A stretch of DNA of 64,000 bases from a virus: the IMG/VR virus record IMGVR_UViG_3300030328_002692, positions 27,134-91,133 of that record; one strand, 5' to 3'. Below the pieces are notes generated by a model, which worked only from the letters and a program-made list of their open reading frames with translations, did no database searches and was not told the DNA's origin. Positions 1-64,000 of this stretch are shown here, piece after piece. The position numbers were made by a program, and so were the translations under genes. Numbering within the stretch: position 1 is the first letter of the stretch; every line of letters starts with the position of its first letter.

Positions 1-5
1 CCTGA

Positions 6-500
6 TTGGAGATGAGAAGTCCTTATGATTATTACCCAACACCAGAGTGGTGTTATGAAAACTTACCTATAGATTGGAGTCAATTTAAGACTGCAATGGA
101 ACCTTGTGAAGGAGATGGTAGAATAACAAAGTTTTTACAAAGTAAAGGAATGGAAGTAACTACCTGTGAAATACAACATGGTAAAGACTTTTTAGAGTAT
201 GGGCATGATTTTACAGAAGATCATGGCTTTGACTTAATTTTTACAAACCCACCCTTTAGTATAGCAGAAGAATTTATTGAGCATAGTATGATGCTTTCTA
301 CAACAGTAGTAATGTTATTAAGAATAAATTTTTTAGGGAGTCAAAAAAGATATGACTTTTGGAATCAGTTTCCGCCCGATGGATTGTTTATTCTTAGTAA
401 AAGACCTTCATTTACAGGTAAGGGCACAGACGCAACAGACTATGCATGGTTTGTATGGAGTGATATAAAAGAGTTGCAAGGACTCCATTGGATAAAATGA
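6..500 (+). CDS. DNA adenine methyltransferase (small phage type)
   Basis: SAM-binding motif (MEPCEGDG), catalytic NPPF and N-terminal DYYPTP. The true start may be the ATG at 12. Confidence 0.8.
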   Translation: MEMRSPYDYYPTPEWCYENLPIDWSQFKTAMEPCEGDGRITKFLQSKGMEVTTCEIQHGKDFLEYGHDFTEDHGFDLIFTNPPFSIAEEFIEHSMMLSTTVVMLLRINFLGSQKRYDFWNQFPPDGLFILSKRPSFTGKGTDATDYAWFVWSDIKELQGLHWIK

Positions 501-1777
501 AAGCAGTACTCAGCGACAGAATATATCTAGAAGTTCTTCCACATACACAGAAGAAAATTGATGATGAATTAACTTATTCAATCCCTTCATTTAGATTTAA
601 TGACCCGCCTCTTATAATTAAAAATATGGCGTTAATTAAACAAGGACTAGTAGCTATACCTATTGGTAGGCAGGATTTAATACCCAACGACTACGAAATA
701 GTAGATAAACGAACGGAGAAACCAGTAGAGTTTCCTGAATTTGCATTTGAATTAAGAGAAAGCCAACAGTCAGTTTATAACGAAGTAGACGACAGCGCAA
801 TAATTAACGCTTGGGTCAGTTGGGGAAAGACATTTACAGCTTTAGCAATAGCAGGCAAGTTAGGTCAAAAGACACTTGTAGTTACACATACCGTCCCTTT
901 GCGGAAACAGTGGGAAAATGAAGTAAAGAAAGTCTTTGGTTTTGAACCCGGAATAATTGGTAGTGGAAATTTCAAAATTTCGCCTCCCATTGTAATAGGG
1001 AATATACAATCATTATACAAAAAAATTAAAGAGTTGAGACAAGAATTTGGGACAATCATCTTAGATGAAATGCATCACGTTTCCTCTCCTACATTCTCAC
1101 GAATTATTGATAAGTCCTGCGCTAGATATAAGATAGGACTTACAGGCACTTTACAGAGAAAAGATGGTAAACATGTTGTCTTTAGAGATTATTTTGGAGA
1201 CAATGTCTTTAAACCACCAAAGGAAAACTTTATGGTGCCAAAAATTGATATCCTACAACTACCGATAAGGTTTATTGACGGAACATCAATCCCATGGGCT
1301 AATCGAATAAATGAATTAGCCTATAACCCAGAATACCAACATTCTGTGGCAATGGCTGCTGCATCATATGCTGCCAAAGGTCATAAAGTGTTAGTGGTAT
1401 CTGATAGAGTAGATTTCCTAAAAAACTGTGCCAAACTCACTGGTGATAATGCAGTTTATGTAACAGGAGATATACCACACGAAGAAAGACCAGATATACT
1501 TCAACAGATTTATGAAGATAAAGACATACTGTATGGGACACAGTCAATATTCTCAGAAGGTATTTCTTTAAACATTCTAAGCTGTTTGATACTGGCCACA
1601 CCAGTGAACAACGAGCCTCTACTTACTCAGCTAATTGGTAGGGTAATTAGGGATTATGAAGGAAAACAACAACCCGCAATAGTAGATATTAATTTAATCG
1701 GAAAAACTGCAAAGAGACAGGCTAGTCAACGACTAGGGTACTATATCAAACAAGGATATGAGATATCAACCCTGTAA
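497..1777 (+). CDS. D10: SF2 DEAD/DEAH-like helicase, T5 D10-like
   Basis: Degenerate Walker A (VSWGKT), DEMH, TGT and QLIGRVIR motifs. ATG at 497 overlaps the MTase stop (ATGA). T5 synteny. Confidence 0.88.
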   Translation: MKAVLSDRIYLEVLPHTQKKIDDELTYSIPSFRFNDPPLIIKNMALIKQGLVAIPIGRQDLIPNDYEIVDKRTEKPVEFPEFAFELRESQQSVYNEVDDSAIINAWVSWGKTFTALAIAGKLGQKTLVVTHTVPLRKQWENEVKKVFGFEPGIIGSGNFKISPPIVIGNIQSLYKKIKELRQEFGTIILDEMHHVSSPTFSRIIDKSCARYKIGLTGTLQRKDGKHVVFRDYFGDNVFKPPKENFMVPKIDILQLPIRFIDGTSIPWANRINELAYNPEYQHSVAMAAASYAAKGHKVLVVSDRVDFLKNCAKLTGDNAVYVTGDIPHEERPDILQQIYEDKDILYGTQSIFSEGISLNILSCLILATPVNNEPLLTQLIGRVIRDYEGKQQPAIVDINLIGKTAKRQASQRLGYYIKQGYEISTL

Positions 1778-1797
1778 GCACCTCCGAAAAATATTAC

Positions 1798-1826
1798 TTG
1801 ACACGAGTTTCAAAATTTGTTATAAT
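1798..1826 (+). promoter_or_regulatory. Consensus sigma70 promoter (T5-type)
   Basis: TTGACA (1798-1803), 17-nt spacer, TATAAT (1821-1826), with an A-tract upstream. Confidence 0.85.
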
Positions 1827-1828
1827 AT

Positions 1829-2227
1829 ATGATAAAATATAATTGGGAAAAGATATTTAGAGAAGCGAAAGGCGATAGTGTTTCAATTCTCACTATTATT
1901 CATCTCTTAACTTATAAGAGAATCCCAGCCAGCCGAAAGGATAAGACATACAAGTACTTCGGGAAAAGTTTTCTCGGGGATAGCTTTCTGTGTAATCCAC
2001 GACAACTGCTGGTAGAAAGAAGAAATTATAGTAATAAAGAGGCTGCCGAATATATTGCAGTCGCTTCATACCGTAACTACTTCGAATTTATGCAATCAGG
2101 TAAGACAACACTAGAGTTGTTACACTTGCCTGTTGACACAACGATAGTAAATCGCAACAGATTGCTTCAGATTAAAGATGGTCTAGTACACTTTAAGTTT
2201 GAAGATAACGCTAATTGGAGAAAATAA
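1829..2227 (+). CDS. Hypothetical protein (T5-like gene between D10 and D11)
   Basis: 132-aa ORF in the syntenic position. Its stop overlaps the D11 start (TAATG). Confidence 0.7.
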   Translation: MIKYNWEKIFREAKGDSVSILTIIHLLTYKRIPASRKDKTYKYFGKSFLGDSFLCNPRQLLVERRNYSNKEAAEYIAVASYRNYFEFMQSGKTTLELLHLPVDTTIVNRNRLLQIKDGLVHFKFEDNANWRK

Positions 2228-2862
2228 TGGCAATAAAATTTAATCAAGCGCAAGGTAGCGCAAAAAAAGAAAAGATAGACCAGTATACTTACAAAGAAGG
2301 AGATAACAAGTTCCGTCTAGTAGGAGATATACTGCCTAGATATGTTTACTGGATTAAAGGCGAAAACAATAAAAATATTCCTATGGAATGTTTAGCTTTC
2401 GATAGAGATACAGAAACTTTCAATAATAAGGACAAGGATTACGTAAGAGAGTTCTTTCCTGATTTAAAATGTGGTTGGGCATACGCTATTCAGTGTATAG
2501 ACCCTTCTGATGGCAATGTAAAAGTTGTTAATCTTAAGAAAAAACTCATGGAACAGATAATGGTAGCCGCTGAAGATTTAGGCGACCCGACTGACCCTGA
2601 AACAGGGTGGGACGTTCACTTCCAGAGAGTTAAAACTGGGCCTATGGCTTTCAATGTAGAGTACAGATTACAAGCTCTTAAATGTAAGAATAGACCTTTA
2701 ACCGAAGAAGAACAAGCATCAGTAGCAGACCTAAGGTCTATGGACGATGTTCTTCCTAGACCAACAGCAGATGCTCAGTTAGAGCTACTGCAAAGAGTAA
2801 CTCAACCATCTGATGGAGCAGAAGCACCTTCCGATGTCGATAGTGAGTTCAGTATTAGTTAG
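2227..2862 (+). CDS. D11: Single-stranded DNA-binding protein, T5 D11-like
   Basis: Resembles T5 D11 (RLVGDILPRYVYW...ECLAFDR...CGWAY), with an acidic C-terminal tail. GGAG SD precedes the ATG at 2227. Confidence 0.82.
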   Translation: MAIKFNQAQGSAKKEKIDQYTYKEGDNKFRLVGDILPRYVYWIKGENNKNIPMECLAFDRDTETFNNKDKDYVREFFPDLKCGWAYAIQCIDPSDGNVKVVNLKKKLMEQIMVAAEDLGDPTDPETGWDVHFQRVKTGPMAFNVEYRLQALKCKNRPLTEEEQASVADLRSMDDVLPRPTADAQLELLQRVTQPSDGAEAPSDVDSEFSIS

Positions 2863-2872
2863 GAGAGATAAT

Positions 2873-3379
2873 ATGATAGGAGTAGGTGACTTATTCCCAA
2901 ACTTCCACTTAACAGGAGTAGAAAAAGATAATTCTATAATAGATATAGATATCTTAACTCCTAATATGTGGAGTGTAGTATATTTTTATCCTAAAGACTT
3001 TACTTTCATTTGCCCGACTGAAATATCCGCTATGGATAAATTAACAAATAATGCAGATGTTATTGGAGTCAGCGGAGATAATGAGTATTGTAAGATTGCA
3101 TGGAAAACATCAGTAGGCATGATAAGAGATATTAAACATATCTTAGCCGCTGATTGTGGGTTAAAACTCGCTAGTAAACTAGGAATTGTAGACCCAGACG
3201 AGGGTGTATGTCTTAGAGCAACTTACATAGTCGATCCCGAAGGAGTAATCCAACATGTATCAGTTAATGCGCTAGATACAGGCAGAAATGCTGATGAGAT
3301 TCTTAGAACTTTACAAGCACTTAAAGCTGGTGGTCTCACCGCGTGTGCTTGGCAGGAAGGAGATGACTTCGTAGCATGA
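2873..3379 (+). CDS. ahpC: 2-Cys peroxiredoxin (AhpC-type)
   Basis: FYPKDFTFICPTE peroxidatic motif, RATYIVDPEG, GRNADEILR and a C-terminal Cys (LTACAW). AGGAG SD precedes the ATG at 2873. Confidence 0.92.
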   Translation: MIGVGDLFPNFHLTGVEKDNSIIDIDILTPNMWSVVYFYPKDFTFICPTEISAMDKLTNNADVIGVSGDNEYCKIAWKTSVGMIRDIKHILAADCGLKLASKLGIVDPDEGVCLRATYIVDPEGVIQHVSVNALDTGRNADEILRTLQALKAGGLTACAWQEGDDFVA

Positions 3380-4329
3380 TTTTATTTACAGCAGATTGGC
3401 ACTTAAAGTTAGGTCAAAAGAATGTACCAATGGCATGGGCGTGTACTCGTTATAAATACTTTTTTGAAACATTACATGAAATAGAAGAAAGCATAGATAT
3501 GCACATTATTGGAGGGGATTTATTTGATAGAGTTCCTTCAATGGACGAACTCACACTTTATTTTGATTTTATCAAAGAAGTAGAAGTTCCTACTATTATC
3601 TATGATGGAAACCATGAAGCTACTAAAAAGTACAAAACTTTCTTTTCTAATTTAAAGAGAGCCACATCTGATGTAAACGACTTAGTCGAAATTGTAGATA
3701 CAACTACTGAGTATCCTTGGGGTACTATCCTTCCTTATGCAGATTTGCATAGAAAAGGTGGAATAGAATTCTGCAATAAAAACAAACCTCTATTTACTCA
3801 TGTGAGGGGAGAAATCCCACCTCATGTTACACCAGAGGTAGACCTAGATAGATTTAATGACTTTCCTGTAGTTTTTGCGGGTGACCTACATAGCCACTCC
3901 AACACGCAGAGAAATATAATCTATCCAGGAAGTCCTATGACTACTTCTTTTCATAGAGAGTTAGTCAAAACAGGATACCTTATGATTGATGAAGATAATG
4001 ATTTCAGTTGGGAATGGCATGAATTTGATTTGCCACAGCTTCTTAGAAAGACTGTGGACAATCCAGATGAAATGATACCAACAGAATATCATCACACAAT
4101 ATATGAGATAGAAGGGGACGTAGCTGATTTAGCAAATGTTAAAAACTCTGAACTTCTTGACAAAAAAGTTGTTAAAAGAAGTTCAGAAGCTACACTTAAT
4201 CTCAAAGATTTATCAATGGAAGAAGAACTGGTAGAGTACTTAAGTGCTATACTGAATTTAAATGATGAAAAAATAAAACAAATAATGGGAGTGTTTAATG
4301 ATTACTCTAAAAACGCTACGTTGGGATAA
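3376..4329 (+). CDS. D12: SbcD/Mre11-like nuclease, T5 D12-like
   Basis: Metallophosphoesterase motifs ADWH, GGDLFD, GNHE, GDLH and YPGSP. Confidence 0.92.
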   Translation: MILFTADWHLKLGQKNVPMAWACTRYKYFFETLHEIEESIDMHIIGGDLFDRVPSMDELTLYFDFIKEVEVPTIIYDGNHEATKKYKTFFSNLKRATSDVNDLVEIVDTTTEYPWGTILPYADLHRKGGIEFCNKNKPLFTHVRGEIPPHVTPEVDLDRFNDFPVVFAGDLHSHSNTQRNIIYPGSPMTTSFHRELVKTGYLMIDEDNDFSWEWHEFDLPQLLRKTVDNPDEMIPTEYHHTIYEIEGDVADLANVKNSELLDKKVVKRSSEATLNLKDLSMEEELVEYLSAILNLNDEKIKQIMGVFNDYSKNATLG

Positions 4330-6088
4330 TTGTTTTAGTTATGGGTCAGATAATGTTCTTGAATTAAATGACACAAACCTTACTCAACTTGTAGGAACAA
4401 ACGGACAAGGAAAGTCTAGTATTCCTTTAATACTTGAAGAAGTATTATTTAATAAAAATAGTAAGGGAATTAAAAAGCAAGAAATACAAAACAGATTCAT
4501 TAACAAAGGATATTCAATTAATCTCACATTCTCAGTAGACGAGAATGAGTACGAAATTGATGTAAGTAGAAAAGCTAGTATAAAGTGTAAACTCTATGAA
4601 AATGGAGAGGATATTTCTAGTCATACTGCAACCAACACATATAAGACAGTCCAAGAACTACTTGGTCTTGATTTTAAGACTTTCACACAACTTGTATATC
4701 AAAATACGAACACATCATTACAGTTTCTAACTGCGACAGATACAAACAGAAAAAAGTTTCTAATTGATTTGTTAAAGCTAGAAGAATATGTTGAGTTCTT
4801 TGAAATATTCAAGGACGCAGCAAGAGAGATTTCTTTTGAAGTGAACAGTCTAAACAGTAAATCTGACACAATTGTGAAATGGTTAAATGAAAATAAATTG
4901 GAGAGTATAGAACTACTCCCGATAAAAAACTTACCAAAATATTCACAAAAAGACGAAGATGATTTACAGCAGTTACGAAGCGATTTTGAAAAAATCTCCG
5001 AAAATAATAAAAAAATTATAGACAATAATTCAAACCGTGAGCAGTTGCAACAGGTTGAAAAAAGTAAATTTCTTTCTTATAAAGGCGATAAGATTCGTGT
5101 TGACGCTATGTCGCAGAAACTTGGAAAGTATTCTTCCCAATTGTCTGAATCCATAGCACACTTAGATAAATTATCGGAACTCGAAGGGCTATGCCCAACT
5201 TGTGAGCAACAAATAGATTCCGAAAATCGCGAACGACTTATAAAAGGTTATGAAAGACTACAACAGTCGGCGCAGAAAGAAATAGCAAATGTCCGCGTGG
5301 AGATTGAAGACGCTCAAGAGCACAATGCGAATATAGTGCGTAGGGAAGTGCAACAACGCGAGTTTGAAGAACTTATGAAAATTGTGGACAACAGTCTACC
5401 TTCTCAAATTTTAGACGGTGACTTACTTTCTTCCCAAATTGACGAACTTACTTCCAAGATTGCGAATATTCGTTCTGAAATAGAAAATGTGAGTGCAGAA
5501 AATCAAATGGCGGAACGCCATAATACTCGTATCTCTATTATACAGGAACAAACAAGTGATATGGAATCGCAACTGGAAGAGATTGTCGCAGCTTTGGGTA
5601 AGGTTGAAGAAAAGTCTGCACACTTAGAAATACTGAAAAAAGCATTTAGTACAAACGGACTACTTGCATATAAAATCGAAAATCTAGTAAAAGATTTAGA
5701 ACAATTAACAAATGAATACCTATCTGAACTATCAGATGGAAGATTTAGTTTAGAGTTTGTTGTAACGAACGACAAGTTAAATGTAGAGATTACAGATAAT
5801 GCGAAAGTAGTAGATATTCTAGCATTATCCTCAGGAGAACTCGCAAGAGTTAATACAGCAACGCTACTAGCGATACGAAAATTAATGAGTAGTATTTCTA
5901 GTTCAAGGATTAATACCTTGTTTCTTGATGAAATAATCAGTGTGCTTGATGATGAAGGAAAGGAAAAGTTAGTAGAAATATTACTAGAAGAAGAATTAAA
6001 TACTTATCTAGTGTCTCATGGCTGGACTCACCCATTACTTGCAAAAATTGAAGTTATTAAGGAAGAAAATATTAGTCATTTAGAATGA
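4298..6088 (+). CDS. D13: SbcC/Rad50-like ATPase, T5 D13-like
   Basis: Walker A GTNGQGKS, coiled coil with CPTC zinc hook, LSSGE signature, Walker B LFLDE and SH motif. Confidence 0.93.
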   Translation: MITLKTLRWDNCFSYGSDNVLELNDTNLTQLVGTNGQGKSSIPLILEEVLFNKNSKGIKKQEIQNRFINKGYSINLTFSVDENEYEIDVSRKASIKCKLYENGEDISSHTATNTYKTVQELLGLDFKTFTQLVYQNTNTSLQFLTATDTNRKKFLIDLLKLEEYVEFFEIFKDAAREISFEVNSLNSKSDTIVKWLNENKLESIELLPIKNLPKYSQKDEDDLQQLRSDFEKISENNKKIIDNNSNREQLQQVEKSKFLSYKGDKIRVDAMSQKLGKYSSQLSESIAHLDKLSELEGLCPTCEQQIDSENRERLIKGYERLQQSAQKEIANVRVEIEDAQEHNANIVRREVQQREFEELMKIVDNSLPSQILDGDLLSSQIDELTSKIANIRSEIENVSAENQMAERHNTRISIIQEQTSDMESQLEEIVAALGKVEEKSAHLEILKKAFSTNGLLAYKIENLVKDLEQLTNEYLSELSDGRFSLEFVVTNDKLNVEITDNAKVVDILALSSGELARVNTATLLAIRKLMSSISSSRINTLFLDEIISVLDDEGKEKLVEILLEEELNTYLVSHGWTHPLLAKIEVIKEENISHLE

Positions 6089-6089
6089 T

Positions 6090-6266
6090 ATGGCAAAAAA
6101 AGAAGGAGATACCTTTTGGTATCACGAGTGTCCTCATACGGACAAAAAGGTGTATCTGCCTGTAGATATGAAATGTCCCGACTGTGTGTTGGCAGACATG
6201 AATCCTACTGAAAGGGCTTCGGTACAAATGAAACGATATTTAAACGAAATAGAAGGAACTGATTAG
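6090..6266 (+). CDS. Small Cys/His-rich hypothetical protein (58 aa; not in ORF track)
   Basis: Translated by hand: MAKKEGDTFWYHECPHTDKKVYLPVDMKCPDCVLAD... It exactly fills the D13-D14 gap, and its stop overlaps the D14 GTG. Confidence 0.65.
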   Translation: MAKKEGDTFWYHECPHTDKKVYLPVDMKCPDCVLADMNPTERASVQMKRYLNEIEGTD

Positions 6267-6757
6267 TGGTCAATTCAAGACAAAAAGGGAGTAAAGCAGA
6301 ACTTCAAGTCGCTGCTATGCTCAAAACATATACAGGACTTGAATTTACAGGAACGCCCGGAAGTGGTAGTGGTAAAATTAAGGGAGATTTGTATGTAATA
6401 GATAAACATAATATCTTTCTTATAGAAGTAAAACACTATAGGGATATGGCGTTCAATCAAAAGATTTTTACACAAAAGAATAATAATTTTGTAAAATGGT
6501 GGACAAAGGCAATTTCACAGGCAAAAGATATGAAACAAGAGCCTCTACTGATTATGAAACAGAATTACTCGCAATGGTATATTGCGACTACAAGAAAGCC
6601 TGTGAACACAAAACGATATATGTACATAAACTGGCTCGGTGCGTATATTGTATTAGCAGATAAGTGGCTGGAATACGAAAAAGTGGAATTTACAAATGGC
6701 GATAAACTTCTCAAGCCTTGGGAACCAGATCCAGAATGGGAACTTACTGATAGTTGA
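6266..6757 (+). CDS. D14: PD-(D/E)xK endonuclease / Holliday-junction resolvase, T5 D14-like
   Basis: NSRQKG..AE, GDL and IEVK motifs. T5 synteny. Confidence 0.85.
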   Translation: MVNSRQKGSKAELQVAAMLKTYTGLEFTGTPGSGSGKIKGDLYVIDKHNIFLIEVKHYRDMAFNQKIFTQKNNNFVKWWTKAISQAKDMKQEPLLIMKQNYSQWYIATTRKPVNTKRYMYINWLGAYIVLADKWLEYEKVEFTNGDKLLKPWEPDPEWELTDS

Positions 6758-7559
6758 TGGTCTTAATGTTGCATTTAGATGGAAACATTCAAGACAATTA
6801 GAATTTAAACACGACTATGTAAGAACTGTTGAGAGTCTGGCAAAATCCTACAACTGTGGGAACATTATAGTACTAGCTGATGGTGGCAGTACTTATAGAA
6901 AAAATATCTATCCTGAATACAAGGCGAATAGAAAGGAAAGATATTCAGAACAAACAGAACAAGAAAAAGCTGAGTTTGCTCAATTCATGGGCGAATTTAG
7001 TAATGCCTTTACAAATTTGAAAAAGAAAGGGCATTTAACAATAAAACAAAGCGGCTTAGAAGCTGATGATTTGGCTGCTTGGATAGTTGGTAAAAAAGAA
7101 GATTTTGGTATAGATGAAATTTGGTTGATATCGTCAGATAAAGACTGGGATTTACTTATATCAGATAAAGTATCTCGTTTTAGTACAGTAACTAGAAAAG
7201 AGATTACAATGAATAATTGGGACGACCATTATGATGTTGAGCCAGATAAATATCTAACGCTCAAATGTCTAGCAGGCGATACAGGAGATAATGTTCCTGG
7301 AATTGCTGGTATCGGTCCAAAGAGAGCTGTATCATTAATTGAACAGTATGGAGATTTGTTTGATATATACAATGCCTGTCCAATAGATAGTCATTATAAA
7401 TTCATACAAAGTCTTAATGAACACGCAGACAGACTGTTGCTCAACGCGGAACTCATGGATTTAGAGAGTTATTCCGAGCAGGCACTCATAGAAGCAGACA
7501 TGAATTTAGAGGATTTATCCTCACAAATATTGGAGTATTTGAATGAAGTTAGAGATTGA
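6696..7559 (+). CDS. D15: 5'-3' exonuclease / flap endonuclease, T5 D15-like
   Basis: LIVDGLN, YPEYKANR, EADD, SSDKD and GDTGDNVPGIAGIGPKRA motifs. Confidence 0.93.
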   Translation: MAINFSSLGNQIQNGNLLIVDGLNVAFRWKHSRQLEFKHDYVRTVESLAKSYNCGNIIVLADGGSTYRKNIYPEYKANRKERYSEQTEQEKAEFAQFMGEFSNAFTNLKKKGHLTIKQSGLEADDLAAWIVGKKEDFGIDEIWLISSDKDWDLLISDKVSRFSTVTRKEITMNNWDDHYDVEPDKYLTLKCLAGDTGDNVPGIAGIGPKRAVSLIEQYGDLFDIYNACPIDSHYKFIQSLNEHADRLLLNAELMDLESYSEQALIEADMNLEDLSSQILEYLNEVRD

Positions 7560-9309
7560 TTATAGCAAAGATAATTTGCTAACAGAATTTAGTAAGAAAA
7601 CTCTAAAAGATAGATATTTAGTAGGTGATGAACAATCACCGCAGGAAGCATTTGCACGGGCAGCTTCAGCATTTGCTGATGACCAAGACCATGCACAAAG
7701 AATTTATGATTACGCAAGTAATTTATGGTTTATGTTTGCTACTCCTGTACTATCAAATGGAGGCACTCAGCGTGGCCTACCAATTAGTTGTTTTCTTAAT
7801 TATGTAGATGACAGTAGAGAGGGTATTACTGGTCATTATACAGAGAATGCTTATCTATCATCAATGGGTGGTGGAATAGGCGGTAGCTGGAGTGATGTTC
7901 GTTCACAAGGAACAAAAACATCAAAAGGCTCAGAAAGTACAGGGGTTATTCCCTTTATGAAAGTAGTAGATGCGGAAATGCTTGCATTCTCGCAAGGTGT
8001 AACTCGTAGGGGTAGTTATGCATCTTATTTACATATGTCACACCCCGAAATAGAGGAATTTTTAGATGTTAGAAAACCAACTGGCGGAGATACTAATCGT
8101 AAGTGTATTAATTTACATCATGGTGTTGTTATCCCAGATAAGTTCATGGAAGTTATCCACAAGGCGACGAAAGAGCCAAACTTCAATGATGACTGGGAAC
8201 TTATTGACCCGCATAGTAAAGAAGTTAAAAAGGTAGTAAGTGCAAGAACACTTTGGGTAAAACTATTACAAAACAGAATGGAAACAGGAGAGCCTTATCT
8301 CATGTTTGAAGATGCTGTAGATGCAGATTTACCTGATTTTCAGAAAAAGAAAGGTTTAAAAGTAAATCATAGTAATCTTTGTTCTGAAATTACACTTGCA
8401 ACAAATGAAGAAAGGACAGCAGTATGTTGTTTATCTAGTGTAAATCTGGAGTATTTTGATGAATGGTCAAAAGTCCCAGCATTTATACCCGATTTAATAA
8501 GATTCTTAGATAATGTATTAACATATTTTATAGAAAATGCTCCAAATGAACTAGAAAGAGCTAGATATAGCGCTTCTAGGGAAAGGAGTATAGGTTTGGG
8601 AGCTATGGGATTTCATGCTTATTTGCAAAAGAATAACATGGCTTTTGAAGGAATGTGGGCAAGTGCTAAAAATCATTTGATGTTTAAGCATATAAAAGAC
8701 TACGCTCAAACAGAAACACAAAGACTTGCAGCAGAAAGAGGAGCCTGCCCAGATGATGATTCTTGTACAGTAAGAAATGCACATCTATTGGCAATAGCTC
8801 CAAATGCAAGTAGTTCTATTATATGTGGTAATACATCTCCAAGTATAGAGCCTTTTAGAGCAAATGCTTATAATCAAAAGACTAAGTCTGGTTCGTATTT
8901 GCAGAAGAATAAATTTCTTGAAAAAGTATTAGAAGAATATGGACAAAATACAGATAATATATGGTCTAGTATTATTTCTAATAAAGGTAGTGTTCAGCAT
9001 TTAGAATTCTTATCTGCAGATGAAAAAGAAATATTTAAAACAGCTGTAGAAATAAATCAGGCATGGGTAGTAGAACACGCTAGTGAGAGGCAGGAGTATA
9101 TTTGTCAATCACAGAGTGTTAATCTTTTCTTCCCACCTGATGTAAATAAAGGCGACCTACACAATGTGCATATGCTAGCGTGGGCTAAAAATATGAAAAC
9201 ACTTTATTATTTACGAAGTGAGGCTATTAGTCGTGCTGATAATGTATCTAATGAAGTAAAAAGAGAGATAATCTTTGAACAATCAGATTGTCTAAGTTGT
9301 GAGGGTTAA
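7543..9309 (+). CDS. nrdA: Ribonucleotide reductase class I alpha subunit (short form, no obvious ATP cone)
   Basis: ATPVLSN, ISCF, SNLCSEI, CCLSS, APNASSS, KTLYYLRS and C-terminal CLSCEG. Confidence 0.95.
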   Translation: MKLEIDYSKDNLLTEFSKKTLKDRYLVGDEQSPQEAFARAASAFADDQDHAQRIYDYASNLWFMFATPVLSNGGTQRGLPISCFLNYVDDSREGITGHYTENAYLSSMGGGIGGSWSDVRSQGTKTSKGSESTGVIPFMKVVDAEMLAFSQGVTRRGSYASYLHMSHPEIEEFLDVRKPTGGDTNRKCINLHHGVVIPDKFMEVIHKATKEPNFNDDWELIDPHSKEVKKVVSARTLWVKLLQNRMETGEPYLMFEDAVDADLPDFQKKKGLKVNHSNLCSEITLATNEERTAVCCLSSVNLEYFDEWSKVPAFIPDLIRFLDNVLTYFIENAPNELERARYSASRERSIGLGAMGFHAYLQKNNMAFEGMWASAKNHLMFKHIKDYAQTETQRLAAERGACPDDDSCTVRNAHLLAIAPNASSSIICGNTSPSIEPFRANAYNQKTKSGSYLQKNKFLEKVLEEYGQNTDNIWSSIISNKGSVQHLEFLSADEKEIFKTAVEINQAWVVEHASERQEYICQSQSVNLFFPPDVNKGDLHNVHMLAWAKNMKTLYYLRSEAISRADNVSNEVKREIIFEQSDCLSCEG

Positions 9310-10269
9310 ATGAATTTATTAGAAGAAAGAGATTATTACAAACCTTTTAACTATCCGTGGGCATTTGAGTTTTATAAAAAACAACAACAAATGCATTGGC
9401 TTCCTGATGAAGTTCCACTTCAAGATGATATAAAGGATTATAAAGAAAAACTTACACCTGAAAATAGAGCATTGGTAGATAATATCTTCCGATTCTTTAC
9501 ACAAGCAGATGTAGATGTATGTTGCGGATATGCTCAGCATTATCTTCCAACATTCAAACAACCAGAAGTAAGAATGATGCTAGTTAGTTTTGCTGCTATG
9601 GAAGCAGTGCACCAAGAAGCATACTCCCTACTTCTAGAGACTCTAGGTAAATCGGACGAAGAGTATCAGATGTTTACCCAGATTCAAGCAATGTCAGATA
9701 AACATGACTATCTCACAGATTTTAATATGAGAAATGAGCATGAAATGGCAAAAACAATGGCAGTTTATAGTGGATTTACAGAAGGAGTACAACTATTTAG
9801 TAGTTTTGCTATCCTTCTTAATCTGCCTAGACATAATCTTATGAAAGGCATGGGACAAATAGTAACATGGTCTATTAGGGACGAGTCCCTTCATGTAGAG
9901 GGAATGTCAAAACTGTTTAGAACGTTTATACAAGAAAGACCACATTTGTGGACTGACAAGTTAAAATATGAAGTATACTGTGCTGCAGAACGAGTAGTAG
10001 AACTAGAAGATAGTTTTATTGATGTTTGTTTTGATGGTGCAGATATTCCTGATTTGACTGGAAAAGAAGTGAAAGAATATATAAGATATATCGCAGACCG
10101 TAGACTATTAGGTCTAGGTATGAAAGCTATATTCCATAGTACTGATAATCCATTACCATGGCTGGATCAACAGTTAAATGCTGTGGAACACGCGAACTTC
10201 TTTGAAAACCGTGCTACTGAATATGCCAAGAGTAGTACACAAGGTAATTGGCAAGATATATTTAAATAG
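9310..10269 (+). CDS. nrdB: Ribonucleotide reductase class I beta subunit
   Basis: FFTQAD, EAVHQEAY, EGVQLFSSF, RDESLH and NFFENRATEY motifs. Confidence 0.95.
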   Translation: MNLLEERDYYKPFNYPWAFEFYKKQQQMHWLPDEVPLQDDIKDYKEKLTPENRALVDNIFRFFTQADVDVCCGYAQHYLPTFKQPEVRMMLVSFAAMEAVHQEAYSLLLETLGKSDEEYQMFTQIQAMSDKHDYLTDFNMRNEHEMAKTMAVYSGFTEGVQLFSSFAILLNLPRHNLMKGMGQIVTWSIRDESLHVEGMSKLFRTFIQERPHLWTDKLKYEVYCAAERVVELEDSFIDVCFDGADIPDLTGKEVKEYIRYIADRRLLGLGMKAIFHSTDNPLPWLDQQLNAVEHANFFENRATEYAKSSTQGNWQDIFK

Positions 10270-10278
10270 GAGAAAAAA

Positions 10279-10542
10279 ATGGCAACAGAAGTAACCAATA
10301 ACGAGCCTGTATTAATGTTTAACGACAAAAAATACATAATCTCGGAACTGCATGACGATGCAAAGGTTATAGTAGCGTTATTACAAGGATTAGAGCAAGA
10401 CTTAGCTCAAGCAAAGATTCAGCATGATAGACTATTATTAGCCAAAGAAGGATACACTAGTAGACTCGAGCAAGTCATAGACAAAGACCCAAATGAGGTC
10501 GAAGCAGAGCCTGTGGTAGATACACCAACAGAAGACGGTTAA
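10279..10542 (+). CDS. Hypothetical coiled-coil protein
   Basis: 87-aa ORF with an AGGAG SD. Last + strand gene before the terminator. Confidence 0.7.
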   Translation: MATEVTNNEPVLMFNDKKYIISELHDDAKVIVALLQGLEQDLAQAKIQHDRLLLAKEGYTSRLEQVIDKDPNEVEAEPVVDTPTEDG

Positions 10543-10556
10543 AGGCTTATAAAACG

Positions 10557-10582
10557 AAAAACCCGCCTAGTGCGGGTTTTTT
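10557..10582. terminator. Bidirectional rho-independent terminator
   Basis: AAAAACCCGC-CTAGT-GCGGGTTTTTT, located between the convergent early (+) and late (-) blocks. Confidence 0.9.
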
Positions 10583-10598
10583 ATTGTCTATTGCGTGT

Positions 10599-10766
10599 TT
10601 AAGTATCGCTATAGTCCATTTCTTTTAGTACAGTTTCTTTTACTAAATTAGTATGTCCGTCTGAAGAAGAATTAGCCTCTTCTTTTATAAGTTTTACTGT
10701 CCATTTATCTCCAGACTTTACCCATCTAAGTATTTTTCCTGCTTCTATATTTGCCATTCCTTCCAT
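10599..10766 (-). CDS. Small fibre-associated protein (55 aa; not in ORF track)
   Basis: Translated by hand: MEGMANIEAGKILRWVKSGDKWTVKLIKEE..., with an AGGAG SD. Shares a motif with 19742..19933. Confidence 0.7.
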   Translation of the reverse strand: MEGMANIEAGKILRWVKSGDKWTVKLIKEEANSSSDGHTNLVKETVLKEMDYSDT

Positions 10767-10779
10767 TTGTGTCTCCTAA

Positions 10780-13700
10780 TTAAAAGTTGAAGTGTGCGTT
10801 CTCTTGGTGAGTTGTTACCATTCTGTTTGCTTCACCTGAATGTTGTGAATCCATCCACATAATATTATATTGACTCCATGAACCGGTGTCCAAGTTTGTT
10901 ATATTTGTTGCTAAAAGATAAAATTGTATTCTATCTCCAGCAGTTACATCAAAACAAGCTGAATTATGAATAGAGTTCCATTGACTGTTTGTATTTGTTA
11001 TTAATTGATATGCCATTACTGAATTATTTGCATCATTTGCAGGTGAACGGTATATACGAGATGTGGCATAACTAGTTGCACCAGTGGTTATTATATCTTG
11101 GTTCATATCGACCCATACTTTTCCATCTCGTTTTATGTGTATACCATAATTTCCAGTTGTATCTATTTCAAATATATTTGGATTCATATATCCACCAGCG
11201 GCATGTTGTCTTAAATCTAAAAAGCCTGAATTATTAGTAGTAATCGCACTACTATTATCTAGCCTAAACATAGCACATTCTACAGGTCCATATCCAGGCC
11301 CACCTGGATTGACAAGTTGCATATCTTCTGCCTCTGCCTCTAGTTTTAATCTTCTCCACCCTATTAATGTGTCGTGACCACTTGAACCACCCTTAAACTC
11401 AAATCTAATATAAATGTCTCCACTAAATACTCCTCCGATAGACATTTGTCCTATAGTACTAAAGTTTAGGGTTGCGCTTTGGTCTAATGAACCTGCTCCA
11501 AAAGTTCCAGTAGCTGCGTTTGTCCAGTTTAAATCATCAAAAGAATAATCTATATTCATAGTTCTTGTTGTGCCATCAGCTGAATTTCCACACTCATGAT
11601 TAAGAGCCATTGTTGTTGCTTTACTTAAAGAAACTTTAAATTTAATATATGAATTAGTTGTACTTGCTCCCTTACCTGCACCAACATAATATAATCCGTT
11701 ACTATAAGAGCCAACATCAAAATTAACATTATATGAACCAAAGCAAGCTTCTTTTAATGCCTTTTTAATATTAGCATTGACTTCAGAGCCATGACCGCCC
11801 ATACCATTAAACTCAAATGGAGTATAATGAGTAGACCTAATACCAACACTTGAAGCTGTTCTAACTACATCAGCGTCACTACTTGTAGCAGCACCACCTG
11901 TAATACGCATTCTTTCTGTGGAAGAGCCGCCAGTAGGTTGAGTACTAAAAACTAATCTTGCATTATCTGTTGCACCATCTGTTATTGCCGATATTGTTGC
12001 CAAGTCTGTATCAGTATTATTACCAAACATGATTCTACCAATACCTTGGTCGTTGTTTGAGTCATTTCTTCTTATTTGTATTCCATGACCGCCACCTGAA
12101 GCAGGGGTTTCTATTTGGAATAAATCATCAACATGACTAGCGGTATCTCCAATAATAACTTTACCTGAACTATCGATCCGCATTCTTTCAGTGCCACCAG
12201 TTGCAAGAGCCATAAATGCTGTAGTACCAAGTGCATCTAAATATTGCCCACCAGTTGCATTTTGATATAGCTCAAATCTACTATTACCTGTTCTATGGGC
12301 TTCGAGTATACTACCTGATCCACCTGCACTATCAATGGTTAGCATATAACCCATAGCACTTCCTGCATGATTTGTGCTTGTTGCAATTCCAACTTTGCCA
12401 CCATCATCAATCCTCATTCTTTCAGTTGGTGCTGAATCAGTTACAACATCTCTTGTAAGAAAAATAAGTTCTCCTTTTGTATCTCCTGCTGTGCTTGTTT
12501 CTTGAAAACCTATATAAGCTGGTGAGTGAGTGTTGGTAGCATCTGTATAACCAAAACCAATCATAAAATGACCAGTACTACCATCTGGTCCAAAATCATC
12601 ACTACCAAGTTGTAGATAAGTATTGGCTGCTGTTATAGATGTTGGTGCATTTTGACCTGCTGCATTAGAAATTGTGAGTTTACCTAGGGGTGCTGTATTT
12701 CCAATTCCAACCTTACCTGCACTTGTAATACGCACTCTTTCTGAGCCATTAACAGTTGCAGCTAAATGTGAACTTCCTGCATTAATACTTATGCTTGATC
12801 CTGAATAAGCTGTAATTGCATCAGTAAATAAAGTACCATTTTGAACGTAAGAGTTACCCACAACATGCAATGGTGCTGAAGGACTCGAAGTTCCTATACC
12901 AACTCTATCTGTGCTTGCATCAACATATAACATATAATCACTACCTGTGCTATATACTGCAAAGTCTTGATTATTATTTTCTTGATTTAATCTTACTAAA
13001 CTATTAGTAATTTGTAATCTTGTACTATTACCTGTGACAAAGCTTTGTGTATCTGTATCAGAAAAACGAAAATAGTTATCTACATCCCCTGAATGCATTA
13101 TTTTTGAAGGTATTGTTAAATCACTAGAAAAAGTTGCCGCACCCCCAGCTGACATATCAAGAACTAAAGCATTTACACCCGAACCACCATCATTGCCTCT
13201 AAATATTATGTCTTTGTCTTGAACACTAGCTTTTATTTGGAAATCAGAACTAGAGTTTTCAAAAACCCCAATTTCAGTACCACCATCTTTAAATCTAATA
13301 TCACCACCATCTGCGTCAAGAATAATATCTCCAGCACTGTCAAGTATCATGCTTGATGTAGCATTTGAAATCGTATTACTAGAAATTGCAATGTTGCCTG
13401 AAGTTAAATTTCCTGCAAGTGCAGTTGCTGTCAAAGTACCAGTAACTGTCACACCACCTGTTACTGTTTCTAATTTTTTACTATTATCATAATATAATTC
13501 GACTGCACCATTCTCTATGGCTGATATCATTTGTTCGTTATAAGCTGCATTTTTAAGGTAAATTGCATTTGCAGCTACTACTAAATTTCCTGTTCCATTG
13601 TCTATAATATAAGAGTTGCTACCATCATGTGTTAGTAAAAAGTCTGAACTATCTCCTAATTTAATATAGTCATTATCTCCCATTACTAAATGAGAGGTTA

Positions 13701-14007
13701 AAGTAGTTGTACCTGCTAGTGTTATTCCAGAAGCTATAGTATCTGAAGTAACAGAATTATCTGCCATTTTTGCCGTTGTAACTGCGTCGTCAGCTATCTT
13801 TGCGGTTGTCACATTTGCGTCCGTAATCTTAGCTGTTGTTACTGCATCGTCGTTTAGTTTGGCAGTAGTTATATTACTATCTGCTATTTTTGCCGTTGTT
13901 ATAGCGTTTACTGCGATATCTGCTGGCGATATTGTGCCATCGGATAAATGCGTTGCAGTTATCGCGCTATCGGCTATTAATTCACTTGGTATCTTTGTAT
14001 TTGCCAT
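10780..14007 (-). CDS. Long tail fibre / receptor-binding protein (no S74 domain)
   Basis: N-terminal 10-aa repeats (ITTAKIADxN), repeated ERMRI...GxVGIG shaft modules and a distinct beta-rich C-terminal domain. Confidence 0.8.
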   Translation of the reverse strand: MANTKIPSELIADSAITATHLSDGTISPADIAVNAITTAKIADSNITTAKLNDDAVTTAKITDANVTTAKIADDAVTTAKMADNSVTSDTIASGITLAGTTTLTSHLVMGDNDYIKLGDSSDFLLTHDGSNSYIIDNGTGNLVVAANAIYLKNAAYNEQMISAIENGAVELYYDNSKKLETVTGGVTVTGTLTATALAGNLTSGNIAISSNTISNATSSMILDSAGDIILDADGGDIRFKDGGTEIGVFENSSSDFQIKASVQDKDIIFRGNDGGSGVNALVLDMSAGGAATFSSDLTIPSKIMHSGDVDNYFRFSDTDTQSFVTGNSTRLQITNSLVRLNQENNNQDFAVYSTGSDYMLYVDASTDRVGIGTSSPSAPLHVVGNSYVQNGTLFTDAITAYSGSSISINAGSSHLAATVNGSERVRITSAGKVGIGNTAPLGKLTISNAAGQNAPTSITAANTYLQLGSDDFGPDGSTGHFMIGFGYTDATNTHSPAYIGFQETSTAGDTKGELIFLTRDVVTDSAPTERMRIDDGGKVGIATSTNHAGSAMGYMLTIDSAGGSGSILEAHRTGNSRFELYQNATGGQYLDALGTTAFMALATGGTERMRIDSSGKVIIGDTASHVDDLFQIETPASGGGHGIQIRRNDSNNDQGIGRIMFGNNTDTDLATISAITDGATDNARLVFSTQPTGGSSTERMRITGGAATSSDADVVRTASSVGIRSTHYTPFEFNGMGGHGSEVNANIKKALKEACFGSYNVNFDVGSYSNGLYYVGAGKGASTTNSYIKFKVSLSKATTMALNHECGNSADGTTRTMNIDYSFDDLNWTNAATGTFGAGSLDQSATLNFSTIGQMSIGGVFSGDIYIRFEFKGGSSGHDTLIGWRRLKLEAEAEDMQLVNPGGPGYGPVECAMFRLDNSSAITTNNSGFLDLRQHAAGGYMNPNIFEIDTTGNYGIHIKRDGKVWVDMNQDIITTGATSYATSRIYRSPANDANNSVMAYQLITNTNSQWNSIHNSACFDVTAGDRIQFYLLATNITNLDTGSWSQYNIMWMDSQHSGEANRMVTTHQENAHFNF

Positions 14008-14010
14008 AAT

Positions 14011-16437
14011 TTATCCTTCTAATGTTGTTATTCTTGCTTCAAGCTCTTGTATTGTTTTTACTAGTAATGGAACTAATTTGCTATTATCCATCATTTGCAT
14101 ATCTTCTGCATCTTTTTCTCCTACAATTGCTTCAGGAACTATGCTTGAAACTTCGTGTGCTAAGAATCCATCTACTAATGTATCTGAGGTATCTGATATG
14201 TAGTTAAATCTTTTTGGTTTTAATTGTTTGAGTCTAGTAGTAGCATTTGTCATATCTGTTACATTTTCTTTCAATCTATAATCAGAAGTTCCACCATAAG
14301 TTATAGTTGAACCATTTTGGCTAATTGAACCTATAGTACTACCATTATTTCTAATTATCACCATATCTCCAGAACCTAAACTTCTGTTTAAAAGTAAACA
14401 AACGTCATTATTAGTAGAATTTACTTGTTGTCCACCACCAAATGAATGACCATAAGTATCATTACTATTTGATAACCCCGAAGATGTTGTATTACCAATT
14501 ACTACATTACCGCCAGCTTCAATACGCATTCTTTCAGTAAATGATGAGCCTGTATTGAATGAAATATATCCACCATCTAATGAAAGTTCTGCACTGTTGC
14601 TTGCAACTCCATAGCCAGTTCTGATTGTAAACTTAGTAAATCCACTATTATCTGAGTGAATAAAATTGTTAGCCATTCTTATTTCAGAATCATCTCCATC
14701 TAGCTGAAGGTTTGCACCATTACCACCTATTCCTGCACTACTATAGGAATATTTATCAGCTGAACCCTTACTAAATTTAGCTACATCATTCCCAGCAACT
14801 TTTAATTGAATATAAGGGTTTGCACCATTTTCTGTATCTTGTGCATCAAATACTACACCAGCATCTTGCTGACCACCACTTGCTGCTGTTTGTAATGATA
14901 AACCTCTACCTGAGTTGGAAGCGCCTGTAAATACTGCTTGTTCTGAGTTTACTGCACCTCTAATATCTAATCTTGCAGTAGGATTATTTGTTCCTATACC
15001 AACATTTCCACCTCTAAGATTCATAGTTTCTGTTGTACCAGCAATAAATCTCATTCTGCCACCTTCACCAGAAGAAGATGCAAATTGAGTTATGCTTCCA
15101 TAATCAATATCACCACTATCTCCTAAATTTAAAATAGCACCATGACTTGTAGTTCCTGCTTGAATTGACATGGTGGTATAATCAGCATCTAGAAGATGCA
15201 GGATTGTTGAAGGATTATTTGTTCCTATACCAACATTTCCACCTCTTTTAAAAGTCATAACATCATAACCAGTAGTACTATTATTTTTATTCCATAATTG
15301 TAAGGAGCCATCAGAGTCGGAATCATACCAACCCCAACCATAAGTTGCATTAGCTATTGAGATATTATTAAATAGACCTAGCCATGGAGATGTTCCACCA
15401 GCAGTACTATTACCCATATGCATACTAGCATAATATCCGCCACTTCCTGCATATAAATGAAGTGGGTGTACAGGAGCTGTAACTCCTATACCAACTCCAG
15501 TAGTAGTAATGCGCATTCGTTCACCACCACCACCATTAAAAGCTATGACGTTAGCTGCAACTTCGTCTATGTAAGTATCACCACCGCCATCTAGGTAAAG
15601 TTTTTTTGTAGGCTGTATTGATATATGGTCGTCAAACCTAGCTTCACCGCCAACCACATGAAGTTTTTGTGCAGGACTGCTAGTTCCAATTCCAACATTA
15701 CCACTCTGAAGAATGACTAATCTTGGCGTGTAAGTATCATTTGTACCGTCTGCATCTGCAGCACCACTTGATATTTCAAATCCTGTATTAACATTTTCCT
15801 GTGCAGCAATCTGCCAGTTATAGTGTGAGGCTCCAGTTTGAAATTGTAATTGAGGGGAGGTTGTACTAACTACTAAGTTTCCAGTTATTGTTCCACCTGT
15901 TGTTGCTAAGAAAAGGTCAGTGTCTGCTGTCCATGCTACATCTGTTCCATCTGACGTAAGTACATGACCACTTGAGCCAATACCTAACAGTGATGGATCT
16001 CCTGCAGAATCTCCTACTATTATACTTCCACGAGTTATGCCTGCCAATTGTCCTATTCCTACTGCATTATCTGCTATCTGGTCTGCTGTTACTTGGTTGT
16101 CGTCTATGTGTTGTGTAAGGATTGCATTATTTGCTATGTCTCCACTTCCTATTGCAGCAGATGCTATTTTTGCTGATGTGATTGTACTGTCAGCTAGTTT
16201 TACAGTTGTAATCTGACCATCAGCTATATCTGCGGTAACTATTGTTCCGTCTGCTATTTTTGCTGATGTGATTGTGCCGTCAGCTATCTGAGTAGCCGTT
16301 ACTGCGTTAATCGCTATCTGAACTGCTGTAACATTATTCTGCGCTATATGTACTGATGTAATAGCGTTATCGGCTATTAACGTACCTTGTATCGCATTAA
16401 TTGCTACTAGTTCTGCTGGTATTGTTGTGTTTCCCAT
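14011..16437 (-). CDS. Long tail fibre with C-terminal intramolecular chaperone (peptidase S74)
   Basis: Same N-terminal repeats and ERMRI/GNVGIG modules. SDYRLKENV...GFLAHEV...LVKTIQEL is an S74 signature. Confidence 0.88.
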   Translation of the reverse strand: MGNTTIPAELVAINAIQGTLIADNAITSVHIAQNNVTAVQIAINAVTATQIADGTITSAKIADGTIVTADIADGQITTVKLADSTITSAKIASAAIGSGDIANNAILTQHIDDNQVTADQIADNAVGIGQLAGITRGSIIVGDSAGDPSLLGIGSSGHVLTSDGTDVAWTADTDLFLATTGGTITGNLVVSTTSPQLQFQTGASHYNWQIAAQENVNTGFEISSGAADADGTNDTYTPRLVILQSGNVGIGTSSPAQKLHVVGGEARFDDHISIQPTKKLYLDGGGDTYIDEVAANVIAFNGGGGERMRITTTGVGIGVTAPVHPLHLYAGSGGYYASMHMGNSTAGGTSPWLGLFNNISIANATYGWGWYDSDSDGSLQLWNKNNSTTGYDVMTFKRGGNVGIGTNNPSTILHLLDADYTTMSIQAGTTSHGAILNLGDSGDIDYGSITQFASSSGEGGRMRFIAGTTETMNLRGGNVGIGTNNPTARLDIRGAVNSEQAVFTGASNSGRGLSLQTAASGGQQDAGVVFDAQDTENGANPYIQLKVAGNDVAKFSKGSADKYSYSSAGIGGNGANLQLDGDDSEIRMANNFIHSDNSGFTKFTIRTGYGVASNSAELSLDGGYISFNTGSSFTERMRIEAGGNVVIGNTTSSGLSNSNDTYGHSFGGGQQVNSTNNDVCLLLNRSLGSGDMVIIRNNGSTIGSISQNGSTITYGGTSDYRLKENVTDMTNATTRLKQLKPKRFNYISDTSDTLVDGFLAHEVSSIVPEAIVGEKDAEDMQMMDNSKLVPLLVKTIQELEARITTLEG
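14980..15246. repeat. Exact 36-bp direct repeat (14980-15015 and 15211-15246) inside a fibre gene
   Basis: AGGATTATTTGTTCCTATACCAACATTTCCACCTCT occurs twice, 231 bp apart. It encodes RGGNVGIGTNNP on the minus strand. Confidence 0.9.
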
Positions 16438-16438
16438 A

Positions 16439-19400
16439 TTATCCTTCTAGTGTCTCTATTCTTGATTTTAAATCTTGTATTACTGTGTCTTGTTCTTTAA
16501 TTGCATTTACTAATAATGGTACGACTGAAGCGTAGTTCATCGAATAAGCTGAATTCCAGTTTTCTGTTCCATCATCTTCGTCCTTATGATATTTTAATGA
16601 TTCCGGTATTATACTTTCTATTTCCTGTGCTATAAAACCAAACTCATAATTGTCTGCCATTGACCTATTTTGATTAATTTCTGATTGTCTATTAATAGTT
16701 TGGAATCTTTTTCCTGTTAGTTGTTTTACTTTACTCAAAGCACTAGAAATTGTTGTAATGTTTGTTTTTCTTCTTCTATCTGACCCAGTAACATAAGACC
16801 CGTCAGTTCTTACATCAACTGAAAAGTCGGAACCAGATGTGCCTGGGTATGCATCTGAACTAGAGTTTGTTCCATGAAATCTAAACTCTCCTTGTAATGA
16901 ACTACCATAATGTGAGTCATTTAATACAGATATACCTGGATAGTTGTTCCATATTCTATCAATTGCAAGACCTTGATATGGGAATAAAACAGATTTTCCG
17001 TGTTGTCCACCTCCTGCTACTCCTGTTCCTGCTTTACCAATGATTTGCATTGCTAAAGTTTCAGTTGTTGAAATACCATTTCTAACATGAAAATCTATTG
17101 AACCTTCTTCTGAATTATTTGTACCAGTTAGTGCTGTAGAACCAATACCAGCATAGAAATTATCTTGAGCACTTGCTGTATCTCCACCCAACCATTGAAG
17201 CATTCCTAGTTTATATCCACTACCAACATATCCATAAGTATTTAAGGTCATTTTAAGTTCATAGTCAGAAGGTTGGTTTGTATTTGGTCTTGTTTTTGAA
17301 ATCTCATAATAAGAAACAGGATCTTCTGTATTTGGCCCATATCCAAAATTACCACTTCCGTCAATATGCCAAATTGAATCTCCTACATTACCATGAGCAA
17401 TAGCTAAAGTATCAGTACCACAGCTATAAGGATTTATAGCTAAAGTGAATGCATTTGAAAAAGAAGGTGAACTATCTGATAAAAATTCAGTATTTGTAGC
17501 ACCATTTAAAAAAGCAATTCCAACTTCAGCAACATTTGGGTTTGCAATTCTTAATTGCTCCCAACTTGAATCAGAACTTATGATACCCATTCTTCCACCT
17601 TCTACTTGTAAAGTACTTTTTGGGTCGGTTGTTCCAATTCCAACTTTGCCGTCATCTTTATATGTTATAACATCAGTTTCTGTACCACCATTTAGAACTC
17701 CTAATACAGTTTTATCTGCGTCATTACCCCTGTATTCAAAGAAAGCTCCGTGTTGGGTTCCGGCTGAATCTTCAGTTAAAGTTAGTCTTGCTACTTCATT
17801 ATCTCCTGATGTAGCAACTCTTAGTTCTGCATTTGCACCATGAAGATGAAGAATTGATTGAGGAGTAGTCGTTCCAATTCCAACATTACCGCCAAATGGA
17901 TTTAAAAGTAAACTCTTTGCAGCGTCATTAGCATTATTGATTGCTTGAAATCTTACATCATTTGTTGAACCACTTGTTTTTAAATATATATCCGAAGACC
18001 TTGGTCTAATTGTAAAAGCAGAATTACTAAACTCTGATAAGTTTGCAGCGGTCCAACCATAATTTGATTCAATATATGCTGCGTTTCCTGTGCCGGTATT
18101 GTAAACATGAAGGTCACCTGCAGGTGAACTAGTTCCAATTCCAACGTTGCCTGAAGAATCAATACGCATTCTTTCAGTGTCGCCAGTGACAAAATATAAA
18201 GCATTTACATTCGCTGGCATACCTATTTGTGCACCAGCTTGTGTATTTCTAAATCCTATTTTTGGTGCAACACTTGAACTAGCTGTTTCTACTTCTAATA
18301 AATGGTCTGGTGAAGTTGTTCCTATACCAACGTTGCCGTTAGACATAATACGCATCTTTTCAGAGTATCCACCTGAGCCTCTAGTATTAAATGCCATATC
18401 ACCATAATGATTTGTATGGTCTATATTCTGTGCATTAATAGACACAGTTTCTCCAGCATTACCAGACTCAAAACTTAATTTGGCATAATTATTTGCTGTG
18501 GTATTTGCATTCTGTATAGTTACTGTTGGACCAGTACTTCCAATAGAAGTTTGTGTTCCATATCCTTTAAAGTAAGCTACTCTGCCATCTGTTCCATCTG
18601 TTTGCATTCCTGTGACTTGCAAAGTAAAATTAGTTGCTCCAGGAGTTTGTTTTATTCCAACTCTTCCTGAAGCATCAATACGCATTCTTTCTGAGCCACC
18701 ATTATGAAATAGAGTAAATCCTGTACTTAAAATACTTAAATAATCACCATTATGAGAATAAGCTACCTTGCCTTGAACACTACCACCTGAATCACCAAAG
18801 AATAAATTACCATCACCACTTGTTCCTGAAAGAATAGATATTCCTGAACTACCTGAACCTTCTATAACTAATTCATCGGCATTTGCATTTACACTAGCTC
18901 CACTATCTGCTGATTTAACATGAAGTGTGCCTAGTGGTGTAGTTTCTCCTATACCAACGTTGCCACCATCTTGCACCACTAAAGCACTAGCATTATTGCC
19001 TACAATAGTATTTGTGGAACTTCTATAAATTATATTTGCAGTATTACCTACATTATTTACTGTATTTGTATTTACTCTACTAACTTCTATATCTTTATTA
19101 AATGACCATTTATCTCCAGAACTTTTATAAAGTAGTGTGGCACTTGCTCCTGTAACTGTAAGACCAGCATCATTTGCAGCGGCTGCATCAGCTGCTCCAC
19201 TTGCTATTGTAATATTTTTATCTGCTACGCTCAGAGTAGTAGAATTCACTGTTGTAGTAGTTCCATCGACTTGGAGATTTCCTGCAATGACTACTGTTCC
19301 TGTGTTATCACCTACTGTGGCTGGGTCGATAGTAAAAGAAGCTGGGCCTCTTAGAGCACCTGTTGTTGTTATTGTTCCAAAAGTCGGAGCTGCTGAACTC

Positions 19401-19735
19401 GAAAGTTGAGTAGCTGTTATTGAACCATCTGGTATAAGTGCAGATGTTATAGCATTATTAGCTATTTTAGCTGTAGTTACATTCGCATCTAGTATCTTTG
19501 CAGTTGTTACTTGATCGTCTGCAATATGTATAGTATCAATACTTCCTGATACTAGTTCTGCAGTATCTACTGAATTTGCTCCTAGTTGTGTGGAAGTTAT
19601 ACTTCCATCTGCTATTTGTACAGAAGTAACCTGGTTTTGTGCAATATGTACAGCCGTGATAGCGTTGTCCGCTATCAACGTACCCTGAATCGCATTTACT
19701 GCGACTAAACTATTTGTTACTTTTGTTATTGCCAT
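16439..19735 (-). CDS. Long tail fibre with C-terminal intramolecular chaperone (peptidase S74)
   Basis: N-terminus is nearly identical to 14011..16437 (NAIQGTLIADNAIT.VHIAQN.VT). SDRRRKTNI...GFIAQEIE...LVNAIKEQ is an S74 signature. Confidence 0.88.
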   Translation of the reverse strand: MAITKVTNSLVAVNAIQGTLIADNAITAVHIAQNQVTSVQIADGSITSTQLGANSVDTAELVSGSIDTIHIADDQVTTAKILDANVTTAKIANNAITSALIPDGSITATQLSSSAAPTFGTITTTGALRGPASFTIDPATVGDNTGTVVIAGNLQVDGTTTTVNSTTLSVADKNITIASGAADAAAANDAGLTVTGASATLLYKSSGDKWSFNKDIEVSRVNTNTVNNVGNTANIIYRSSTNTIVGNNASALVVQDGGNVGIGETTPLGTLHVKSADSGASVNANADELVIEGSGSSGISILSGTSGDGNLFFGDSGGSVQGKVAYSHNGDYLSILSTGFTLFHNGGSERMRIDASGRVGIKQTPGATNFTLQVTGMQTDGTDGRVAYFKGYGTQTSIGSTGPTVTIQNANTTANNYAKLSFESGNAGETVSINAQNIDHTNHYGDMAFNTRGSGGYSEKMRIMSNGNVGIGTTSPDHLLEVETASSSVAPKIGFRNTQAGAQIGMPANVNALYFVTGDTERMRIDSSGNVGIGTSSPAGDLHVYNTGTGNAAYIESNYGWTAANLSEFSNSAFTIRPRSSDIYLKTSGSTNDVRFQAINNANDAAKSLLLNPFGGNVGIGTTTPQSILHLHGANAELRVATSGDNEVARLTLTEDSAGTQHGAFFEYRGNDADKTVLGVLNGGTETDVITYKDDGKVGIGTTDPKSTLQVEGGRMGIISSDSSWEQLRIANPNVAEVGIAFLNGATNTEFLSDSSPSFSNAFTLAINPYSCGTDTLAIAHGNVGDSIWHIDGSGNFGYGPNTEDPVSYYEISKTRPNTNQPSDYELKMTLNTYGYVGSGYKLGMLQWLGGDTASAQDNFYAGIGSTALTGTNNSEEGSIDFHVRNGISTTETLAMQIIGKAGTGVAGGGQHGKSVLFPYQGLAIDRIWNNYPGISVLNDSHYGSSLQGEFRFHGTNSSSDAYPGTSGSDFSVDVRTDGSYVTGSDRRRKTNITTISSALSKVKQLTGKRFQTINRQSEINQNRSMADNYEFGFIAQEIESIIPESLKYHKDEDDGTENWNSAYSMNYASVVPLLVNAIKEQDTVIQDLKSRIETLEG

Positions 19736-19741
19736 ATTATC

Positions 19742-19933
19742 TTAATCCGTATATGCGTGATTTTGATTTGAGTGTTTTTCCCATTTATCACTGCTATTAT
19801 ATATTAATTTTAATGAGTCTCCTGCTATTATATTTGCTTTTCCTGGTGGAAACCAACATATATCTCCTGTTTTAGCTTCAGGTGTCCAAAATTCATCTGA
19901 ATTTACAAATGTTAAAATTTCTGCTTCTGTCAT
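19742..19933 (-). CDS. Small fibre-associated protein (63 aa)
   Basis: AGGA SD. Follows fibre 19946..22603 and shares a GxANIxAG...SxDKW motif with 10599..10766. Confidence 0.7.
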   Translation of the reverse strand: MTEAEILTFVNSDEFWTPEAKTGDICWFPPGKANIIAGDSLKLIYNSSDKWEKHSNQNHAYTD

Positions 19934-19945
19934 AATTATTCCTTA

Positions 19946-22603
19946 TTATATTGCGCTAGCATTACTTGATGTTTCTGATTGTATGCTAGTATCTATTTTA
20001 TTATATTGACTATACTGTACAAAGTCTATTGTGTACATATGATATGCCGATTGCTTTATTCTTAAAGTTACCCAACCATCACTTGAAATATACACTGCGG
20101 CATCTCCAGTCCAACTTCCTAAGTCATCAATAGTGTCATTATGTAATCCACCGCTCCAATTATGGAATTGGTGAATCTTATACATATTAGAACCACTTGC
20201 ATATCTATAGCCTTTTATAATGAATCCACCCATTATATATTCTGTATTACCGTGTGGAGAGCCTCCTCCCCACATATTTGTTTTGAGATGATACCAACTG
20301 CTTCCATTACCTGATATTTTTGGGCCCCACCAATTATGTATATATCGACCTTGATACCCTGAGGCAACAGGTCCTTGTACTTGCATAAATTCTCCAGACC
20401 TTAACCATGCATTACCACTGTCTGATGATTCTTTACCAACATAAAAGGTTTGGTAATGCGTACCAGCTGATCCACCGTCTGCTATCCAAAAAGTTTCATT
20501 GCCAGAATTATCTTTAGTCTGGAATGATAAGGTATCTCCACCGCCCAGTCCTTTAACTGTTAATGCGGCAGAGGGTGAGTTTTCTCTTATTCCTACTTTT
20601 CCTGCATCTAAAAATCTAGTCATCAATGCTGAATCTGTTTCATTATAAAAATAAAATCCAGTTGTATCATGTTCTAATGAGAAGCTCTTTCCGCCTGTTC
20701 TATGCCACCTGTATTTCTTATCAGCTCCTACATTATTAACACTAAGGGTTCCATTAAATGTGGCTGCACCTCCTTCTGACATATCAATTCTTAATGCTTC
20801 AACAGAAGAACCACCATCATCTCCTGCAAATACTATGTCTTTATCTTGTGTTGGATTGTTAAAGTAAAAATCTCCACCTGATACATAAGTTTTACCAAAA
20901 ATACTACCAGAACTATGAAAATGTATTTCTGCATTACCAGCATCAAGAATAATTGTACTAGAAGAATCCAAATTTAAGTAACCATTATCAGCTTTAATAA
21001 CAGCATTAGTACCGTCTGAATAAAGTGCTAAGTCACTACCGGCTCCAAATACTGCTCTATTAGTATCTCCAAACTTAGCCCAACTATTAAATATAGCTGT
21101 GCCTGAATCTGACATATCCAATGTAAGGGCTGTAATAGCACTACCACCATCATCGCCATGAAATGTAATATCTCCATCTTGAATAGAAGCCATAAGTTGA
21201 ATATTGTTGCCATTCTTTCTTATAGAGCCAAACTGTGTTCCACCGTCTTTAAATAAAACATCTTGTCCGTCTGCATCAAGAGTAATATCTCCAGTTGCAT
21301 CTAGCTCTATTGCTCCAACTGCTTCTAGTGTTAGTTTGTTTCTTTTGTTACCAAGAGCTACTTCGGAACCATTATGTTCTATATAGAACTGTTCTGAATC
21401 AGGATTAGTATTAGCATTATAGGTAGCAATTAATGAAGTACCATCTTCTGTTGCGGAAGTAACCTGAAATAAACGAGTTGGGGAAGCTCCTATACCAACT
21501 TTACTATTAAAAGTAGCTGCTCCAGCTGCTGACATATCAAACTCAACAGCAGTAATTGTTGAACCACCATCGTTTCCTCTAATTAATATATCTTTATCTT
21601 GTACAGTAGATTCAATAAATAAATGACTTGAAGAATTTTTAATTACTCCGATAGCTGTTCCACCATCGTTAAACCATATATCTCCACCATCTGCATCAAG
21701 GACAATATCTCCTGCTACATCTAAAGTAAGATCTCCTACAGTTTGATTAAGAGTCATTGCAGAACCTGTATGGTATAAAGATGCGTCCCCACCTGAACCA
21801 AACACTATTTGACCATTATCAACTAATCTTATGTCATGGTTAAAATAAGCTGTTCCTGCATCTGACATATCAAGGGTAAGAGCAGTGATTACTGAACCAC
21901 CATCGTTACCTTTAAATATTATATCTTTATCAGATAGTAGAGACCTAATGTTAAAGTTATCATCTCCAACCTGTATTTCCCCAACAGATGTTCCTGACCT
22001 TTTATAGATTACATCACTACCTGCAGCATCAAGAATAATATCTCCTGCTACATCAAGAGTTAAGTCACCTGTATTATTAGTAATTTGACCAGCTGAACCT
22101 GTATGTAAGACTCTTAAATCTAAATCTGCACCTATAAATATAGTTGCATTATCTGTTGCCATAGACAAATTGCCAGTTGCTGTAACAGTTCCAACATTAA
22201 CAGCGTTAGAACCAGAACCTATTGGTCCTGTATGTGTACCCGCAAGTATAGAACTTACTGGAATTTTCTTTAGCGCATTTGAATCACTAATATCTGCAAC
22301 CATAAGTAAGTCACCTGTAGCTGCCGTTACTTCTGTTAGTGATGTAATAACTGTTATGTCTAGGTGTTCTTCAGATATAGCATCATCAGCTATTTTAGCT
22401 GCTGTAACTGCGTCTGCTCCTAATTGGGAAGTTGTGACTTGACCGTCACCAATATGTTTAGTAAGAATACTATTTTGTGCTATCCTGTTGGATGTAACTG
22501 CATTATTTGCAATATCTGCAGTCGCAATTCCGCCATCACTTATATGTGCTGATGTTACTGCGTCATCTTTTACAAGACTGCTTGATACTTTAGTTAGTGC
22601 CAT
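19946..22603 (-). CDS. Long tail fibre / receptor-binding protein (no S74 domain)
   Basis: MALTKV start with 10-aa repeats, then repeated GDI.LDA.G.D..F.DGG...DKDI.F.G.DGGS.I.AL.LDMS modules and an aromatic-rich tip domain. Confidence 0.8.
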   Translation of the reverse strand: MALTKVSSSLVKDDAVTSAHISDGGIATADIANNAVTSNRIAQNSILTKHIGDGQVTTSQLGADAVTAAKIADDAISEEHLDITVITSLTEVTAATGDLLMVADISDSNALKKIPVSSILAGTHTGPIGSGSNAVNVGTVTATGNLSMATDNATIFIGADLDLRVLHTGSAGQITNNTGDLTLDVAGDIILDAAGSDVIYKRSGTSVGEIQVGDDNFNIRSLLSDKDIIFKGNDGGSVITALTLDMSDAGTAYFNHDIRLVDNGQIVFGSGGDASLYHTGSAMTLNQTVGDLTLDVAGDIVLDADGGDIWFNDGGTAIGVIKNSSSHLFIESTVQDKDILIRGNDGGSTITAVEFDMSAAGAATFNSKVGIGASPTRLFQVTSATEDGTSLIATYNANTNPDSEQFYIEHNGSEVALGNKRNKLTLEAVGAIELDATGDITLDADGQDVLFKDGGTQFGSIRKNGNNIQLMASIQDGDITFHGDDGGSAITALTLDMSDSGTAIFNSWAKFGDTNRAVFGAGSDLALYSDGTNAVIKADNGYLNLDSSSTIILDAGNAEIHFHSSGSIFGKTYVSGGDFYFNNPTQDKDIVFAGDDGGSSVEALRIDMSEGGAATFNGTLSVNNVGADKKYRWHRTGGKSFSLEHDTTGFYFYNETDSALMTRFLDAGKVGIRENSPSAALTVKGLGGGDTLSFQTKDNSGNETFWIADGGSAGTHYQTFYVGKESSDSGNAWLRSGEFMQVQGPVASGYQGRYIHNWWGPKISGNGSSWYHLKTNMWGGGSPHGNTEYIMGGFIIKGYRYASGSNMYKIHQFHNWSGGLHNDTIDDLGSWTGDAAVYISSDGWVTLRIKQSAYHMYTIDFVQYSQYNKIDTSIQSETSSNASAI

Positions 22604-22605
22604 AA

Positions 22606-25188
22606 TTAACTTACTATGGTTCTATCTGTACTTCTTCTCCAGTTAGTGCCATCGCTAAACGCTAATACTGCACCGCCTGTTTCATCTGTTACAAATATAA
22701 CTCCGCCTGCGACAGCAGTTGGCAATGAAGCAACTGCATAGCTTTTAACTTTTAATACATCAGGCATATCCAACCTAGCTGATGCTAATTTAGCTGAAGT
22801 AATACTTGCGTCTGTTGGAACATTTACACTTGTCTGTGTAAATATCATTACTTCTACTGTTGATGTTGAGGGTGGTGCTTCTGAGAAAGTTATTGTAGTA
22901 CCTGAAGTACTATAACTTCCTTTCTGCTGATATACACCATCTATAAATACTTGTGTATTATTTTCTGTAATTGGGGCTAATGATAAAGTAAATGCTACTC
23001 TACTTCCATTAACGTTGTTCGGGCTTGACGTTGAACTTGTATAAGTATCAATATTAGTATTTCCACCAGAAATTAATGCTTTAATATGATGAACTACAAT
23101 TGTTCTTCCGTTTGCTGGTGCTGTATCAAAGGTTAATCTTGCACTATTTAGTACATAGTCATTTTTATTTTGATATACACCTTCTATAAATACCATTAAA
23201 TTATCTTCGCTATTCGGTATTTGACTTAAATCTACATAGGCTTGAGACCCATCACCTGTGAAAGTTTGAGTGGTAAAGTTTGACTCTCCACCGCCAATTC
23301 CTCCCCAGCTACCAGAGTATCCCTCAAATAAATTATTATCAGTATTAAATCGAATCATTCCAACAGCCGCACTTCCAGGTCTTTGAGCGGTTGTCCCATC
23401 AGGCACTCTTATAGACCCAGTACCACTGAGTACTATATCGTCAGCAATTTGATCTCCTGTGATTTGATTATCGTCAATATGTCTAGTTAAAATTGAGTTT
23501 GATGCAATTTTTGTTCCATCTACGGCATTATCTGCAATGTTTGAAGTTGCAATAGTATTAGCCGCTATTTTTGCTGATGTAACTGAAGCGTTTACTATAG
23601 AAGCTGTGACTACTGAGCTAGCTGCTAGTTCGTCGGCTCCTACTGCGTCATCTGCTAAGTGTTCGTTTAATATGCTACCGTTTGGTATTTTTGCTGCTGT
23701 TACTGAGTTAGCTGCTATTAGTCCTGAAGTGATTGCTCCAGTTGCTATCATGCCTGTCTCTACTGCTTGTGAAGCTATAGTCATAGCACCTGTTGATGCT
23801 AGTGTTACATCTCCTGATATTACTTTGTTATCCCAACTGTTAGAGCCATCATAAATCATTAAGTGACCTGCAGCTGGAGAAGATACTACTGTGTCTGTCA
23901 AAGCTGCTAAAGTTGATACAACACCTGTTAAGTTTGAGCCATCTCCATAAAATGCTCCACCATGAATATCTGCATAAGAACTAACAGTTACATTGCCTGC
24001 TGTTGTTCCATCTTCTGTTGTATTGATTGCTGACCATCTGTCTGCACTTTCGTCCCATATCCAACCTACGTTGGCTGAGGTTCCTCTTTCGACTATTATA
24101 CCTGAGTCTTTACTAGGTGTTCCTGTTTCTCCAGAGGAGTATACTGCTAGCGGGTCTGCAACTTTTATATTTGTTGTATTTACAGTTGTAGTTGTTCCTG
24201 AAACAGTTAAGTTACCTTGAACTACTAAATTTCCTGAGATTGTTGGACTTGCATCTAAAGCGATACTTACTTGGTTGTTTGTAACTGTTGAAGTTAGGTT
24301 TGAGCCACCAGCTATTGTAAAAGTATCTGTACCTACAGTTAGTGTATCGTTAGAGCCTGAGTCTGCTCCTATAGTAAGAATACTACTTGTAGCTGCTGTT
24401 GAAGCTGCTGTAATTCTTCCATCTGCGTCTACTGTTAATACAGGTATTGCTGAACTTGACCCATATGAACCAGCTGTTACTGCAGTTGCGGTTAATTGAG
24501 TTGCTCCAATAGAGCCATCAGCTATTTTTGCTGAAGTTACAGAGTTATCTGCTAGTTTGGAAGTTACTACTGCTCCAGTTGCTATTTTATCTGCAGTTAC
24601 TGCATCATCAGCTACTGCTGAAGCTGTACCAGTTAAATTACCTGTAACATTACCTGTTAGTGTTGCTACTAGAGTTCCTGTAACTGTTGCTCCTGTGTTT
24701 GTTGTTTCAAACTTTTTAGAATCATTAAAGTAAAGACTTACTGCTCCATCATCAACGAAAGTAGCCATAGTTTCACCAGTTCCTAGTATATCTACTTGAC
24801 TTCCTTTTATTTTTAAGTTTCCTGTTCCTGAATCTTCTACATAAGAATCCGAACCGTCATGATATAGTAGTAAATCTTGAGAAGTACCTAACTTAATTTG
24901 TGCATTATCATTAAATAATACATGACTTGTTAGAGTTGCTATTTGGTCAGCTGTTACAGCGTCATCTTGTATTTGAAGACTTCTTACTGCATCAGTTTTT
25001 ATTTCTGAGGCATCTATTGCATTTGCTGCTACTAGTGCGCTTGTTACTGAATTTGCTGCTAATAAAGAAGTAGTTACAGCTCCTGTAGCTATTTCTCTTG
25101 CTGTGATGTTGTTTTCTGCGATTAAGTTTGATGTGATAGCATTTATCGCTGGAAAAGTATCTACTGGTTTCTTACCTATATATGCCAT
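22606..25188 (-). CDS. Fibre protein with two C-terminal adaptor-like domains (candidate branching hub)
   Basis: MAYIGKKP start, three blocks of 10-aa repeats, and two copies of a VFI[ED]GVYQ...Y...TF..AP domain. Confidence 0.72.
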   Translation of the reverse strand: MAYIGKKPVDTFPAINAITSNLIAENNITAREIATGAVTTSLLAANSVTSALVAANAIDASEIKTDAVRSLQIQDDAVTADQIATLTSHVLFNDNAQIKLGTSQDLLLYHDGSDSYVEDSGTGNLKIKGSQVDILGTGETMATFVDDGAVSLYFNDSKKFETTNTGATVTGTLVATLTGNVTGNLTGTASAVADDAVTADKIATGAVVTSKLADNSVTSAKIADGSIGATQLTATAVTAGSYGSSSAIPVLTVDADGRITAASTAATSSILTIGADSGSNDTLTVGTDTFTIAGGSNLTSTVTNNQVSIALDASPTISGNLVVQGNLTVSGTTTTVNTTNIKVADPLAVYSSGETGTPSKDSGIIVERGTSANVGWIWDESADRWSAINTTEDGTTAGNVTVSSYADIHGGAFYGDGSNLTGVVSTLAALTDTVVSSPAAGHLMIYDGSNSWDNKVISGDVTLASTGAMTIASQAVETGMIATGAITSGLIAANSVTAAKIPNGSILNEHLADDAVGADELAASSVVTASIVNASVTSAKIAANTIATSNIADNAVDGTKIASNSILTRHIDDNQITGDQIADDIVLSGTGSIRVPDGTTAQRPGSAAVGMIRFNTDNNLFEGYSGSWGGIGGGESNFTTQTFTGDGSQAYVDLSQIPNSEDNLMVFIEGVYQNKNDYVLNSARLTFDTAPANGRTIVVHHIKALISGGNTNIDTYTSSTSSPNNVNGSRVAFTLSLAPITENNTQVFIDGVYQQKGSYSTSGTTITFSEAPPSTSTVEVMIFTQTSVNVPTDASITSAKLASARLDMPDVLKVKSYAVASLPTAVAGGVIFVTDETGGAVLAFSDGTNWRRSTDRTIVS

Positions 25189-25523
25189 TATGTTTGCTCC
25201 ATTACTGATACGATAGTGTCTACCGATGCTGCTGTGTTTGAGACTACTTTTATTTTATCTCCTGTTTCTAATACGAGTTTTTGGTCTCCACCTACAGCCA
25301 CTAATGCGCCTCCAGTATATATCTGGGCGTCTTTTACTATGTTAAAATTATTATTTGCGGAAGAATCGTAGAATTTTATAGTTACAAGTATAGGACTAGT
25401 ACTTGACACATTTGCGCAAGTCAATCCGATTACTGTAGCCGTAACTCCACTTCCTGCTGTATAAGCGTCCGTTAAAGTTGTGCCTGTAGCTGCGATAGCA
25501 GCGTTTTTAAAAGTATTTGCCAT
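25188..25523 (-). CDS. Small virion/fibre-associated beta-sandwich protein
   Basis: MANTFKN...KLVLETGDKIKV. Translationally coupled inside the fibre operon. Confidence 0.6.
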   Translation of the reverse strand: MANTFKNAAIAATGTTLTDAYTAGSGVTATVIGLTCANVSSTSPILVTIKFYDSSANNNFNIVKDAQIYTGGALVAVGGDQKLVLETGDKIKVVSNTAASVDTIVSVMEQT

Positions 25524-25527
25524 TGTT

Positions 25528-25719
25528 TTATCCTAGTGCTATTGCGAGTGCTATTGCATCGTCTTCAGAAGCGTCTATTGGTTTTATAGTATTATCTGTT
25601 TGTCTAATATATAATTTTCCATCTACTGCGCTAATACATACTTCTCCTATTGCTATGTCATCTACACCTGGTGCAGTAGTATTAGTGACGTTTCTTTTTA
25701 ATTTAATTTGTTGTGTCAT
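25528..25719 (-). CDS. Small fibre adaptor with IKLKR N-terminal motif
   Basis: IKLKRN...P....GE.....DGKLYI resembles fibre attachment N-termini. C-terminal AIALAIALG. Confidence 0.6.
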   Translation of the reverse strand: MTQQIKLKRNVTNTTAPGVDDIAIGEVCISAVDGKLYIRQTDNTIKPIDASEDDAIALAIALG

Positions 25720-27035
25720 TAGCTATATGTTCCACCGTCTATGTTCTGCATTTGAAAACCAGACCCTGTTGAGACCATTATTTGACCTGTAGAACCATGA
25801 GAAGTCATACCTGTTCCACCATATTGTGTACCTACTGCAGTACCATTCCAAGTACCGCTTCCTATTGTTCCAACCACTGTCAGATTAGTTAAACTATCTA
25901 TTGCTGCTTCAAGTGTTGCTTCTGTTGTATTATCTATAACATCAATATTTTGTAGTGTTAAAGTACCTGAACTATCTGAGAAAGGAACTGAAGAACCAAC
26001 AGTTAAACCTGTATTTCCTGTTTCAAGATTTGCTTTTAATGTACCAATACTTCCACTAAACACATTTGAAGTATCAGTAGCGTCTGGAATAAATGCAAAT
26101 TTATTATCAGATTCATCAAATCCCATAAATGCAAATTTAGTTGCTCCACCTGCATTATATTTAAGTTTTAAACCTCTATCTAAATTATCATCACTAGAAT
26201 CATCTCCTAGTTCAAAAATTGGGTCTTTGATTGAAACTGTTGTTGAATTTACAGTAGTAGTTGTACCACTTACTGTTAAATTACCTGTAACTGTTAAGTT
26301 ATCACTAACTGTTACTTCTGATGTGGTATGACCAATTGTTACTGGTATGCCTGATGTTGCTGTAGCTACTTTAACACCATTTGTACTATCTGAAGTATCT
26401 ATTGTAACAGCACCACTTGCATCAACGTCCATAGTAGTAGCATTTAAATCTACTGCCCCGTCTACTGTTAGTGAGCCGTCAATATCAGTATTATCTAAGT
26501 TTGCAACTCCATCAACATCAATATTACCTGATACGTCTAGAGTTGCTGCATCTAGCTCACCTGTTAAAGTAATATTTCTAAAACCTGTTACGTCTTTGTT
26601 AGAATCTACAATTACAGCTTTACTTGCAACTACTGTGCCTACTGTAGAACCGTCTAGTAGATTTAATTCTGTTGCTGTAGAAGTTACTCCGTCTAATATA
26701 TTTAGTTCTGCTGCTGTTGATGTTACAAGTGTATCTGAGCCACTTGTTCCTATGTATAATGCTGCTGTTCTTAACTCTGAAGTCGACTTATTTGCGTCTA
26801 CAATTAATGCCGAACTTGCTGTAGTTGTACCATGAGCATGATCCATTAGATTGCTGAAGTAATTACCGCCTATTACTGTTACAGCGTTTGAGTTTGCAGG
26901 GTCACCAATAAATAGCCTTTGTCCCATGTTGGACTGTGTACCAGCCCCACCTGAAAACGCTAATTCTCCCGCATTTAAAGAACTGGGTGCGGTACTACCT
27001 GTCGTTCTTTTAATTTTAATTATGTTTGTTGCCAT
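25719..27035 (-). CDS. Proximal tail fibre protein
   Basis: IKIKRTTGSTAPSSLNAGELA N-terminus, TAAELNILDG repeats, GNLTVSGTTTTVNS shaft and IDGGTY end. Confidence 0.75.
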   Translation of the reverse strand: MATNIIKIKRTTGSTAPSSLNAGELAFSGGAGTQSNMGQRLFIGDPANSNAVTVIGGNYFSNLMDHAHGTTTASSALIVDANKSTSELRTAALYIGTSGSDTLVTSTAAELNILDGVTSTATELNLLDGSTVGTVVASKAVIVDSNKDVTGFRNITLTGELDAATLDVSGNIDVDGVANLDNTDIDGSLTVDGAVDLNATTMDVDASGAVTIDTSDSTNGVKVATATSGIPVTIGHTTSEVTVSDNLTVTGNLTVSGTTTTVNSTTVSIKDPIFELGDDSSDDNLDRGLKLKYNAGGATKFAFMGFDESDNKFAFIPDATDTSNVFSGSIGTLKANLETGNTGLTVGSSVPFSDSSGTLTLQNIDVIDNTTEATLEAAIDSLTNLTVVGTIGSGTWNGTAVGTQYGGTGMTSHGSTGQIMVSTGSGFQMQNIDGGTYS

Positions 27036-27044
27036 TTTATTTTC

Positions 27045-27446
27045 CTAGAATGAGCCACCGTCTAAGGTAAAGCTCGTAGGGGAAGATCCCCCTGCTGAGG
27101 CAATTGTATGCCATTCATATCCACCTGAAACTTGTCTATATACTAATAATTCTTCACTTGAAGTATTATACCATAAATCTCCTTCTGCTAAGTTACTGCC
27201 TGAAGGAGTTGCAGATTGTCTAAAAAATTGGTCTGCTAAGTCTGCTAGTGCGTCCTGCACATTACCACCAGGTAATGAGCCGTGTTGTGTGTAAGTTACA
27301 TCAGCTGCTAATCCTAAAGCTGTTATCAAGTCTGTACTTGTTGTAACTGTAATAGGATTATCACTCTGATTAAGAGTTACTTCCGTATTAGTCTCATTAA
27401 CTGTTACATAAGTTGGAGTTTCTGTTACAGTTACTTGAATCGACAT
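27045..27446 (-). CDS. Fibre-anchoring/virion protein
   Basis: GDLWYNT motif and LDGGSF end. Coupled to its neighbours. Confidence 0.55.
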   Translation of the reverse strand: MSIQVTVTETPTYVTVNETNTEVTLNQSDNPITVTTSTDLITALGLAADVTYTQHGSLPGGNVQDALADLADQFFRQSATPSGSNLAEGDLWYNTSSEELLVYRQVSGGYEWHTIASAGGSSPTSFTLDGGSF

Positions 27447-27781
27447 TATCTTGTTACTTGTGGTGTAAGTGTTACCTTACCCTGCAGTATTCTTGTTACT
27501 GCACCTGAAGATGCGGTGATTTCCACATCATATACATATATGCCTTCTTCTATTGCTCCTGTAGCCGATGCCGTCATAGACAAAGTTATCTGCCCTGCAC
27601 TCGCATTGGTTATGGACGCAGTAATTGTGCCCACCACGCTATTCGAATCGTGGCTTGATCGAAACTGCGAAGCAGCCGAGTACCCAGTTAAGTTCATAAC
27701 TGAATCGTTTTCCTTAAGGGTAAGCAACCTTGTAAAAGTCGCTCCTTGCTCTATCGTGAAATTATAGGTTCCTGCTGCCAT
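27446..27781 (-). CDS. Collar/upper-baseplate (Ig-like) fibre anchor, in the T5 p132 position
   Basis: YNFTIEQGATF...NLTGY...YVYDVEI...RILQG.V.LTP pattern. First gene of the fibre operon. Confidence 0.65.
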   Translation of the reverse strand: MAAGTYNFTIEQGATFTRLLTLKENDSVMNLTGYSAASQFRSSHDSNSVVGTITASITNASAGQITLSMTASATGAIEEGIYVYDVEITASSGAVTRILQGKVTLTPQVTR

Positions 27782-27805
27782 TTTATTATTTTCTCCATGT
27801 TTATA

Positions 27806-27834
27806 ATTATACCAAAATTTAAGGTATGTGTCAA
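27806..27834 (-). promoter_or_regulatory. Consensus sigma70 promoter driving the fibre operon
   Basis: Minus strand: TTGACA, 17-nt spacer (ending TGG), TATAAT, with AAAATA upstream. Confidence 0.88.
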
Positions 27835-27867
27835 GAAATATTTTCTAGATGGGGTATGCTAGAAGTA

Positions 27868-28053
27868 TTATTTTGGGTATTTATCCTTTACTGCCTTTCT
27901 ACCTAAATAAAAAGTACCTGTTTTAGCGTCTGCTCCGAATTTGCCCCCATCAATATCGTGATAAAGTTTGTCTAACTGTGTAGCTAGAGTTTCATAATAA
28001 GCTGCTCGCTTAGTAGTATTATTTGCACTTGGTTTTAATAAATTTATATTCAT
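27868..28053 (-). CDS. Small tail-tip-associated protein
   Basis: R...Y..L..QLD.LYHDI...VKDKYPK resembles fibre-assembly-type small proteins. Confidence 0.55.
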   Translation of the reverse strand: MNINLLKPSANNTTKRAAYYETLATQLDKLYHDIDGGKFGADAKTGTFYLGRKAVKDKYPK

Positions 28054-28472
28054 GTGTATCTCGATACTTGTATCTTTTGTGTAAAGTCATAGTATTTATC
28101 TTTTACAAATTTTATTATAAAAGAGCCTGCCATACTTCCTGTTAATGTTAAAGCCCCGTTAGAGTATGTTCCTGCGGAGACATCGTCTAAGAATATCTCC
28201 GTTCCTGCGGGACAACCTGTTATTGTTACTGTGCCATCTATGGCTATTGTTGTTGCTGAAAAATTCAAACTAAAACTATGATAGGCTACTAGGCCGTTTT
28301 CTGCATCGTTTACATACCACTGGTCGCATGGTGGTATTTGCTCTAAGCTTTGGGTCATATGTGAAATACCCGCTGCTGCCTGTGTACTTATTATAGTTGA
28401 GTCTACAGGTGCATCTGTAGCCCACTTAATGTTTTTGTTTGAATCATAAAAAATATTATATGTAGTGCTCAT
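28050..28472 (-). CDS. Tail-tip-associated hypothetical protein
   Basis: 140-aa ORF with ATGA overlaps on both sides. Confidence 0.6.
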   Translation of the reverse strand: MSTTYNIFYDSNKNIKWATDAPVDSTIISTQAAAGISHMTQSLEQIPPCDQWYVNDAENGLVAYHSFSLNFSATTIAIDGTVTITGCPAGTEIFLDDVSAGTYSNGALTLTGSMAGSFIIKFVKDKYYDFTQKIQVSRYT

Positions 28473-29050
28473 AAGCCTAATCCTCCTGTAAAATCCTTTG
28501 CTTTAAAAATAACATAAGCATAATATATTGTTTGTTTGTTTGTTCCAAATTCTTCAGCAGGTGCTACTCCTGCATCATCATCTCCTACTTCTATACTATG
28601 ACCAAATTCATGATTATAAATAATTAAATTACTAGTATTAGCAGTTGTTGATACTCCACCAAGATCACTCTCTTCCCAGTCACTTTGTTCCTCATCATCA
28701 GCAAAATAATAATTCCCCTCTTTGTAGCTATAATCTGAAGGAGTGTACATTCTTGTAGCTACTCCACTTGATAAATCACTTGCATAACACCATCTTACTG
28801 CGTATAGTGGAACATATCCTAGTCCATGAGAGATTGTTACTGATGTAGGATTATCAACACCACCCGAATTATTAGAAGCATATGGTGCTAAAGAACCTTC
28901 TCCTTTTGCATGTAGTACCATTCCTCTTACTGACCTTGAATCAAAAGCAAGAGGTGTTGTAAGTGATGTATTTGTAACATCTGTATCTTTTTGAGATACA
29001 AATAGTCCATAAGTACCGCCTCTGTTTCCTAATAATACTCTGTTTGCCAT
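28469..29050 (-). CDS. Tail-tip protein, MANR-paralog 3
   Basis: MANRVLLG...YGLFVSQ...FDS N-terminus shared with the two adjacent genes. Confidence 0.6.
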   Translation of the reverse strand: MANRVLLGNRGGTYGLFVSQKDTDVTNTSLTTPLAFDSRSVRGMVLHAKGEGSLAPYASNNSGGVDNPTSVTISHGLGYVPLYAVRWCYASDLSSGVATRMYTPSDYSYKEGNYYFADDEEQSDWEESDLGGVSTTANTSNLIIYNHEFGHSIEVGDDDAGVAPAEEFGTNKQTIYYAYVIFKAKDFTGGLGL

Positions 29051-29052
29051 GA

Positions 29053-29520
29053 TTAGTACAAAGCCGCGCTAGAAAACCCACCCATTACTGTGAGTGTGAA
29101 TGTTGCCGCAGTATTTCCTCCATTACTTATAGTTCCTGAACTTGCTCCTGTTAAACCACCATTTATAAACCTACTAACAGTAGTTGTACTACCACCATCT
29201 GATAAGTTAGCATAGCTAGTAGAGGGGTTTGTAAAGAAAAAATTATTGGCACCTAAATTTGCAAAATTGATTGTAGAACTAGAACTTGCATTGACAGTAA
29301 ACGAAGCTGTTGCAGCTGTGCCTGAAAATGGGACTATTTTATATTGCCCTATATCAATGGCTCCTGAAACGGAGCCTACATTATCTGTATTAAAAATTAA
29401 TTGGTCTTTCGTACAATTAGTAATATCATCGCCTGTTCTAGATATGTATAAACCGTATTTTCCTCCAGAGTGTCCTAAATTTGAATTTGTGCTTTTTCCT
29501 ACTATGATTCTATTTGCCAT
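29053..29520 (-). CDS. Tail-tip protein, MANR-paralog 2
   Basis: MANRIIVG...YGLYISR.GD...LIFNT N-terminus. Confidence 0.6.
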   Translation of the reverse strand: MANRIIVGKSTNSNLGHSGGKYGLYISRTGDDITNCTKDQLIFNTDNVGSVSGAIDIGQYKIVPFSGTAATASFTVNASSSSTINFANLGANNFFFTNPSTSYANLSDGGSTTTVSRFINGGLTGASSGTISNGGNTAATFTLTVMGGFSSAALY

Positions 29521-29521
29521 A

Positions 29522-29983
29522 TTAACTCCAGAGACTCGCGTCAGTCATTTTTCCATATTGTAGAGGTATTTTTATAACTTGAAATCTAAAATTTGTTGCT
29601 GTTCTACTATTACCTGCCATACCATTGGCGTGTGCAGACTGCCTAAATTTTATAGGATTGACATTAGTAGTAGTTGCTTCATGCATTCCTGCCCTGTCTT
29701 GATATTCCTCTATCATATTAGCAGCATTATAAGTTTCAATTGTTCCTTGTTTATCGTCCATTGAAATTATTAAAGGAATATACCCTAATGTTCCTTTTGT
29801 TGCTGACCAATTGACTCCTGTAGTGTTACCCGATATATTCCCTCCAGCATAAACCATTCCACTTCTTGCTGAAGTAGAATCAAAAATTAAAGGCTCACTT
29901 GGACTAAGTACATTATCTCCTGGTTGAGATACTTTCAATACATAAGTACTTCCATCATTTCCTAGTAATATTCTATTTGCCAT
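29522..29983 (-). CDS. Tail-tip protein, MANR-paralog 1
   Basis: MANRILLG...YVLKVSQPGD...LIFDS N-terminus. Directly follows the hub gene. Confidence 0.6.
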   Translation of the reverse strand: MANRILLGNDGSTYVLKVSQPGDNVLSPSEPLIFDSTSARSGMVYAGGNISGNTTGVNWSATKGTLGYIPLIISMDDKQGTIETYNAANMIEEYQDRAGMHEATTTNVNPIKFRQSAHANGMAGNSRTATNFRFQVIKIPLQYGKMTDASLWS

Positions 29984-29985
29984 AA

Positions 29986-32900
29986 TTAATCCGTTATTAA
30001 AATTCTGTTATTTCCACCGTCCAATACGATGTTTCCTCCACCAACTGTTATAGTTGATGCTGCGTTTATTCTGTCTCCATTTACTGAGCCTGTTACTACC
30101 ATATCTCCATGAACCATTCCGACTACAGCTGACCACGAACTTCCATTATATTTGAAAGCATTAGTATCTGAAGAAGAACTATTTGTAGTTACTGTAACCA
30201 CATCATTTGCTATTGGGGCTCTTCCAACTGCATTAGTAAATTCAGTATTTGTAGGAGCGTCTGTGTTTCCTAGTACTAATACAAAGTGAGCTGCCATAAC
30301 AGCATTTGAGCCTGCAGGTCCTGGACCTCCTGTCGGTCCTGGGCCTCCTGTTGGTCCTGGACCACCTGGAGGTCCTGGATTACCATTAGTACCATTAGTT
30401 CCATTAGTCCCATTAGTTCCATCAGTACCATCAGTACCATCAGTTCCATCAGTACCTGGACTACCTGGGCTACCTGCTGGTCCTGCTAATGAGAAGTTAC
30501 CTGCTAAAGATAGAGCTCCTGAACTTGCAGTATATTTTAAATGGTTTGTAGAATCTCCTAAATAGAAGTTACCACTTGTATCTAAGTAGAATCCATTATC
30601 GTTGTCTGTAAATGAAGTCTTATTTGGAGTATAGAAAGCACCACCATTTGCTAATACCATATTACTTCCTACATTTAAATTATTTGTTAGAGTAGTATTT
30701 GCTGTAAGTTTACCTGCACTTAATGTGCCGTCTACAATTACACTTCCATCAAAAGTTTCTGTAACTAATGAACTGAAATCAGCTGCATCTGCTTCAGATG
30801 CTGTAGCAGTTGCTGTAGCTGTATACACTCTTGTGCCTGCTTTATTTGCACTATTGTCTGTTATTGTTATTCTGTCGTTTGGTTGTATTTTACTGTCTGA
30901 AGCTGCTGCTATTACTAAGGCTGCTATTGCATTAGCATTAGCATCATCTAATGACCCTACCCAGTTTGTTACGTTTGATGCACTCAACCCACTAGTGCTT
31001 GATTCTTCAAAATTAAACACACTTCCACCACGAGAACCTGCTGCTCCTGCACTACCAGGGCTACCTGCACTACCGTCTGCTCCTTCTGCTACTTTTGTAA
31101 TAGTTGAGGAACTAGTATAAGTGTTGGCTGCTCCAGCATTTCTTTCTGCAGTAGTACTTGTTACAGTTGCAGTAACTACAACTGAAGCATTACTATTGCC
31201 CATGTTTGCTTTTGATAATACTCTAGTATCTCCACTTCCTGTTAATGTTACGGAAGGACTGGTTGTAAATACTGGACTTGCTGATAAATTATGTCTGTTT
31301 GCTGTAAATGTTATATCGTTTGGACTTTGTAAAACACCACTTGAATTAGCTAAAAATGCTCCTGCATCTGATTGTAATACTACATCATATAGAGTACTTG
31401 GTATAACTGTTGTTGCATTTGCAGGCCCGTGAAATGATGAGTATAGTACTTTTGATTTATTTTGTCCACCCGAAGTTAGTACTACTCTTTTACCATGTCT
31501 AATCCAATAATACCTCTGTGCATTATCTGCTCCTAGAGCGTGGGCAAATACCTTAGTTGCTCCATCTGTTTTATGAAGTAATGTTCTATTATTTACATTA
31601 GTATCTGGACTTATATGTATTTCTGTAAACATATTATCAGTAAATGCAGTTGCGTTTGTCCAAGCTAAATCTATTGTTCCAATGTTTGTAGCTGTTGCAG
31701 TTAAACCATTAGGGGCTCCTGGTGATGCTGTTATACCACTTCTTTGGTCATTTCCAGATACACTTGGTAATGCTGGTTTTGATATAGTGTAAAAACTATC
31801 ATCATATTCTTCAGCTGTTATTGAGGCTGTACAGTTTTGATTAAAGTTAATATTAGTTACTCTGAAATATTTTTGGTCAAAGCCAAACTTATCATGGCTT
31901 ACAGTAATTGTATCGCCTACAGTAAGTAGTAAAGCTTTGGGCCCAAGCTTAAAGCTTATTACCATATTAAATCTAGACTTTCTTAAAAAGTTTTCTACAT
32001 TTATACGAGCATTATAGTAACTTGAAATAGAAGCTACATTTACCGTACCTGATTTAATAACGTTCTTATCTGCTCTCAAATAATTAGAATCATAGAATGA
32101 AACAGCAGTTCCTTTAAATTGGTTTCCTGGGTCTAGTATGGAAGATTTTACAGTATTATATGATTTAGAAGGGCCTTTATCATCAACTTTTACAGTTCCT
32201 ATAATGTCTTCTTCTCTTATTACTCTTGGGTTGTGTTCTACTCCTATAGTATATCCAGTATAACTTCCTATGTTTGACGAAGTCACTTTTGTGCTTGTAA
32301 TTACATCAGAAGTAGTTTCTATTTTGAGAATATATTTACCACCTTCATATGATAATATACCGTTGAACTGTTTTAAGAAACCATTTATATTTTCAAATAC
32401 AGATTTAGAAGTATCTACAACACCTGAAGTCTGGTGTCTTGTAACCTCTCTTTGATGGGGAGAGTTCCACCCTAAATATCTCCAATATTTTACAAAGTCT
32501 GCATCAAATATACTATATCCAGTATCAAAAGTTTTATTATCAGCATTATATTCAGACACATAATTTCTATACTCACCACTAGAAGACCTAGATAGACTTA
32601 TAGTTGTACTTGAAATAGTGCCATTAGTATTTAACTTATATAAAGGTATTGAAGTAAGTGGACCTGTAAATCCTGTAGGGTTAGTTCCAGTTGGTTTTGT
32701 TGTTTTTGTACCTGCTGATGTTACTCTATAATATCCTGCATCAGTATAAATTATATCTCCTACAGTATAAGAGTGATGATTCTTCATAAACATTTTTGAG
32801 AATTTTCCAAAACATTCTTCAAATACTGTATAGTCTGTCCCAGCTGAATCTGTGAAGTCACCTTTAGATTTTACTTTACCCATAGATACCACAGTTCCTG

Positions 32901-35766
32901 AACTTGTACCATCTGAGGTTAATACATACCTATCTCCAACTGTAGCTGTTTTAGAGCCTGTAACCGTTTGAGTTCCTCTAGTATCACAAGTTCTTGCTGC
33001 TAATAACCAGTCTGATAATGAGATGTCTTTTTCTAAATCTAAACCTTTCCCGTATATATTGGAAATAGAATAGTCTAATAACTGTATAGCTGGGTTAATA
33101 CTTATTCTTTTATCGCTTGTTGTTAGTTTAGTTAATAATTCATAAGTATAAACAGCATTATCAGAATCAATAACATCATCTGGGTCTGGTTCTAAACCAG
33201 CGTCCCACATCTGAGATACTGTTGCTACTCTTTCACTTCCATCATAATCTGTTATTTCTCTTATTTGTTCTTGTCTTTGTTTTACGCCATCTATAGTAGT
33301 GGTTTTTATTAGTTTAATATCATATCCATTATAAGCATCGTCTGTTGAACTAGCACTACTAGCTAATTTTATTTTATCGTTTGAAACTAATGTTTGTGAG
33401 CCTGAAGTAGCACCTGTAGAGTTTCCACCTGTATGAGTTAATGTTGTTCCTGAAGTATCAAAAACAAAACTTTTTCTAAAATAAGGCAAAGAATTGCTTG
33501 CCCAAGTAAAGTTCATTAATCCTGCTATACCATCAAAACCAGTTGCAAACCAGTTAGGGTTACTTCCTGTAGCAGCTGTTAAAGGAGCATTGGTAGGAGT
33601 ACTTACTGTAACATCTACTGATAAAGTTGCTGGAACTGTTCCTGTATGTAGCTTATGATTATAAGTTACCATATTCCAGGTATTAGAGCCATCTGTCATA
33701 TAGAAAGCAGTAATTGCTGGAATTCCGTCAGTGTAATTTAATTCTGGTGGAGCGCTGAATCTGAATCTTTGTCTTATATTTGCATCTGAATCCACAAATG
33801 TCCATTTATCTATAATGGTAACAGCACTATTTATTGTTGCATTAGTATCTGTTCTTTTTAAATCTACTACATCTCCTACTTTGAAGTTTGCTGCGTCTTC
33901 TCCACCTGCTCCTGTGTGGTCATAACTATAGTCATAGTTATAACAATCTAGTTCTTTACCTCTAACAACGTACTCTATTTCAGGTACTGTTGTAGAATCT
34001 TCAGCAATCTCGCAATCTAATACTATATATGCTGTATCTAATAATCTGTGATTTGGACTCCAATATTCTTCATCTCCTGTAAAATAGTCGTTTTGTCTTT
34101 TAAATCCAGGACTTTGAGCAATTGAAACCAAAGTATCGTCTGCTTTTTGGAAAGGGCCTCCAGTATGGAGAGTTAACTGCATATTGTTAGGGTTACTAAC
34201 TCTTATAGTTTCTCCATCAAGAACACCACCACCATTAGCATCAGTAGCTGTTAAACTTGGTAGATTATTATTTGTATTGTAATAATGATTGTAATATGCG
34301 TCTATATATTCTTCTTCATAATCATATCCAGAGTCTCCATATCCAGCAAAACTTCTTTTTGGTGTATAGTTACTTGCATTAGACCCACTTACTCCTGACC
34401 CTGATTTTCTGACTCCTCCTAGAGTATTTCCTAAATCTTGTCTGCCTCTACAAAATACTTCTATCCCATCAACAGGAGTTGTTATTGAGTCATCTCTATC
34501 GTCTGAATCTTCTTTATTTATACAAACTAAAGGACTGCCATCAATGTATAAATCATATATTCCACCAATTTTTCCTTCTGAAAGTGCATATGCTATGTAT
34601 ATGTTATTAGGGTCATTTGATTTTGTATCAACAAAAACAGGTAATCCAGCAACCCGGTCGATTCCATAAACTACCGGAATTGTTCTTGAAGCTAGTGAGA
34701 AATTTAAATTTACATCTCGTTCTACTTCGACATCTTCCATGTAAGTAGATACTTTAACTTTACCGTACCACTTTTTCTTTGTTTTTACGCGCATTTCCTG
34801 CTCTATAGCAGTATATGTTGCTAAAATATTTGTGGTTTGTTCTGCGTGCAGAAATCCTAAATCATTTGCATACTCAGGACGAATAGCAGCCTCTGGCTGT
34901 CCCCTATTATTAGCGTCTGCAGCCCTGTGAATTTTATCACTGGTCATTCTTCCTTTTATTTGGGCAAAATCTCCCCAATGACTTGTAAGGTTCCATTTTA
35001 CTCTAAGACCTTGTGTAGGATTATCACTTATGCTAGTGGCATTTATAATCCCTTTAAATATGAGTAAAGGAGCTCCTGTGATTACCCCTGTTTCTGGATT
35101 TAAAAATGCTTTATATACAAATACTTCTCTATTGTGATATGATTTTAATGAACCATCATTTATCTCCCCGATCGGACCTTTTAGTTCGTCTGAGGCTACA
35201 CTTATGGTTATGCTTGTACCACTTGACTGATTTCCAACAGCATGGTCTATAGCAGCTAAGGTTAATGCTGTATTATTTGTTTTTATTCCTGTTATTTTGT
35301 AATATTTTCCACTATTAGTACCACCTGAAATTAATATTTTATCTCCTTCCCTGAATCCTTTTTGAACAAAATCTATACCAGAGGTAGTAGGTACACTAAG
35401 CACTGAGGAGCTTATAGTTACTTCTGAACTAGTAACACTTAGATTTAGGGATTCTGCAGCGAACTCTAGACTCATTCCAGAGGCTCTTGCCTCTATAGTC
35501 TCTTGATAAGTTCCTACTTTTAATATTTTGTCTGCTATATAAGTTTGTGAGCCATTTGAATTTCCATCAGTATCTAAACTTCCATCATCAAAAGCTATAT
35601 TATGTCCTGCATCAGTATAGTATGCATATCTTACTGCATCAGTACTGAATTTACCATTGAGCATGGCTTTACTAGGTCTTTCGAATTTAATTAAATGACA
35701 ATAAGAAAACGGCTCATTATTTATGAGTACTTTTCTTAAATTTGCGTTTAAACTTCTTTCTGCCAT
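29986..35766 (-). CDS. Baseplate hub / central straight-fibre protein (T5 pb3 + pb4-like)
   Basis: Lies after Dit. Contains LTSHWGDF, IPVVYG and NPAIQLLDY hub motifs, an FnIII-like PGAPNGLTAT...YYWIR segment and a collagen-like C-terminal part. Confidence 0.82.
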   Translation of the reverse strand: MAERSLNANLRKVLINNEPFSYCHLIKFERPSKAMLNGKFSTDAVRYAYYTDAGHNIAFDDGSLDTDGNSNGSQTYIADKILKVGTYQETIEARASGMSLEFAAESLNLSVTSSEVTISSSVLSVPTTSGIDFVQKGFREGDKILISGGTNSGKYYKITGIKTNNTALTLAAIDHAVGNQSSGTSITISVASDELKGPIGEINDGSLKSYHNREVFVYKAFLNPETGVITGAPLLIFKGIINATSISDNPTQGLRVKWNLTSHWGDFAQIKGRMTSDKIHRAADANNRGQPEAAIRPEYANDLGFLHAEQTTNILATYTAIEQEMRVKTKKKWYGKVKVSTYMEDVEVERDVNLNFSLASRTIPVVYGIDRVAGLPVFVDTKSNDPNNIYIAYALSEGKIGGIYDLYIDGSPLVCINKEDSDDRDDSITTPVDGIEVFCRGRQDLGNTLGGVRKSGSGVSGSNASNYTPKRSFAGYGDSGYDYEEEYIDAYYNHYYNTNNNLPSLTATDANGGGVLDGETIRVSNPNNMQLTLHTGGPFQKADDTLVSIAQSPGFKRQNDYFTGDEEYWSPNHRLLDTAYIVLDCEIAEDSTTVPEIEYVVRGKELDCYNYDYSYDHTGAGGEDAANFKVGDVVDLKRTDTNATINSAVTIIDKWTFVDSDANIRQRFRFSAPPELNYTDGIPAITAFYMTDGSNTWNMVTYNHKLHTGTVPATLSVDVTVSTPTNAPLTAATGSNPNWFATGFDGIAGLMNFTWASNSLPYFRKSFVFDTSGTTLTHTGGNSTGATSGSQTLVSNDKIKLASSASSTDDAYNGYDIKLIKTTTIDGVKQRQEQIREITDYDGSERVATVSQMWDAGLEPDPDDVIDSDNAVYTYELLTKLTTSDKRISINPAIQLLDYSISNIYGKGLDLEKDISLSDWLLAARTCDTRGTQTVTGSKTATVGDRYVLTSDGTSSGTVVSMGKVKSKGDFTDSAGTDYTVFEECFGKFSKMFMKNHHSYTVGDIIYTDAGYYRVTSAGTKTTKPTGTNPTGFTGPLTSIPLYKLNTNGTISSTTISLSRSSSGEYRNYVSEYNADNKTFDTGYSIFDADFVKYWRYLGWNSPHQREVTRHQTSGVVDTSKSVFENINGFLKQFNGILSYEGGKYILKIETTSDVITSTKVTSSNIGSYTGYTIGVEHNPRVIREEDIIGTVKVDDKGPSKSYNTVKSSILDPGNQFKGTAVSFYDSNYLRADKNVIKSGTVNVASISSYYNARINVENFLRKSRFNMVISFKLGPKALLLTVGDTITVSHDKFGFDQKYFRVTNINFNQNCTASITAEEYDDSFYTISKPALPSVSGNDQRSGITASPGAPNGLTATATNIGTIDLAWTNATAFTDNMFTEIHISPDTNVNNRTLLHKTDGATKVFAHALGADNAQRYYWIRHGKRVVLTSGGQNKSKVLYSSFHGPANATTVIPSTLYDVVLQSDAGAFLANSSGVLQSPNDITFTANRHNLSASPVFTTSPSVTLTGSGDTRVLSKANMGNSNASVVVTATVTSTTAERNAGAANTYTSSSTITKVAEGADGSAGSPGSAGAAGSRGGSVFNFEESSTSGLSASNVTNWVGSLDDANANAIAALVIAAASDSKIQPNDRITITDNSANKAGTRVYTATATATASEADAADFSSLVTETFDGSVIVDGTLSAGKLTANTTLTNNLNVGSNMVLANGGAFYTPNKTSFTDNDNGFYLDTSGNFYLGDSTNHLKYTASSGALSLAGNFSLAGPAGSPGSPGTDGTDGTDGTDGTNGTNGTNGTNGNPGPPGGPGPTGGPGPTGGPGPAGSNAVMAAHFVLVLGNTDAPTNTEFTNAVGRAPIANDVVTVTTNSSSSDTNAFKYNGSSWSAVVGMVHGDMVVTGSVNGDRINAASTITVGGGNIVLDGGNNRILITD
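30310..30485. repeat. Collagen-like Gly-X-Y coding repeat (9-bp and 18-bp periodicity)
   Basis: Encodes GSPGSP(GTD)x4(GTN)x4GNPGPPGGPGPTGGPGPTGGPGPAG on the minus strand. Confidence 0.85.
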
Positions 35767-36509
35767 TATGCCTGTGCTTCTTCTAGATTGAGTGAGAATT
35801 GGTACAAGTTATTAGTACCAAGACTATACTGTTGAACATCTGCTTTCAGTATGACTCTAATTAAAGGTTGGTAATAATCAATTGTTGCACCTGAAGAGAC
35901 AGACCTTTGAAGGTTTGGTGTAAAATACACTATTCTTTGTGATGTGCTTGGTTGACTGTGTAATCCTGAGTGATAAGTTGCATTATTCATAACTCTAGTT
36001 ACTCTGTAGCTTTTAGTATGCAAACTATCATTACTATCCGTTATTGTGAACATATCGCCTACTTGAGGCTCAGTTGTTTGTGTTGAGGAATGTGTTGCTT
36101 GAACCATAAACTCTCCGCCTTGGTTATAAGCAGCAGCTGAAGTAGGGCTAGTACTTTGTGTGTATGTTGTAAAAGCTGAATTTCTTGAATTAAATTGATT
36201 TGGTAATTGTATATAAAATGGATTTAACTTCCCTTGTTGTATTAAAAAAGAATAAACTGGTTCGAATTGGTCTCGTGTCATTGGGTTGTATTTTATACTA
36301 ATATCCCATGAATGAGCTCCAGTACTCCTGGTAATAACTCTTCCACTATTTGTTCGTGATATTTGGGTAGGGCTCTTTGATGAGAAGTCCATTGAAGCAT
36401 ATCCAGGACCTGCTGTTCCTCCATTTCCTGTAGTTAAAGACTGGCCTCCATCTCCTATTGCATTATTTGGGTCTGGAAGTATATTTGTAAATGCTGTAAA
36501 TGTTGCCAT
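35766..36509 (-). CDS. Distal tail protein (T5 pb9-like)
   Basis: LPDP...PGY...WDISIKYNPMT...LEE pattern. Lies between tape measure and hub. Confidence 0.82.
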   Translation of the reverse strand: MATFTAFTNILPDPNNAIGDGGQSLTTGNGGTAGPGYASMDFSSKSPTQISRTNSGRVITRSTGAHSWDISIKYNPMTRDQFEPVYSFLIQQGKLNPFYIQLPNQFNSRNSAFTTYTQSTSPTSAAAYNQGGEFMVQATHSSTQTTEPQVGDMFTITDSNDSLHTKSYRVTRVMNNATYHSGLHSQPSTSQRIVYFTPNLQRSVSSGATIDYYQPLIRVILKADVQQYSLGTNNLYQFSLNLEEAQA

Positions 36510-39500
36510 TATCCTCCGTATGCTCCTGTATTAACTTCTTCCATGAATTCTTCTCCATGTTCATTTGCTGCTTCTCTAATCATGCCTATGATGTTTCCTC
36601 TTTGCTCTAGTAGTAAATCTTCTACGCCTGCAGCGTCTACAGCATTGATTGAGAAGTTAACATTAGTTGTTCCACCTAATTTATCATTAGGTACAACTTC
36701 ATATCCTGCTGTTGTAGGTTTCACTATTTCTGGACCTCTTTCTCCTACTAATATTTCTCCGCCTGCTGCATATCCTCTCTTCATTCCAGCTGCTCCGCCA
36801 GGTGTAAAGTTGTTTGCATTACTACCGAATCCTTTTTGTCCTCTAAGGAAGGCTAATTCTCCTGCAGACGCTCCTTGAGCTGTGTCTACACTAGTATTTC
36901 TTTTTCCTACTTCTATAGTGGAAGGTGCTGAAGATACATTACCTGATGAGCCTTGGAATTGTTGTGCTTTTATTAGGGATATTTGTTTCATACCCATAGC
37001 AAGTACCATAGCCGCTAAAGCTGGTCCTACAACTGGTATTTCATAAGCTCTTGTTGCTCCTAAGGCTGTACTGATGACTGCCTGGGCAATATCCATAGTC
37101 TTTTTAGTTTCAAAAGCTTTTCTTTGTATTGCTTCTTTTTTCTTTTCCATTGCTTTAATTTTAGCAACGGAAGCTGCTGAATTGCCGTCTCTTTTCTTCT
37201 CAGCTTCTATTTGTTTGTCTATTTCGGCGACTTGTGCCTTTGTGTTTTGTTGTTGTAATTGAGATATAACTCCAATAGCTTGCATAGCCATTTGAGCTCC
37301 TGCTACTAGTTTATCTCCGAAGCTCGCACCCTCTGTATCAAATACTTTCATAGTCTCTAAGAATGAAGAAGCTAAAGTAAACATTCCTTCTTGGGCCATT
37401 GCTATTAATTCACCTTCTGGTCCTAGTTCTTTTAATGATTCTCTCATTGGGCTTAAGAAATCAGTCATTTTTGCAAGAGTCTCTGAGTCAAATCCTATAT
37501 TTTTATTCCAGTTTCCATCTTTATCTTGAAGTTGTGAGAATAGTAAGTCGGCATTCTCTAACATTTTTTCACCTTGTAAGGTTTCATTGATTAGTGATGT
37601 TTTAGAGAGTCCTACAATCGCTTGTTCAGCTTTCATCTGTTTGATTTTAGCATCTGCTGTGGCTTCTGCAAGTGATGAAACATTTTCCATTTGAGTTTCA
37701 ATATCTTGAATAACTTTTTCATCTACACCCAAAGCTTCCATTCTTGCTCTCATTATTATAAGCTCTATTCTTAATTTCTCTACTAGTAATTCTTTTTCTT
37801 TTGTTGCTACTCTTATTTTTTCAGCTGCAATTCTTTTTTCTGCGTCTAATTTTTGCGCAGGAGTATTTTCTATACCTCTTCCTTTGCCCGCTGCATTCAA
37901 TGCCTCTTGTGCTTTTATTGTGGCCTCTTGTGCAGCAAACATTTTCTTTGATTCTTGAAGTCTCAACTTGTCAATAGCTAGTGATTCTTTATCAAGTAGA
38001 GCTTTTTTCTCTGTATCTCCTACTATCTTTTCTGTTGTTTTGCTTAAAGTTTCTTCTGCGTCTAAGATTTTTGCGTATCTGCCTAACTCTTCCTCTGACA
38101 TCTCTGACATCTGCTTCTTCAACTCACCATTTTCCTTAAACAAACCACTAGTTTCTTTCGTAAACTGTAATTCTTTTTCTTGTAAATTTTTGGATATAGT
38201 CAATGCTTTATTAGAAGATGTAATTCTAAGATTTGCTGCTGCTAAGTTCATCTTTTGATATTTACTTGCTCCAGCTGTTAGTCTTTGCTGATACTTTATT
38301 TCGGCCTCATTAAATAGTTGCATTTTATGAATTTCTTTAGCTAATTTAGTGACTGCTTCAGTTCTATTTGCTATTAAATCACCTAGCCCTAGCTCATTAG
38401 CTATTCTGGCTTTTGTAGCTTCAATTTCTTCTTTGGATAAGTTTAATGATTCTTTTGTTGCTTCCTTGACCCTTGTATTGTATGTCTCCATTGCTGAAGA
38501 TAAGTCTTCATTATGCATCAGCATTCTTACAAATGCAGGTTCTGCCTGGTCTAACATCTCTACTAAAGCTCCTGAACCTTGCTGATTAGGGTCTGCTTCC
38601 ATTACACCTAACATTTCTTCAGATATTACCTTTAAAGTTGCTAAATAAGTAGATATTTTTCCTTTCTTAGTAAATTCTTGATTAAATTCGGACATTTTTT
38701 GTTTTGCTTCTCTTAGTGTTTCAGTTAATACTATTAAGGATTGTCCTTGCGCGGTAGTATCTTGTACACCTATTCTCATAGTTTTCTGTAAAAATTCTTG
38801 AACATTAACAACAGCACCAGTTGCATCAACTAAACCCTCTGTTGCTGATATTGTTTCCCACATTGATTCTCCGAAGAATTTTTGTACTGATTCACCTTTT
38901 GCTATAGATTGTAAGAAAGGGTTTATATCAAAATCGCTAGAAAGATTTTTTCTTAATTCTTTTGAGCCTTCTCCTGCCTGTTTTAACATTTCTTCAAAAG
39001 CCCTTATTTCATGAATACCAGCTTTCATAATACCACTATCAAGCAACCCTAGAGTAGCACCACTCATTGTAAACTTAAAAGCCTCTTTTATTGCTCCTGC
39101 TTCTCTTTCTAATTCTTGTAAATCTCCTGCTAAGCTATCTTTTCCTTCTACTTTTATTTCCCATTTTTCTGGTAAAATATAGTTTATCTTGTCTGCTGCC
39201 CAAATTGTTGCTTTTATCCACCATTGTAAAAACTGATTCCATCCGGCTCTTAGATTTAACCACATTATGTTAAATCCTGACTTAGTCATAGCAAAGAACT
39301 TTCCTGCCTTCGTTCCTAAGTCTTGAAAAATTCTTCCTACAAAGGTTAACTTCGCATTGGCTTTTTCCTGTTCTGCTTGCAGCTCTTCTAATGAATCAAG
39401 TAATGCTGTATTGGCAGTTGCTGAAGCCATTAGAGCTTCTGCGGATGTTTGGTTCGCTCTTGCATTTCTACCCTGACTCTCCGATAATTTATCAATATTT

Positions 39501-41215
39501 GAAGCAGTTTGTTCCATTGCTTTATTTAAAGCAGATGCTTCTCCTCTAAATTGACCCAACCATCTGAAAGCACCTACTAATAATGATATTAGTAAATCTA
39601 GCAAGAATAGTAGCTGACCTATGACAGGAATTGCTGTAAATATTCCTTTAATGGCTACTCTTGCTGTGAGCCCAAAAGACTTGAAACTCATCTTAGCCAT
39701 AAACAGAGGTTTTTTCAACCACATAAAGCTAGTAGCCATTGTCTTGTTGCCGAACGCTATTTTTTTCTGGTCAGCCATATGAGCTTTGCCGGCCCACCTT
39801 GCTCGTTTCATTGCTTTCATATGACCTTTAAAACTTGAGTCTTTTTCAAGATTGCTAAATATTTTTGATTCTACTCTTCCAAGTTGTGCTTGTTTACCAA
39901 GAGAACTTGCCCCCATGCTAATAGTTGATCCTTGTTGCCTTGCTGCATTTAAAGCTTGTATGTCTGCTAACTCTTGTTTTGCTAATGCTATTCTTTCTCT
40001 TACTAAGGCTATTTGTTTTACTGTTCCGGCTTTTATCCTTTTTTGAGCTCCTAAAATATAATCATTTAATTTTTTCTGTGCTTTTTCTAAATCTTTTGTT
40101 TCGTATTCGCCTTTCTGTATATTTTTAGCTAAATCATTGTATCCTTTACCCATACCTTTTATGGTATTAATTTTTTTCTCATATGACCTTATTACTCTCA
40201 GGTTTGCTTGTTCTTCCTTTTTAGCATTTTCTAGGGCGTCGCCTGCATTTTTCGCTGCTATCATACCTAACTTTGATATAATAGGTATTGCTTGATTTAA
40301 AACACCTTTAGTTATAACCATCATAAAGCCCATTAAGGCCATTTCATTCTTTGCAAAGAATCCCGCTATAGGCCCAAGTATCATATTGAAGGCGTCCATT
40401 ATCTTTCTTCCTAATTCCATTAGAGTTGCCCCTAATTCATCAAAGTTACTTGCGTCTTGGTCAAATAAATCTCCAAATTTTCTCTCTCCTTGCTCCGCTA
40501 TTTCATTAGCAAAAGCCATACGTTTTTCAAATCTGTTTAATTCACTTGCCGCTTTACCTAACGTGGCTGCGTATTTTGCTGCAGCGTCATCTACTCTTAC
40601 AAATAGTCCTAATTCGTCCAAAATTTCAGGCTCTAGTTTAGCTGCACCACGAGTAACCCTGTCAATCGCATCTCCTACATCTCTACCTAAAGCCAAAGCT
40701 GCCGATTTAGCTACTTGGGTTAATTTTTCCATCTGACTTGGGTCAAAACCAGCACTAGCACCTACTGAGGCTGTTTGCATAGCTTGAGCCATATCAATCG
40801 CTCCACCTGCTACACCCCTTATTCTCATAGATAAGGCTTCTAAATTTTGACCAGACTTACTCCCTAGAATTTCTAGTGAGTCTATCATGGTTTGTACTTG
40901 GGCTGCTTGTTTTAAAGCATTGAATGCAGCGGTTGCTGCGAAAACGTTAGCTGCTAATGTAGCATACGCTCCAACAAGGCCAGAAGAACCTGACCCCATT
41001 GTTTCTTTCATTTTAGAAAAACCTTTAGCAGAAGATAGATTACTTTGGTATAAGGATTTTTCTTTTTTATGAGTATTATCAGAAGTCTTATTAAGCTTTG
41101 TTCTTTCCTTATTAAGGTCTTTAGTCTCTTTTTTAGTGTCGCCAAGCTGCTTCGAGAGCTGCTTAGCCCCCTTACTCGTCATCTGTACTTCAAAGATTAC
41201 CTTACCTTCTGCCAT
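36509..41215 (-). CDS. Tape measure protein (T5 pb2-like)
   Basis: 1568 aa, helical and Ala-rich. GLVGAYATLAANVFA and GAAKLEPEILDELG motifs, hydrophobic segments and VGERGPE near the C-terminus. Confidence 0.92.
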   Translation of the reverse strand: MAEGKVIFEVQMTSKGAKQLSKQLGDTKKETKDLNKERTKLNKTSDNTHKKEKSLYQSNLSSAKGFSKMKETMGSGSSGLVGAYATLAANVFAATAAFNALKQAAQVQTMIDSLEILGSKSGQNLEALSMRIRGVAGGAIDMAQAMQTASVGASAGFDPSQMEKLTQVAKSAALALGRDVGDAIDRVTRGAAKLEPEILDELGLFVRVDDAAAKYAATLGKAASELNRFEKRMAFANEIAEQGERKFGDLFDQDASNFDELGATLMELGRKIMDAFNMILGPIAGFFAKNEMALMGFMMVITKGVLNQAIPIISKLGMIAAKNAGDALENAKKEEQANLRVIRSYEKKINTIKGMGKGYNDLAKNIQKGEYETKDLEKAQKKLNDYILGAQKRIKAGTVKQIALVRERIALAKQELADIQALNAARQQGSTISMGASSLGKQAQLGRVESKIFSNLEKDSSFKGHMKAMKRARWAGKAHMADQKKIAFGNKTMATSFMWLKKPLFMAKMSFKSFGLTARVAIKGIFTAIPVIGQLLFLLDLLISLLVGAFRWLGQFRGEASALNKAMEQTASNIDKLSESQGRNARANQTSAEALMASATANTALLDSLEELQAEQEKANAKLTFVGRIFQDLGTKAGKFFAMTKSGFNIMWLNLRAGWNQFLQWWIKATIWAADKINYILPEKWEIKVEGKDSLAGDLQELEREAGAIKEAFKFTMSGATLGLLDSGIMKAGIHEIRAFEEMLKQAGEGSKELRKNLSSDFDINPFLQSIAKGESVQKFFGESMWETISATEGLVDATGAVVNVQEFLQKTMRIGVQDTTAQGQSLIVLTETLREAKQKMSEFNQEFTKKGKISTYLATLKVISEEMLGVMEADPNQQGSGALVEMLDQAEPAFVRMLMHNEDLSSAMETYNTRVKEATKESLNLSKEEIEATKARIANELGLGDLIANRTEAVTKLAKEIHKMQLFNEAEIKYQQRLTAGASKYQKMNLAAANLRITSSNKALTISKNLQEKELQFTKETSGLFKENGELKKQMSEMSEEELGRYAKILDAEETLSKTTEKIVGDTEKKALLDKESLAIDKLRLQESKKMFAAQEATIKAQEALNAAGKGRGIENTPAQKLDAEKRIAAEKIRVATKEKELLVEKLRIELIIMRARMEALGVDEKVIQDIETQMENVSSLAEATADAKIKQMKAEQAIVGLSKTSLINETLQGEKMLENADLLFSQLQDKDGNWNKNIGFDSETLAKMTDFLSPMRESLKELGPEGELIAMAQEGMFTLASSFLETMKVFDTEGASFGDKLVAGAQMAMQAIGVISQLQQQNTKAQVAEIDKQIEAEKKRDGNSAASVAKIKAMEKKKEAIQRKAFETKKTMDIAQAVISTALGATRAYEIPVVGPALAAMVLAMGMKQISLIKAQQFQGSSGNVSSAPSTIEVGKRNTSVDTAQGASAGELAFLRGQKGFGSNANNFTPGGAAGMKRGYAAGGEILVGERGPEIVKPTTAGYEVVPNDKLGGTTNVNFSINAVDAAGVEDLLLEQRGNIIGMIREAANEHGEEFMEEVNTGAYGG

Positions 41216-41221
41216 GTTTTC

Positions 41222-41548
41222 CTATTTTTTCCTAATTTTATCTATCTCAGCTTTTAGTTTTTTCTGAGATGCTTTGATTTGTTTTCCGTCAAGATACATT
41301 AGTATCTCTAAACACCAATCTTTTTCATGGGTTGTTTCTATCCCATATAATTCAAGTAGTAAATCTAGATTTGTGAAATCTTTTCCCACATAACCTACAT
41401 CACCGTAAATTCTGTCCCCGAGAGTATAAAATATATTTACTGCTCTTGATACAGATTCTGGAAAATCCTCAGCATCTGGAGGTATTCTATCCCAATCTAT
41501 TTCTTCTCCCGTTTGTTCGACCATACGTAAGTATTGGTCTTTTGTCAT
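41222..41548 (-). CDS. Tail assembly chaperone, downstream (frameshift-accessed) segment, T5 p138-like
   Basis: Lies before the TMP. The frame is open upstream to about 41623, and the ATG has no good SD. Confidence 0.75.
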   Translation of the reverse strand: MTKDQYLRMVEQTGEEIDWDRIPPDAEDFPESVSRAVNIFYTLGDRIYGDVGYVGKDFTNLDLLLELYGIETTHEKDWCLEILMYLDGKQIKASQKKLKAEIDKIRKK

Positions 41549-41564
41549 ACCTATGTTTTCGTGA

Positions 41565-42008
41565 TCAATCCACAGGTTGAGCTTCTTCAGTAGTTTGTTT
41601 TTCGACTTTTGTACGAAAGTTTTCTAAGTCAAAGACTACCTCATTGAGCCAATTATCAAACTCTGTTGAGTTTTCCACTAATTGTCTAGCGTTTTCTTGA
41701 GTATAATCTAGCTCGTCTTCTACATTTTGTCCTTGTAGGTTTACTAGTAGTAATTCTTCTAAAAATTTTAGTTTGAATCCTTTCCAACCTTTTACAGTTG
41801 CTTCTGTAAATTCAATTAAGAATTTATTTTCATCTAAATTTTCTTCAAATCCTCTAGTTTTTCTATTAAATTTGTTTGTAGTACACTTTTTTCTTAAGTT
41901 TACTAATTCTTTTCGGGATAGGTTTGCAAGTTCGACTTCAAATCCGTCGAGCCCTGGAAACTCTACCCAAGTGGTCTTACTGTCGACCAAAAGGCTTTTA
42001 AGTTCCAT
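41565..42008 (-). CDS. Tail assembly chaperone (T5 p139-like)
   Basis: VEFPGLDGF, VKGWKG and C-terminal ENFR. T5 synteny. Confidence 0.82.
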   Translation of the reverse strand: MELKSLLVDSKTTWVEFPGLDGFEVELANLSRKELVNLRKKCTTNKFNRKTRGFEENLDENKFLIEFTEATVKGWKGFKLKFLEELLLVNLQGQNVEDELDYTQENARQLVENSTEFDNWLNEVVFDLENFRTKVEKQTTEEAQPVD

Positions 42009-42024
42009 ATTTTTTTTCTCTCTC

Positions 42025-42948
42025 CTATGAGTATGTTGTGATTCTAGTTCCTAATGCTGTATTATCTGTTGAGCGAAAATCGTAGCTTTGAGTATAAACA
42101 TCTGCTACATTAACTCTTGCTGTGTACATAGCTGGATTTATTTGTATAGCCCAAAAAGTTGTACCATCAAGTTTTTTAGCGCTAATATTGATATTACTGT
42201 TAGTACTAAAATCATCAAATTGTGTTATATTATTATCTGTTTGGTATTGAGTTATTGCTCCCGAAACAATTCTGTTCTCTACCGTATATGCACTCGGAAA
42301 CATGGCATTACTTGAGTTTGTAACACTCAAGCTATCATGTAAAGTTTCAAAGGGTGTCCAAGTTATATTATTTTGTATTTGTAGATTAGTTCCGACAATA
42401 TTATTCATATCTAAACTATCTATAGTTACTACTGGATAAACTTGAAGAGGGTTTCTTGTGGAAGACTCAGATTGAAGACTTCCAGGAATAGAATAACTTT
42501 CATTCCCTACCCTACTTAATTTTGTTCCCTGTCCACTAACACCTATTTTGAATTGCTCTCTTGGATTAAAGGCAAATTCTGCTGAGGTTATTACACAGTT
42601 TTCTGTTTTAAAAGTGCTGTTTGTTGTCTGAACATACATATCAAAAACTTTTAGTTGTTGTGTTTCTATATCAGAATCACTAGTACTTACTAAGTCAGAT
42701 ATTAAATCCATGACAATAGACTCGTCCTTCTCTACTGTTAGAGGAACTGTAAAACTAAATTGAGCCGGATTGGCTTTAGTTACTTGTGTTCCCTCAAACA
42801 TTTTTGATTGATCGTGCAAAGTCTTTACTGGGTACGAATCTTCCGCAAATGTTTGGGAAAAGCTTAGGGCGGTACTTGTATATATTCTATACTTGTTACC
42901 GCCATAAACTATGAATAGCTTACTCTCCTTGAGAAAACTATAAGACAT
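42025..42948 (-). CDS. Minor tail / baseplate tube protein (T5 p140-like)
   Basis: FSQTF...KTLH...ANPAQFSF pattern. Directly after the major tail protein. Confidence 0.75.
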   Translation of the reverse strand: MSYSFLKESKLFIVYGGNKYRIYTSTALSFSQTFAEDSYPVKTLHDQSKMFEGTQVTKANPAQFSFTVPLTVEKDESIVMDLISDLVSTSDSDIETQQLKVFDMYVQTTNSTFKTENCVITSAEFAFNPREQFKIGVSGQGTKLSRVGNESYSIPGSLQSESSTRNPLQVYPVVTIDSLDMNNIVGTNLQIQNNITWTPFETLHDSLSVTNSSNAMFPSAYTVENRIVSGAITQYQTDNNITQFDDFSTNSNINISAKKLDGTTFWAIQINPAMYTARVNVADVYTQSYDFRSTDNTALGTRITTYS

Positions 42949-42952
42949 TTTA

Positions 42953-44590
42953 CTAGGCGTCTAGTGCACGCGCAGCGTTATGTGAATAACCGCTTTGAGT
43001 GTGTTCTGTACTACCTAAATACTTGACTGACATTTCATCGCCTGTCAACAAATCAGTTCCGTGAGCTGCGAACTCTACAGAAGCTGAGATAAGGTCTGCC
43101 ACTTCTACTGTCGGAACAGATAAATGACATTTTGGCATGTTAAATTCAACACCTGGTGCTGTAAAGTCGTTAGCGTCCATCGCATCACCATCTGAAGCGA
43201 CTGTTCCTGCTACACCCATGTATAAACGCATATCAAATACGTTTGTAACTAAGTCTGTTGCATTAGCTAAGTCAGTTAGAAGCTGATTAGAGCCATTGGT
43301 TTTTGTGTCAAGGTACATGTTCAAAGAACCACTTACTACCCTAGCACCTGTAAATGAGCCAATCGGCTTATCTACAACACCAATAGTTTCTGGTGTTACA
43401 TAAGTAACATTGTTTGCTACAGTTATAGAGCCACCTGTAATATTAATATCATAGGTTCTGTTATCTAAACCGTTTGAAGCTGCTCCACCACCTTGTGCGT
43501 CTGCATCTAAGTATAAACTTGAAAGTTTATTTCTTAAATAGTCAGCATCACTTGGGCCAGTAGTATCAGCATAATTATATGTCTCAGCATAAGTATCTGT
43601 ATTACCACTTGTTGGTGTTGCATTTGAAGTTCCTTGAATAATATATTTTGAAGGGTCTTCTATTGCTTCTGCTACCTGGTCAATTGTTGTTGCGTTTCCA
43701 GACCAAGTAATTTGTGCTATACCGTCGATTGAAAAATCGATTTCAGCTTGGTTAATTTGTGCTTGGTTTAACCTGTATGTTGTATTTTCTAGTGCAAAGT
43801 AAATACTTAATTTCATAAGTTCGTGAACATCTGATTGGTCAAATTTGGTTAGTGAACCTGTGGCTGCACTTGTTGTTACCTGTACACCAGCGCCTGAAGC
43901 GTCTGAAGCATTAGGTAATCCTGTTCCTGATATTGCTGCCCATAGTAGGTTTTCACAACAATCGTATGTTCCGTCTGCTCTAAAGCTAGCTGCTCCATGT
44001 ACAAATGGTCGTACATAAGTACCGAATGACCATTCTGCAGGTGGTAAAGAGTCGTTAAACCTCTTTGAACCCCTGTTTGGCGCTGCACCAGCTTCATTAA
44101 TTGTTACATCAGTTGAATCAGATCCTTGTGAGAAACTATATCCATCTAATACACCAATTCTAAATGTGTTTGCATCTACTTCATTTCCTTTGAACTTTCC
44201 AGTTCCAGTCCTAGTACCATCTGCTGTTGTTGTACCTGCGACTGAGTCGACAGTTACTACTAATCCGGAAGCACCCGAATTATTAGTACCAGCATAGTTT
44301 TCTACGGCTGTTTCAGTTGCAGTTTCGTTTGCTGCGAACGCTGCTCCTCTAAAGTTATTGGGAACATATATGCTTGATACTGGGCCAGTTGAACCGCCTC
44401 CAGTAATAGCTGCTACGATACATTTGAAGCCAGTACCGCTACTACTAGTTGTTCCTAGTGTTACGATATCGCCTACAGCGTAGCCTGTTCCGGCAGTACT
44501 AACGTGACAGGTTTTTACTCCGCCAGTAGCACCTACTCCATTTACGGAGCTGACAAATACTTTAGTATTTCTCGATAGATTTAAAGCCAT
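42953..44590 (-). CDS. Major tail tube protein (T5 pb6-like)
   Basis: LSRNTKVFVS, VLDGYSFSQ, RGSKRFNDSL.PAEWSF.TY.RP and NNVTYVTPE motifs. AGGAG SD. Confidence 0.92.
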   Translation of the reverse strand: MALNLSRNTKVFVSSVNGVGATGGVKTCHVSTAGTGYAVGDIVTLGTTSSSGTGFKCIVAAITGGGSTGPVSSIYVPNNFRGAAFAANETATETAVENYAGTNNSGASGLVVTVDSVAGTTTADGTRTGTGKFKGNEVDANTFRIGVLDGYSFSQGSDSTDVTINEAGAAPNRGSKRFNDSLPPAEWSFGTYVRPFVHGAASFRADGTYDCCENLLWAAISGTGLPNASDASGAGVQVTTSAATGSLTKFDQSDVHELMKLSIYFALENTTYRLNQAQINQAEIDFSIDGIAQITWSGNATTIDQVAEAIEDPSKYIIQGTSNATPTSGNTDTYAETYNYADTTGPSDADYLRNKLSSLYLDADAQGGGAASNGLDNRTYDINITGGSITVANNVTYVTPETIGVVDKPIGSFTGARVVSGSLNMYLDTKTNGSNQLLTDLANATDLVTNVFDMRLYMGVAGTVASDGDAMDANDFTAPGVEFNMPKCHLSVPTVEVADLISASVEFAAHGTDLLTGDEMSVKYLGSTEHTQSGYSHNAARALDA

Positions 44591-44655
44591 TGCTTTCTCC
44601 TATTTTTTACTTTGAAAGTACGTAGCTAGATGTTTATCAGCTGTGTAATTTCCTT

Positions 44656-45108
44656 TTAATACCTACACTCTAGTACCAATTCTCCAACTCCTAAAGGGTC
44701 TAATACTCCTTCATCGGTTGTTATTGATCTTAGAGTTAAGGAAGTCGTTGTTAAGTTCGGACTTACAGTATCGTCGTAAGTCAGAACATCATTTTCGTCT
44801 ATTACTCTTTCTATGTCCTCACATAAAAGAGCCAAGACTTCTTGTGGGTCATCTTGATCTTCAACATAAACTCTTATGCTTAATTCCATAAATCTCCACT
44901 TGAACTCGTTTGGTTGATATTCTCTAGTTTCGTCTCCTGCTACTACGCATACTTTTGGATACTCTTGAATATCATCTAAAAAACTCATTCCGTTGTGAGC
45001 ATTTTGAAAAACATTTGAATTGTATGGGTAATTTCCATCAATTAATTTAATCTTTTCCACTATAGCATCTGCTATTTTCTTTCTAGCTGTTCTGTATGTA
45101 GATGCCAT
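44656..45108 (-). CDS. Tail terminator protein (T5 p142-like)
   Basis: ETREYQP and ITTDEGVL.P.GVGE motifs. T5 synteny. Confidence 0.82.
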   Translation of the reverse strand: MASTYRTARKKIADAIVEKIKLIDGNYPYNSNVFQNAHNGMSFLDDIQEYPKVCVVAGDETREYQPNEFKWRFMELSIRVYVEDQDDPQEVLALLCEDIERVIDENDVLTYDDTVSPNLTTTSLTLRSITTDEGVLDPLGVGELVLECRY

Positions 45109-46589
45109 TATACTCTCCTAAGTTGTGTAAATTTTTGCTTTGTGTACTGTTCCGCTAATTCTCTTATACTTTTAGCTATTAACGGTTTTGGGTTATATGA
45201 GCCTCTCCATCTTCGCTTTCCTGTGCTTTCAAAAGTTTCATATACACCATCTTTATTTTTACTTACACCACCACCAGTTCTCATATATGTATAGTTACCA
45301 CTAATACCACCAGCTGTTTCTCTCAAACTTATTATCTCAGCACTGTTTGAAAAAATACCAGTTCTATTAGTAAGCTGGGGATACCCCATTTGTCTTCTAA
45401 CTTCAGCAGGTAATCTTCTATTTATATCTCTTTTTAATTTGTTTAATTCTCTTTGGGCAATTCCGGCTCCGCCTTCTTTCTTTCTAGACTGCATTCTGCT
45501 TACTAATGCTGCGGCAGTAGCCATTGCTTTTATTGCTTGTGCTGACTCTTTTTGTAGTCTTAACTGTTCTCTGCTTTTCTTAGCGTACTTTGTTCTTTTT
45601 CTACCTGACTTATTACTTTTAGTCTTGGTTTTCTTTGGAGTATATTTCTTACCTGTTAATTCTCCCATAGTTCTCTTTACTAGTTCATCACCTACGGTTT
45701 TTGAACCTATAATATCTAAAGAATTCTTTCCAATCTCTCTTAAAATCTTCTGCTCAGCTGGAGTCGCCTTCTTAGAGGATTTCATATTTACCCAGTCCTT
45801 CATACCTCCGCCAAACACAGTAGCCGCTTGTCCTGTATGACTTTCTACTCCACCCTTAATATCTGCATTATCCTTTGCATCTATTACTTGCAAGGACATA
45901 AGTTCACCATCTACGTTATTTGCAGCATCTCTAAACTTCTGTTTAGTAGCTGTTAAGTCGTAATCAACTTTTGCTAGGTAGTCATTTCTTAATTTTTCGT
46001 AATTTTCTGGTGTCATATTGCCACCACTTCTAAATGCTTCTAACATACCGCTATTCATAGCTATTAGATTTTGTATCTTCTTTATTACCTCTTGTACCCA
46101 ATACCTGCTTCTTTTGAATATTGCCTGATTACCTTTTGCATCAGCTTTACCTGTTGGTATTCCTACTACATCACCTTCCATATCTGCGAGAATAGATACA
46201 AAAACGTCATACATACCTACTAATCTAAGACCTATTATATTCACATCTGCGTGGTCTAGCTGTAATCCCATATCTTTTAAACCTATATTTGTGTTTAAAG
46301 ACTTTAGCAAGGTATTTATTACTATAGACATCTCCTTTTGTGTCTGCGGGTTGTTTTTAAACAACTCTACAAGGTGCGGATCAACTTTTGCGAGTTCTAT
46401 TCCAAGCTTTTTCATCTCTTCCAAAGTCTCTATAGGCATAATCAGTTCGGCTTTCATACCGTCCCCTACAATATCTCTAGTCTCTTCTGACCCAAGTATT
46501 AAGTTTTTCTTAATTGCTTCTAGATATTTATCCCAGTTTGTTCCACTACTTCCTTTAAAAGTAGCTTTAATTTTGATATCATCAGCCAC
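45108..46589 (-). CDS. Tail completion protein (T5 p143-like C-terminus, N-terminally extended)
   Basis: L.NRTG.F..S...Y.Y...Y.TFE...NPKPLI..SIR C-terminal motif. T5 synteny. Confidence 0.65.
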   Translation of the reverse strand: MADDIKIKATFKGSSGTNWDKYLEAIKKNLILGSEETRDIVGDGMKAELIMPIETLEEMKKLGIELAKVDPHLVELFKNNPQTQKEMSIVINTLLKSLNTNIGLKDMGLQLDHADVNIIGLRLVGMYDVFVSILADMEGDVVGIPTGKADAKGNQAIFKRSRYWVQEVIKKIQNLIAMNSGMLEAFRSGGNMTPENYEKLRNDYLAKVDYDLTATKQKFRDAANNVDGELMSLQVIDAKDNADIKGGVESHTGQAATVFGGGMKDWVNMKSSKKATPAEQKILREIGKNSLDIIGSKTVGDELVKRTMGELTGKKYTPKKTKTKSNKSGRKRTKYAKKSREQLRLQKESAQAIKAMATAAALVSRMQSRKKEGGAGIAQRELNKLKRDINRRLPAEVRRQMGYPQLTNRTGIFSNSAEIISLRETAGGISGNYTYMRTGGGVSKNKDGVYETFESTGKRRWRGSYNPKPLIAKSIRELAEQYTKQKFTQLRRV

Positions 46590-47200
46590 TAGCTATATAT
46601 TTTATACATATCAAGTATTCTTTTGATATGGTCTGGGAATCCTATGTTACCAGTCAAACTAGAAGATAGTACGTTTTCTACTGATGCTCCTGAAATAGAT
46701 TGTCTTTCTTTTCTTTCATCTTTCATATAGTACTTGATTAAATCAAATACTGCAAGTTTTAAATCTTCGGGTGTGCTAGTATAACCAGCCCTATAAACTA
46801 CTTTTACTGCCTTCATTCCTTTGGGCCAGTACTTAGTACCAGTACTATTTGTACGTACAATACTGTCAGAGTCTGTGTCTAAAACATATTCATATTTACC
46901 ACTACTGTCAGAATTTTCTGTGATTAGTGTAACGTATGATGATGCTTGGTCATCTCTTTCTTGTACTTGTGATACAGATATTAGAGGAGATTCAGATAGT
47001 ATTATTCTGTCAACATAGTCATCTTTTATATTAAAGTATTCTGTTTTATCAGAACCCGCATAGTCTATAATAGACGTTCCGCAATAAGTTTTTACAAGTT
47101 GTGAAACTTGGTCAATAACTACTTCTATTCGGGCATCATTCTTTATGCTCTGAAGGCCTGCGAAGTCTTTGTACTGTTGTAATGTTACTAAATCTGCCAT
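46589..47200 (-). CDS. Head completion / head-tail adaptor (T5 p144-like)
   Basis: LVKTYCG, Y.AGY...PEDLKLA..DL..YY and FPDHIKRILDMY motifs. Confidence 0.85.
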   Translation of the reverse strand: MADLVTLQQYKDFAGLQSIKNDARIEVVIDQVSQLVKTYCGTSIIDYAGSDKTEYFNIKDDYVDRIILSESPLISVSQVQERDDQASSYVTLITENSDSSGKYEYVLDTDSDSIVRTNSTGTKYWPKGMKAVKVVYRAGYTSTPEDLKLAVFDLIKYYMKDERKERQSISGASVENVLSSSLTGNIGFPDHIKRILDMYKIYS

Positions 47201-47205
47201 AATTT

Positions 47206-47238
47206 TAAAAAGTATGGTGGGGAATACACCCCACCATA
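47206..47238 (-). terminator. Rho-independent terminator after the major capsid gene
   Basis: Perfect 10-bp stem (TATGGTGGGG / CCCCACCATA) with a 6-nt loop, followed by CTTTTT on the minus strand. Confidence 0.8.
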
Positions 47239-47249
47239 AACATTAGCTA

Positions 47250-49313
47250 TTAACTAGCTTTGTATTGTAAAGCGTGAACTGAAGTCGCGTTTGCAATCAT
47301 ATCGGTAAATCCGATTCTTTGCGATGCAACTAGAACTCTTCTTTGGTTTGCTACTTCGTAGTCAGACTCGATTGTAACACCTCTTAATCTTGGCATTACA
47401 TAGTTCTTGGTGTACACTGCACAACCATAGAACTTAGAGACCGCTGGTGTAGCGAACTCGTCACAAACGATTACTTTAGAACCGAAGACCTCTCCGATTT
47501 CACCATTAAGCTTAGTAGCCATGTTGCCAACTAGGTTGACATCTTGGAACTCAGCGTCACTTAGCAAGTTAAAGTACTCAGTTGAGTTAACAATGTACAT
47601 TACATCTTTAGGGTTAATTCCGTATTTACCCATTTTCTTTCTAGCATTTAACAAAGTAGCTGCTGTTAAAGATTCAGATGCGAATGCAGTTGTTGATTGA
47701 GTTACGTGCGAACCAGATGAGTTAGCGCCTGCAGCGATAGCTACTAGGCCATCAAAAGCTGCTTGTGATGTACCATATACACCATCAGCGTGGTCACCCA
47801 CTAGTATAGCATTCTCAATACCTCTTGCATGTGATCTAATGATTGACTCCCTGATTAAAGGAAGAATCGGTAGAATTGCGTCTTCTTCAGTTTCGTTACC
47901 TAAGTAAGATTGTGAAATAAGTTTTTTAGTTGAAAGAGTTCTTTCTGTTAAATCAACACCTGCGTATGGAGAACCATATGCGTCACCCCTTTCTTCTAAG
48001 TTACCATGTGGTGAACTTCCAGAAGCTGTTTGGTTACTAGTAAATTCTGCGTAACCTGCATCTGGTAAGATTGGTATGATTTGAGTTGCTGATTGCATTG
48101 GAATTTCTCTAAATAGAGGAGCCAATACTAACTCTAATTGAATATCTCTTTCGATATTTGTTGATACTGTTTGTTCAAAATCAGCTGATGAAACGCCAAC
48201 GCCTGAATGAGCATTAACTTTTTCCATAGTTTCTTTCGCAAGGTTTGTATCCCAGCCTTTACCTGTAGCAAGACCCATTACCCAAGCGTCATCAATGTCG
48301 CTTTGGAAGGCTTTTGCCCAGTCGCTGTTTTGTCTGTCGCCAAAGACTCTTTTTGACTCACGCATTGCGTTAATCTCTTCTTTTTTATCAGACAGTTCAG
48401 TTTTAAGTTCGTTAACAACGGATTCTAGGTCGCCCTGTCTTTCTTCAACGCGTTTTTCAACGTCATTGATAAGCTTTTCAGCTCCAGATAGGCCAGCAGT
48501 CACTATTGTTTTAACTTTTTCTTGCTCAGCTTCTTTTTCAGCTACAACTGCATCTTCTGCAGCCTGCTTCTCTTCAGCGTCGCTTAACTCTTTTGCCTTT
48601 TGTTCTGCTTGTTGCATTGCGATTTTAGCAGCAGTTGATTTTGCCACCTCTTCCGCGAATGCTTTTAAGTCTAACTCAGCATCTGGAGTAGTTTTTTCTG
48701 TAGACATATGTCTCTCCTGTTGAGTGGTTTTACCCACGGCTTGTGGCGCATCAATTTCGTCAGTTTTTACTGCTTCCATATCATGAGCCTGTTTTACGTC
48801 ATTAGTAAAGTTAGCTTTCCATTCATCATATTCTGATTGAGAATCGAATGATTTTGCAATCGAAAACATTGCAGTCTGGTTGCAAGGGACACTTACAACA
48901 GACACTTCGAATAATTCAGCGTCCTTTATTTGGTATCCGTCAGTTTCCTTTAGATAATCAGCGTCCTTGACTCGGAAACCCACGGAAAATGCTCCAAGTA
49001 CGCCATCTTTTATAAGATCTTTTACCTCACCCGCAGACTTAGAAATTCTAGCTCCGAGCTCGAGGCCTTTGTCGTTTACTTCTATGGAAGTAGCACGACC
49101 AATTGGTTTGTTATAGTCATGGTTAAACAGAATTATTGGATTACCTTTAAAGTTTTCCAATCCACCGTTTTTAGTCCATGCGTCATGGTCAATAATATCA
49201 CCGGCTCTATCCGATGCGTTAGTGCTAGCATATCCTTTGATATTAACACTTCCATCATCGTCTTCACCTAATGTTTTGAAAGTCGATGACCAATGAAAAA
49301 TTTTATCTGACAT
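47250..49313 (-). CDS. Fused HK97-type prohead protease and major capsid protein (internal MCP start at 48707)
   Basis: N-terminal protease motifs (IKGYAST, DRAGD, LFNHD...PIG, FSVGF, EVSVVSVP). Then a coiled-coil delta domain and a T5 pb8-like capsid domain (ETEEDAI..ILP.IR, RKKMGKYG). Confidence 0.92.
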   Translation of the reverse strand: MSDKIFHWSSTFKTLGEDDDGSVNIKGYASTNASDRAGDIIDHDAWTKNGGLENFKGNPIILFNHDYNKPIGRATSIEVNDKGLELGARISKSAGEVKDLIKDGVLGAFSVGFRVKDADYLKETDGYQIKDAELFEVSVVSVPCNQTAMFSIAKSFDSQSEYDEWKANFTNDVKQAHDMEAVKTDEIDAPQAVGKTTQQERHMSTEKTTPDAELDLKAFAEEVAKSTAAKIAMQQAEQKAKELSDAEEKQAAEDAVVAEKEAEQEKVKTIVTAGLSGAEKLINDVEKRVEERQGDLESVVNELKTELSDKKEEINAMRESKRVFGDRQNSDWAKAFQSDIDDAWVMGLATGKGWDTNLAKETMEKVNAHSGVGVSSADFEQTVSTNIERDIQLELVLAPLFREIPMQSATQIIPILPDAGYAEFTSNQTASGSSPHGNLEERGDAYGSPYAGVDLTERTLSTKKLISQSYLGNETEEDAILPILPLIRESIIRSHARGIENAILVGDHADGVYGTSQAAFDGLVAIAAGANSSGSHVTQSTTAFASESLTAATLLNARKKMGKYGINPKDVMYIVNSTEYFNLLSDAEFQDVNLVGNMATKLNGEIGEVFGSKVIVCDEFATPAVSKFYGCAVYTKNYVMPRLRGVTIESDYEVANQRRVLVASQRIGFTDMIANATSVHALQYKAS

Positions 49314-49315
49314 AA

Positions 49316-49576
49316 CTATTTACCCTTTTTTTCAGCTTTTTTAGGAGCTGGCTTTGCCTTTGGTTTAGGGGCAGGAGCAGGTGCTTCTACTGGAGTGTCT
49401 TCCCACCCAGCAGTTACCATCATCTGTTGCATTCTTGCCCATGAGCCAAAAGCTCTTTTTGCAACCATAAAACGCATTGGAGCGTCATCAGCTGCTTTAT
49501 ATTCTTCAATAGAAAGAACTTTTCCTTTCTTTTTGAAGTATTCCATTAATACTTTTAGTACTTGTGGTCTATTCAT
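49316..49576 (-). CDS. Small basic protein with Lys/Pro/Ala-rich tail, in the T5 decoration-gene position
   Basis: Likely start at ATG 49576 (MNRPQ...). Contains EY...P......FGSW.......AG and an APAPKPKAKPAPKKAEKKGK tail. Confidence 0.65.
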   Translation of the reverse strand: MNRPQVLKVLMEYFKKKGKVLSIEEYKAADDAPMRFMVAKRAFGSWARMQQMMVTAGWEDTPVEAPAPAPKPKAKPAPKKAEKKGK

Positions 49577-50780
49577 CTTGTGTTTCCTCTGTTTCTTCGG
49601 GTGGTCTACCACCTTCCTCTGGGTTAACTGCACTACCTGCTATATTGGCAGGTACTCTTAATTCATCATGTCCGTCTATTGCTTCCATGTTCATTGCATC
49701 TCTAACCTCATTAGGTGTCATAATACCTGTATTGACTAAAGTAGCATAATATGCTGCTTGGTCTCTCAATTCTGGTTGTAGTGCTGGTACTCCATGCACA
49801 TCTTCAACTAGTTGAAATCCAAAGTATCTTTCACACGCGTATCCAATTTTTCTAACAATAGGTAGTATAGTTTCTAAATAATAGAGTCTATGATTAGGTC
49901 TAATATTTGCATTATTACCACCATCTAATAAAATTGGTGGAACTCCTAGTGCTTCTAAAATTATTTTTTCATTAGCGGCGATTGATGGTTGAAAATCTAG
50001 CTCTTTAAAGTTTACTTTAGTTAAGCTATCTACCTCTAAACCTCCGTCTAATATAAGTGGTCTTTTTCCACCGTTTTTAGGATTGTATCTAGTACTCCAA
50101 GCCTGTAACATTCTTTCCTTGATTCTGTCAGAAAGAGTATTAGGACTCTTAAGTACTAATCCTGGAACTGCTCCATTTTTGAAGAAGTTATCCTGAAATT
50201 TTCTCATATTATCCATTAAGTACATGGTTCTATAAGCTGGTTTCAATCTAGGTACTCCCCTGTATATTGATTTGAATGAGTTTTCCTTAATATGTATAAT
50301 TTCATAAGGGGAGTAGTCTATGTGACCATCATATACATACTTATTAATATAGGTCTTTGTATCAGATTCTATAGTAACATTATTCGCAGGTAAATGATAG
50401 AGATGGGCACCATCATAATAAATGAAGATGTTTCCATCAATCAATAAGTCAATAATTAAATTTCTTTTAAAACTATTAACATCTTGAAAAGGGTTTGGCT
50501 CTTTGTTTAGTAGTAAGTCTACACGACTTCTACGAACATTCTGCACCATAGGTGTTATGCCATTAATCTTTTCGCCTACTTCAAAAGGTATATCTGCGCT
50601 ATCATCAACAATCATATTGACTGCCCTATTGACTACTTCTAGTTCTTCGTAAGCTGAGCGATAATTATCTTTCTTCTCACGAGTGTCTATTGATGTACCT
50701 TCTTCTAAGCCAATGAAAGATTGAGCAGGATTTAACTTCTCCTCTCTTTCTATGCCTAAAAATCTATCATACCATGCCAT
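49569..50780 (-). CDS. Portal protein (HK97 family, T5 pb7-like)
   Basis: DLLIDGN, FFKNGAVPG, ILDGGL, LGVPP and GIMTPNEVR motifs. Confidence 0.95.
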   Translation of the reverse strand: MAWYDRFLGIEREEKLNPAQSFIGLEEGTSIDTREKKDNYRSAYEELEVVNRAVNMIVDDSADIPFEVGEKINGITPMVQNVRRSRVDLLLNKEPNPFQDVNSFKRNLIIDLLIDGNIFIYYDGAHLYHLPANNVTIESDTKTYINKYVYDGHIDYSPYEIIHIKENSFKSIYRGVPRLKPAYRTMYLMDNMRKFQDNFFKNGAVPGLVLKSPNTLSDRIKERMLQAWSTRYNPKNGGKRPLILDGGLEVDSLTKVNFKELDFQPSIAANEKIILEALGVPPILLDGGNNANIRPNHRLYYLETILPIVRKIGYACERYFGFQLVEDVHGVPALQPELRDQAAYYATLVNTGIMTPNEVRDAMNMEAIDGHDELRVPANIAGSAVNPEEGGRPPEETEETQDE

Positions 50781-51138
50781 GTTTTTCTCTCTGTATCTCT
50801 ACCCATCTTTTTTGTTTTAATGCTGTTGCCAATTTTGGTCTCTTACCGTAAATGCTATGCAGTCTTATGTGATGAGTTTTACATAGGGTAGCTGCTTCAT
50901 CGTATACTTCGACGAGATGCTCTTTAATGAACTGTTCTCGTATATTCATGATTTCATCGGCTGAGGTAATCGTAATTTTGTTATCCTTTAGCCATTTGTA
51001 TAGTAGCTCAGTCATTCCGTAGAAGTGGTGAAAGTCTAAATTTTCTGTTTCTCCACAGATAAAGCATTCCGTTCCTTTATTATATCCTGATTTCGCTTTA
51101 TCCCTAACGTACTTGACTAAATCTCTTTTTAAATCCAT
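50767..51138 (-). CDS. HNH-type nicking endonuclease (T5 sciA-like)
   Basis: RD..KS.Y.K...CFICG..E.LDFHH and TLCKTHH..LH..YG motifs. Lies between terL and portal, as in T5. Confidence 0.82.
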   Translation of the reverse strand: MDLKRDLVKYVRDKAKSGYNKGTECFICGETENLDFHHFYGMTELLYKWLKDNKITITSADEIMNIREQFIKEHLVEVYDEAATLCKTHHIRLHSIYGKRPKLATALKQKRWVEIQREKHGMV

Positions 51139-51156
51139 AAATTCCTATTAGTTAAA

Positions 51157-51185
51157 ATTATACCAAAAATTCACCTTCTTGTCAA
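51157..51185 (-). promoter_or_regulatory. Consensus sigma70 promoter for the head-tail operon
   Basis: Minus strand: TTGACA, 17-nt spacer (ending TGG), TATAAT. Confidence 0.88.
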
Positions 51186-51209
51186 CATTTATTTTTTGGT
51201 AGGTCATTG

Positions 51210-52511
51210 TTAAAAAGTATGGGCTGATGTCTCAAAGGTGTACAGCGCATAACGTAAAGCATCTGACATATGAGATGCCATATTATGTTTAGGTTTTTCT
51301 CTGAGTAAATTAGGATTAGGGTCCCATTGGTACTGGTCAACTGCCGACAATGTTTGTTGACATTTTTGGTCTATTATGAGAATGTCATTATCAATAATTC
51401 CTGCTGCATGTCCAATTCCATCTAGAACTGATTTTTTCGCATTGATAGTAGTAATATCATAATTTTGTGCTAGGTCGAATCTGGTTTGTTGAGCTGCGGA
51501 ATCAATATAGATGTAGTCTATGACATATTTATCTATCATTTTGCGTATTTCTATAGCATGCTGTTCAGTAGTTCTTTCAGCGTCCATGTATTCATCTATT
51601 AGATAATATTTTTGTTCGTCCCAATCATATGCTATAACACATAAAGCTGTTGGGTCTTTGTATCCTACGTCTAATCCCGCAAATACATCCATATTGCTAG
51701 TATCTAACTGACTTAAATCGGCAACACATTCTTCAAAATTAAAACTCCAAACCTGTCCTTCATAAGTATTAAAATCAGCAAGATATTCCTGAGCAAACTC
51801 TGCCTGAGACATTGCTTTTTTAGCTTCTCTTATATCTTCATCACTAAATCTAGGATTTTCATGATAAGTTGCTTTTATTGATGCCCAATCGTGAAATTCA
51901 TCACTAAAACCTCTGTGATAAAAGTCTGCAAACCAATTATTTCTTCCCCTTGGCGTTGAAATAAATACAGCTTTACTGTTTTCTTTATCTAGGGTAGGTC
52001 TGAGTGCGACATTAAAAGCGTCTTTGCCGTCTGCTAAAGCTGCCTCATCAAAGATGATTAAATCATAAGACCTACCAACAGTAGAGTCTACCTGATTTAC
52101 TGAACCCATTCTAATAGTGGAACCATTAGAGAGTTCTATAACTTTATCCTTTGCGTTATCTCTTACCACCTCCAAGTCAAAGTGCTTAATAAGCTGTCTT
52201 TGTAAATCAAAAGAGATTTGGGATAAAGAATAGTTCGGTGACATAATTAATATATGAGAGCCAGGCACGAGTGACACAAGCTGTCCAATTACATTTGTGA
52301 TATAAGTTTTGCCCTGTCGCCTAGAAATGGCGGCACACACGAATCTATATTTTGGGTTGTTGACTGCGTTTATAAGTGCAGTCTGTGAAGTATTAGGTGT
52401 GATACCTAATAAGTTCATATATTCTGATATTGGTAACTTGATAAACCTTTCGGTTGCATCAAAGTTCATCAACTCAGAACTTTCTATATCTGTTCTACTA
52501 ACATCTAACAT
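51210..52511 (-). CDS. terL: Terminase large subunit
   Basis: Walker A SRRQGKT, Walker B IIFDEAA, ISTPRG, nuclease GLDVG and H..DALRYA motifs. Confidence 0.95.
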   Translation of the reverse strand: MLDVSRTDIESSELMNFDATERFIKLPISEYMNLLGITPNTSQTALINAVNNPKYRFVCAAISRRQGKTYITNVIGQLVSLVPGSHILIMSPNYSLSQISFDLQRQLIKHFDLEVVRDNAKDKVIELSNGSTIRMGSVNQVDSTVGRSYDLIIFDEAALADGKDAFNVALRPTLDKENSKAVFISTPRGRNNWFADFYHRGFSDEFHDWASIKATYHENPRFSDEDIREAKKAMSQAEFAQEYLADFNTYEGQVWSFNFEECVADLSQLDTSNMDVFAGLDVGYKDPTALCVIAYDWDEQKYYLIDEYMDAERTTEQHAIEIRKMIDKYVIDYIYIDSAAQQTRFDLAQNYDITTINAKKSVLDGIGHAAGIIDNDILIIDQKCQQTLSAVDQYQWDPNPNLLREKPKHNMASHMSDALRYALYTFETSAHTF

Positions 52512-52512
52512 T

Positions 52513-52743
52513 TTAGTGTATTGTTGTTTTTTGTTTAATAAGTTCTGTTAGTCCTGTAATGCTGTCGTCTTCAAATAAATTATTTTTATCGCAAACATTT
52601 AATAGGTATAAGTAGCCTAGACATAAATTTGTCATGGTTTGGTCTGCATGGGATAATCCACCCCTAGTTTCTGCCTTCTTATGCAGAACACTTAGGGTGA
52701 CTGTGCAAGTCTCCGCTACATCATCTAACCAGTTATCGTTCAT
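52513..52743 (-). CDS. Hypothetical protein
   Basis: 76-aa ORF coupled to both neighbours. Confidence 0.6.
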   Translation of the reverse strand: MNDNWLDDVAETCTVTLSVLHKKAETRGGLSHADQTMTNLCLGYLYLLNVCDKNNLFEDDSITGLTELIKQKTTIH

Positions 52744-52997
52744 TATGGTGTTACTACGCCTACGCCTTTTACTTCAGCATGAGCTGCGAAAACTTTTTCT
52801 TCCCTTTTCTTTCTAAGGAAAGATACTTCCCCAGCGACAAGAGTAAAAGTTGCGACAGTGTTACCACTTGAATCTGTTACAGTTACTAATCTGTTTGTTG
52901 AACCACTATTTACTAGTCTAACATCATCTGCATCTCCAAATGTACTGGCTGCACCTGATGAAGTACCGCATGCGGCTTCTGATCCGAGTAATCTCAT
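52743..52997 (-). CDS. Small beta-rich protein, probably virion-associated
   Basis: AAGGAG SD. GSEAAC...AST...VRLVN...FTL pattern, recalled from marine phage small structural proteins. Confidence 0.6.
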   Translation of the reverse strand: MRLLGSEAACGTSSGAASTFGDADDVRLVNSGSTNRLVTVTDSSGNTVATFTLVAGEVSFLRKKREEKVFAAHAEVKGVGVVTP

Positions 52998-53138
52998 TTA
53001 CTTCTCCTTTTTATTTTTCTCTGCTTTTCGTTTAGCTTTTATCATAGCATCATCTATATCAACGTCTCCGTCCATATCCGCATCTTTGCCATTGATTATG
53101 TTCCAAACTTTTAAAGCTACTTCTTTAATTTTTTCCAT
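52998..53138 (-). CDS. 46-aa peptide with DxDxDG (EF-hand-like) loop (not in ORF track)
   Basis: Translated by hand: MEKIKEVALKVWNIINGKDADMDGDVDIDDAMIKAKRKAEKNKKEK. AAGGA SD. Confidence 0.65.
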   Translation of the reverse strand: MEKIKEVALKVWNIINGKDADMDGDVDIDDAMIKAKRKAEKNKKEK

Positions 53139-53223
53139 ATTCTTTCCTTTTGGTGATTGGGCGTACGCTTTGGTTTTATCCTGGTACGCCCACTATTATT
53201 TAACTTGTCTAGAATATGTCTGA

Positions 53224-53310
53224 CTATTTTTTCTTTTTTGTTCTTTTTCTACCCTTTTTCTTTTTAGGCCGACCCTTTTTAGAGCCGTAAGAACCTTTAC
53301 CCCAAGGCAT
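53224..53310 (-). CDS. 28-aa very basic peptide with AT-hook-like KGRPK (not in ORF track)
   Basis: Translated by hand: MPWGKGSYGSKKGRPKKKKGRKRTKKKK. Its start overlaps the upstream stop (TAATG). Confidence 0.65.
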   Translation of the reverse strand: MPWGKGSYGSKKGRPKKKKGRKRTKKKK

Positions 53311-53477
53311 TATTCGCCTGGTTGATTCTTTGCCTTACCAATATTAAGAGCTAGCATGTCGATAAACTTATAAAGCTTACCCATCCATACATCATCTTTT
53401 GGTGTCGGTGTAGAAGCTGCAATTAAACTTGCCACCGTAACTATCATAGTTACATATCCTACTAATTCCATTAACAT
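53310..53477 (-). CDS. 55-aa holin-like membrane peptide (not in ORF track)
   Basis: Translated by hand: MLMELVGYVTMIVTVASLIAASTPTPKDDVWMGKLYKFIDMLALNIGKAKNQPGE. GGAG SD, an N-terminal TM helix, and near the spanins. Confidence 0.6.
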   Translation of the reverse strand: MLMELVGYVTMIVTVASLIAASTPTPKDDVWMGKLYKFIDMLALNIGKAKNQPGE

Positions 53478-53478
53478 A

Positions 53479-53625
53479 TTATTTCTCCCATTTTCCGAGA
53501 GGACATTTAGTCCTTCTCAACTTTGCCTTTAAAGGTATAAAACATTTGCATTTTTTACAAACCTTTAAAGAGGTGTAGTGCTCACAAGTACTACATATAA
53601 TAAGCCTAGTCTTGTGCTGGCTCAT
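53479..53625 (-). CDS. 48-aa Cys-rich metal-binding protein (not in ORF track)
   Basis: Translated by hand: MSQHKTRLIICSTCEHYTSLKVCKKCKCFIPLKAKLRRTKCPLGKWEK. Pattern CxxC..CxxCxC..CP..KW, DUF6171-like. Confidence 0.7.
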   Translation of the reverse strand: MSQHKTRLIICSTCEHYTSLKVCKKCKCFIPLKAKLRRTKCPLGKWEK

Positions 53626-53998
53626 TCTTGACTGTAGTAACTTCTCTATAGTACACTACAACATCTTTTAGTTCAGTGATATATCTTTTTAACTCTTGCA
53701 TATTGTATGCCATCATTTCGTAATCTGGTATGCTTAATGCTAAAAAGACTAATTCGCCTTCCTGTTCTTCTATGATTTTTAACTGCTCTTCCCAATTGTC
53801 AGGAGTTACAGTTAACCATTTCACATCTTTTAGGTCAATTTCTCTAGGCATAACAGGTTGGATAATATTTCTATCCATCGGTTTTGCTGTGACCTCTATC
53901 TGTTTAGTTGGAATTAGGCTGCAACTGCAAACCATCATCGAGATTATCAACGGTATCGCTAAGCTTTTCGATGTCTTCCATAATGTGTTTTGTTCCAT
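53606..53998 (-). CDS. o-spanin (Rz1-like lipoprotein)
   Basis: Hydrophobic stretch followed by a lipobox-like VCSC and a Pro-rich segment. Overlaps the 3' end of the i-spanin. Confidence 0.75.
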   Translation of the reverse strand: MEQNTLWKTSKSLAIPLIISMMVCSCSLIPTKQIEVTAKPMDRNIIQPVMPREIDLKDVKWLTVTPDNWEEQLKIIEEQEGELVFLALSIPDYEMMAYNMQELKRYITELKDVVVYYREVTTVKNEPAQD

Positions 53999-54299
53999 TG
54001 TTTATTTTCCTTTGCATTTCTACAGGGTCAGATAGAATTTTTGCAGTTAATTCATAATTTTGAATAAATTGTGTATATCTGTTCAACTCTCTCTGTGCTG
54101 CTTGACTTTTCTTAGTCATATTTTGAAGTTGTTCTGTCTGTAGAGTAAAATCTGCTTCTAGTGCAGCGATTGCTTCTTCTTGGGTAGCAATTGCTCCCTC
54201 TAACTGTAAGTTATTCGCTGTTAATGTTTGATTTTGTTGGTATAAGTAGTAACTTCCAAGTGAAAGTACTAAAATTATGCCTATAAATAATTGATTCAT
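53904..54299 (-). CDS. i-spanin (Rz-like)
   Basis: N-terminal TM anchor followed by a long coiled coil. Confidence 0.78.
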   Translation of the reverse strand: MNQLFIGIILVLSLGSYYLYQQNQTLTANNLQLEGAIATQEEAIAALEADFTLQTEQLQNMTKKSQAAQRELNRYTQFIQNYELTAKILSDPVEMQRKINNGTKHIMEDIEKLSDTVDNLDDGLQLQPNSN

Positions 54300-54300
54300 A

Positions 54301-54462
54301 TTAAAATATCCATATTAATAGTATTGCTATTACGAACCCTTTAGTAAAAGCAACCCATAACATTTTATAATGGCTCCATCCTAATAAATCTTGCCATTTT
54401 TCGACTAGGTCTTCGTGCCAGACAATAAAGTCCAGCCATTTATCTTTTAGAAATTCTTTCAT
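54301..54462 (-). CDS. 53-aa membrane peptide (not in ORF track)
   Basis: Translated by hand: MKEFLKDKWLDFIVWHEDLVEKWQDLLGWSHYKMLWVAFTKGFVIAILLIWIF. ATGA overlap with the upstream gene. Confidence 0.6.
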   Translation of the reverse strand: MKEFLKDKWLDFIVWHEDLVEKWQDLLGWSHYKMLWVAFTKGFVIAILLIWIF

Positions 54463-54707
54463 AGTGCTTGTATCCTGTAATTGAGCCCTTCAGCTCCTCT
54501 AATTTCTACTATATCACCCTCTTGGGTTTTAAATTTTAGAAAATTAGGTTGTTTTTTGTAAAACTTACTAACTATAAAAGTCTGGTCGTCTGCGTCGCCC
54601 CAGGTTTGATTATAACTTACTTTTAATTCGTGATAAGTAACAAACCAACTTTTAAGCCAGTACCAAAATTGAGTTAATTTCTCTAATAACTTCTTAAGAG
54701 TTTCCAC
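54459..54707 (-). CDS. Hypothetical protein
   Basis: 82-aa ORF with an amphipathic N-terminus. Overlaps its neighbours. Confidence 0.6.
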   Translation of the reverse strand: METLKKLLEKLTQFWYWLKSWFVTYHELKVSYNQTWGDADDQTFIVSKFYKKQPNFLKFKTQEGDIVEIRGAEGLNYRIQAL

Positions 54708-54882
54708 TGACTTTCTCTAGCCCTACTTCCGCTAGCTCCTTAGTCATGTATCCGCACTCTCCGCCTTTCCAAGCAAAGAACCACATACCATCTCTTTCGA
54801 AAATTTCTCCGTCATTAGTAGGTGCTTTCATAGTACTCTTTTTAGGTGCTTTCATATCTTTTTTTGAATAGTCATCCATCAT
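54694..54882 (-). CDS. Hypothetical protein
   Basis: 62-aa ORF with a GGAGG SD. Overlaps the iscU stop. Confidence 0.6.
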   Translation of the reverse strand: MMDDYSKKDMKAPKKSTMKAPTNDGEIFERDGMWFFAWKGGECGYMTKELAEVGLEKVSGNS

Positions 54883-55304
54883 ATCGGGCCTCCATTGTGT
54901 TGCCTTTTTGCCTTTTTAGACTCCCAGTGTTCTATTGCTTTCTTTATGCCTGATTCAGCTAATACTGAGCAATGCAATTTGATGGGAGGTAATTCTAGAA
55001 CATCTGCTATGTCCTTATCTTTAATTTCTTTTGCTTCTTCTATTGTTCTTCCTTTTAACATTTCTACAAACATTGTAGAAGAAGCGATTGCTGAACCACA
55101 ACCATAAGTTTTAAACTTAACATCTAGTATTCTATCGTTATCGTCTAACTTTAAGTCTAGTTTCATTACGTCGCCACAAGATGGTGCTCCTACCATTCCT
55201 GTTGCTACATTTGGGTCTGAGGGGTCAAATCTACCCACTGAGTGTGCGGCAGGGTTGTCTAAGACGCTTTCGAATCTTTCAACAACCTTGCGCGAGTATG
55301 CCAT
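54879..55304 (-). CDS. iscU: Fe-S cluster scaffold protein IscU
   Basis: GAPSCGDVM, FKTYGCGSAIASS and LPPIKLHCS: all three Cys ligands plus an HscA-binding LPP[VI]K motif. Confidence 0.95.
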   Translation of the reverse strand: MAYSRKVVERFESVLDNPAAHSVGRFDPSDPNVATGMVGAPSCGDVMKLDLKLDDNDRILDVKFKTYGCGSAIASSTMFVEMLKGRTIEEAKEIKDKDIADVLELPPIKLHCSVLAESGIKKAIEHWESKKAKRQHNGGPI

Positions 55305-55913
55305 CTAGAAATGGAAATATAATCCTAACGAAGCGTTGTCCATGAATTGGTCTTGTCTTGCATCGTCTAACATGTAGAAACGTGCTTCCAAGTTATCGCC
55401 GAGTTTTTTACTCATACCGAGAGCCCAAAAATCATTGTCCTCATCAAACATTCCGTAATCAACCCAAACGTCCATAAACTTGACGAAAGGTAATCTTAAC
55501 TGCAATTCCATAAAATCTTTATCTGAATCTTCTGTATCTACATAGTAGGAAAATGAGACATTTTTTAAATGTACTTTTGCAAACATTTCTTCGACATCAT
55601 CGTAGCCTTTATCCCAGTTGTATTGGATAACACCCACATCTACTGAAAACTTGTCAGATACCATAAGTTCGTATCCTAAGAACAAGTCCATTTCATATGT
55701 AGCTTCGTCTCCAAAATCAACTTCTGAAGCCCAAACACCACCATATAGGCCACCGTTACTAACCTTTAGCTCACCTTGCATAGCTGCATTACCTGAAGAT
55801 TGGCTTACACCTCTCCACATATAATCTGAACTATACCCTAAATAACCATCAACACCTGCAAATGCGGGTAAAGTTACTAATGTGAGTAATAATGCTAATA
55901 TTTTATTTTTCAT
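55305..55913 (-). CDS. Outer-membrane beta-barrel (TIGR02001/TorF-like putative porin)
   Basis: Signal peptide (AFA), SDYMWRGVSQS...A.QG, G.Y.GVWAS.VDF and E.D...GY motifs, and a C-terminal Phe. Confidence 0.85.
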   Translation of the reverse strand: MKNKILALLLTLVTLPAFAGVDGYLGYSSDYMWRGVSQSSGNAAMQGELKVSNGGLYGGVWASEVDFGDEATYEMDLFLGYELMVSDKFSVDVGVIQYNWDKGYDDVEEMFAKVHLKNVSFSYYVDTEDSDKDFMELQLRLPFVKFMDVWVDYGMFDEDNDFWALGMSKKLGDNLEARFYMLDDARQDQFMDNASLGLYFHF

Positions 55914-55926
55914 ATGTCGTTCCTTT

Positions 55927-56151
55927 TTAACTGTGCATCATAAAGATGCTAATAACTACACTAGCGCCACCCACAATAATAGTACCACAAGCTGCAATAG
56001 CTATGGACTCTAAACGACTAATACCATTGTCTAGACTGTCGAGCCTGCTAAAACAAGTTCTCCATCGTTCGTCACACATTACTTCGTGTTTTGACATTCT
56101 TTTATCTAGTTCCATAATATCTTCGTGATCTTTTGTAGATTGCTGATTCAT
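55927..56151 (-). CDS. Small protein with coiled coil and C-terminal TM helix (holin/XhlA-like)
   Basis: HE..C.ERW...RL..LE followed by a hydrophobic C-terminus. Confidence 0.55.
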   Translation of the reverse strand: MNQQSTKDHEDIMELDKRMSKHEVMCDERWRTCFSRLDSLDNGISRLESIAIAACGTIIVGGASVVISIFMMHS

Positions 56152-56194
56152 GTAAGTTATCTCAGTTCTTTGAATTAAAATTCTATTAAATACA

Positions 56195-56223
56195 ATTATA
56201 TCAAAATCTCAACATCATGTCAA
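56195..56223 (-). promoter_or_regulatory. Consensus sigma70 promoter for the porin-iscU-lysis-terL block
   Basis: Minus strand: TTGACA, 17-nt spacer (ending TGA), TATAAT, with AAAAATA upstream. Confidence 0.88.
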
Positions 56224-56226
56224 GAA

Positions 56227-58008
56227 TTATTTTTGTATGGTGTATATTTTGACTGGTTCGGATTTGCCTTTTACCGTTACCTCATCTAAAAACTCGTAAT
56301 CAAAACCGTCTACCAAACTATATTCTGATATGATTAAGTCGGTGTCATAGGTCTTGCATGAGCTTTCTAACCTTGCTGCCAGATTGACAGCATCGCCAAG
56401 AACACTATAATCGAAACGGCTGCTGGAGCCAAAATTGCCCACCACACACGGGCCAGTATTGATTCCAGCTCCTGTATTAATTTGGTCAAGGCCTTCCTCT
56501 GCAAGTTGTTCATTTAACTCTCCTAATGCTGTACGCATTTCGAGTACGCATTCTGTAGCTTTCCTTTCTTGTTCTTCAACATCAAGAGGTGCATTCCAGA
56601 AAGCCATGATGCAGTCCCCCATGTACTTATCGATTGTACCACCGTGCCTAAGAATTATCTCGGTCTGGTTGTCTAAAAATCGATTAATAAGAAGTGTAAG
56701 TCCTTGCGGATTCTTTTGGTATTTTTCAGAAATTGGTGTAAATCCCCGAATGTCAGAAAATAGAAAAGTTAGTCGTTTTGTCTCCCCACCCAATCTAAGT
56801 AATGATGGGTCTTTTTGTAATTTTTTAACTAAGTCTGGGCTTACGTAGGTGCCAAATTGTTTTTTAATTTCCATTCTCATGAAATACTGCTGGATAAAAT
56901 TCCTGAAAGTTACGATAGAAAAGAAAAGAAATCCGACAACCATAGTGCCGGAAACGTCAAGTAAGTAGGAAGATTGGTACGCATACCAGCTACCATACAT
57001 AAGTCCGCCCATGCTAGTTAAAAATATTGGCGCCGAAAGGTAGACATTAGAAGCCGCTATTAGTAGTATGACTATTAATAGTAGTGCGGCTCCTAACTCT
57101 GCCAAGTCCGCCCACGCGGGTTGAACAGGGCTAGTTCCGTTTATTAAATGGTGTAAAACATTTGCCTGTACCTCATGTGGGTAAACAGCGCCATTAGCAG
57201 TAGGAACTGGATTAACAACTCCTTCTGCTGTAACCCCTGCTATTACAAAGGAGGCGCCTTCCATAGGCTCTCGGAGATACTCCGCTGCAGACTGCCTGTG
57301 AAACTTTATATTTGATGTTATCCAAACTCTTGAACGAGAGTCTGTTTTTATAAGTGGAAAATTGGGAATTCTTAGCCACTCAATACCTGTGTCTTTTGTG
57401 TTTATTTGATAACTAGGGTCGCCTACACCTACCCTTAACATTTCTAACGCAAAAGAAGGAAATAATTTACCGCCCGAACTAACGACGAGAGGAAGACGCC
57501 TTACGACGCCGTCTATTTCTGGACTTGAGTTTATTAAGCCTACGCCTTCTGCGTTGTGCTGTTGTCGTAAAATTCCTGGATACTGATATAGCCATTGATG
57601 TGGATCACCTCCTAGTTGTGCAGTACCTACATGAGGTCCTACTTGCGTTGCTTGGTTAGAAGCAGTATATGCCAATACAGCAGGATAAATATCTAGTATA
57701 TCTTCTAAGTATTCATCTTCTACTGTGCCTCGAATATCAGGGTCTGGCATTAATACTGTAATACCAGCAGTTCCCTGCGTTCTTGAAATTAAATGTGAAT
57801 ATAAACTTCTTGGTAGAGGATAACCACCGTATGCCTCTACTATTTCTTCATCAAAGTCTACTAGTAATATCATATTGTCTTGCACAGGCTCGCTAGTCGA
57901 CATGAGCCAATCAAATGTTTTGAGTTCTAATATTTGTAAGGGTGTGGGATTCCAGACTAGAAAAGCCAGGAGTAGTGCCCCAATTAAGGGGTTATAGAGT
58001 TTCTTCAT
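56227..58008 (-). CDS. CHASE2-domain class III adenylate cyclase
   Basis: N-terminal TM, CHASE2 motifs (DEE....GGYPLPR, PEIDGVVRR.PL, PSFALE, EVQAN) and 3 TM helices. Cyclase motifs FSDIRGFT, GGTIDKYMGDCIMAFW, GINTG and DYSVLGDAVNLAARLE. Confidence 0.93.
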   Translation of the reverse strand: MKKLYNPLIGALLLAFLVWNPTPLQILELKTFDWLMSTSEPVQDNMILLVDFDEEIVEAYGGYPLPRSLYSHLISRTQGTAGITVLMPDPDIRGTVEDEYLEDILDIYPAVLAYTASNQATQVGPHVGTAQLGGDPHQWLYQYPGILRQQHNAEGVGLINSSPEIDGVVRRLPLVVSSGGKLFPSFALEMLRVGVGDPSYQINTKDTGIEWLRIPNFPLIKTDSRSRVWITSNIKFHRQSAAEYLREPMEGASFVIAGVTAEGVVNPVPTANGAVYPHEVQANVLHHLINGTSPVQPAWADLAELGAALLLIVILLIAASNVYLSAPIFLTSMGGLMYGSWYAYQSSYLLDVSGTMVVGFLFFSIVTFRNFIQQYFMRMEIKKQFGTYVSPDLVKKLQKDPSLLRLGGETKRLTFLFSDIRGFTPISEKYQKNPQGLTLLINRFLDNQTEIILRHGGTIDKYMGDCIMAFWNAPLDVEEQERKATECVLEMRTALGELNEQLAEEGLDQINTGAGINTGPCVVGNFGSSSRFDYSVLGDAVNLAARLESSCKTYDTDLIISEYSLVDGFDYEFLDEVTVKGKSEPVKIYTIQK

Positions 58009-58201
58009 GTTTTAAAATATATTCCTTCATATCAGTAAGCCAGTCTTTTAATCTCATAGCTTGTTTATAGTGAAAGTGTTTTTGTTCGGGTTCTTTTACG
58101 GCCATTTCCATATGAAAATCGTAACAATGCAAAGCCACAGCTATAGCGTCCTGATAAGGCATCCGCACTAAGCTTGTGAATGTTCGTTTTCCTTTTGTCA
58201 T
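57992..58201 (-). CDS. Small cytoplasmic hypothetical protein in the curli-cyclase operon
   Basis: 69-aa helical ORF overlapping the cyclase start. Confidence 0.6.
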   Translation of the reverse strand: MTKGKRTFTSLVRMPYQDAIAVALHCYDFHMEMAVKEPEQKHFHYKQAMRLKDWLTDMKEYILKHEETL

Positions 58202-58210
58202 TGTAATTTA

Positions 58211-59011
58211 TCATTCTTGTGTTATTGTTATGGTTTTTGTACAATTTGATGTACAGTTAAAAGTTGCAGTATATGACTGATTAGTTGCTCCTTTTTGAGT
58301 AACATTTAAATTATAATCATCTGTGTAAAATTTCATATTTGCTGTATGAGCTCCTGCTCCGTATTGTGTTAAGTTTACAGTCGTATTGTCTGCGTCGTTA
58401 TAAAAAAAGATATCGGCATCTTTGTTTCCAGAACCGTATTGGGTTACTGTGGCGGAGTTATTGTCCGCATTAGGGTAGTTATAAATGTAAGTATTATGTT
58501 CGCCAGTCCCATACTGATTAATAGTGAAATCAGAATCGTCACTGAAAGTGAATATTTTAGCGTACTTATCATTCCCTGTTTGAGTGATTGAATAAGCATT
58601 ATCGTCTCCTGAGCCTAATTGCTCTGCGTGGTTATCGTTTCCGGTTTGTGTTATAGTAGAAGTATTATCATCTTCGTCTTGGTCAAGCCATACAAAGTTA
58701 TCATCTCCTGTTACAGTAATAGTATAAACATTATCCATATTATTTGACCATACAGTATAAAGTCTAGTATTATTACTATTTCCTATAACTGTAGTATTTA
58801 ATGTAGCACTACCACAAGTATGTGAAACATAATTAGTACCTGGCATAGAGCCGCTAGAGCCTGCTCCACATAGTATATATCCTTCATTACCGTTACCAAC
58901 TTGTTTGGCTGTAATGCTAGTGCCAGTTCCTTTAGTAGTTATTGTGAGACTATTATCTCCTGCAAAACTAAGGGGACTGATTAATAATAATAATGTTATC
59001 ACCCGCACCAT
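58211..59011 (-). CDS. Secreted curlin-like beta-solenoid protein 2
   Basis: Signal peptide (SFA|GDN) and many N.A/S.I.Q.G..N repeats of about 22-25 aa. Paired Cys near both ends. Confidence 0.82.
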   Translation of the reverse strand: MVRVITLLLLISPLSFAGDNSLTITTKGTGTSITAKQVGNGNEGYILCGAGSSGSMPGTNYVSHTCGSATLNTTVIGNSNNTRLYTVWSNNMDNVYTITVTGDDNFVWLDQDEDDNTSTITQTGNDNHAEQLGSGDDNAYSITQTGNDKYAKIFTFSDDSDFTINQYGTGEHNTYIYNYPNADNNSATVTQYGSGNKDADIFFYNDADNTTVNLTQYGAGAHTANMKFYTDDYNLNVTQKGATNQSYTATFNCTSNCTKTITITQE

Positions 59012-60071
59012 TTATTTCTACCTCCATTATTACTCCTGCATTATTTATATATAAATAAGTGCCTGCATTTATATCTATTCCTATATCATAAGTATTTACG
59101 CCTGTGTGTACAAAATATATAAGTCCATCTTCTACAAAAGTGTAAGTCTGGTATACAGGGTCAAAACCTCCTATTATACCTGCTAACTCTACTCCTTGTA
59201 GTATAGACTGTGATTGTTTTGATTTCTTGCTTGTAGTTTCAACTAGTGCTAGTAAATCAACTAGGAATTCTATTCCTAATAAATCAATGTCTAATCTTGT
59301 GACTTCTTCTGATTCTTCATCACATTCTTCTACTAGTGCGTCGCAGTCTAAGTCTGGTGCATCTTCAAAGAAATCTTTGTCTAATTCAGCAGTCGGTGAA
59401 GTACCTTGTTGTTGTTCTTCTACTGCTTGTTCGACTTCTGCTGGTCTACTGACAATTAACATATTGTCTATTAAACCAAGAGTCATATTAGCAAGGGTTA
59501 CAGCTTGTGTTGGGGGCTGTTCCCAGGCTGATACCATTGTTGCTTGGAATGGTTCATTTAATATTTCTACTCCTGAAGCTGTGGTTACTGTTATCTCTCC
59601 CGAAGAAGTACCATCTTTATTTGGTAGTAGTATAACTAGGCTTCTTCCTAGCTCATCTACAGTAGCCGTAAAATCCGTTCCACGAATACCTATTGTAGCT
59701 GTAGGAGTCTTGATAGAGATGTTCTCTTTATCAATCATTCCAAGTTTGCCCGTAATGAAACGAGCTGTTCCTGATGCCATATTAAAAGCCATTTCACTTT
59801 TACTAGGGTCAGGGTCAAAAATGAATTTATCGATTATAACTTTAGAATGTTCTGTAAGTTTAAGGACTGAATCGTCAATAAACTGTATTGCCATTCTACC
59901 GTTACCTGTTCGGACATCATCAAATGAGTAGATATCTGAGTCTAGTTCCGCTGTGAGAGTTTCACTAGAGTCTTGTCTAGTAATCTCTCCGTTTCCCTTT
60001 AACTCAGATATCCCTCCAATTTCGGACGCGCTAATTGTTCCTACGAAAAGTATTAACAGCCAGAAGCGCAT
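58968..60071 (-). CDS. Periplasmic FecR-domain protein
   Basis: Signal peptide; D.VRTG.G...I.F.D.S...L, G..RF.TG and I.TPTATIGIRGTDF FecR-domain motifs; acidic C-terminal half. Confidence 0.85.
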   Translation of the reverse strand: MRFWLLILFVGTISASEIGGISELKGNGEITRQDSSETLTAELDSDIYSFDDVRTGNGRMAIQFIDDSVLKLTEHSKVIIDKFIFDPDPSKSEMAFNMASGTARFITGKLGMIDKENISIKTPTATIGIRGTDFTATVDELGRSLVILLPNKDGTSSGEITVTTASGVEILNEPFQATMVSAWEQPPTQAVTLANMTLGLIDNMLIVSRPAEVEQAVEEQQQGTSPTAELDKDFFEDAPDLDCDALVEECDEESEEVTRLDIDLLGIEFLVDLLALVETTSKKSKQSQSILQGVELAGIIGGFDPVYQTYTFVEDGLIYFVHTGVNTYDIGIDINAGTYLYINNAGVIMEVEINGAGDNIIIINQSP

Positions 60072-60730
60072 TGATCGACGTCTATCGTTCCATTTGAAGT
60101 TGTGGATATTAAGTTCACAACATTTGTAGAAGCAGTATCAGTTTGGTCAATAGTTATAGTATTTGAGCCTCCTGTTATTGAAGCTGTTATACTGTGGTCA
60201 GCTGAACCAGTCTGTGTAGTAGTAATATCATTACTATTTCCACTAACAGTCCAGTTATTAATACAGCCAACTACTTCACAAGTACCTGTGTACTCATTAG
60301 AAGTACCAGTAATTACAAAATCCTGATTACCTCCAGTAGCTGTTGAAGCTGCACCTTGTGTCCAAGTGAATATATTACTGTCGCCAGTTGCAGCGTAGTC
60401 AAAGTCTGATTGAGCTACGTCGCCTGTTCCACCAACAGTAAAAGTTCCTGTATTACTATCCCCAGTTACTATCCAATCCCAACTCGATGAGTTACCCTGT
60501 AATATACTGGCTAGAAAAGAGTTAGTATCTCCAATCTGGTCAATATCTACAGTCATGGAAGTACCTGATAAGGTTACTCTGCTTGATGAAGTACCAACTT
60601 TGTTAGTTGCTCCAATTTGATCAATAGTAAGTGTTAAACCTGTACCAGTTTGAGTGATATAAATATCATTATTTCCTGCAAATGCTCCAAAAGATAGACA
60701 TATCGCGAATAGTCCTAGTATCTTTTTCAT
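60053..60730 (-). CDS. Secreted curlin-like beta-solenoid protein 1
   Basis: Signal peptide (AFA|GNNDIYITQTG) and repeats of I.Q.G..N / V.G.SN. Rich in Thr, Gly, Ser and Asn. Confidence 0.8.
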   Translation of the reverse strand: MKKILGLFAICLSFGAFAGNNDIYITQTGTGLTLTIDQIGATNKVGTSSSRVTLSGTSMTVDIDQIGDTNSFLASILQGNSSSWDWIVTGDSNTGTFTVGGTGDVAQSDFDYAATGDSNIFTWTQGAASTATGGNQDFVITGTSNEYTGTCEVVGCINNWTVSGNSNDITTTQTGSADHSITASITGGSNTITIDQTDTASTNVVNLISTTSNGTIDVDQCASGC

Positions 60731-60732
60731 TT

Positions 60733-61560
60733 TTATTCCTCTTTTAGTTTGGAATAGTTAAAATCCCAAACCTCTTTTTCGAGTCCTTCTATAACCAGTC
60801 CGTAAACGGCAGCTTCTATAGCTGCTCGGACGGCTATATTGGTCGACTCGTTTTCCGTATACCCACTTTCAATTTCGACTAATTCTGTACCCATTTCTAT
60901 GAATCTGAATACGTCGCCTCCACTTGCTGTGGATAATACAGTTTTTGTAGCCGTAACATTTAAGAGTACTTCGCCAGTTTGCACTAGCACAGCTCTAAGG
61001 ACGACGGTTACTTTGTCCTCGCGGTATTGGTTCTTCATACCTATTCCTAAGTATCGAGCTCCATTACCACCTGTCTTTAAATTTGTATCGTATGCTACAA
61101 TTCCACCTTCCATAATCATTCCAGCATATAGTAATGGTTTTAAAATTGTTTTTCCGTCTGCATTCTTATTGTAGCTTTCGTAAGTACTTCTTACAAGTTG
61201 TCTTTCTTTTGTTAAATTATCTAATCCGCCTCTTTCTACCACTACGAACCAATTTCCTTTACCGGCATCGCGAAGTGCTTCCACTAACATATGGTCTGCT
61301 CCTTGAGTTACCGCAGTACTAAAACTAGCGATATTATCGCTGGACTTTCTTTGACCTGTTAGGTCGGAAAAATTATAAACAGCGACTACTGTTTTTCGAT
61401 TTGGATAAGGTAAGTTAAGTAGTTGTTGGGTTGCGCTAGGTTCAATGACTGGACCTTTGATACACATTACTCCGTCCATGCAATTGCCGTGACTTTGGGG
61501 CATGCCAATGGAGGCACAGCCCTGAAGAAACATAAGCGCAACTATTAGGTATTTACTCAC
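60733..61560 (-). CDS. csgG: Curli secretion channel CsgG
   Basis: Lipobox LQGC. VAVY.F.D.TGQRK, STAVTQG, WF.VVER.GLDNL..ERQ and EGGI..YD.N..TGG.GARYLGIG motifs. Confidence 0.95.
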   Translation of the reverse strand: MSKYLIVALMFLQGCASIGMPQSHGNCMDGVMCIKGPVIEPSATQQLLNLPYPNRKTVVAVYNFSDLTGQRKSSDNIASFSTAVTQGADHMLVEALRDAGKGNWFVVVERGGLDNLTKERQLVRSTYESYNKNADGKTILKPLLYAGMIMEGGIVAYDTNLKTGGNGARYLGIGMKNQYREDKVTVVLRAVLVQTGEVLLNVTATKTVLSTASGGDVFRFIEMGTELVEIESGYTENESTNIAVRAAIEAAVYGLVIEGLEKEVWDFNYSKLKEE

Positions 61561-62038
61561 AATTGGTCACACAACCGCCGAAACTACCAACTGGTATTGT
61601 TATAGTGGTTCTTGAGATTTCTACTCCATCTGCCATCTCTATAATTGTTAAGGTTATTGTTATACCATTGTTTAACCATTGGATAATATTACCCTCTAGT
61701 TCTATCTCTCCATAAACGGGGTTTTCTATTGAAGCAGGATTGTCATAGTTAAATAAGGATTCCGATATATCTTTCGCGAGTGTGGAATATATCCTTGACT
61801 CTAAGTTTCTGAGGAACTTAGCGAGTGTTGTATTCTCTGCTTCTCTTTGAGCGTCTTCTAATGCTTCTTGTGCATCTGCTCTGATTTTCTCTTTACGAGT
61901 TCTTTCTTGCTCATCAATTGTTAAATAGTGAGCAGATTGATTAATCCCACTGAAACTGGGATTACCGAATTTATGTACTAGCTCCGTCGCGTTTGCTGTT
62001 GTCGCTAGTGTTAGTAGTATTATTAAGCTTTTTTTCAT
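61553..62038 (-). CDS. csgF: Curli assembly component CsgF
   Basis: Signal peptide, then ELVHKFGNPSFSG (the CsgF N-terminal F.NP.F.G motif), F...LESR and TTITIP. Confidence 0.88.
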   Translation of the reverse strand: MKKSLIILLTLATTANATELVHKFGNPSFSGINQSAHYLTIDEQERTRKEKIRADAQEALEDAQREAENTTLAKFLRNLESRIYSTLAKDISESLFNYDNPASIENPVYGEIELEGNIIQWLNNGITITLTIIEMADGVEISRTTITIPVGSFGGCVTNCE

Positions 62039-62264
62039 TTTCTTTCATCTCTAAAACCGTGTTTACTTTTTCTTGTAAACGGATCATGTCTTGGTCGAGT
62101 AACCTAAGCTGATCTATCAATCGTATGATTGTTATTTTCATTTCATCTATAGCGGGGTCTACGTCCTTGAGGATAGTTTGGTATACAAAGTATACAAAAT
62201 ACCCCATACCGACAGCCATCACAATCGGAAATCCAAATTGGGAAATTAAATCTACAATTTCCAT
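61971..62264 (-). CDS. Small single-pass membrane protein with coiled coil (YvrJ-like N-terminus), paralog B
   Basis: MEIVDLISQFGFPIV...TM...LIDQLRLLDQDMIRL. Overlaps csgF. Confidence 0.65.
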   Translation of the reverse strand: MEIVDLISQFGFPIVMAVGMGYFVYFVYQTILKDVDPAIDEMKITIIRLIDQLRLLDQDMIRLQEKVNTVLEMKENEKKLNNTTNTSDNSKRDGAST

Positions 62265-62528
62265 TTAACTGAATCTACTTTGTATATATTTAAAAATACT
62301 ATAAATTGTTAAACCGTAAAAAGCTAATACGGTCATGGGTAAAGCTATATAAGCTAGTTCCCATGGTGATAGGAATAGTATTTCCCATGTAAAATTTATA
62401 GCAGCTTCTGCATCTCCTGTAGGTTGTTGCATAGTACCGACTTCTGTTACAATGTCGAGCTCATAATCAACAAGAAACTCAGTCCACTCTTCTTCAGTAA
62501 AACAAATAGTACTAGTCTCTTCTTGCAT
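62265..62528 (-). CDS. Small membrane protein
   Basis: Acidic N-terminus and a C-terminal TM helix. Coupled to its neighbours. Confidence 0.6.
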   Translation of the reverse strand: MQEETSTICFTEEEWTEFLVDYELDIVTEVGTMQQPTGDAEAAINFTWEILFLSPWELAYIALPMTVLAFYGLTIYSIFKYIQSRFS

Positions 62529-62805
62529 CTATAGTTCCATCTTCCACAAAGTTTTCTGCTCTCGCAATTCTTTGTAAGTCAGGTGCTAGTCCGAGTGCTG
62601 CGGACACACTAGTGTCAATACGGATTATATCATTATTCATGACTTTCCCTCTTGTTATTAGCATTTCGGACATTCCCTTAACCGTCTTAATCTCTGTAAC
62701 GAGATTTCCCATAATTTGTTTTATAATGATAAATATAAATAGTCCCATAACTAGTGCTCCCGCTATGGGTGCTCCTACTTCTGCTATGAGATTAAATATT
62801 TCCAT
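62512..62805 (-). CDS. Small single-pass membrane protein with coiled coil (YvrJ-like N-terminus), paralog A
   Basis: MEIFNLIAEVGAPIA...TM...MNNDIIRID. Similar to 61971..62264. Confidence 0.65.
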   Translation of the reverse strand: MEIFNLIAEVGAPIAGALVMGLFIFIIIKQIMGNLVTEIKTVKGMSEMLITRGKVMNNDIIRIDTSVSAALGLAPDLQRIARAENFVEDGTIDARRD

Positions 62806-62888
62806 TAGTTAGTTATGTTTGGTATGTGTATGTTGATGACATACTGGATTCTTCCAGCTTTCATCAATCGATGTAATTTTTTCCACAT
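62805..62888 (-). CDS. 27-aa basic peptide (not in ORF track)
   Basis: Translated by hand: MWKKLHRLMKAGRIQYVINIHIPNITN. Its stop overlaps the next start (TAATG). An alternative 29-aa frame (62809..62898) also exists. Confidence 0.4.
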   Translation of the reverse strand: MWKKLHRLMKAGRIQYVINIHIPNITN

Positions 62889-62894
62889 AATTTA

Positions 62895-63356
62895 TCATTG
62901 GTCTTTCATTAATTTCTTGATCAGTTCTCCGTAATTCCCTTGACCAAATGGCAGCCCACTATTATCTTGAATGTTTACTTGCGTTTTGACTGTCTGTGCC
63001 TTCGCTTTCTCCATTTCTGTTTGAGCTTTAATTTCTTCGATACGCATTTTGTGAGCCATCTGAAGTAAATCTGCCATGTCTTTGTTAGTATAAATCTGAG
63101 TCTCATCTGACTCCTCTAGTTTCTTTTCGATGAGCATATCTAAGGTTTCCGATATCTTAAATCTGTTTCGATATCCAGTATCTAGAAAGACCGTGTCTAT
63201 ATACTGTTTCACTTCCCTTTTATTTAGGGCCTCGCTAACCTGATTTTCGCTCACACCAAGTTTTGCGCAAACTACCGGGATACTTCCGTGTTCCAGATAA
63301 CTGTTTGCGATCTCCAGTCCTTCAGGACTCATTTTGGTTGCTATTTCTTTACTCAT
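62895..63356 (-). CDS. terS: Terminase small subunit (T5-like)
   Basis: MSPEG...AN.YL, EVK.YI..VF.D.GYRNR, KKLEE, AHKMR.EE and NYG.L motifs, as recalled from T5 TerS. Confidence 0.85.
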   Translation of the reverse strand: MSKEIATKMSPEGLEIANSYLEHGSIPVVCAKLGVSENQVSEALNKREVKQYIDTVFLDTGYRNRFKISETLDMLIEKKLEESDETQIYTNKDMADLLQMAHKMRIEEIKAQTEMEKAKAQTVKTQVNIQDNSGLPFGQGNYGELIKKLMKDQ

Positions 63357-63362
63357 GTTTAT

Positions 63363-63391
63363 ATTATACTAAAATTTTAGTTCGGTGTCAA
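63363..63391 (-). promoter_or_regulatory. Consensus sigma70 promoter for the terS-curli-cyclase operon
   Basis: Minus strand: TTGACA, 17-nt spacer, TATAAT. The terS ATG begins 7 nt downstream, which implies a leaderless mRNA. Confidence 0.88.
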
Positions 63392-63516
63392 GAAGTATTT
63401 TCTAATAGGTATCATTATGATACTATTCATTGCGTTAATTTGTTTTTTTGAAATTTTTTAAAGTTGTACGTGTGGGGGTGTCGCCAGGGAGAGAGCTTTT
63501 TTAGTCTGCTAACCCC

Positions 63517-63571
63517 CCTGTATAAAAATTATACAGGTAGAAAAACTCCAAACATTACTTGAATGTTTGGA
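63517..63571. repeat. Two adjacent perfect inverted repeats in the non-coding region
   Basis: CCTGTATAA-AAA-TTATACAGG (63517-63537) and TCCAAACATT-ACTTG-AATGTTTGGA (63547-63571). Confidence 0.85.
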
Positions 63572-63885
63572 CAAATTCGTGTAGGGAAATAGGTTAAATA
63601 TATGTTGCATGATCAGACCATTTTGCTATTATTAATTATAGCTGTGTTTATGCGACCTATTAGGCGAACTTGAAAGGATAGCTCTCTTGCACCAAGATAG
63701 GCTTACGACACAAAAGGCGAAGGGCGTAGCTATGGGAAAAATTAATTTCAAAAGGCTAATAATTTAATTACTGAACAAACCATACTTCACTGACCAAATA
63801 AACACTATCTTTATTTTTGCCTAGAATCTCACTAGAGATTATCACGATAGATAACTAACTAATTAAATATTAAATGGGGGAACTT

Positions 63886-64000
63886 ATGAAAATATTTAAA
63901 AAATTGTTTAAGCAACACTTAACAATTAAAACTAAATTTAATCCTAACAATGCTAAAGATGTTAAGGCTTTTAATAAAGCCTGTAAAACTTTGGAAGAAC
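63886..64000 (+). CDS. Partial hypothetical protein (runs off the window)
   Basis: GGGGGA SD, then ATG 63886 (MKIFKKLFKQH...). Open to the window end. Confidence 0.55.
   Translation, partial: MKIFKKLFKQHLTIKTKFNPNNAKDVKAFNKACKTLEE

Follow-up and report, generated by a model that had tools for sequence, protein, structure and literature searches.

Described relatives of the block

Several bacterial and viral systems provide a frame for the locus described here. The viral type VIII secretion (curli) block of podo- and myo-pelagiphages was published in 2022, and its podophage versions frequently have FecR but no cyclase (PMC9599517). In the described pelagiphage systems (HTVC023P-type podophages, HTVC008M and Melnitz; PMC9599517, PMC7029224, PMC9004378), the gene order is small membrane protein(s), CsgF, CsgG, a curlin-repeat protein, FecR, a second curlin-repeat protein and a cyclase, with no csgC, csgD or csgE; clumping was not observed in Melnitz-infected cultures (PMC9004378). 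Alphaproteobacterial-type curli (csgA/B, csgF, csgG) likewise do without CsgE, CsgC and CsgD, the normal state for these systems (PMC3521004). FecR-CHASE2 kinase operons are known from Burkholderia and Pseudomonas (PMC5192318). In S. meliloti, activation of the inner-membrane CHASE2 cyclases CyaK, CyaD1 and CyaD2 by an extracellular protein depends on the outer-membrane protein NsrA (PMC7529298, PMC13001267); the FecR-domain gene smc02177, located close to cyaD1, encodes an exported protein and is dispensable for perception of the plant signal tested (PMC5498481). A CyaD1 construct from which CHASE2 has been deleted produces cAMP constitutively, so such cyclases are gated (PMC5498481).

The window, a stretch of 64,000 nucleotides (positions 27,134 to 91,133 of the IMG/VR record IMGVR_UViG_3300030328_002692), carries what its gene content and order indicate to be a T5-like-phage copy of this published module of marine phages. 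The same block occurs in the same order in HTVC008M (a Pelagibacter phage) and Melnitz (a Methylophilales phage), whose proteins are 28-50% identical to those of the window. The preliminary description took the link to a second-messenger enzyme to be special to this phage, a premise that does not survive comparison with these already published examples. What differs is the carrier, a T5-like siphophage, and the position, between terS and terL rather than in a variable region as in the myophages. In a CsgG tree, the T5-like carriers form a clade apart from that of HTVC008M and Melnitz, and the tree does not put them outside the viral clade. A T5-like siphophage carrier is unreported in PMC9599517, PMC7029224, PMC9004378 or elsewhere in the literature searched.

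Carrier phage and arrangement of the block

Assignment of the phage to the T5-like siphophages holds: terL shares ~50% identity with its counterparts in T5-like phages of Vibrio and Pectobacterium, the tail tube matches Salmonella T5-likes at ~37%, and genes for a portal, a tape measure, a distal tail protein and a J-like hub are present. Across a large uncultured marine T5-like lineage, the block is an essentially fixed feature of the interval from terS to terL. The nearest 80 cyclase loci in IMG/VR all have either a terL 68-89% identical to that of the window or T5-type island genes beside the cyclase, and none has T4-type flanks. Where loci span terS to terL (n=21), the order memA-memB-CsgF-CsgG-cur1-FecR-(slot)-cyclase is kept in all but L074, in which cur2 lies upstream of CsgF. 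In 39 of 71 loci, cur2 occupies the slot between FecR and the cyclase. Association of the parts is equally regular in samples seeded on other genes: in a CsgG-seeded myophage set, FecR is present in 18/18 and the cyclase in 17/18, and the cyclase was found in 15/16 terL-seeded T5-like contigs with enough upstream sequence. Rare co-occurrence of FecR and cyclase with phage csgFG would have spoken against the trans-envelope relay proposed in the preliminary description; they are nearly always together.

All features given with coordinates below are on the minus strand. Ten co-oriented, mostly overlapping ORFs run from 62805 to 56227, 3' of terS (62895..63356; phrog_3802, 3.7e-38), in the order memA, an 87-aa membrane protein, memB, CsgF, CsgG, cur1, the FecR-fold protein, cur2, a 69-aa ORF and the CHASE2 cyclase. 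Domain calls with Pfam and PHROGs agree with the preliminary description of these ten genes as a curli, FecR and CHASE2 set. Neighbouring genes abut or share up to 68 nt, and the only gaps are of 2 and 9 nt, together with 89 nt between terS and memA. A sigma-70 consensus promoter (TTGACA-17-TATAAT, 12/12; 63363..63391) upstream of terS is the likely start of a unit of which terS is the first gene; a second perfect sigma-70 promoter, with a TG extension (56195..56223), stands 4 nt after the cyclase stop and marks the start of the next. Since no terminator-like site was found between terS and memA and the second promoter lies behind the cyclase, it is plausible that the block and terS form one unit driven by the terS promoter. 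The proposal of a tightly coupled operon under that promoter thus stands for the coupling and is plausible for the promoter. On csgG and at the csgG/cur1 and terS/memA junctions, the window has identical matches among the contigs of a marine RNA library, a weak indication that the block is expressed.

The cassette genes are intact, with predicted export signals. Sec signal peptides on CsgF, cur1, cur2 and the FecR-fold protein, the CsgG lipobox and the cyclase topology match the compartments assigned earlier, which cover every envelope layer. As also noted earlier, CsgE, CsgC and GerE/LuxR-type (CsgD-like) domains are absent from the entire 91 kb phage record by domain search.

The small membrane proteins memA (62512..62805; phrog_18771, 4.5e-22) and memB (61971..62264; phrog_18771, 1.6e-28) are paralogs and core cassette genes, each of 97 aa with a single N-terminal TM segment (residues 3-37 in memA). 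HTVC008M and Melnitz have homologs of memA (42-43%), as does every T5-like locus reaching that far. The published label for the gene at this position, 'histidine kinase', is unsupported: memA has no Pfam match at E<=10, and its ESM clusters are virus-dominated only, with no common Pfam family. A weak match links memB to the holin family phrog_4898 (3.7e-4). The intervening 87-aa protein (62265..62528), with a C-terminal TM segment, is accessory and recurs in one related locus only (L074). The 69-aa ORF (57992..58201) has no TM segment and is not conserved, similar ORFs occurring only in L003 and, at another place in the locus, L071; its coding status is uncertain. A spanin gene lies 2 kb downstream of the block in the window phage, and a spanin neighbour was detected in the closest relatives only.

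Channel, curlin-like proteins and FecR-fold protein

The CsgF homolog (61553..62038; PF10614, 2.8e-12) keeps, in alignment with E. coli CsgF, the mature N-terminal F-x-N-P-x-F-x-G peptide. CsgG (60733..61560; PF03783, 1.3e-56), a lipoprotein with lipobox LQGC, aligns with E. coli CsgG at 39% identity (range 36-41%); of the constriction triad Y51/N55/F56, the Phe alone is retained. Of the two curlin-like proteins, both predicted to be exported, cur1 (60053..60730) is universal in the cassette. Its Curlin_rpt match (0.0022) is below Pfam's cut-off, with matches in 18/29 family members (best 6.8e-7), and its AF2 model (pLDDT 84.7) is a beta-solenoid whose best fold match is the solved structure of Pontibacter CsgA (8c50_A; Z 18.7, 190 aligned, rmsd 8.5). 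The accessory cur2 (58211..59011) passes the cut-off, with three Curlin_rpt stretches (1.8e-12), and ends in a conserved Cys-loop and 'V-x-V-T-Q' tail, the tail motif being present in 29/29 homologs, including those of HTVC008M and Melnitz.

All parts required for alphaproteobacterial-type curli export thus appear to be kept: a CsgG lipoprotein, the CsgF N-terminal peptide and exported curlin-repeat subunits. To these the phage block adds FecR, the CHASE2 cyclase and the small membrane proteins, and it departs from bacterial curli in its partly retained constriction triad and in that its fibres are putative. The earlier suggestion of a receptor relay rather than an amyloid factory sits poorly with the CsgF peptide, the two curlin-repeat proteins and the likeness of cur1 to CsgA. 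Missing csgC, csgD and csgE do not favour it either, because alphaproteobacterial curli normally do without them (PMC3521004).

The FecR-fold protein (58968..60071; PF04773, 3.1e-12) is modelled by AF2 as a FecR/PupR-type domain (17-192), an acidic low-confidence linker (207-272) and a C-terminal beta domain (288-365); the first is conserved and the last variable. The model matches the PupR C-terminal cell-surface-signalling domain (6ovm_R; Z 14.9, rmsd 2.8, 139 aligned) and BDI_1681 (Z 13.3). In PupR, the partner of the corresponding domain is an outer-membrane protein, bound at its periplasmic domain. Unlike the FecR/PupR anti-sigma factors, the phage protein has a cleavable signal peptide in place of a cytoplasmic anti-sigma domain and TM anchor, and neither an ECF sigma factor nor an STN-domain transducer was found in the phage; the resemblance is one of fold and does not make the protein an iron regulator. 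Residues 15-88 can also be overlaid on the anchoring domain of MpIBP (5ix9; rmsd 1.8 A, 73/76 residues, 22% identity) at Z 7.3, a range in which unrelated small beta domains can match. The LapA/MpIBP retention module combines a periplasmic plug, a flexible stretch through an outer-membrane pore and an adhesive part outside (bioRxiv 10.1101/198937, PMC5550230). The FecR-fold protein likewise has a folded N-terminal domain that a low-confidence linker of ~65 residues joins to a second domain; by analogy, its linker may be threaded through CsgG, although LapA relies on type I secretion through a TolC-like pore where the phage has Sec and CsgG. Some bacterial CHASE2-adjacent FecR proteins bear cadherin-like, Ig-like and RTX modules, a further likeness to LapA/MpIBP.

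Inheritance ties FecR to the channel. In the T5-like lineage, Mantel rho is 0.77 (p 0.0005) for CsgG-FecR, 0.27 for FecR-cyclase and 0.15 for CsgG-cyclase; identity clusters of CsgG and FecR have near-identical membership, and cyclase clusters cut across both. The csgF-csgG-cur1-FecR segment is swapped as a single unit independently of the cyclase, and CsgG-FecR co-inheritance may stem from the closeness of the two genes and the placing of recombination breakpoints instead of from physical interaction. Passing a signal to CHASE2 had been proposed as the job of FecR; as its main job this is unsupported, in view of the inheritance pattern and of the podophage versions, often with FecR and no cyclase.

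Cyclase output and competing readings

The cyclase (56227..58008; PF05226 CHASE2, 1.6e-28; PF00211 Guanylate_cyc, 1.1e-19) is of class IIIb, with a TM segment, a periplasmic CHASE2 domain, three TM segments and a catalytic domain in which D419, K461, D465, S535, N542 and R546 are intact. Its best solved relative is P. aeruginosa CyaB (3r5g, 1.1e-36), with motifs aligned. The statement that such cyclases often neighbour FecR genes in bacteria proved sound: of 40 alphaproteobacterial CHASE2 loci, 18 have a FecR-like gene at a distance of up to 6 kb, against 0/20 control windows, 33/37 CHASE2 proteins of these loci are cyclases, and the enrichment is seen without curli context. With its outer-membrane protein, CHASE2 class III cyclases and nearby FecR-domain gene, the S. 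meliloti cascade is a possible working likeness for the module (PMC7529298, PMC13001267, PMC5498481). It differs in having no curlin-like proteins and in possessing a dedicated cAMP receptor, Clr; by domain search, the phage lacks a cNMP-binding domain, as do 59/61 genomes from the family of a Pelagibacter-labelled MAG (SAR11). NsrA, a beta-barrel protein, is not known to be related to CsgG. The domain searches turned up no receptor for cAMP, at least for hosts of the myophage versions, and leave the earlier proposal that cAMP would change host metabolism unsupported.

The explanation we favour, to which we give about an even chance as a whole, can be envisioned in four steps. Lipoprotein CsgG and CsgF would form a curli-type outer-membrane channel in the infected cell. 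Passing by Sec to the periplasm and out via the channel, cur1, with cur2 if present, would assemble into a beta-solenoid structure at the surface or decorate one. The FecR-fold protein would be a periplasmic channel-side partner, replacing the CsgE-type factor missing from alphaproteobacterial curli systems, with a variable C-terminal domain suited to the CsgG/curlin set it goes with and a conserved fold that faces a conserved partner. Finally, the cyclase would be a separable signal-gated output, most likely modulated by FecR as in bacterial FecR-CHASE2 pairs, with cAMP reporting how things stand at the channel or the surface structure, or the presence of a ligand on it. Against this account stand the unclumped Melnitz cultures (PMC9004378), the changed CsgG constriction residues, the dispensability of smc02177 and the missing cAMP receptor.

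The published reading, in which curli-like fibres serve in aggregation ('sibling capture') or superinfection block, FecR is a chaperone or regulator and the cyclase an independent linked host-takeover gene, draws on the complete alphaproteobacterial-type curli set, the independently recombining cyclase and the podophages that often do without it. We consider it unlikely, since a gated CHASE2 sensor is an odd choice for plain cAMP flooding, FecR is strongly enriched beside CHASE2 outside any curli context, two unbiased samples have the cyclase almost throughout (17/18 and 15/16), and Melnitz cultures did not clump. Lack of clumping instead suits the relay of the preliminary description, in which a non-polymerising curlin-like sensor held in CsgG/CsgF signals by way of FecR to CHASE2 and the resulting cAMP alters the timing of lysis or metabolism. 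Bacterial FecR-CHASE2 pairing, the NsrA relay for an extracellular protein, the gating seen in CyaD1 and the near-constant completeness of the module make this idea plausible; as a pure relay it is still quite unlikely, given the fully conserved curli export parts, two retained curlin-repeat proteins (cur1 most like CsgA), FecR inheritance that tracks CsgG, podophages that often keep FecR but not the cyclase, and the failure of the domain searches to find a cAMP receptor. A CsgG pore, with or without CsgF, acting in lysis timing (pinholin- or secretin-like) or uptake, the remaining genes being accessory, was put forward for Melnitz (PMC9004378) and finds some echo in the holin match of memB, the downstream spanin and the altered constriction. 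It is very unlikely: it leaves the universal cur1, FecR and the CsgF peptide unexplained, CsgG is an outer-membrane lipoprotein rather than an inner-membrane holin, and the spanin neighbour was detected in the closest relatives only.

The curli-cyclase link was thus already known. New are the negative searches for cNMP-binding domains, the unsupported 'histidine kinase' label, the enrichment of FecR beside CHASE2 in alphaproteobacteria, the csgF-csgG-cur1-FecR exchange unit and a T5-like type of carrier in which the module has a fixed site between terS and terL.

The cassette and its T5-like carrier

The cassette is real, intact and well conserved, and adds one more member to a system already published; what is new here is a T5-like carrier lineage, together with a mode of inheritance that links FecR with the channel side. 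As the preliminary description had it, ten open reading frames (ORFs) run along the minus strand from 62805 to 56227, adjoining or overlapping one another by at most 68 nt: memA, an 87-aa ORF, memB, CsgF, CsgG, curlin-like 1 (cur1), a FecR-domain protein, curlin-like 2 (cur2), a 69-aa ORF and a CHASE2 adenylate cyclase. Pfam domains were confirmed for CsgF, CsgG, FecR, cur2 (Curlin_rpt), CHASE2 and the class III cyclase, and PHROGs families exist for CsgG, CsgF, FecR and the cyclase as well as for the small membrane proteins. A perfect match to the sigma-70 consensus promoter lies 5' of terS, with no terminator-like site between terS and memA. The source record is linear, 91,133 bp long and 93% complete by CheckV, with no terminal repeats in the 91 kb contig.

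Assignment of the carrier to the T5-like siphophages was borne out: terL is about 50% identical to that of Vibrio and Pectobacterium T5-like phages, and the tail tube about 37% identical to that of Salmonella T5-like phages. The rest of the window supplies terL, portal, a protease-capsid fusion, major tail protein, tape measure, distal tail protein, a J-like hub and several long fibres. About 17 kb (10780-27035) is given over to five of these fibre proteins, 808-1098 aa long, whose N-termini are related and whose tips differ, which is unusual for a T5-like tail.

In cultured T5-like relatives terS adjoins terL, whereas in the window some 10 kb separates the two. This gap holds the cassette and a second unit (53904-56223) placed directly downstream of it, which makes the gap an auxiliary-gene island. 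The second unit has its own perfect sigma-70 promoter (56223-56195, minus strand), beginning 4 nt past the cyclase stop, and comprises a 74-aa ORF, a Gcw_chp family protein (55305-55913; PF09694, 3.4e-16), a NifU-like Fe-S scaffold (54879-55304), three small ORFs and an Rz-like spanin (53904-54299). The NifU-like gene is downstream of the cyclase in the window and upstream of memA in many T5-like loci (L015, L020, L025, L029 and others), so that the island is rearranged around a fixed cassette core.

The stretch is present in marine or seawater metagenomes only. Contigs from a marine RNA library are identical to the window at csgG, at the csgG/cur1 junction and at the terS/memA junction, which is weak evidence for expression of the cassette in a marine sample; DNA carry-over is possible. 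These metatranscriptome contigs leave FecR, cur2 and most of the cyclase uncovered, which, contigs being what they are, is uninformative either way. Among related contigs, one belongs to the bin of a Pelagibacter metagenome-assembled genome (MAG), a weak pointer to the host of the T5-like lineage.

Curli parts and the published viral module

Sec signal peptides in the translations of CsgF, cur1, FecR and cur2 predict export. CsgG (PF03783, 1.3e-56) has the features of an outer-membrane lipoprotein, including an invariant lipobox Cys, and is 39% identical to E. coli CsgG, within the 36-41% range of the phage copies. Only the Phe of the constriction triad is retained in T5-like copies; Leu stands there in the Pelagibacter phage HTVC008M and the Methylophilales phage Melnitz. 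In solved CsgG:CsgF complexes the N-terminal peptide of E. coli CsgF sits within the CsgG barrel. The phage CsgF (PF10614, 2.8e-12) retains the F-x-N-P-x-F-x-G peptide of its E. coli counterpart, with F26, P29, F31 and G33 invariant between them and the mature N-terminus strongly conserved, which argues against the idea that CsgF and CsgG have become uncoupled in phages.

Of the two exported curlin-repeat proteins, cur2 scores 47.4 bits against a Curlin_rpt cut-off of 20.7 bits. The window copy of cur1 falls slightly below that cut-off, and 18 of 29 family members match. The AF2 model of cur1 is an all-beta solenoid (pLDDT 84.7) with its best fold match in Pontibacter CsgA (8c50_A; Z 18.7, 190 aligned, 20% identity, rmsd 8.5), generic solenoids scoring Z 15-17. 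A C-terminal Cys-loop and a 'V-x-V-T-Q' strand occur in all 29 cur2 homologs. A C-x3-C tail common to CsgF, cur1 and cur2 was considered as a shared feature and rejected: it is real in the window, and for CsgF (4/33) and cur1 (5/38) it is confined to the window's allele group, only the Cys-loop of cur2 being general.

The claimed lack of csgE, csgC and csgD held up, in that CsgE (PF10627), CsgC and GerE-type domains were not found in the phage record. CsgE, a periplasmic factor of the gammaproteobacterial type alone, is absent from all Alphaproteobacteria too and is not defining for the alphaproteobacterial curli type (PMC3521004).

The two small membrane proteins, memA and memB, are 97 aa long with one N-terminal transmembrane segment each. 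Their published label of 'histidine kinase' is unsupported: neither has HisKA or HATPase_c, Pfam at E<=10 gives nothing for memA and chance-level matches for memB, and the nearest ESM Atlas clusters are virus-dominated with no Pfam family in common.

Gene content and order agree with the viral T8SS (curli) module of PMC9599517, namely small membrane protein(s)-CsgF-CsgG-curlin-like-FecR-(curlin-like)-adenylate cyclase. Its carriers there are podo- and myo-type pelagiphages, whereas the window's is a T5-like siphophage, a difference of carrier and not of module. A curli cluster had been described in pelagimyophages (Zaragoza-Solas et al. 2020, PMC7029224), and the entire block ('HK', CsgF, CsgG, CsgA/B, FecR, CsgA/B, AC) in podo- and myo-pelagiphages, with reports of its being ubiquitous in ocean viromes and expressed in metatranscriptomes (Wittmers et al. 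2022, PMC9599517). In HTVC008M and Melnitz the cassette genes are identical in kind and order, with protein identities to the window of 37% over the full length of the cyclase, 48-50% for CsgG, 39-40% for FecR and 42-43% for memA. At the nucleotide level, a search of phage records gave short csgG matches to these two phages only. The proposal that curli parts are newly joined to a second-messenger enzyme in this phage therefore fails, the same block being present in HTVC008M, Melnitz and earlier papers. In the searched literature, neither T5-like phages nor siphophages are mentioned as carriers of CsgG or curli genes.

Fixation, exchange and inheritance of the block

An IMG/VR scan with the cyclase returned more than 600 relatives. 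The best 80 of these all have either a terL 68-89% identical to the window's or T5-type island genes beside the cyclase, and none of the 80 has T4-type flanks. Conversely, terL-seeded contigs with sufficient upstream sequence carry the cyclase in 15 of 16 cases, and the lone contig lacking it stops just beyond the gene that follows the cyclase. The block is fixed across the whole T5-like lineage. The order memA-memB-CsgF-CsgG-cur1-FecR-(slot)-cyclase is common to 21 loci spanning terS to terL, except that in one (L074) cur2 lies ahead of CsgF. The slot between FecR and cyclase holds cur2, an unrelated ORF of about 145 aa, or nothing; slot ORFs of about 140-150 aa were considered as short cur2 variants and rejected, as they form a separate family. 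Additional small, very basic ORFs occur in this slot in five loci (L006, L015, L018, L020 and L050), with tails of the type '...RHRRNIAKGKMSAAYWANKVKW' and '...KKTRPKTRKSRR'.

In a CsgG tree rooted on E. coli all phage copies group together, divided into an HTVC008M/Melnitz-type clade (SH-aLRT 97) and a clade (94) with all T5-like copies, inside which the window's CsgG belongs to a small, long-stemmed subclade (100). Three other contig types share the T5-like clade. One is a 121 kb contig (L085) from a MAG labelled Sphingobacteriales, a myophage to judge by its T4-type clamp loader and cobS; its CsgG is nested among the T5-like carriers, apart from HTVC008M and Melnitz, a placement which suggests that phage families have exchanged the block. 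Another has a head-scaffold gene beside the cyclase. The third (L089) is a MAG contig labelled Nisaea with a memA-like ORF, CsgF, CsgG, cur1, FecR and cyclase adjoining an integrase and a Cas4-type exonuclease; with a GC content of 0.52, far above that of marine lytic phages, this contig is possibly a prophage or other temperate element with a cassette. Backbones with the block are thus T4-like, T5-like and podophage-like, and one integrase-bearing contig has it too, which indicates movement between unrelated phages with the block kept almost complete.

Within the cassette, inheritance is uneven. Mantel comparison of pairwise divergence across 29 T5-like loci gives a rho of 0.77 (p 0.0005) for FecR with CsgG, 0.27 for FecR with the cyclase and 0.15 for CsgG with the cyclase. 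Identity clusters of CsgG and FecR have near-identical membership, and those of the cyclase and memA cut across them. Since FecR divergence tracks CsgG and not the cyclase, and the clusters agree, csgF-csgG-cur1-FecR(-cur2) is replaced as a unit: FecR moves together with the genes for channel and fibre rather than with the cyclase.

FecR, the CHASE2 cyclase and readings of the cassette

The FecR-fold periplasmic domain is evident both from Pfam (PF04773, 3.1e-12) and from fold matches to 6ovm_R (Z 14.9, rmsd 2.8, 139 aligned) and 4m0h_A (Z 13.3). The AF2 model of the whole protein (pLDDT 70.7) has three regions: a FecR/PupR-type domain, an acidic low-confidence linker (about 207-272) and a second beta domain. 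Across 51 loci the FecR fold is conserved and the C-terminal domain is variable. The latter may be a curlin-like solenoid, in that the proteins terminate in a curlin-like 'I-x-I-x-Q' strand; however, the AF2 domain has no clear fold match (best Z <4) and nothing in Pfam at E<=10. The linker stretch (residues 207-284) is acidic with a conserved Leu/Asp/Phe pattern, and D233, L246, L260, D261, L265, D272, L274 and E278 are invariant across 30 homologs, which suggests a binding motif and not a passive spacer. Residues 15-88 superpose on 5ix9 (Z 7.3, rmsd 1.8, 73/76 residues), the retention module of the MpIBP adhesin and a template for the LapA periplasmic plug (bioRxiv 10.1101/198937, PMC5550230).

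FecR/PupR regulators have an N-terminal cytoplasmic anti-sigma domain and a transmembrane anchor, whereas the phage protein opens with a cleavable signal peptide and has the FecR domain immediately after it. Those regulators also use a cognate ECF sigma factor and an STN-domain TonB-dependent transducer; neither was found in the phage record, which has no Sigma70_r2 or STN match. Clustered at 90% identity, the FecR family alone makes up more than 8000 clusters of the protein database. A profile search of a 5.8-billion-protein set gave no cellular context for the viral FecR, being saturated by phage-type copies. Eight hits in genome contigs were examined as cellular homologs and rejected, all being marine MAG contigs with cassette genes in phage order; these eight are probably mis-binned phage DNA, save the one with an integrase.

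Class III cyclases use two metal-binding Asp residues, Lys and Ser/Thr (ATP-specific, class IIIb), Asn and Arg. The window's enzyme (PF05226, 1.6e-28; PF00211, 1.1e-19) has a TM-CHASE2-3TM-cyclase layout, aligns best with P. aeruginosa CyaB (3r5g, 1.1e-36) and, against the CyaB motifs, has all six canonical catalytic residues (D419, D465, K461, S535, N542 and R546); it is a predicted class IIIb ATP-specific adenylate cyclase. A cAMP output would be without a visible receptor, as a cNMP-binding domain is absent from the phage record and from 59 of 61 genomes in the family of the Pelagibacter-labelled MAG.

The expectation that FecR and CHASE2 genes neighbour one another in bacteria was confirmed. 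Of 151 alphaproteobacterial genomes sampled, 66 have CHASE2. Forty CHASE2 loci, each from a different genome, were scanned with an HMM built on the viral FecR domain: 18 have a FecR-like ORF no more than 6 kb away, and in 12 the distance is at most 300 bp, against 0 of 20 control windows taken from these genomes (Fisher p 1.8e-4). All nine neighbours scanned exceed the Pfam FecR cut-off, with the domain near the N-terminus and then a long extension; two extensions contain cadherin-like and Ig-like modules, one of them with RTX repeats as well. The CHASE2-matching ORFs (n=37) are 33 cyclases, two SpoIIE phosphatases and two kinases. FecR-CHASE2 pairing is a general alphaproteobacterial pattern. 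FecR-CHASE2 kinase operons are known in Burkholderia and Pseudomonas (PMC5192318). In S. meliloti the FecR-domain gene smc02177 is a near neighbour of cyaD1, and a CyaD1 construct without CHASE2 produces cAMP constitutively (PMC5498481); a protein signal from outside reaches CyaK and CyaD1/D2 only with the outer-membrane protein NsrA (PMC7529298, PMC13001267). One locus (L295, G010:C1:318111-331130), in a 1.2 Mb genome of the Pelagibacter MAG's family, has a gene for a CHASE2-SpoIIE (PP2C phosphatase) protein and, 1.3 kb downstream in the same orientation, one for a FecR-domain protein of 504 aa; in this streamlined marine genome the two resemble a native FecR-CHASE2 pair whose output is other than a cyclase.

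On this evidence the cassette would be a curli-type export and display apparatus whose periplasmic FecR-fold partner belongs genetically to the channel and fibre set, with a gated CHASE2 cyclase attached as a separable output. A pure relay, a pure fibre factory and a pore-only function are possible alternatives; csgGF of Melnitz has been considered as a possible lysis-timing pore, and no clumping was reported with that phage (Buchholz et al. 2022, PMC9004378). A rather unlikely reading makes the FecR-fold protein a tether that runs through the CsgG/CsgF pore. The conserved FecR-fold domain would then act as a periplasmic plug touching the CHASE2 domain, the acidic linker of about 65 residues would lie inside the channel, and the variable C-terminal beta domain would sit outside, capping or nucleating a curlin-like filament. 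Such a phage-built surface-to-cytoplasm sensor could respond to contact, superinfecting virions or proteins from lysed neighbours (compare S. meliloti, which senses free ribosomal protein uL2), with cAMP acting on a non-CRP receptor, for example in lysis timing.

For the window alone, the result is one more case of a system already published. Across the ocean the module is abundant, and hypotheses on its function in the biology of SAR11 and OM43 phages are narrowed by lineage-wide fixation, by inheritance of FecR with the channel and fibre genes, and by the alphaproteobacterial FecR-CHASE2 pairing.
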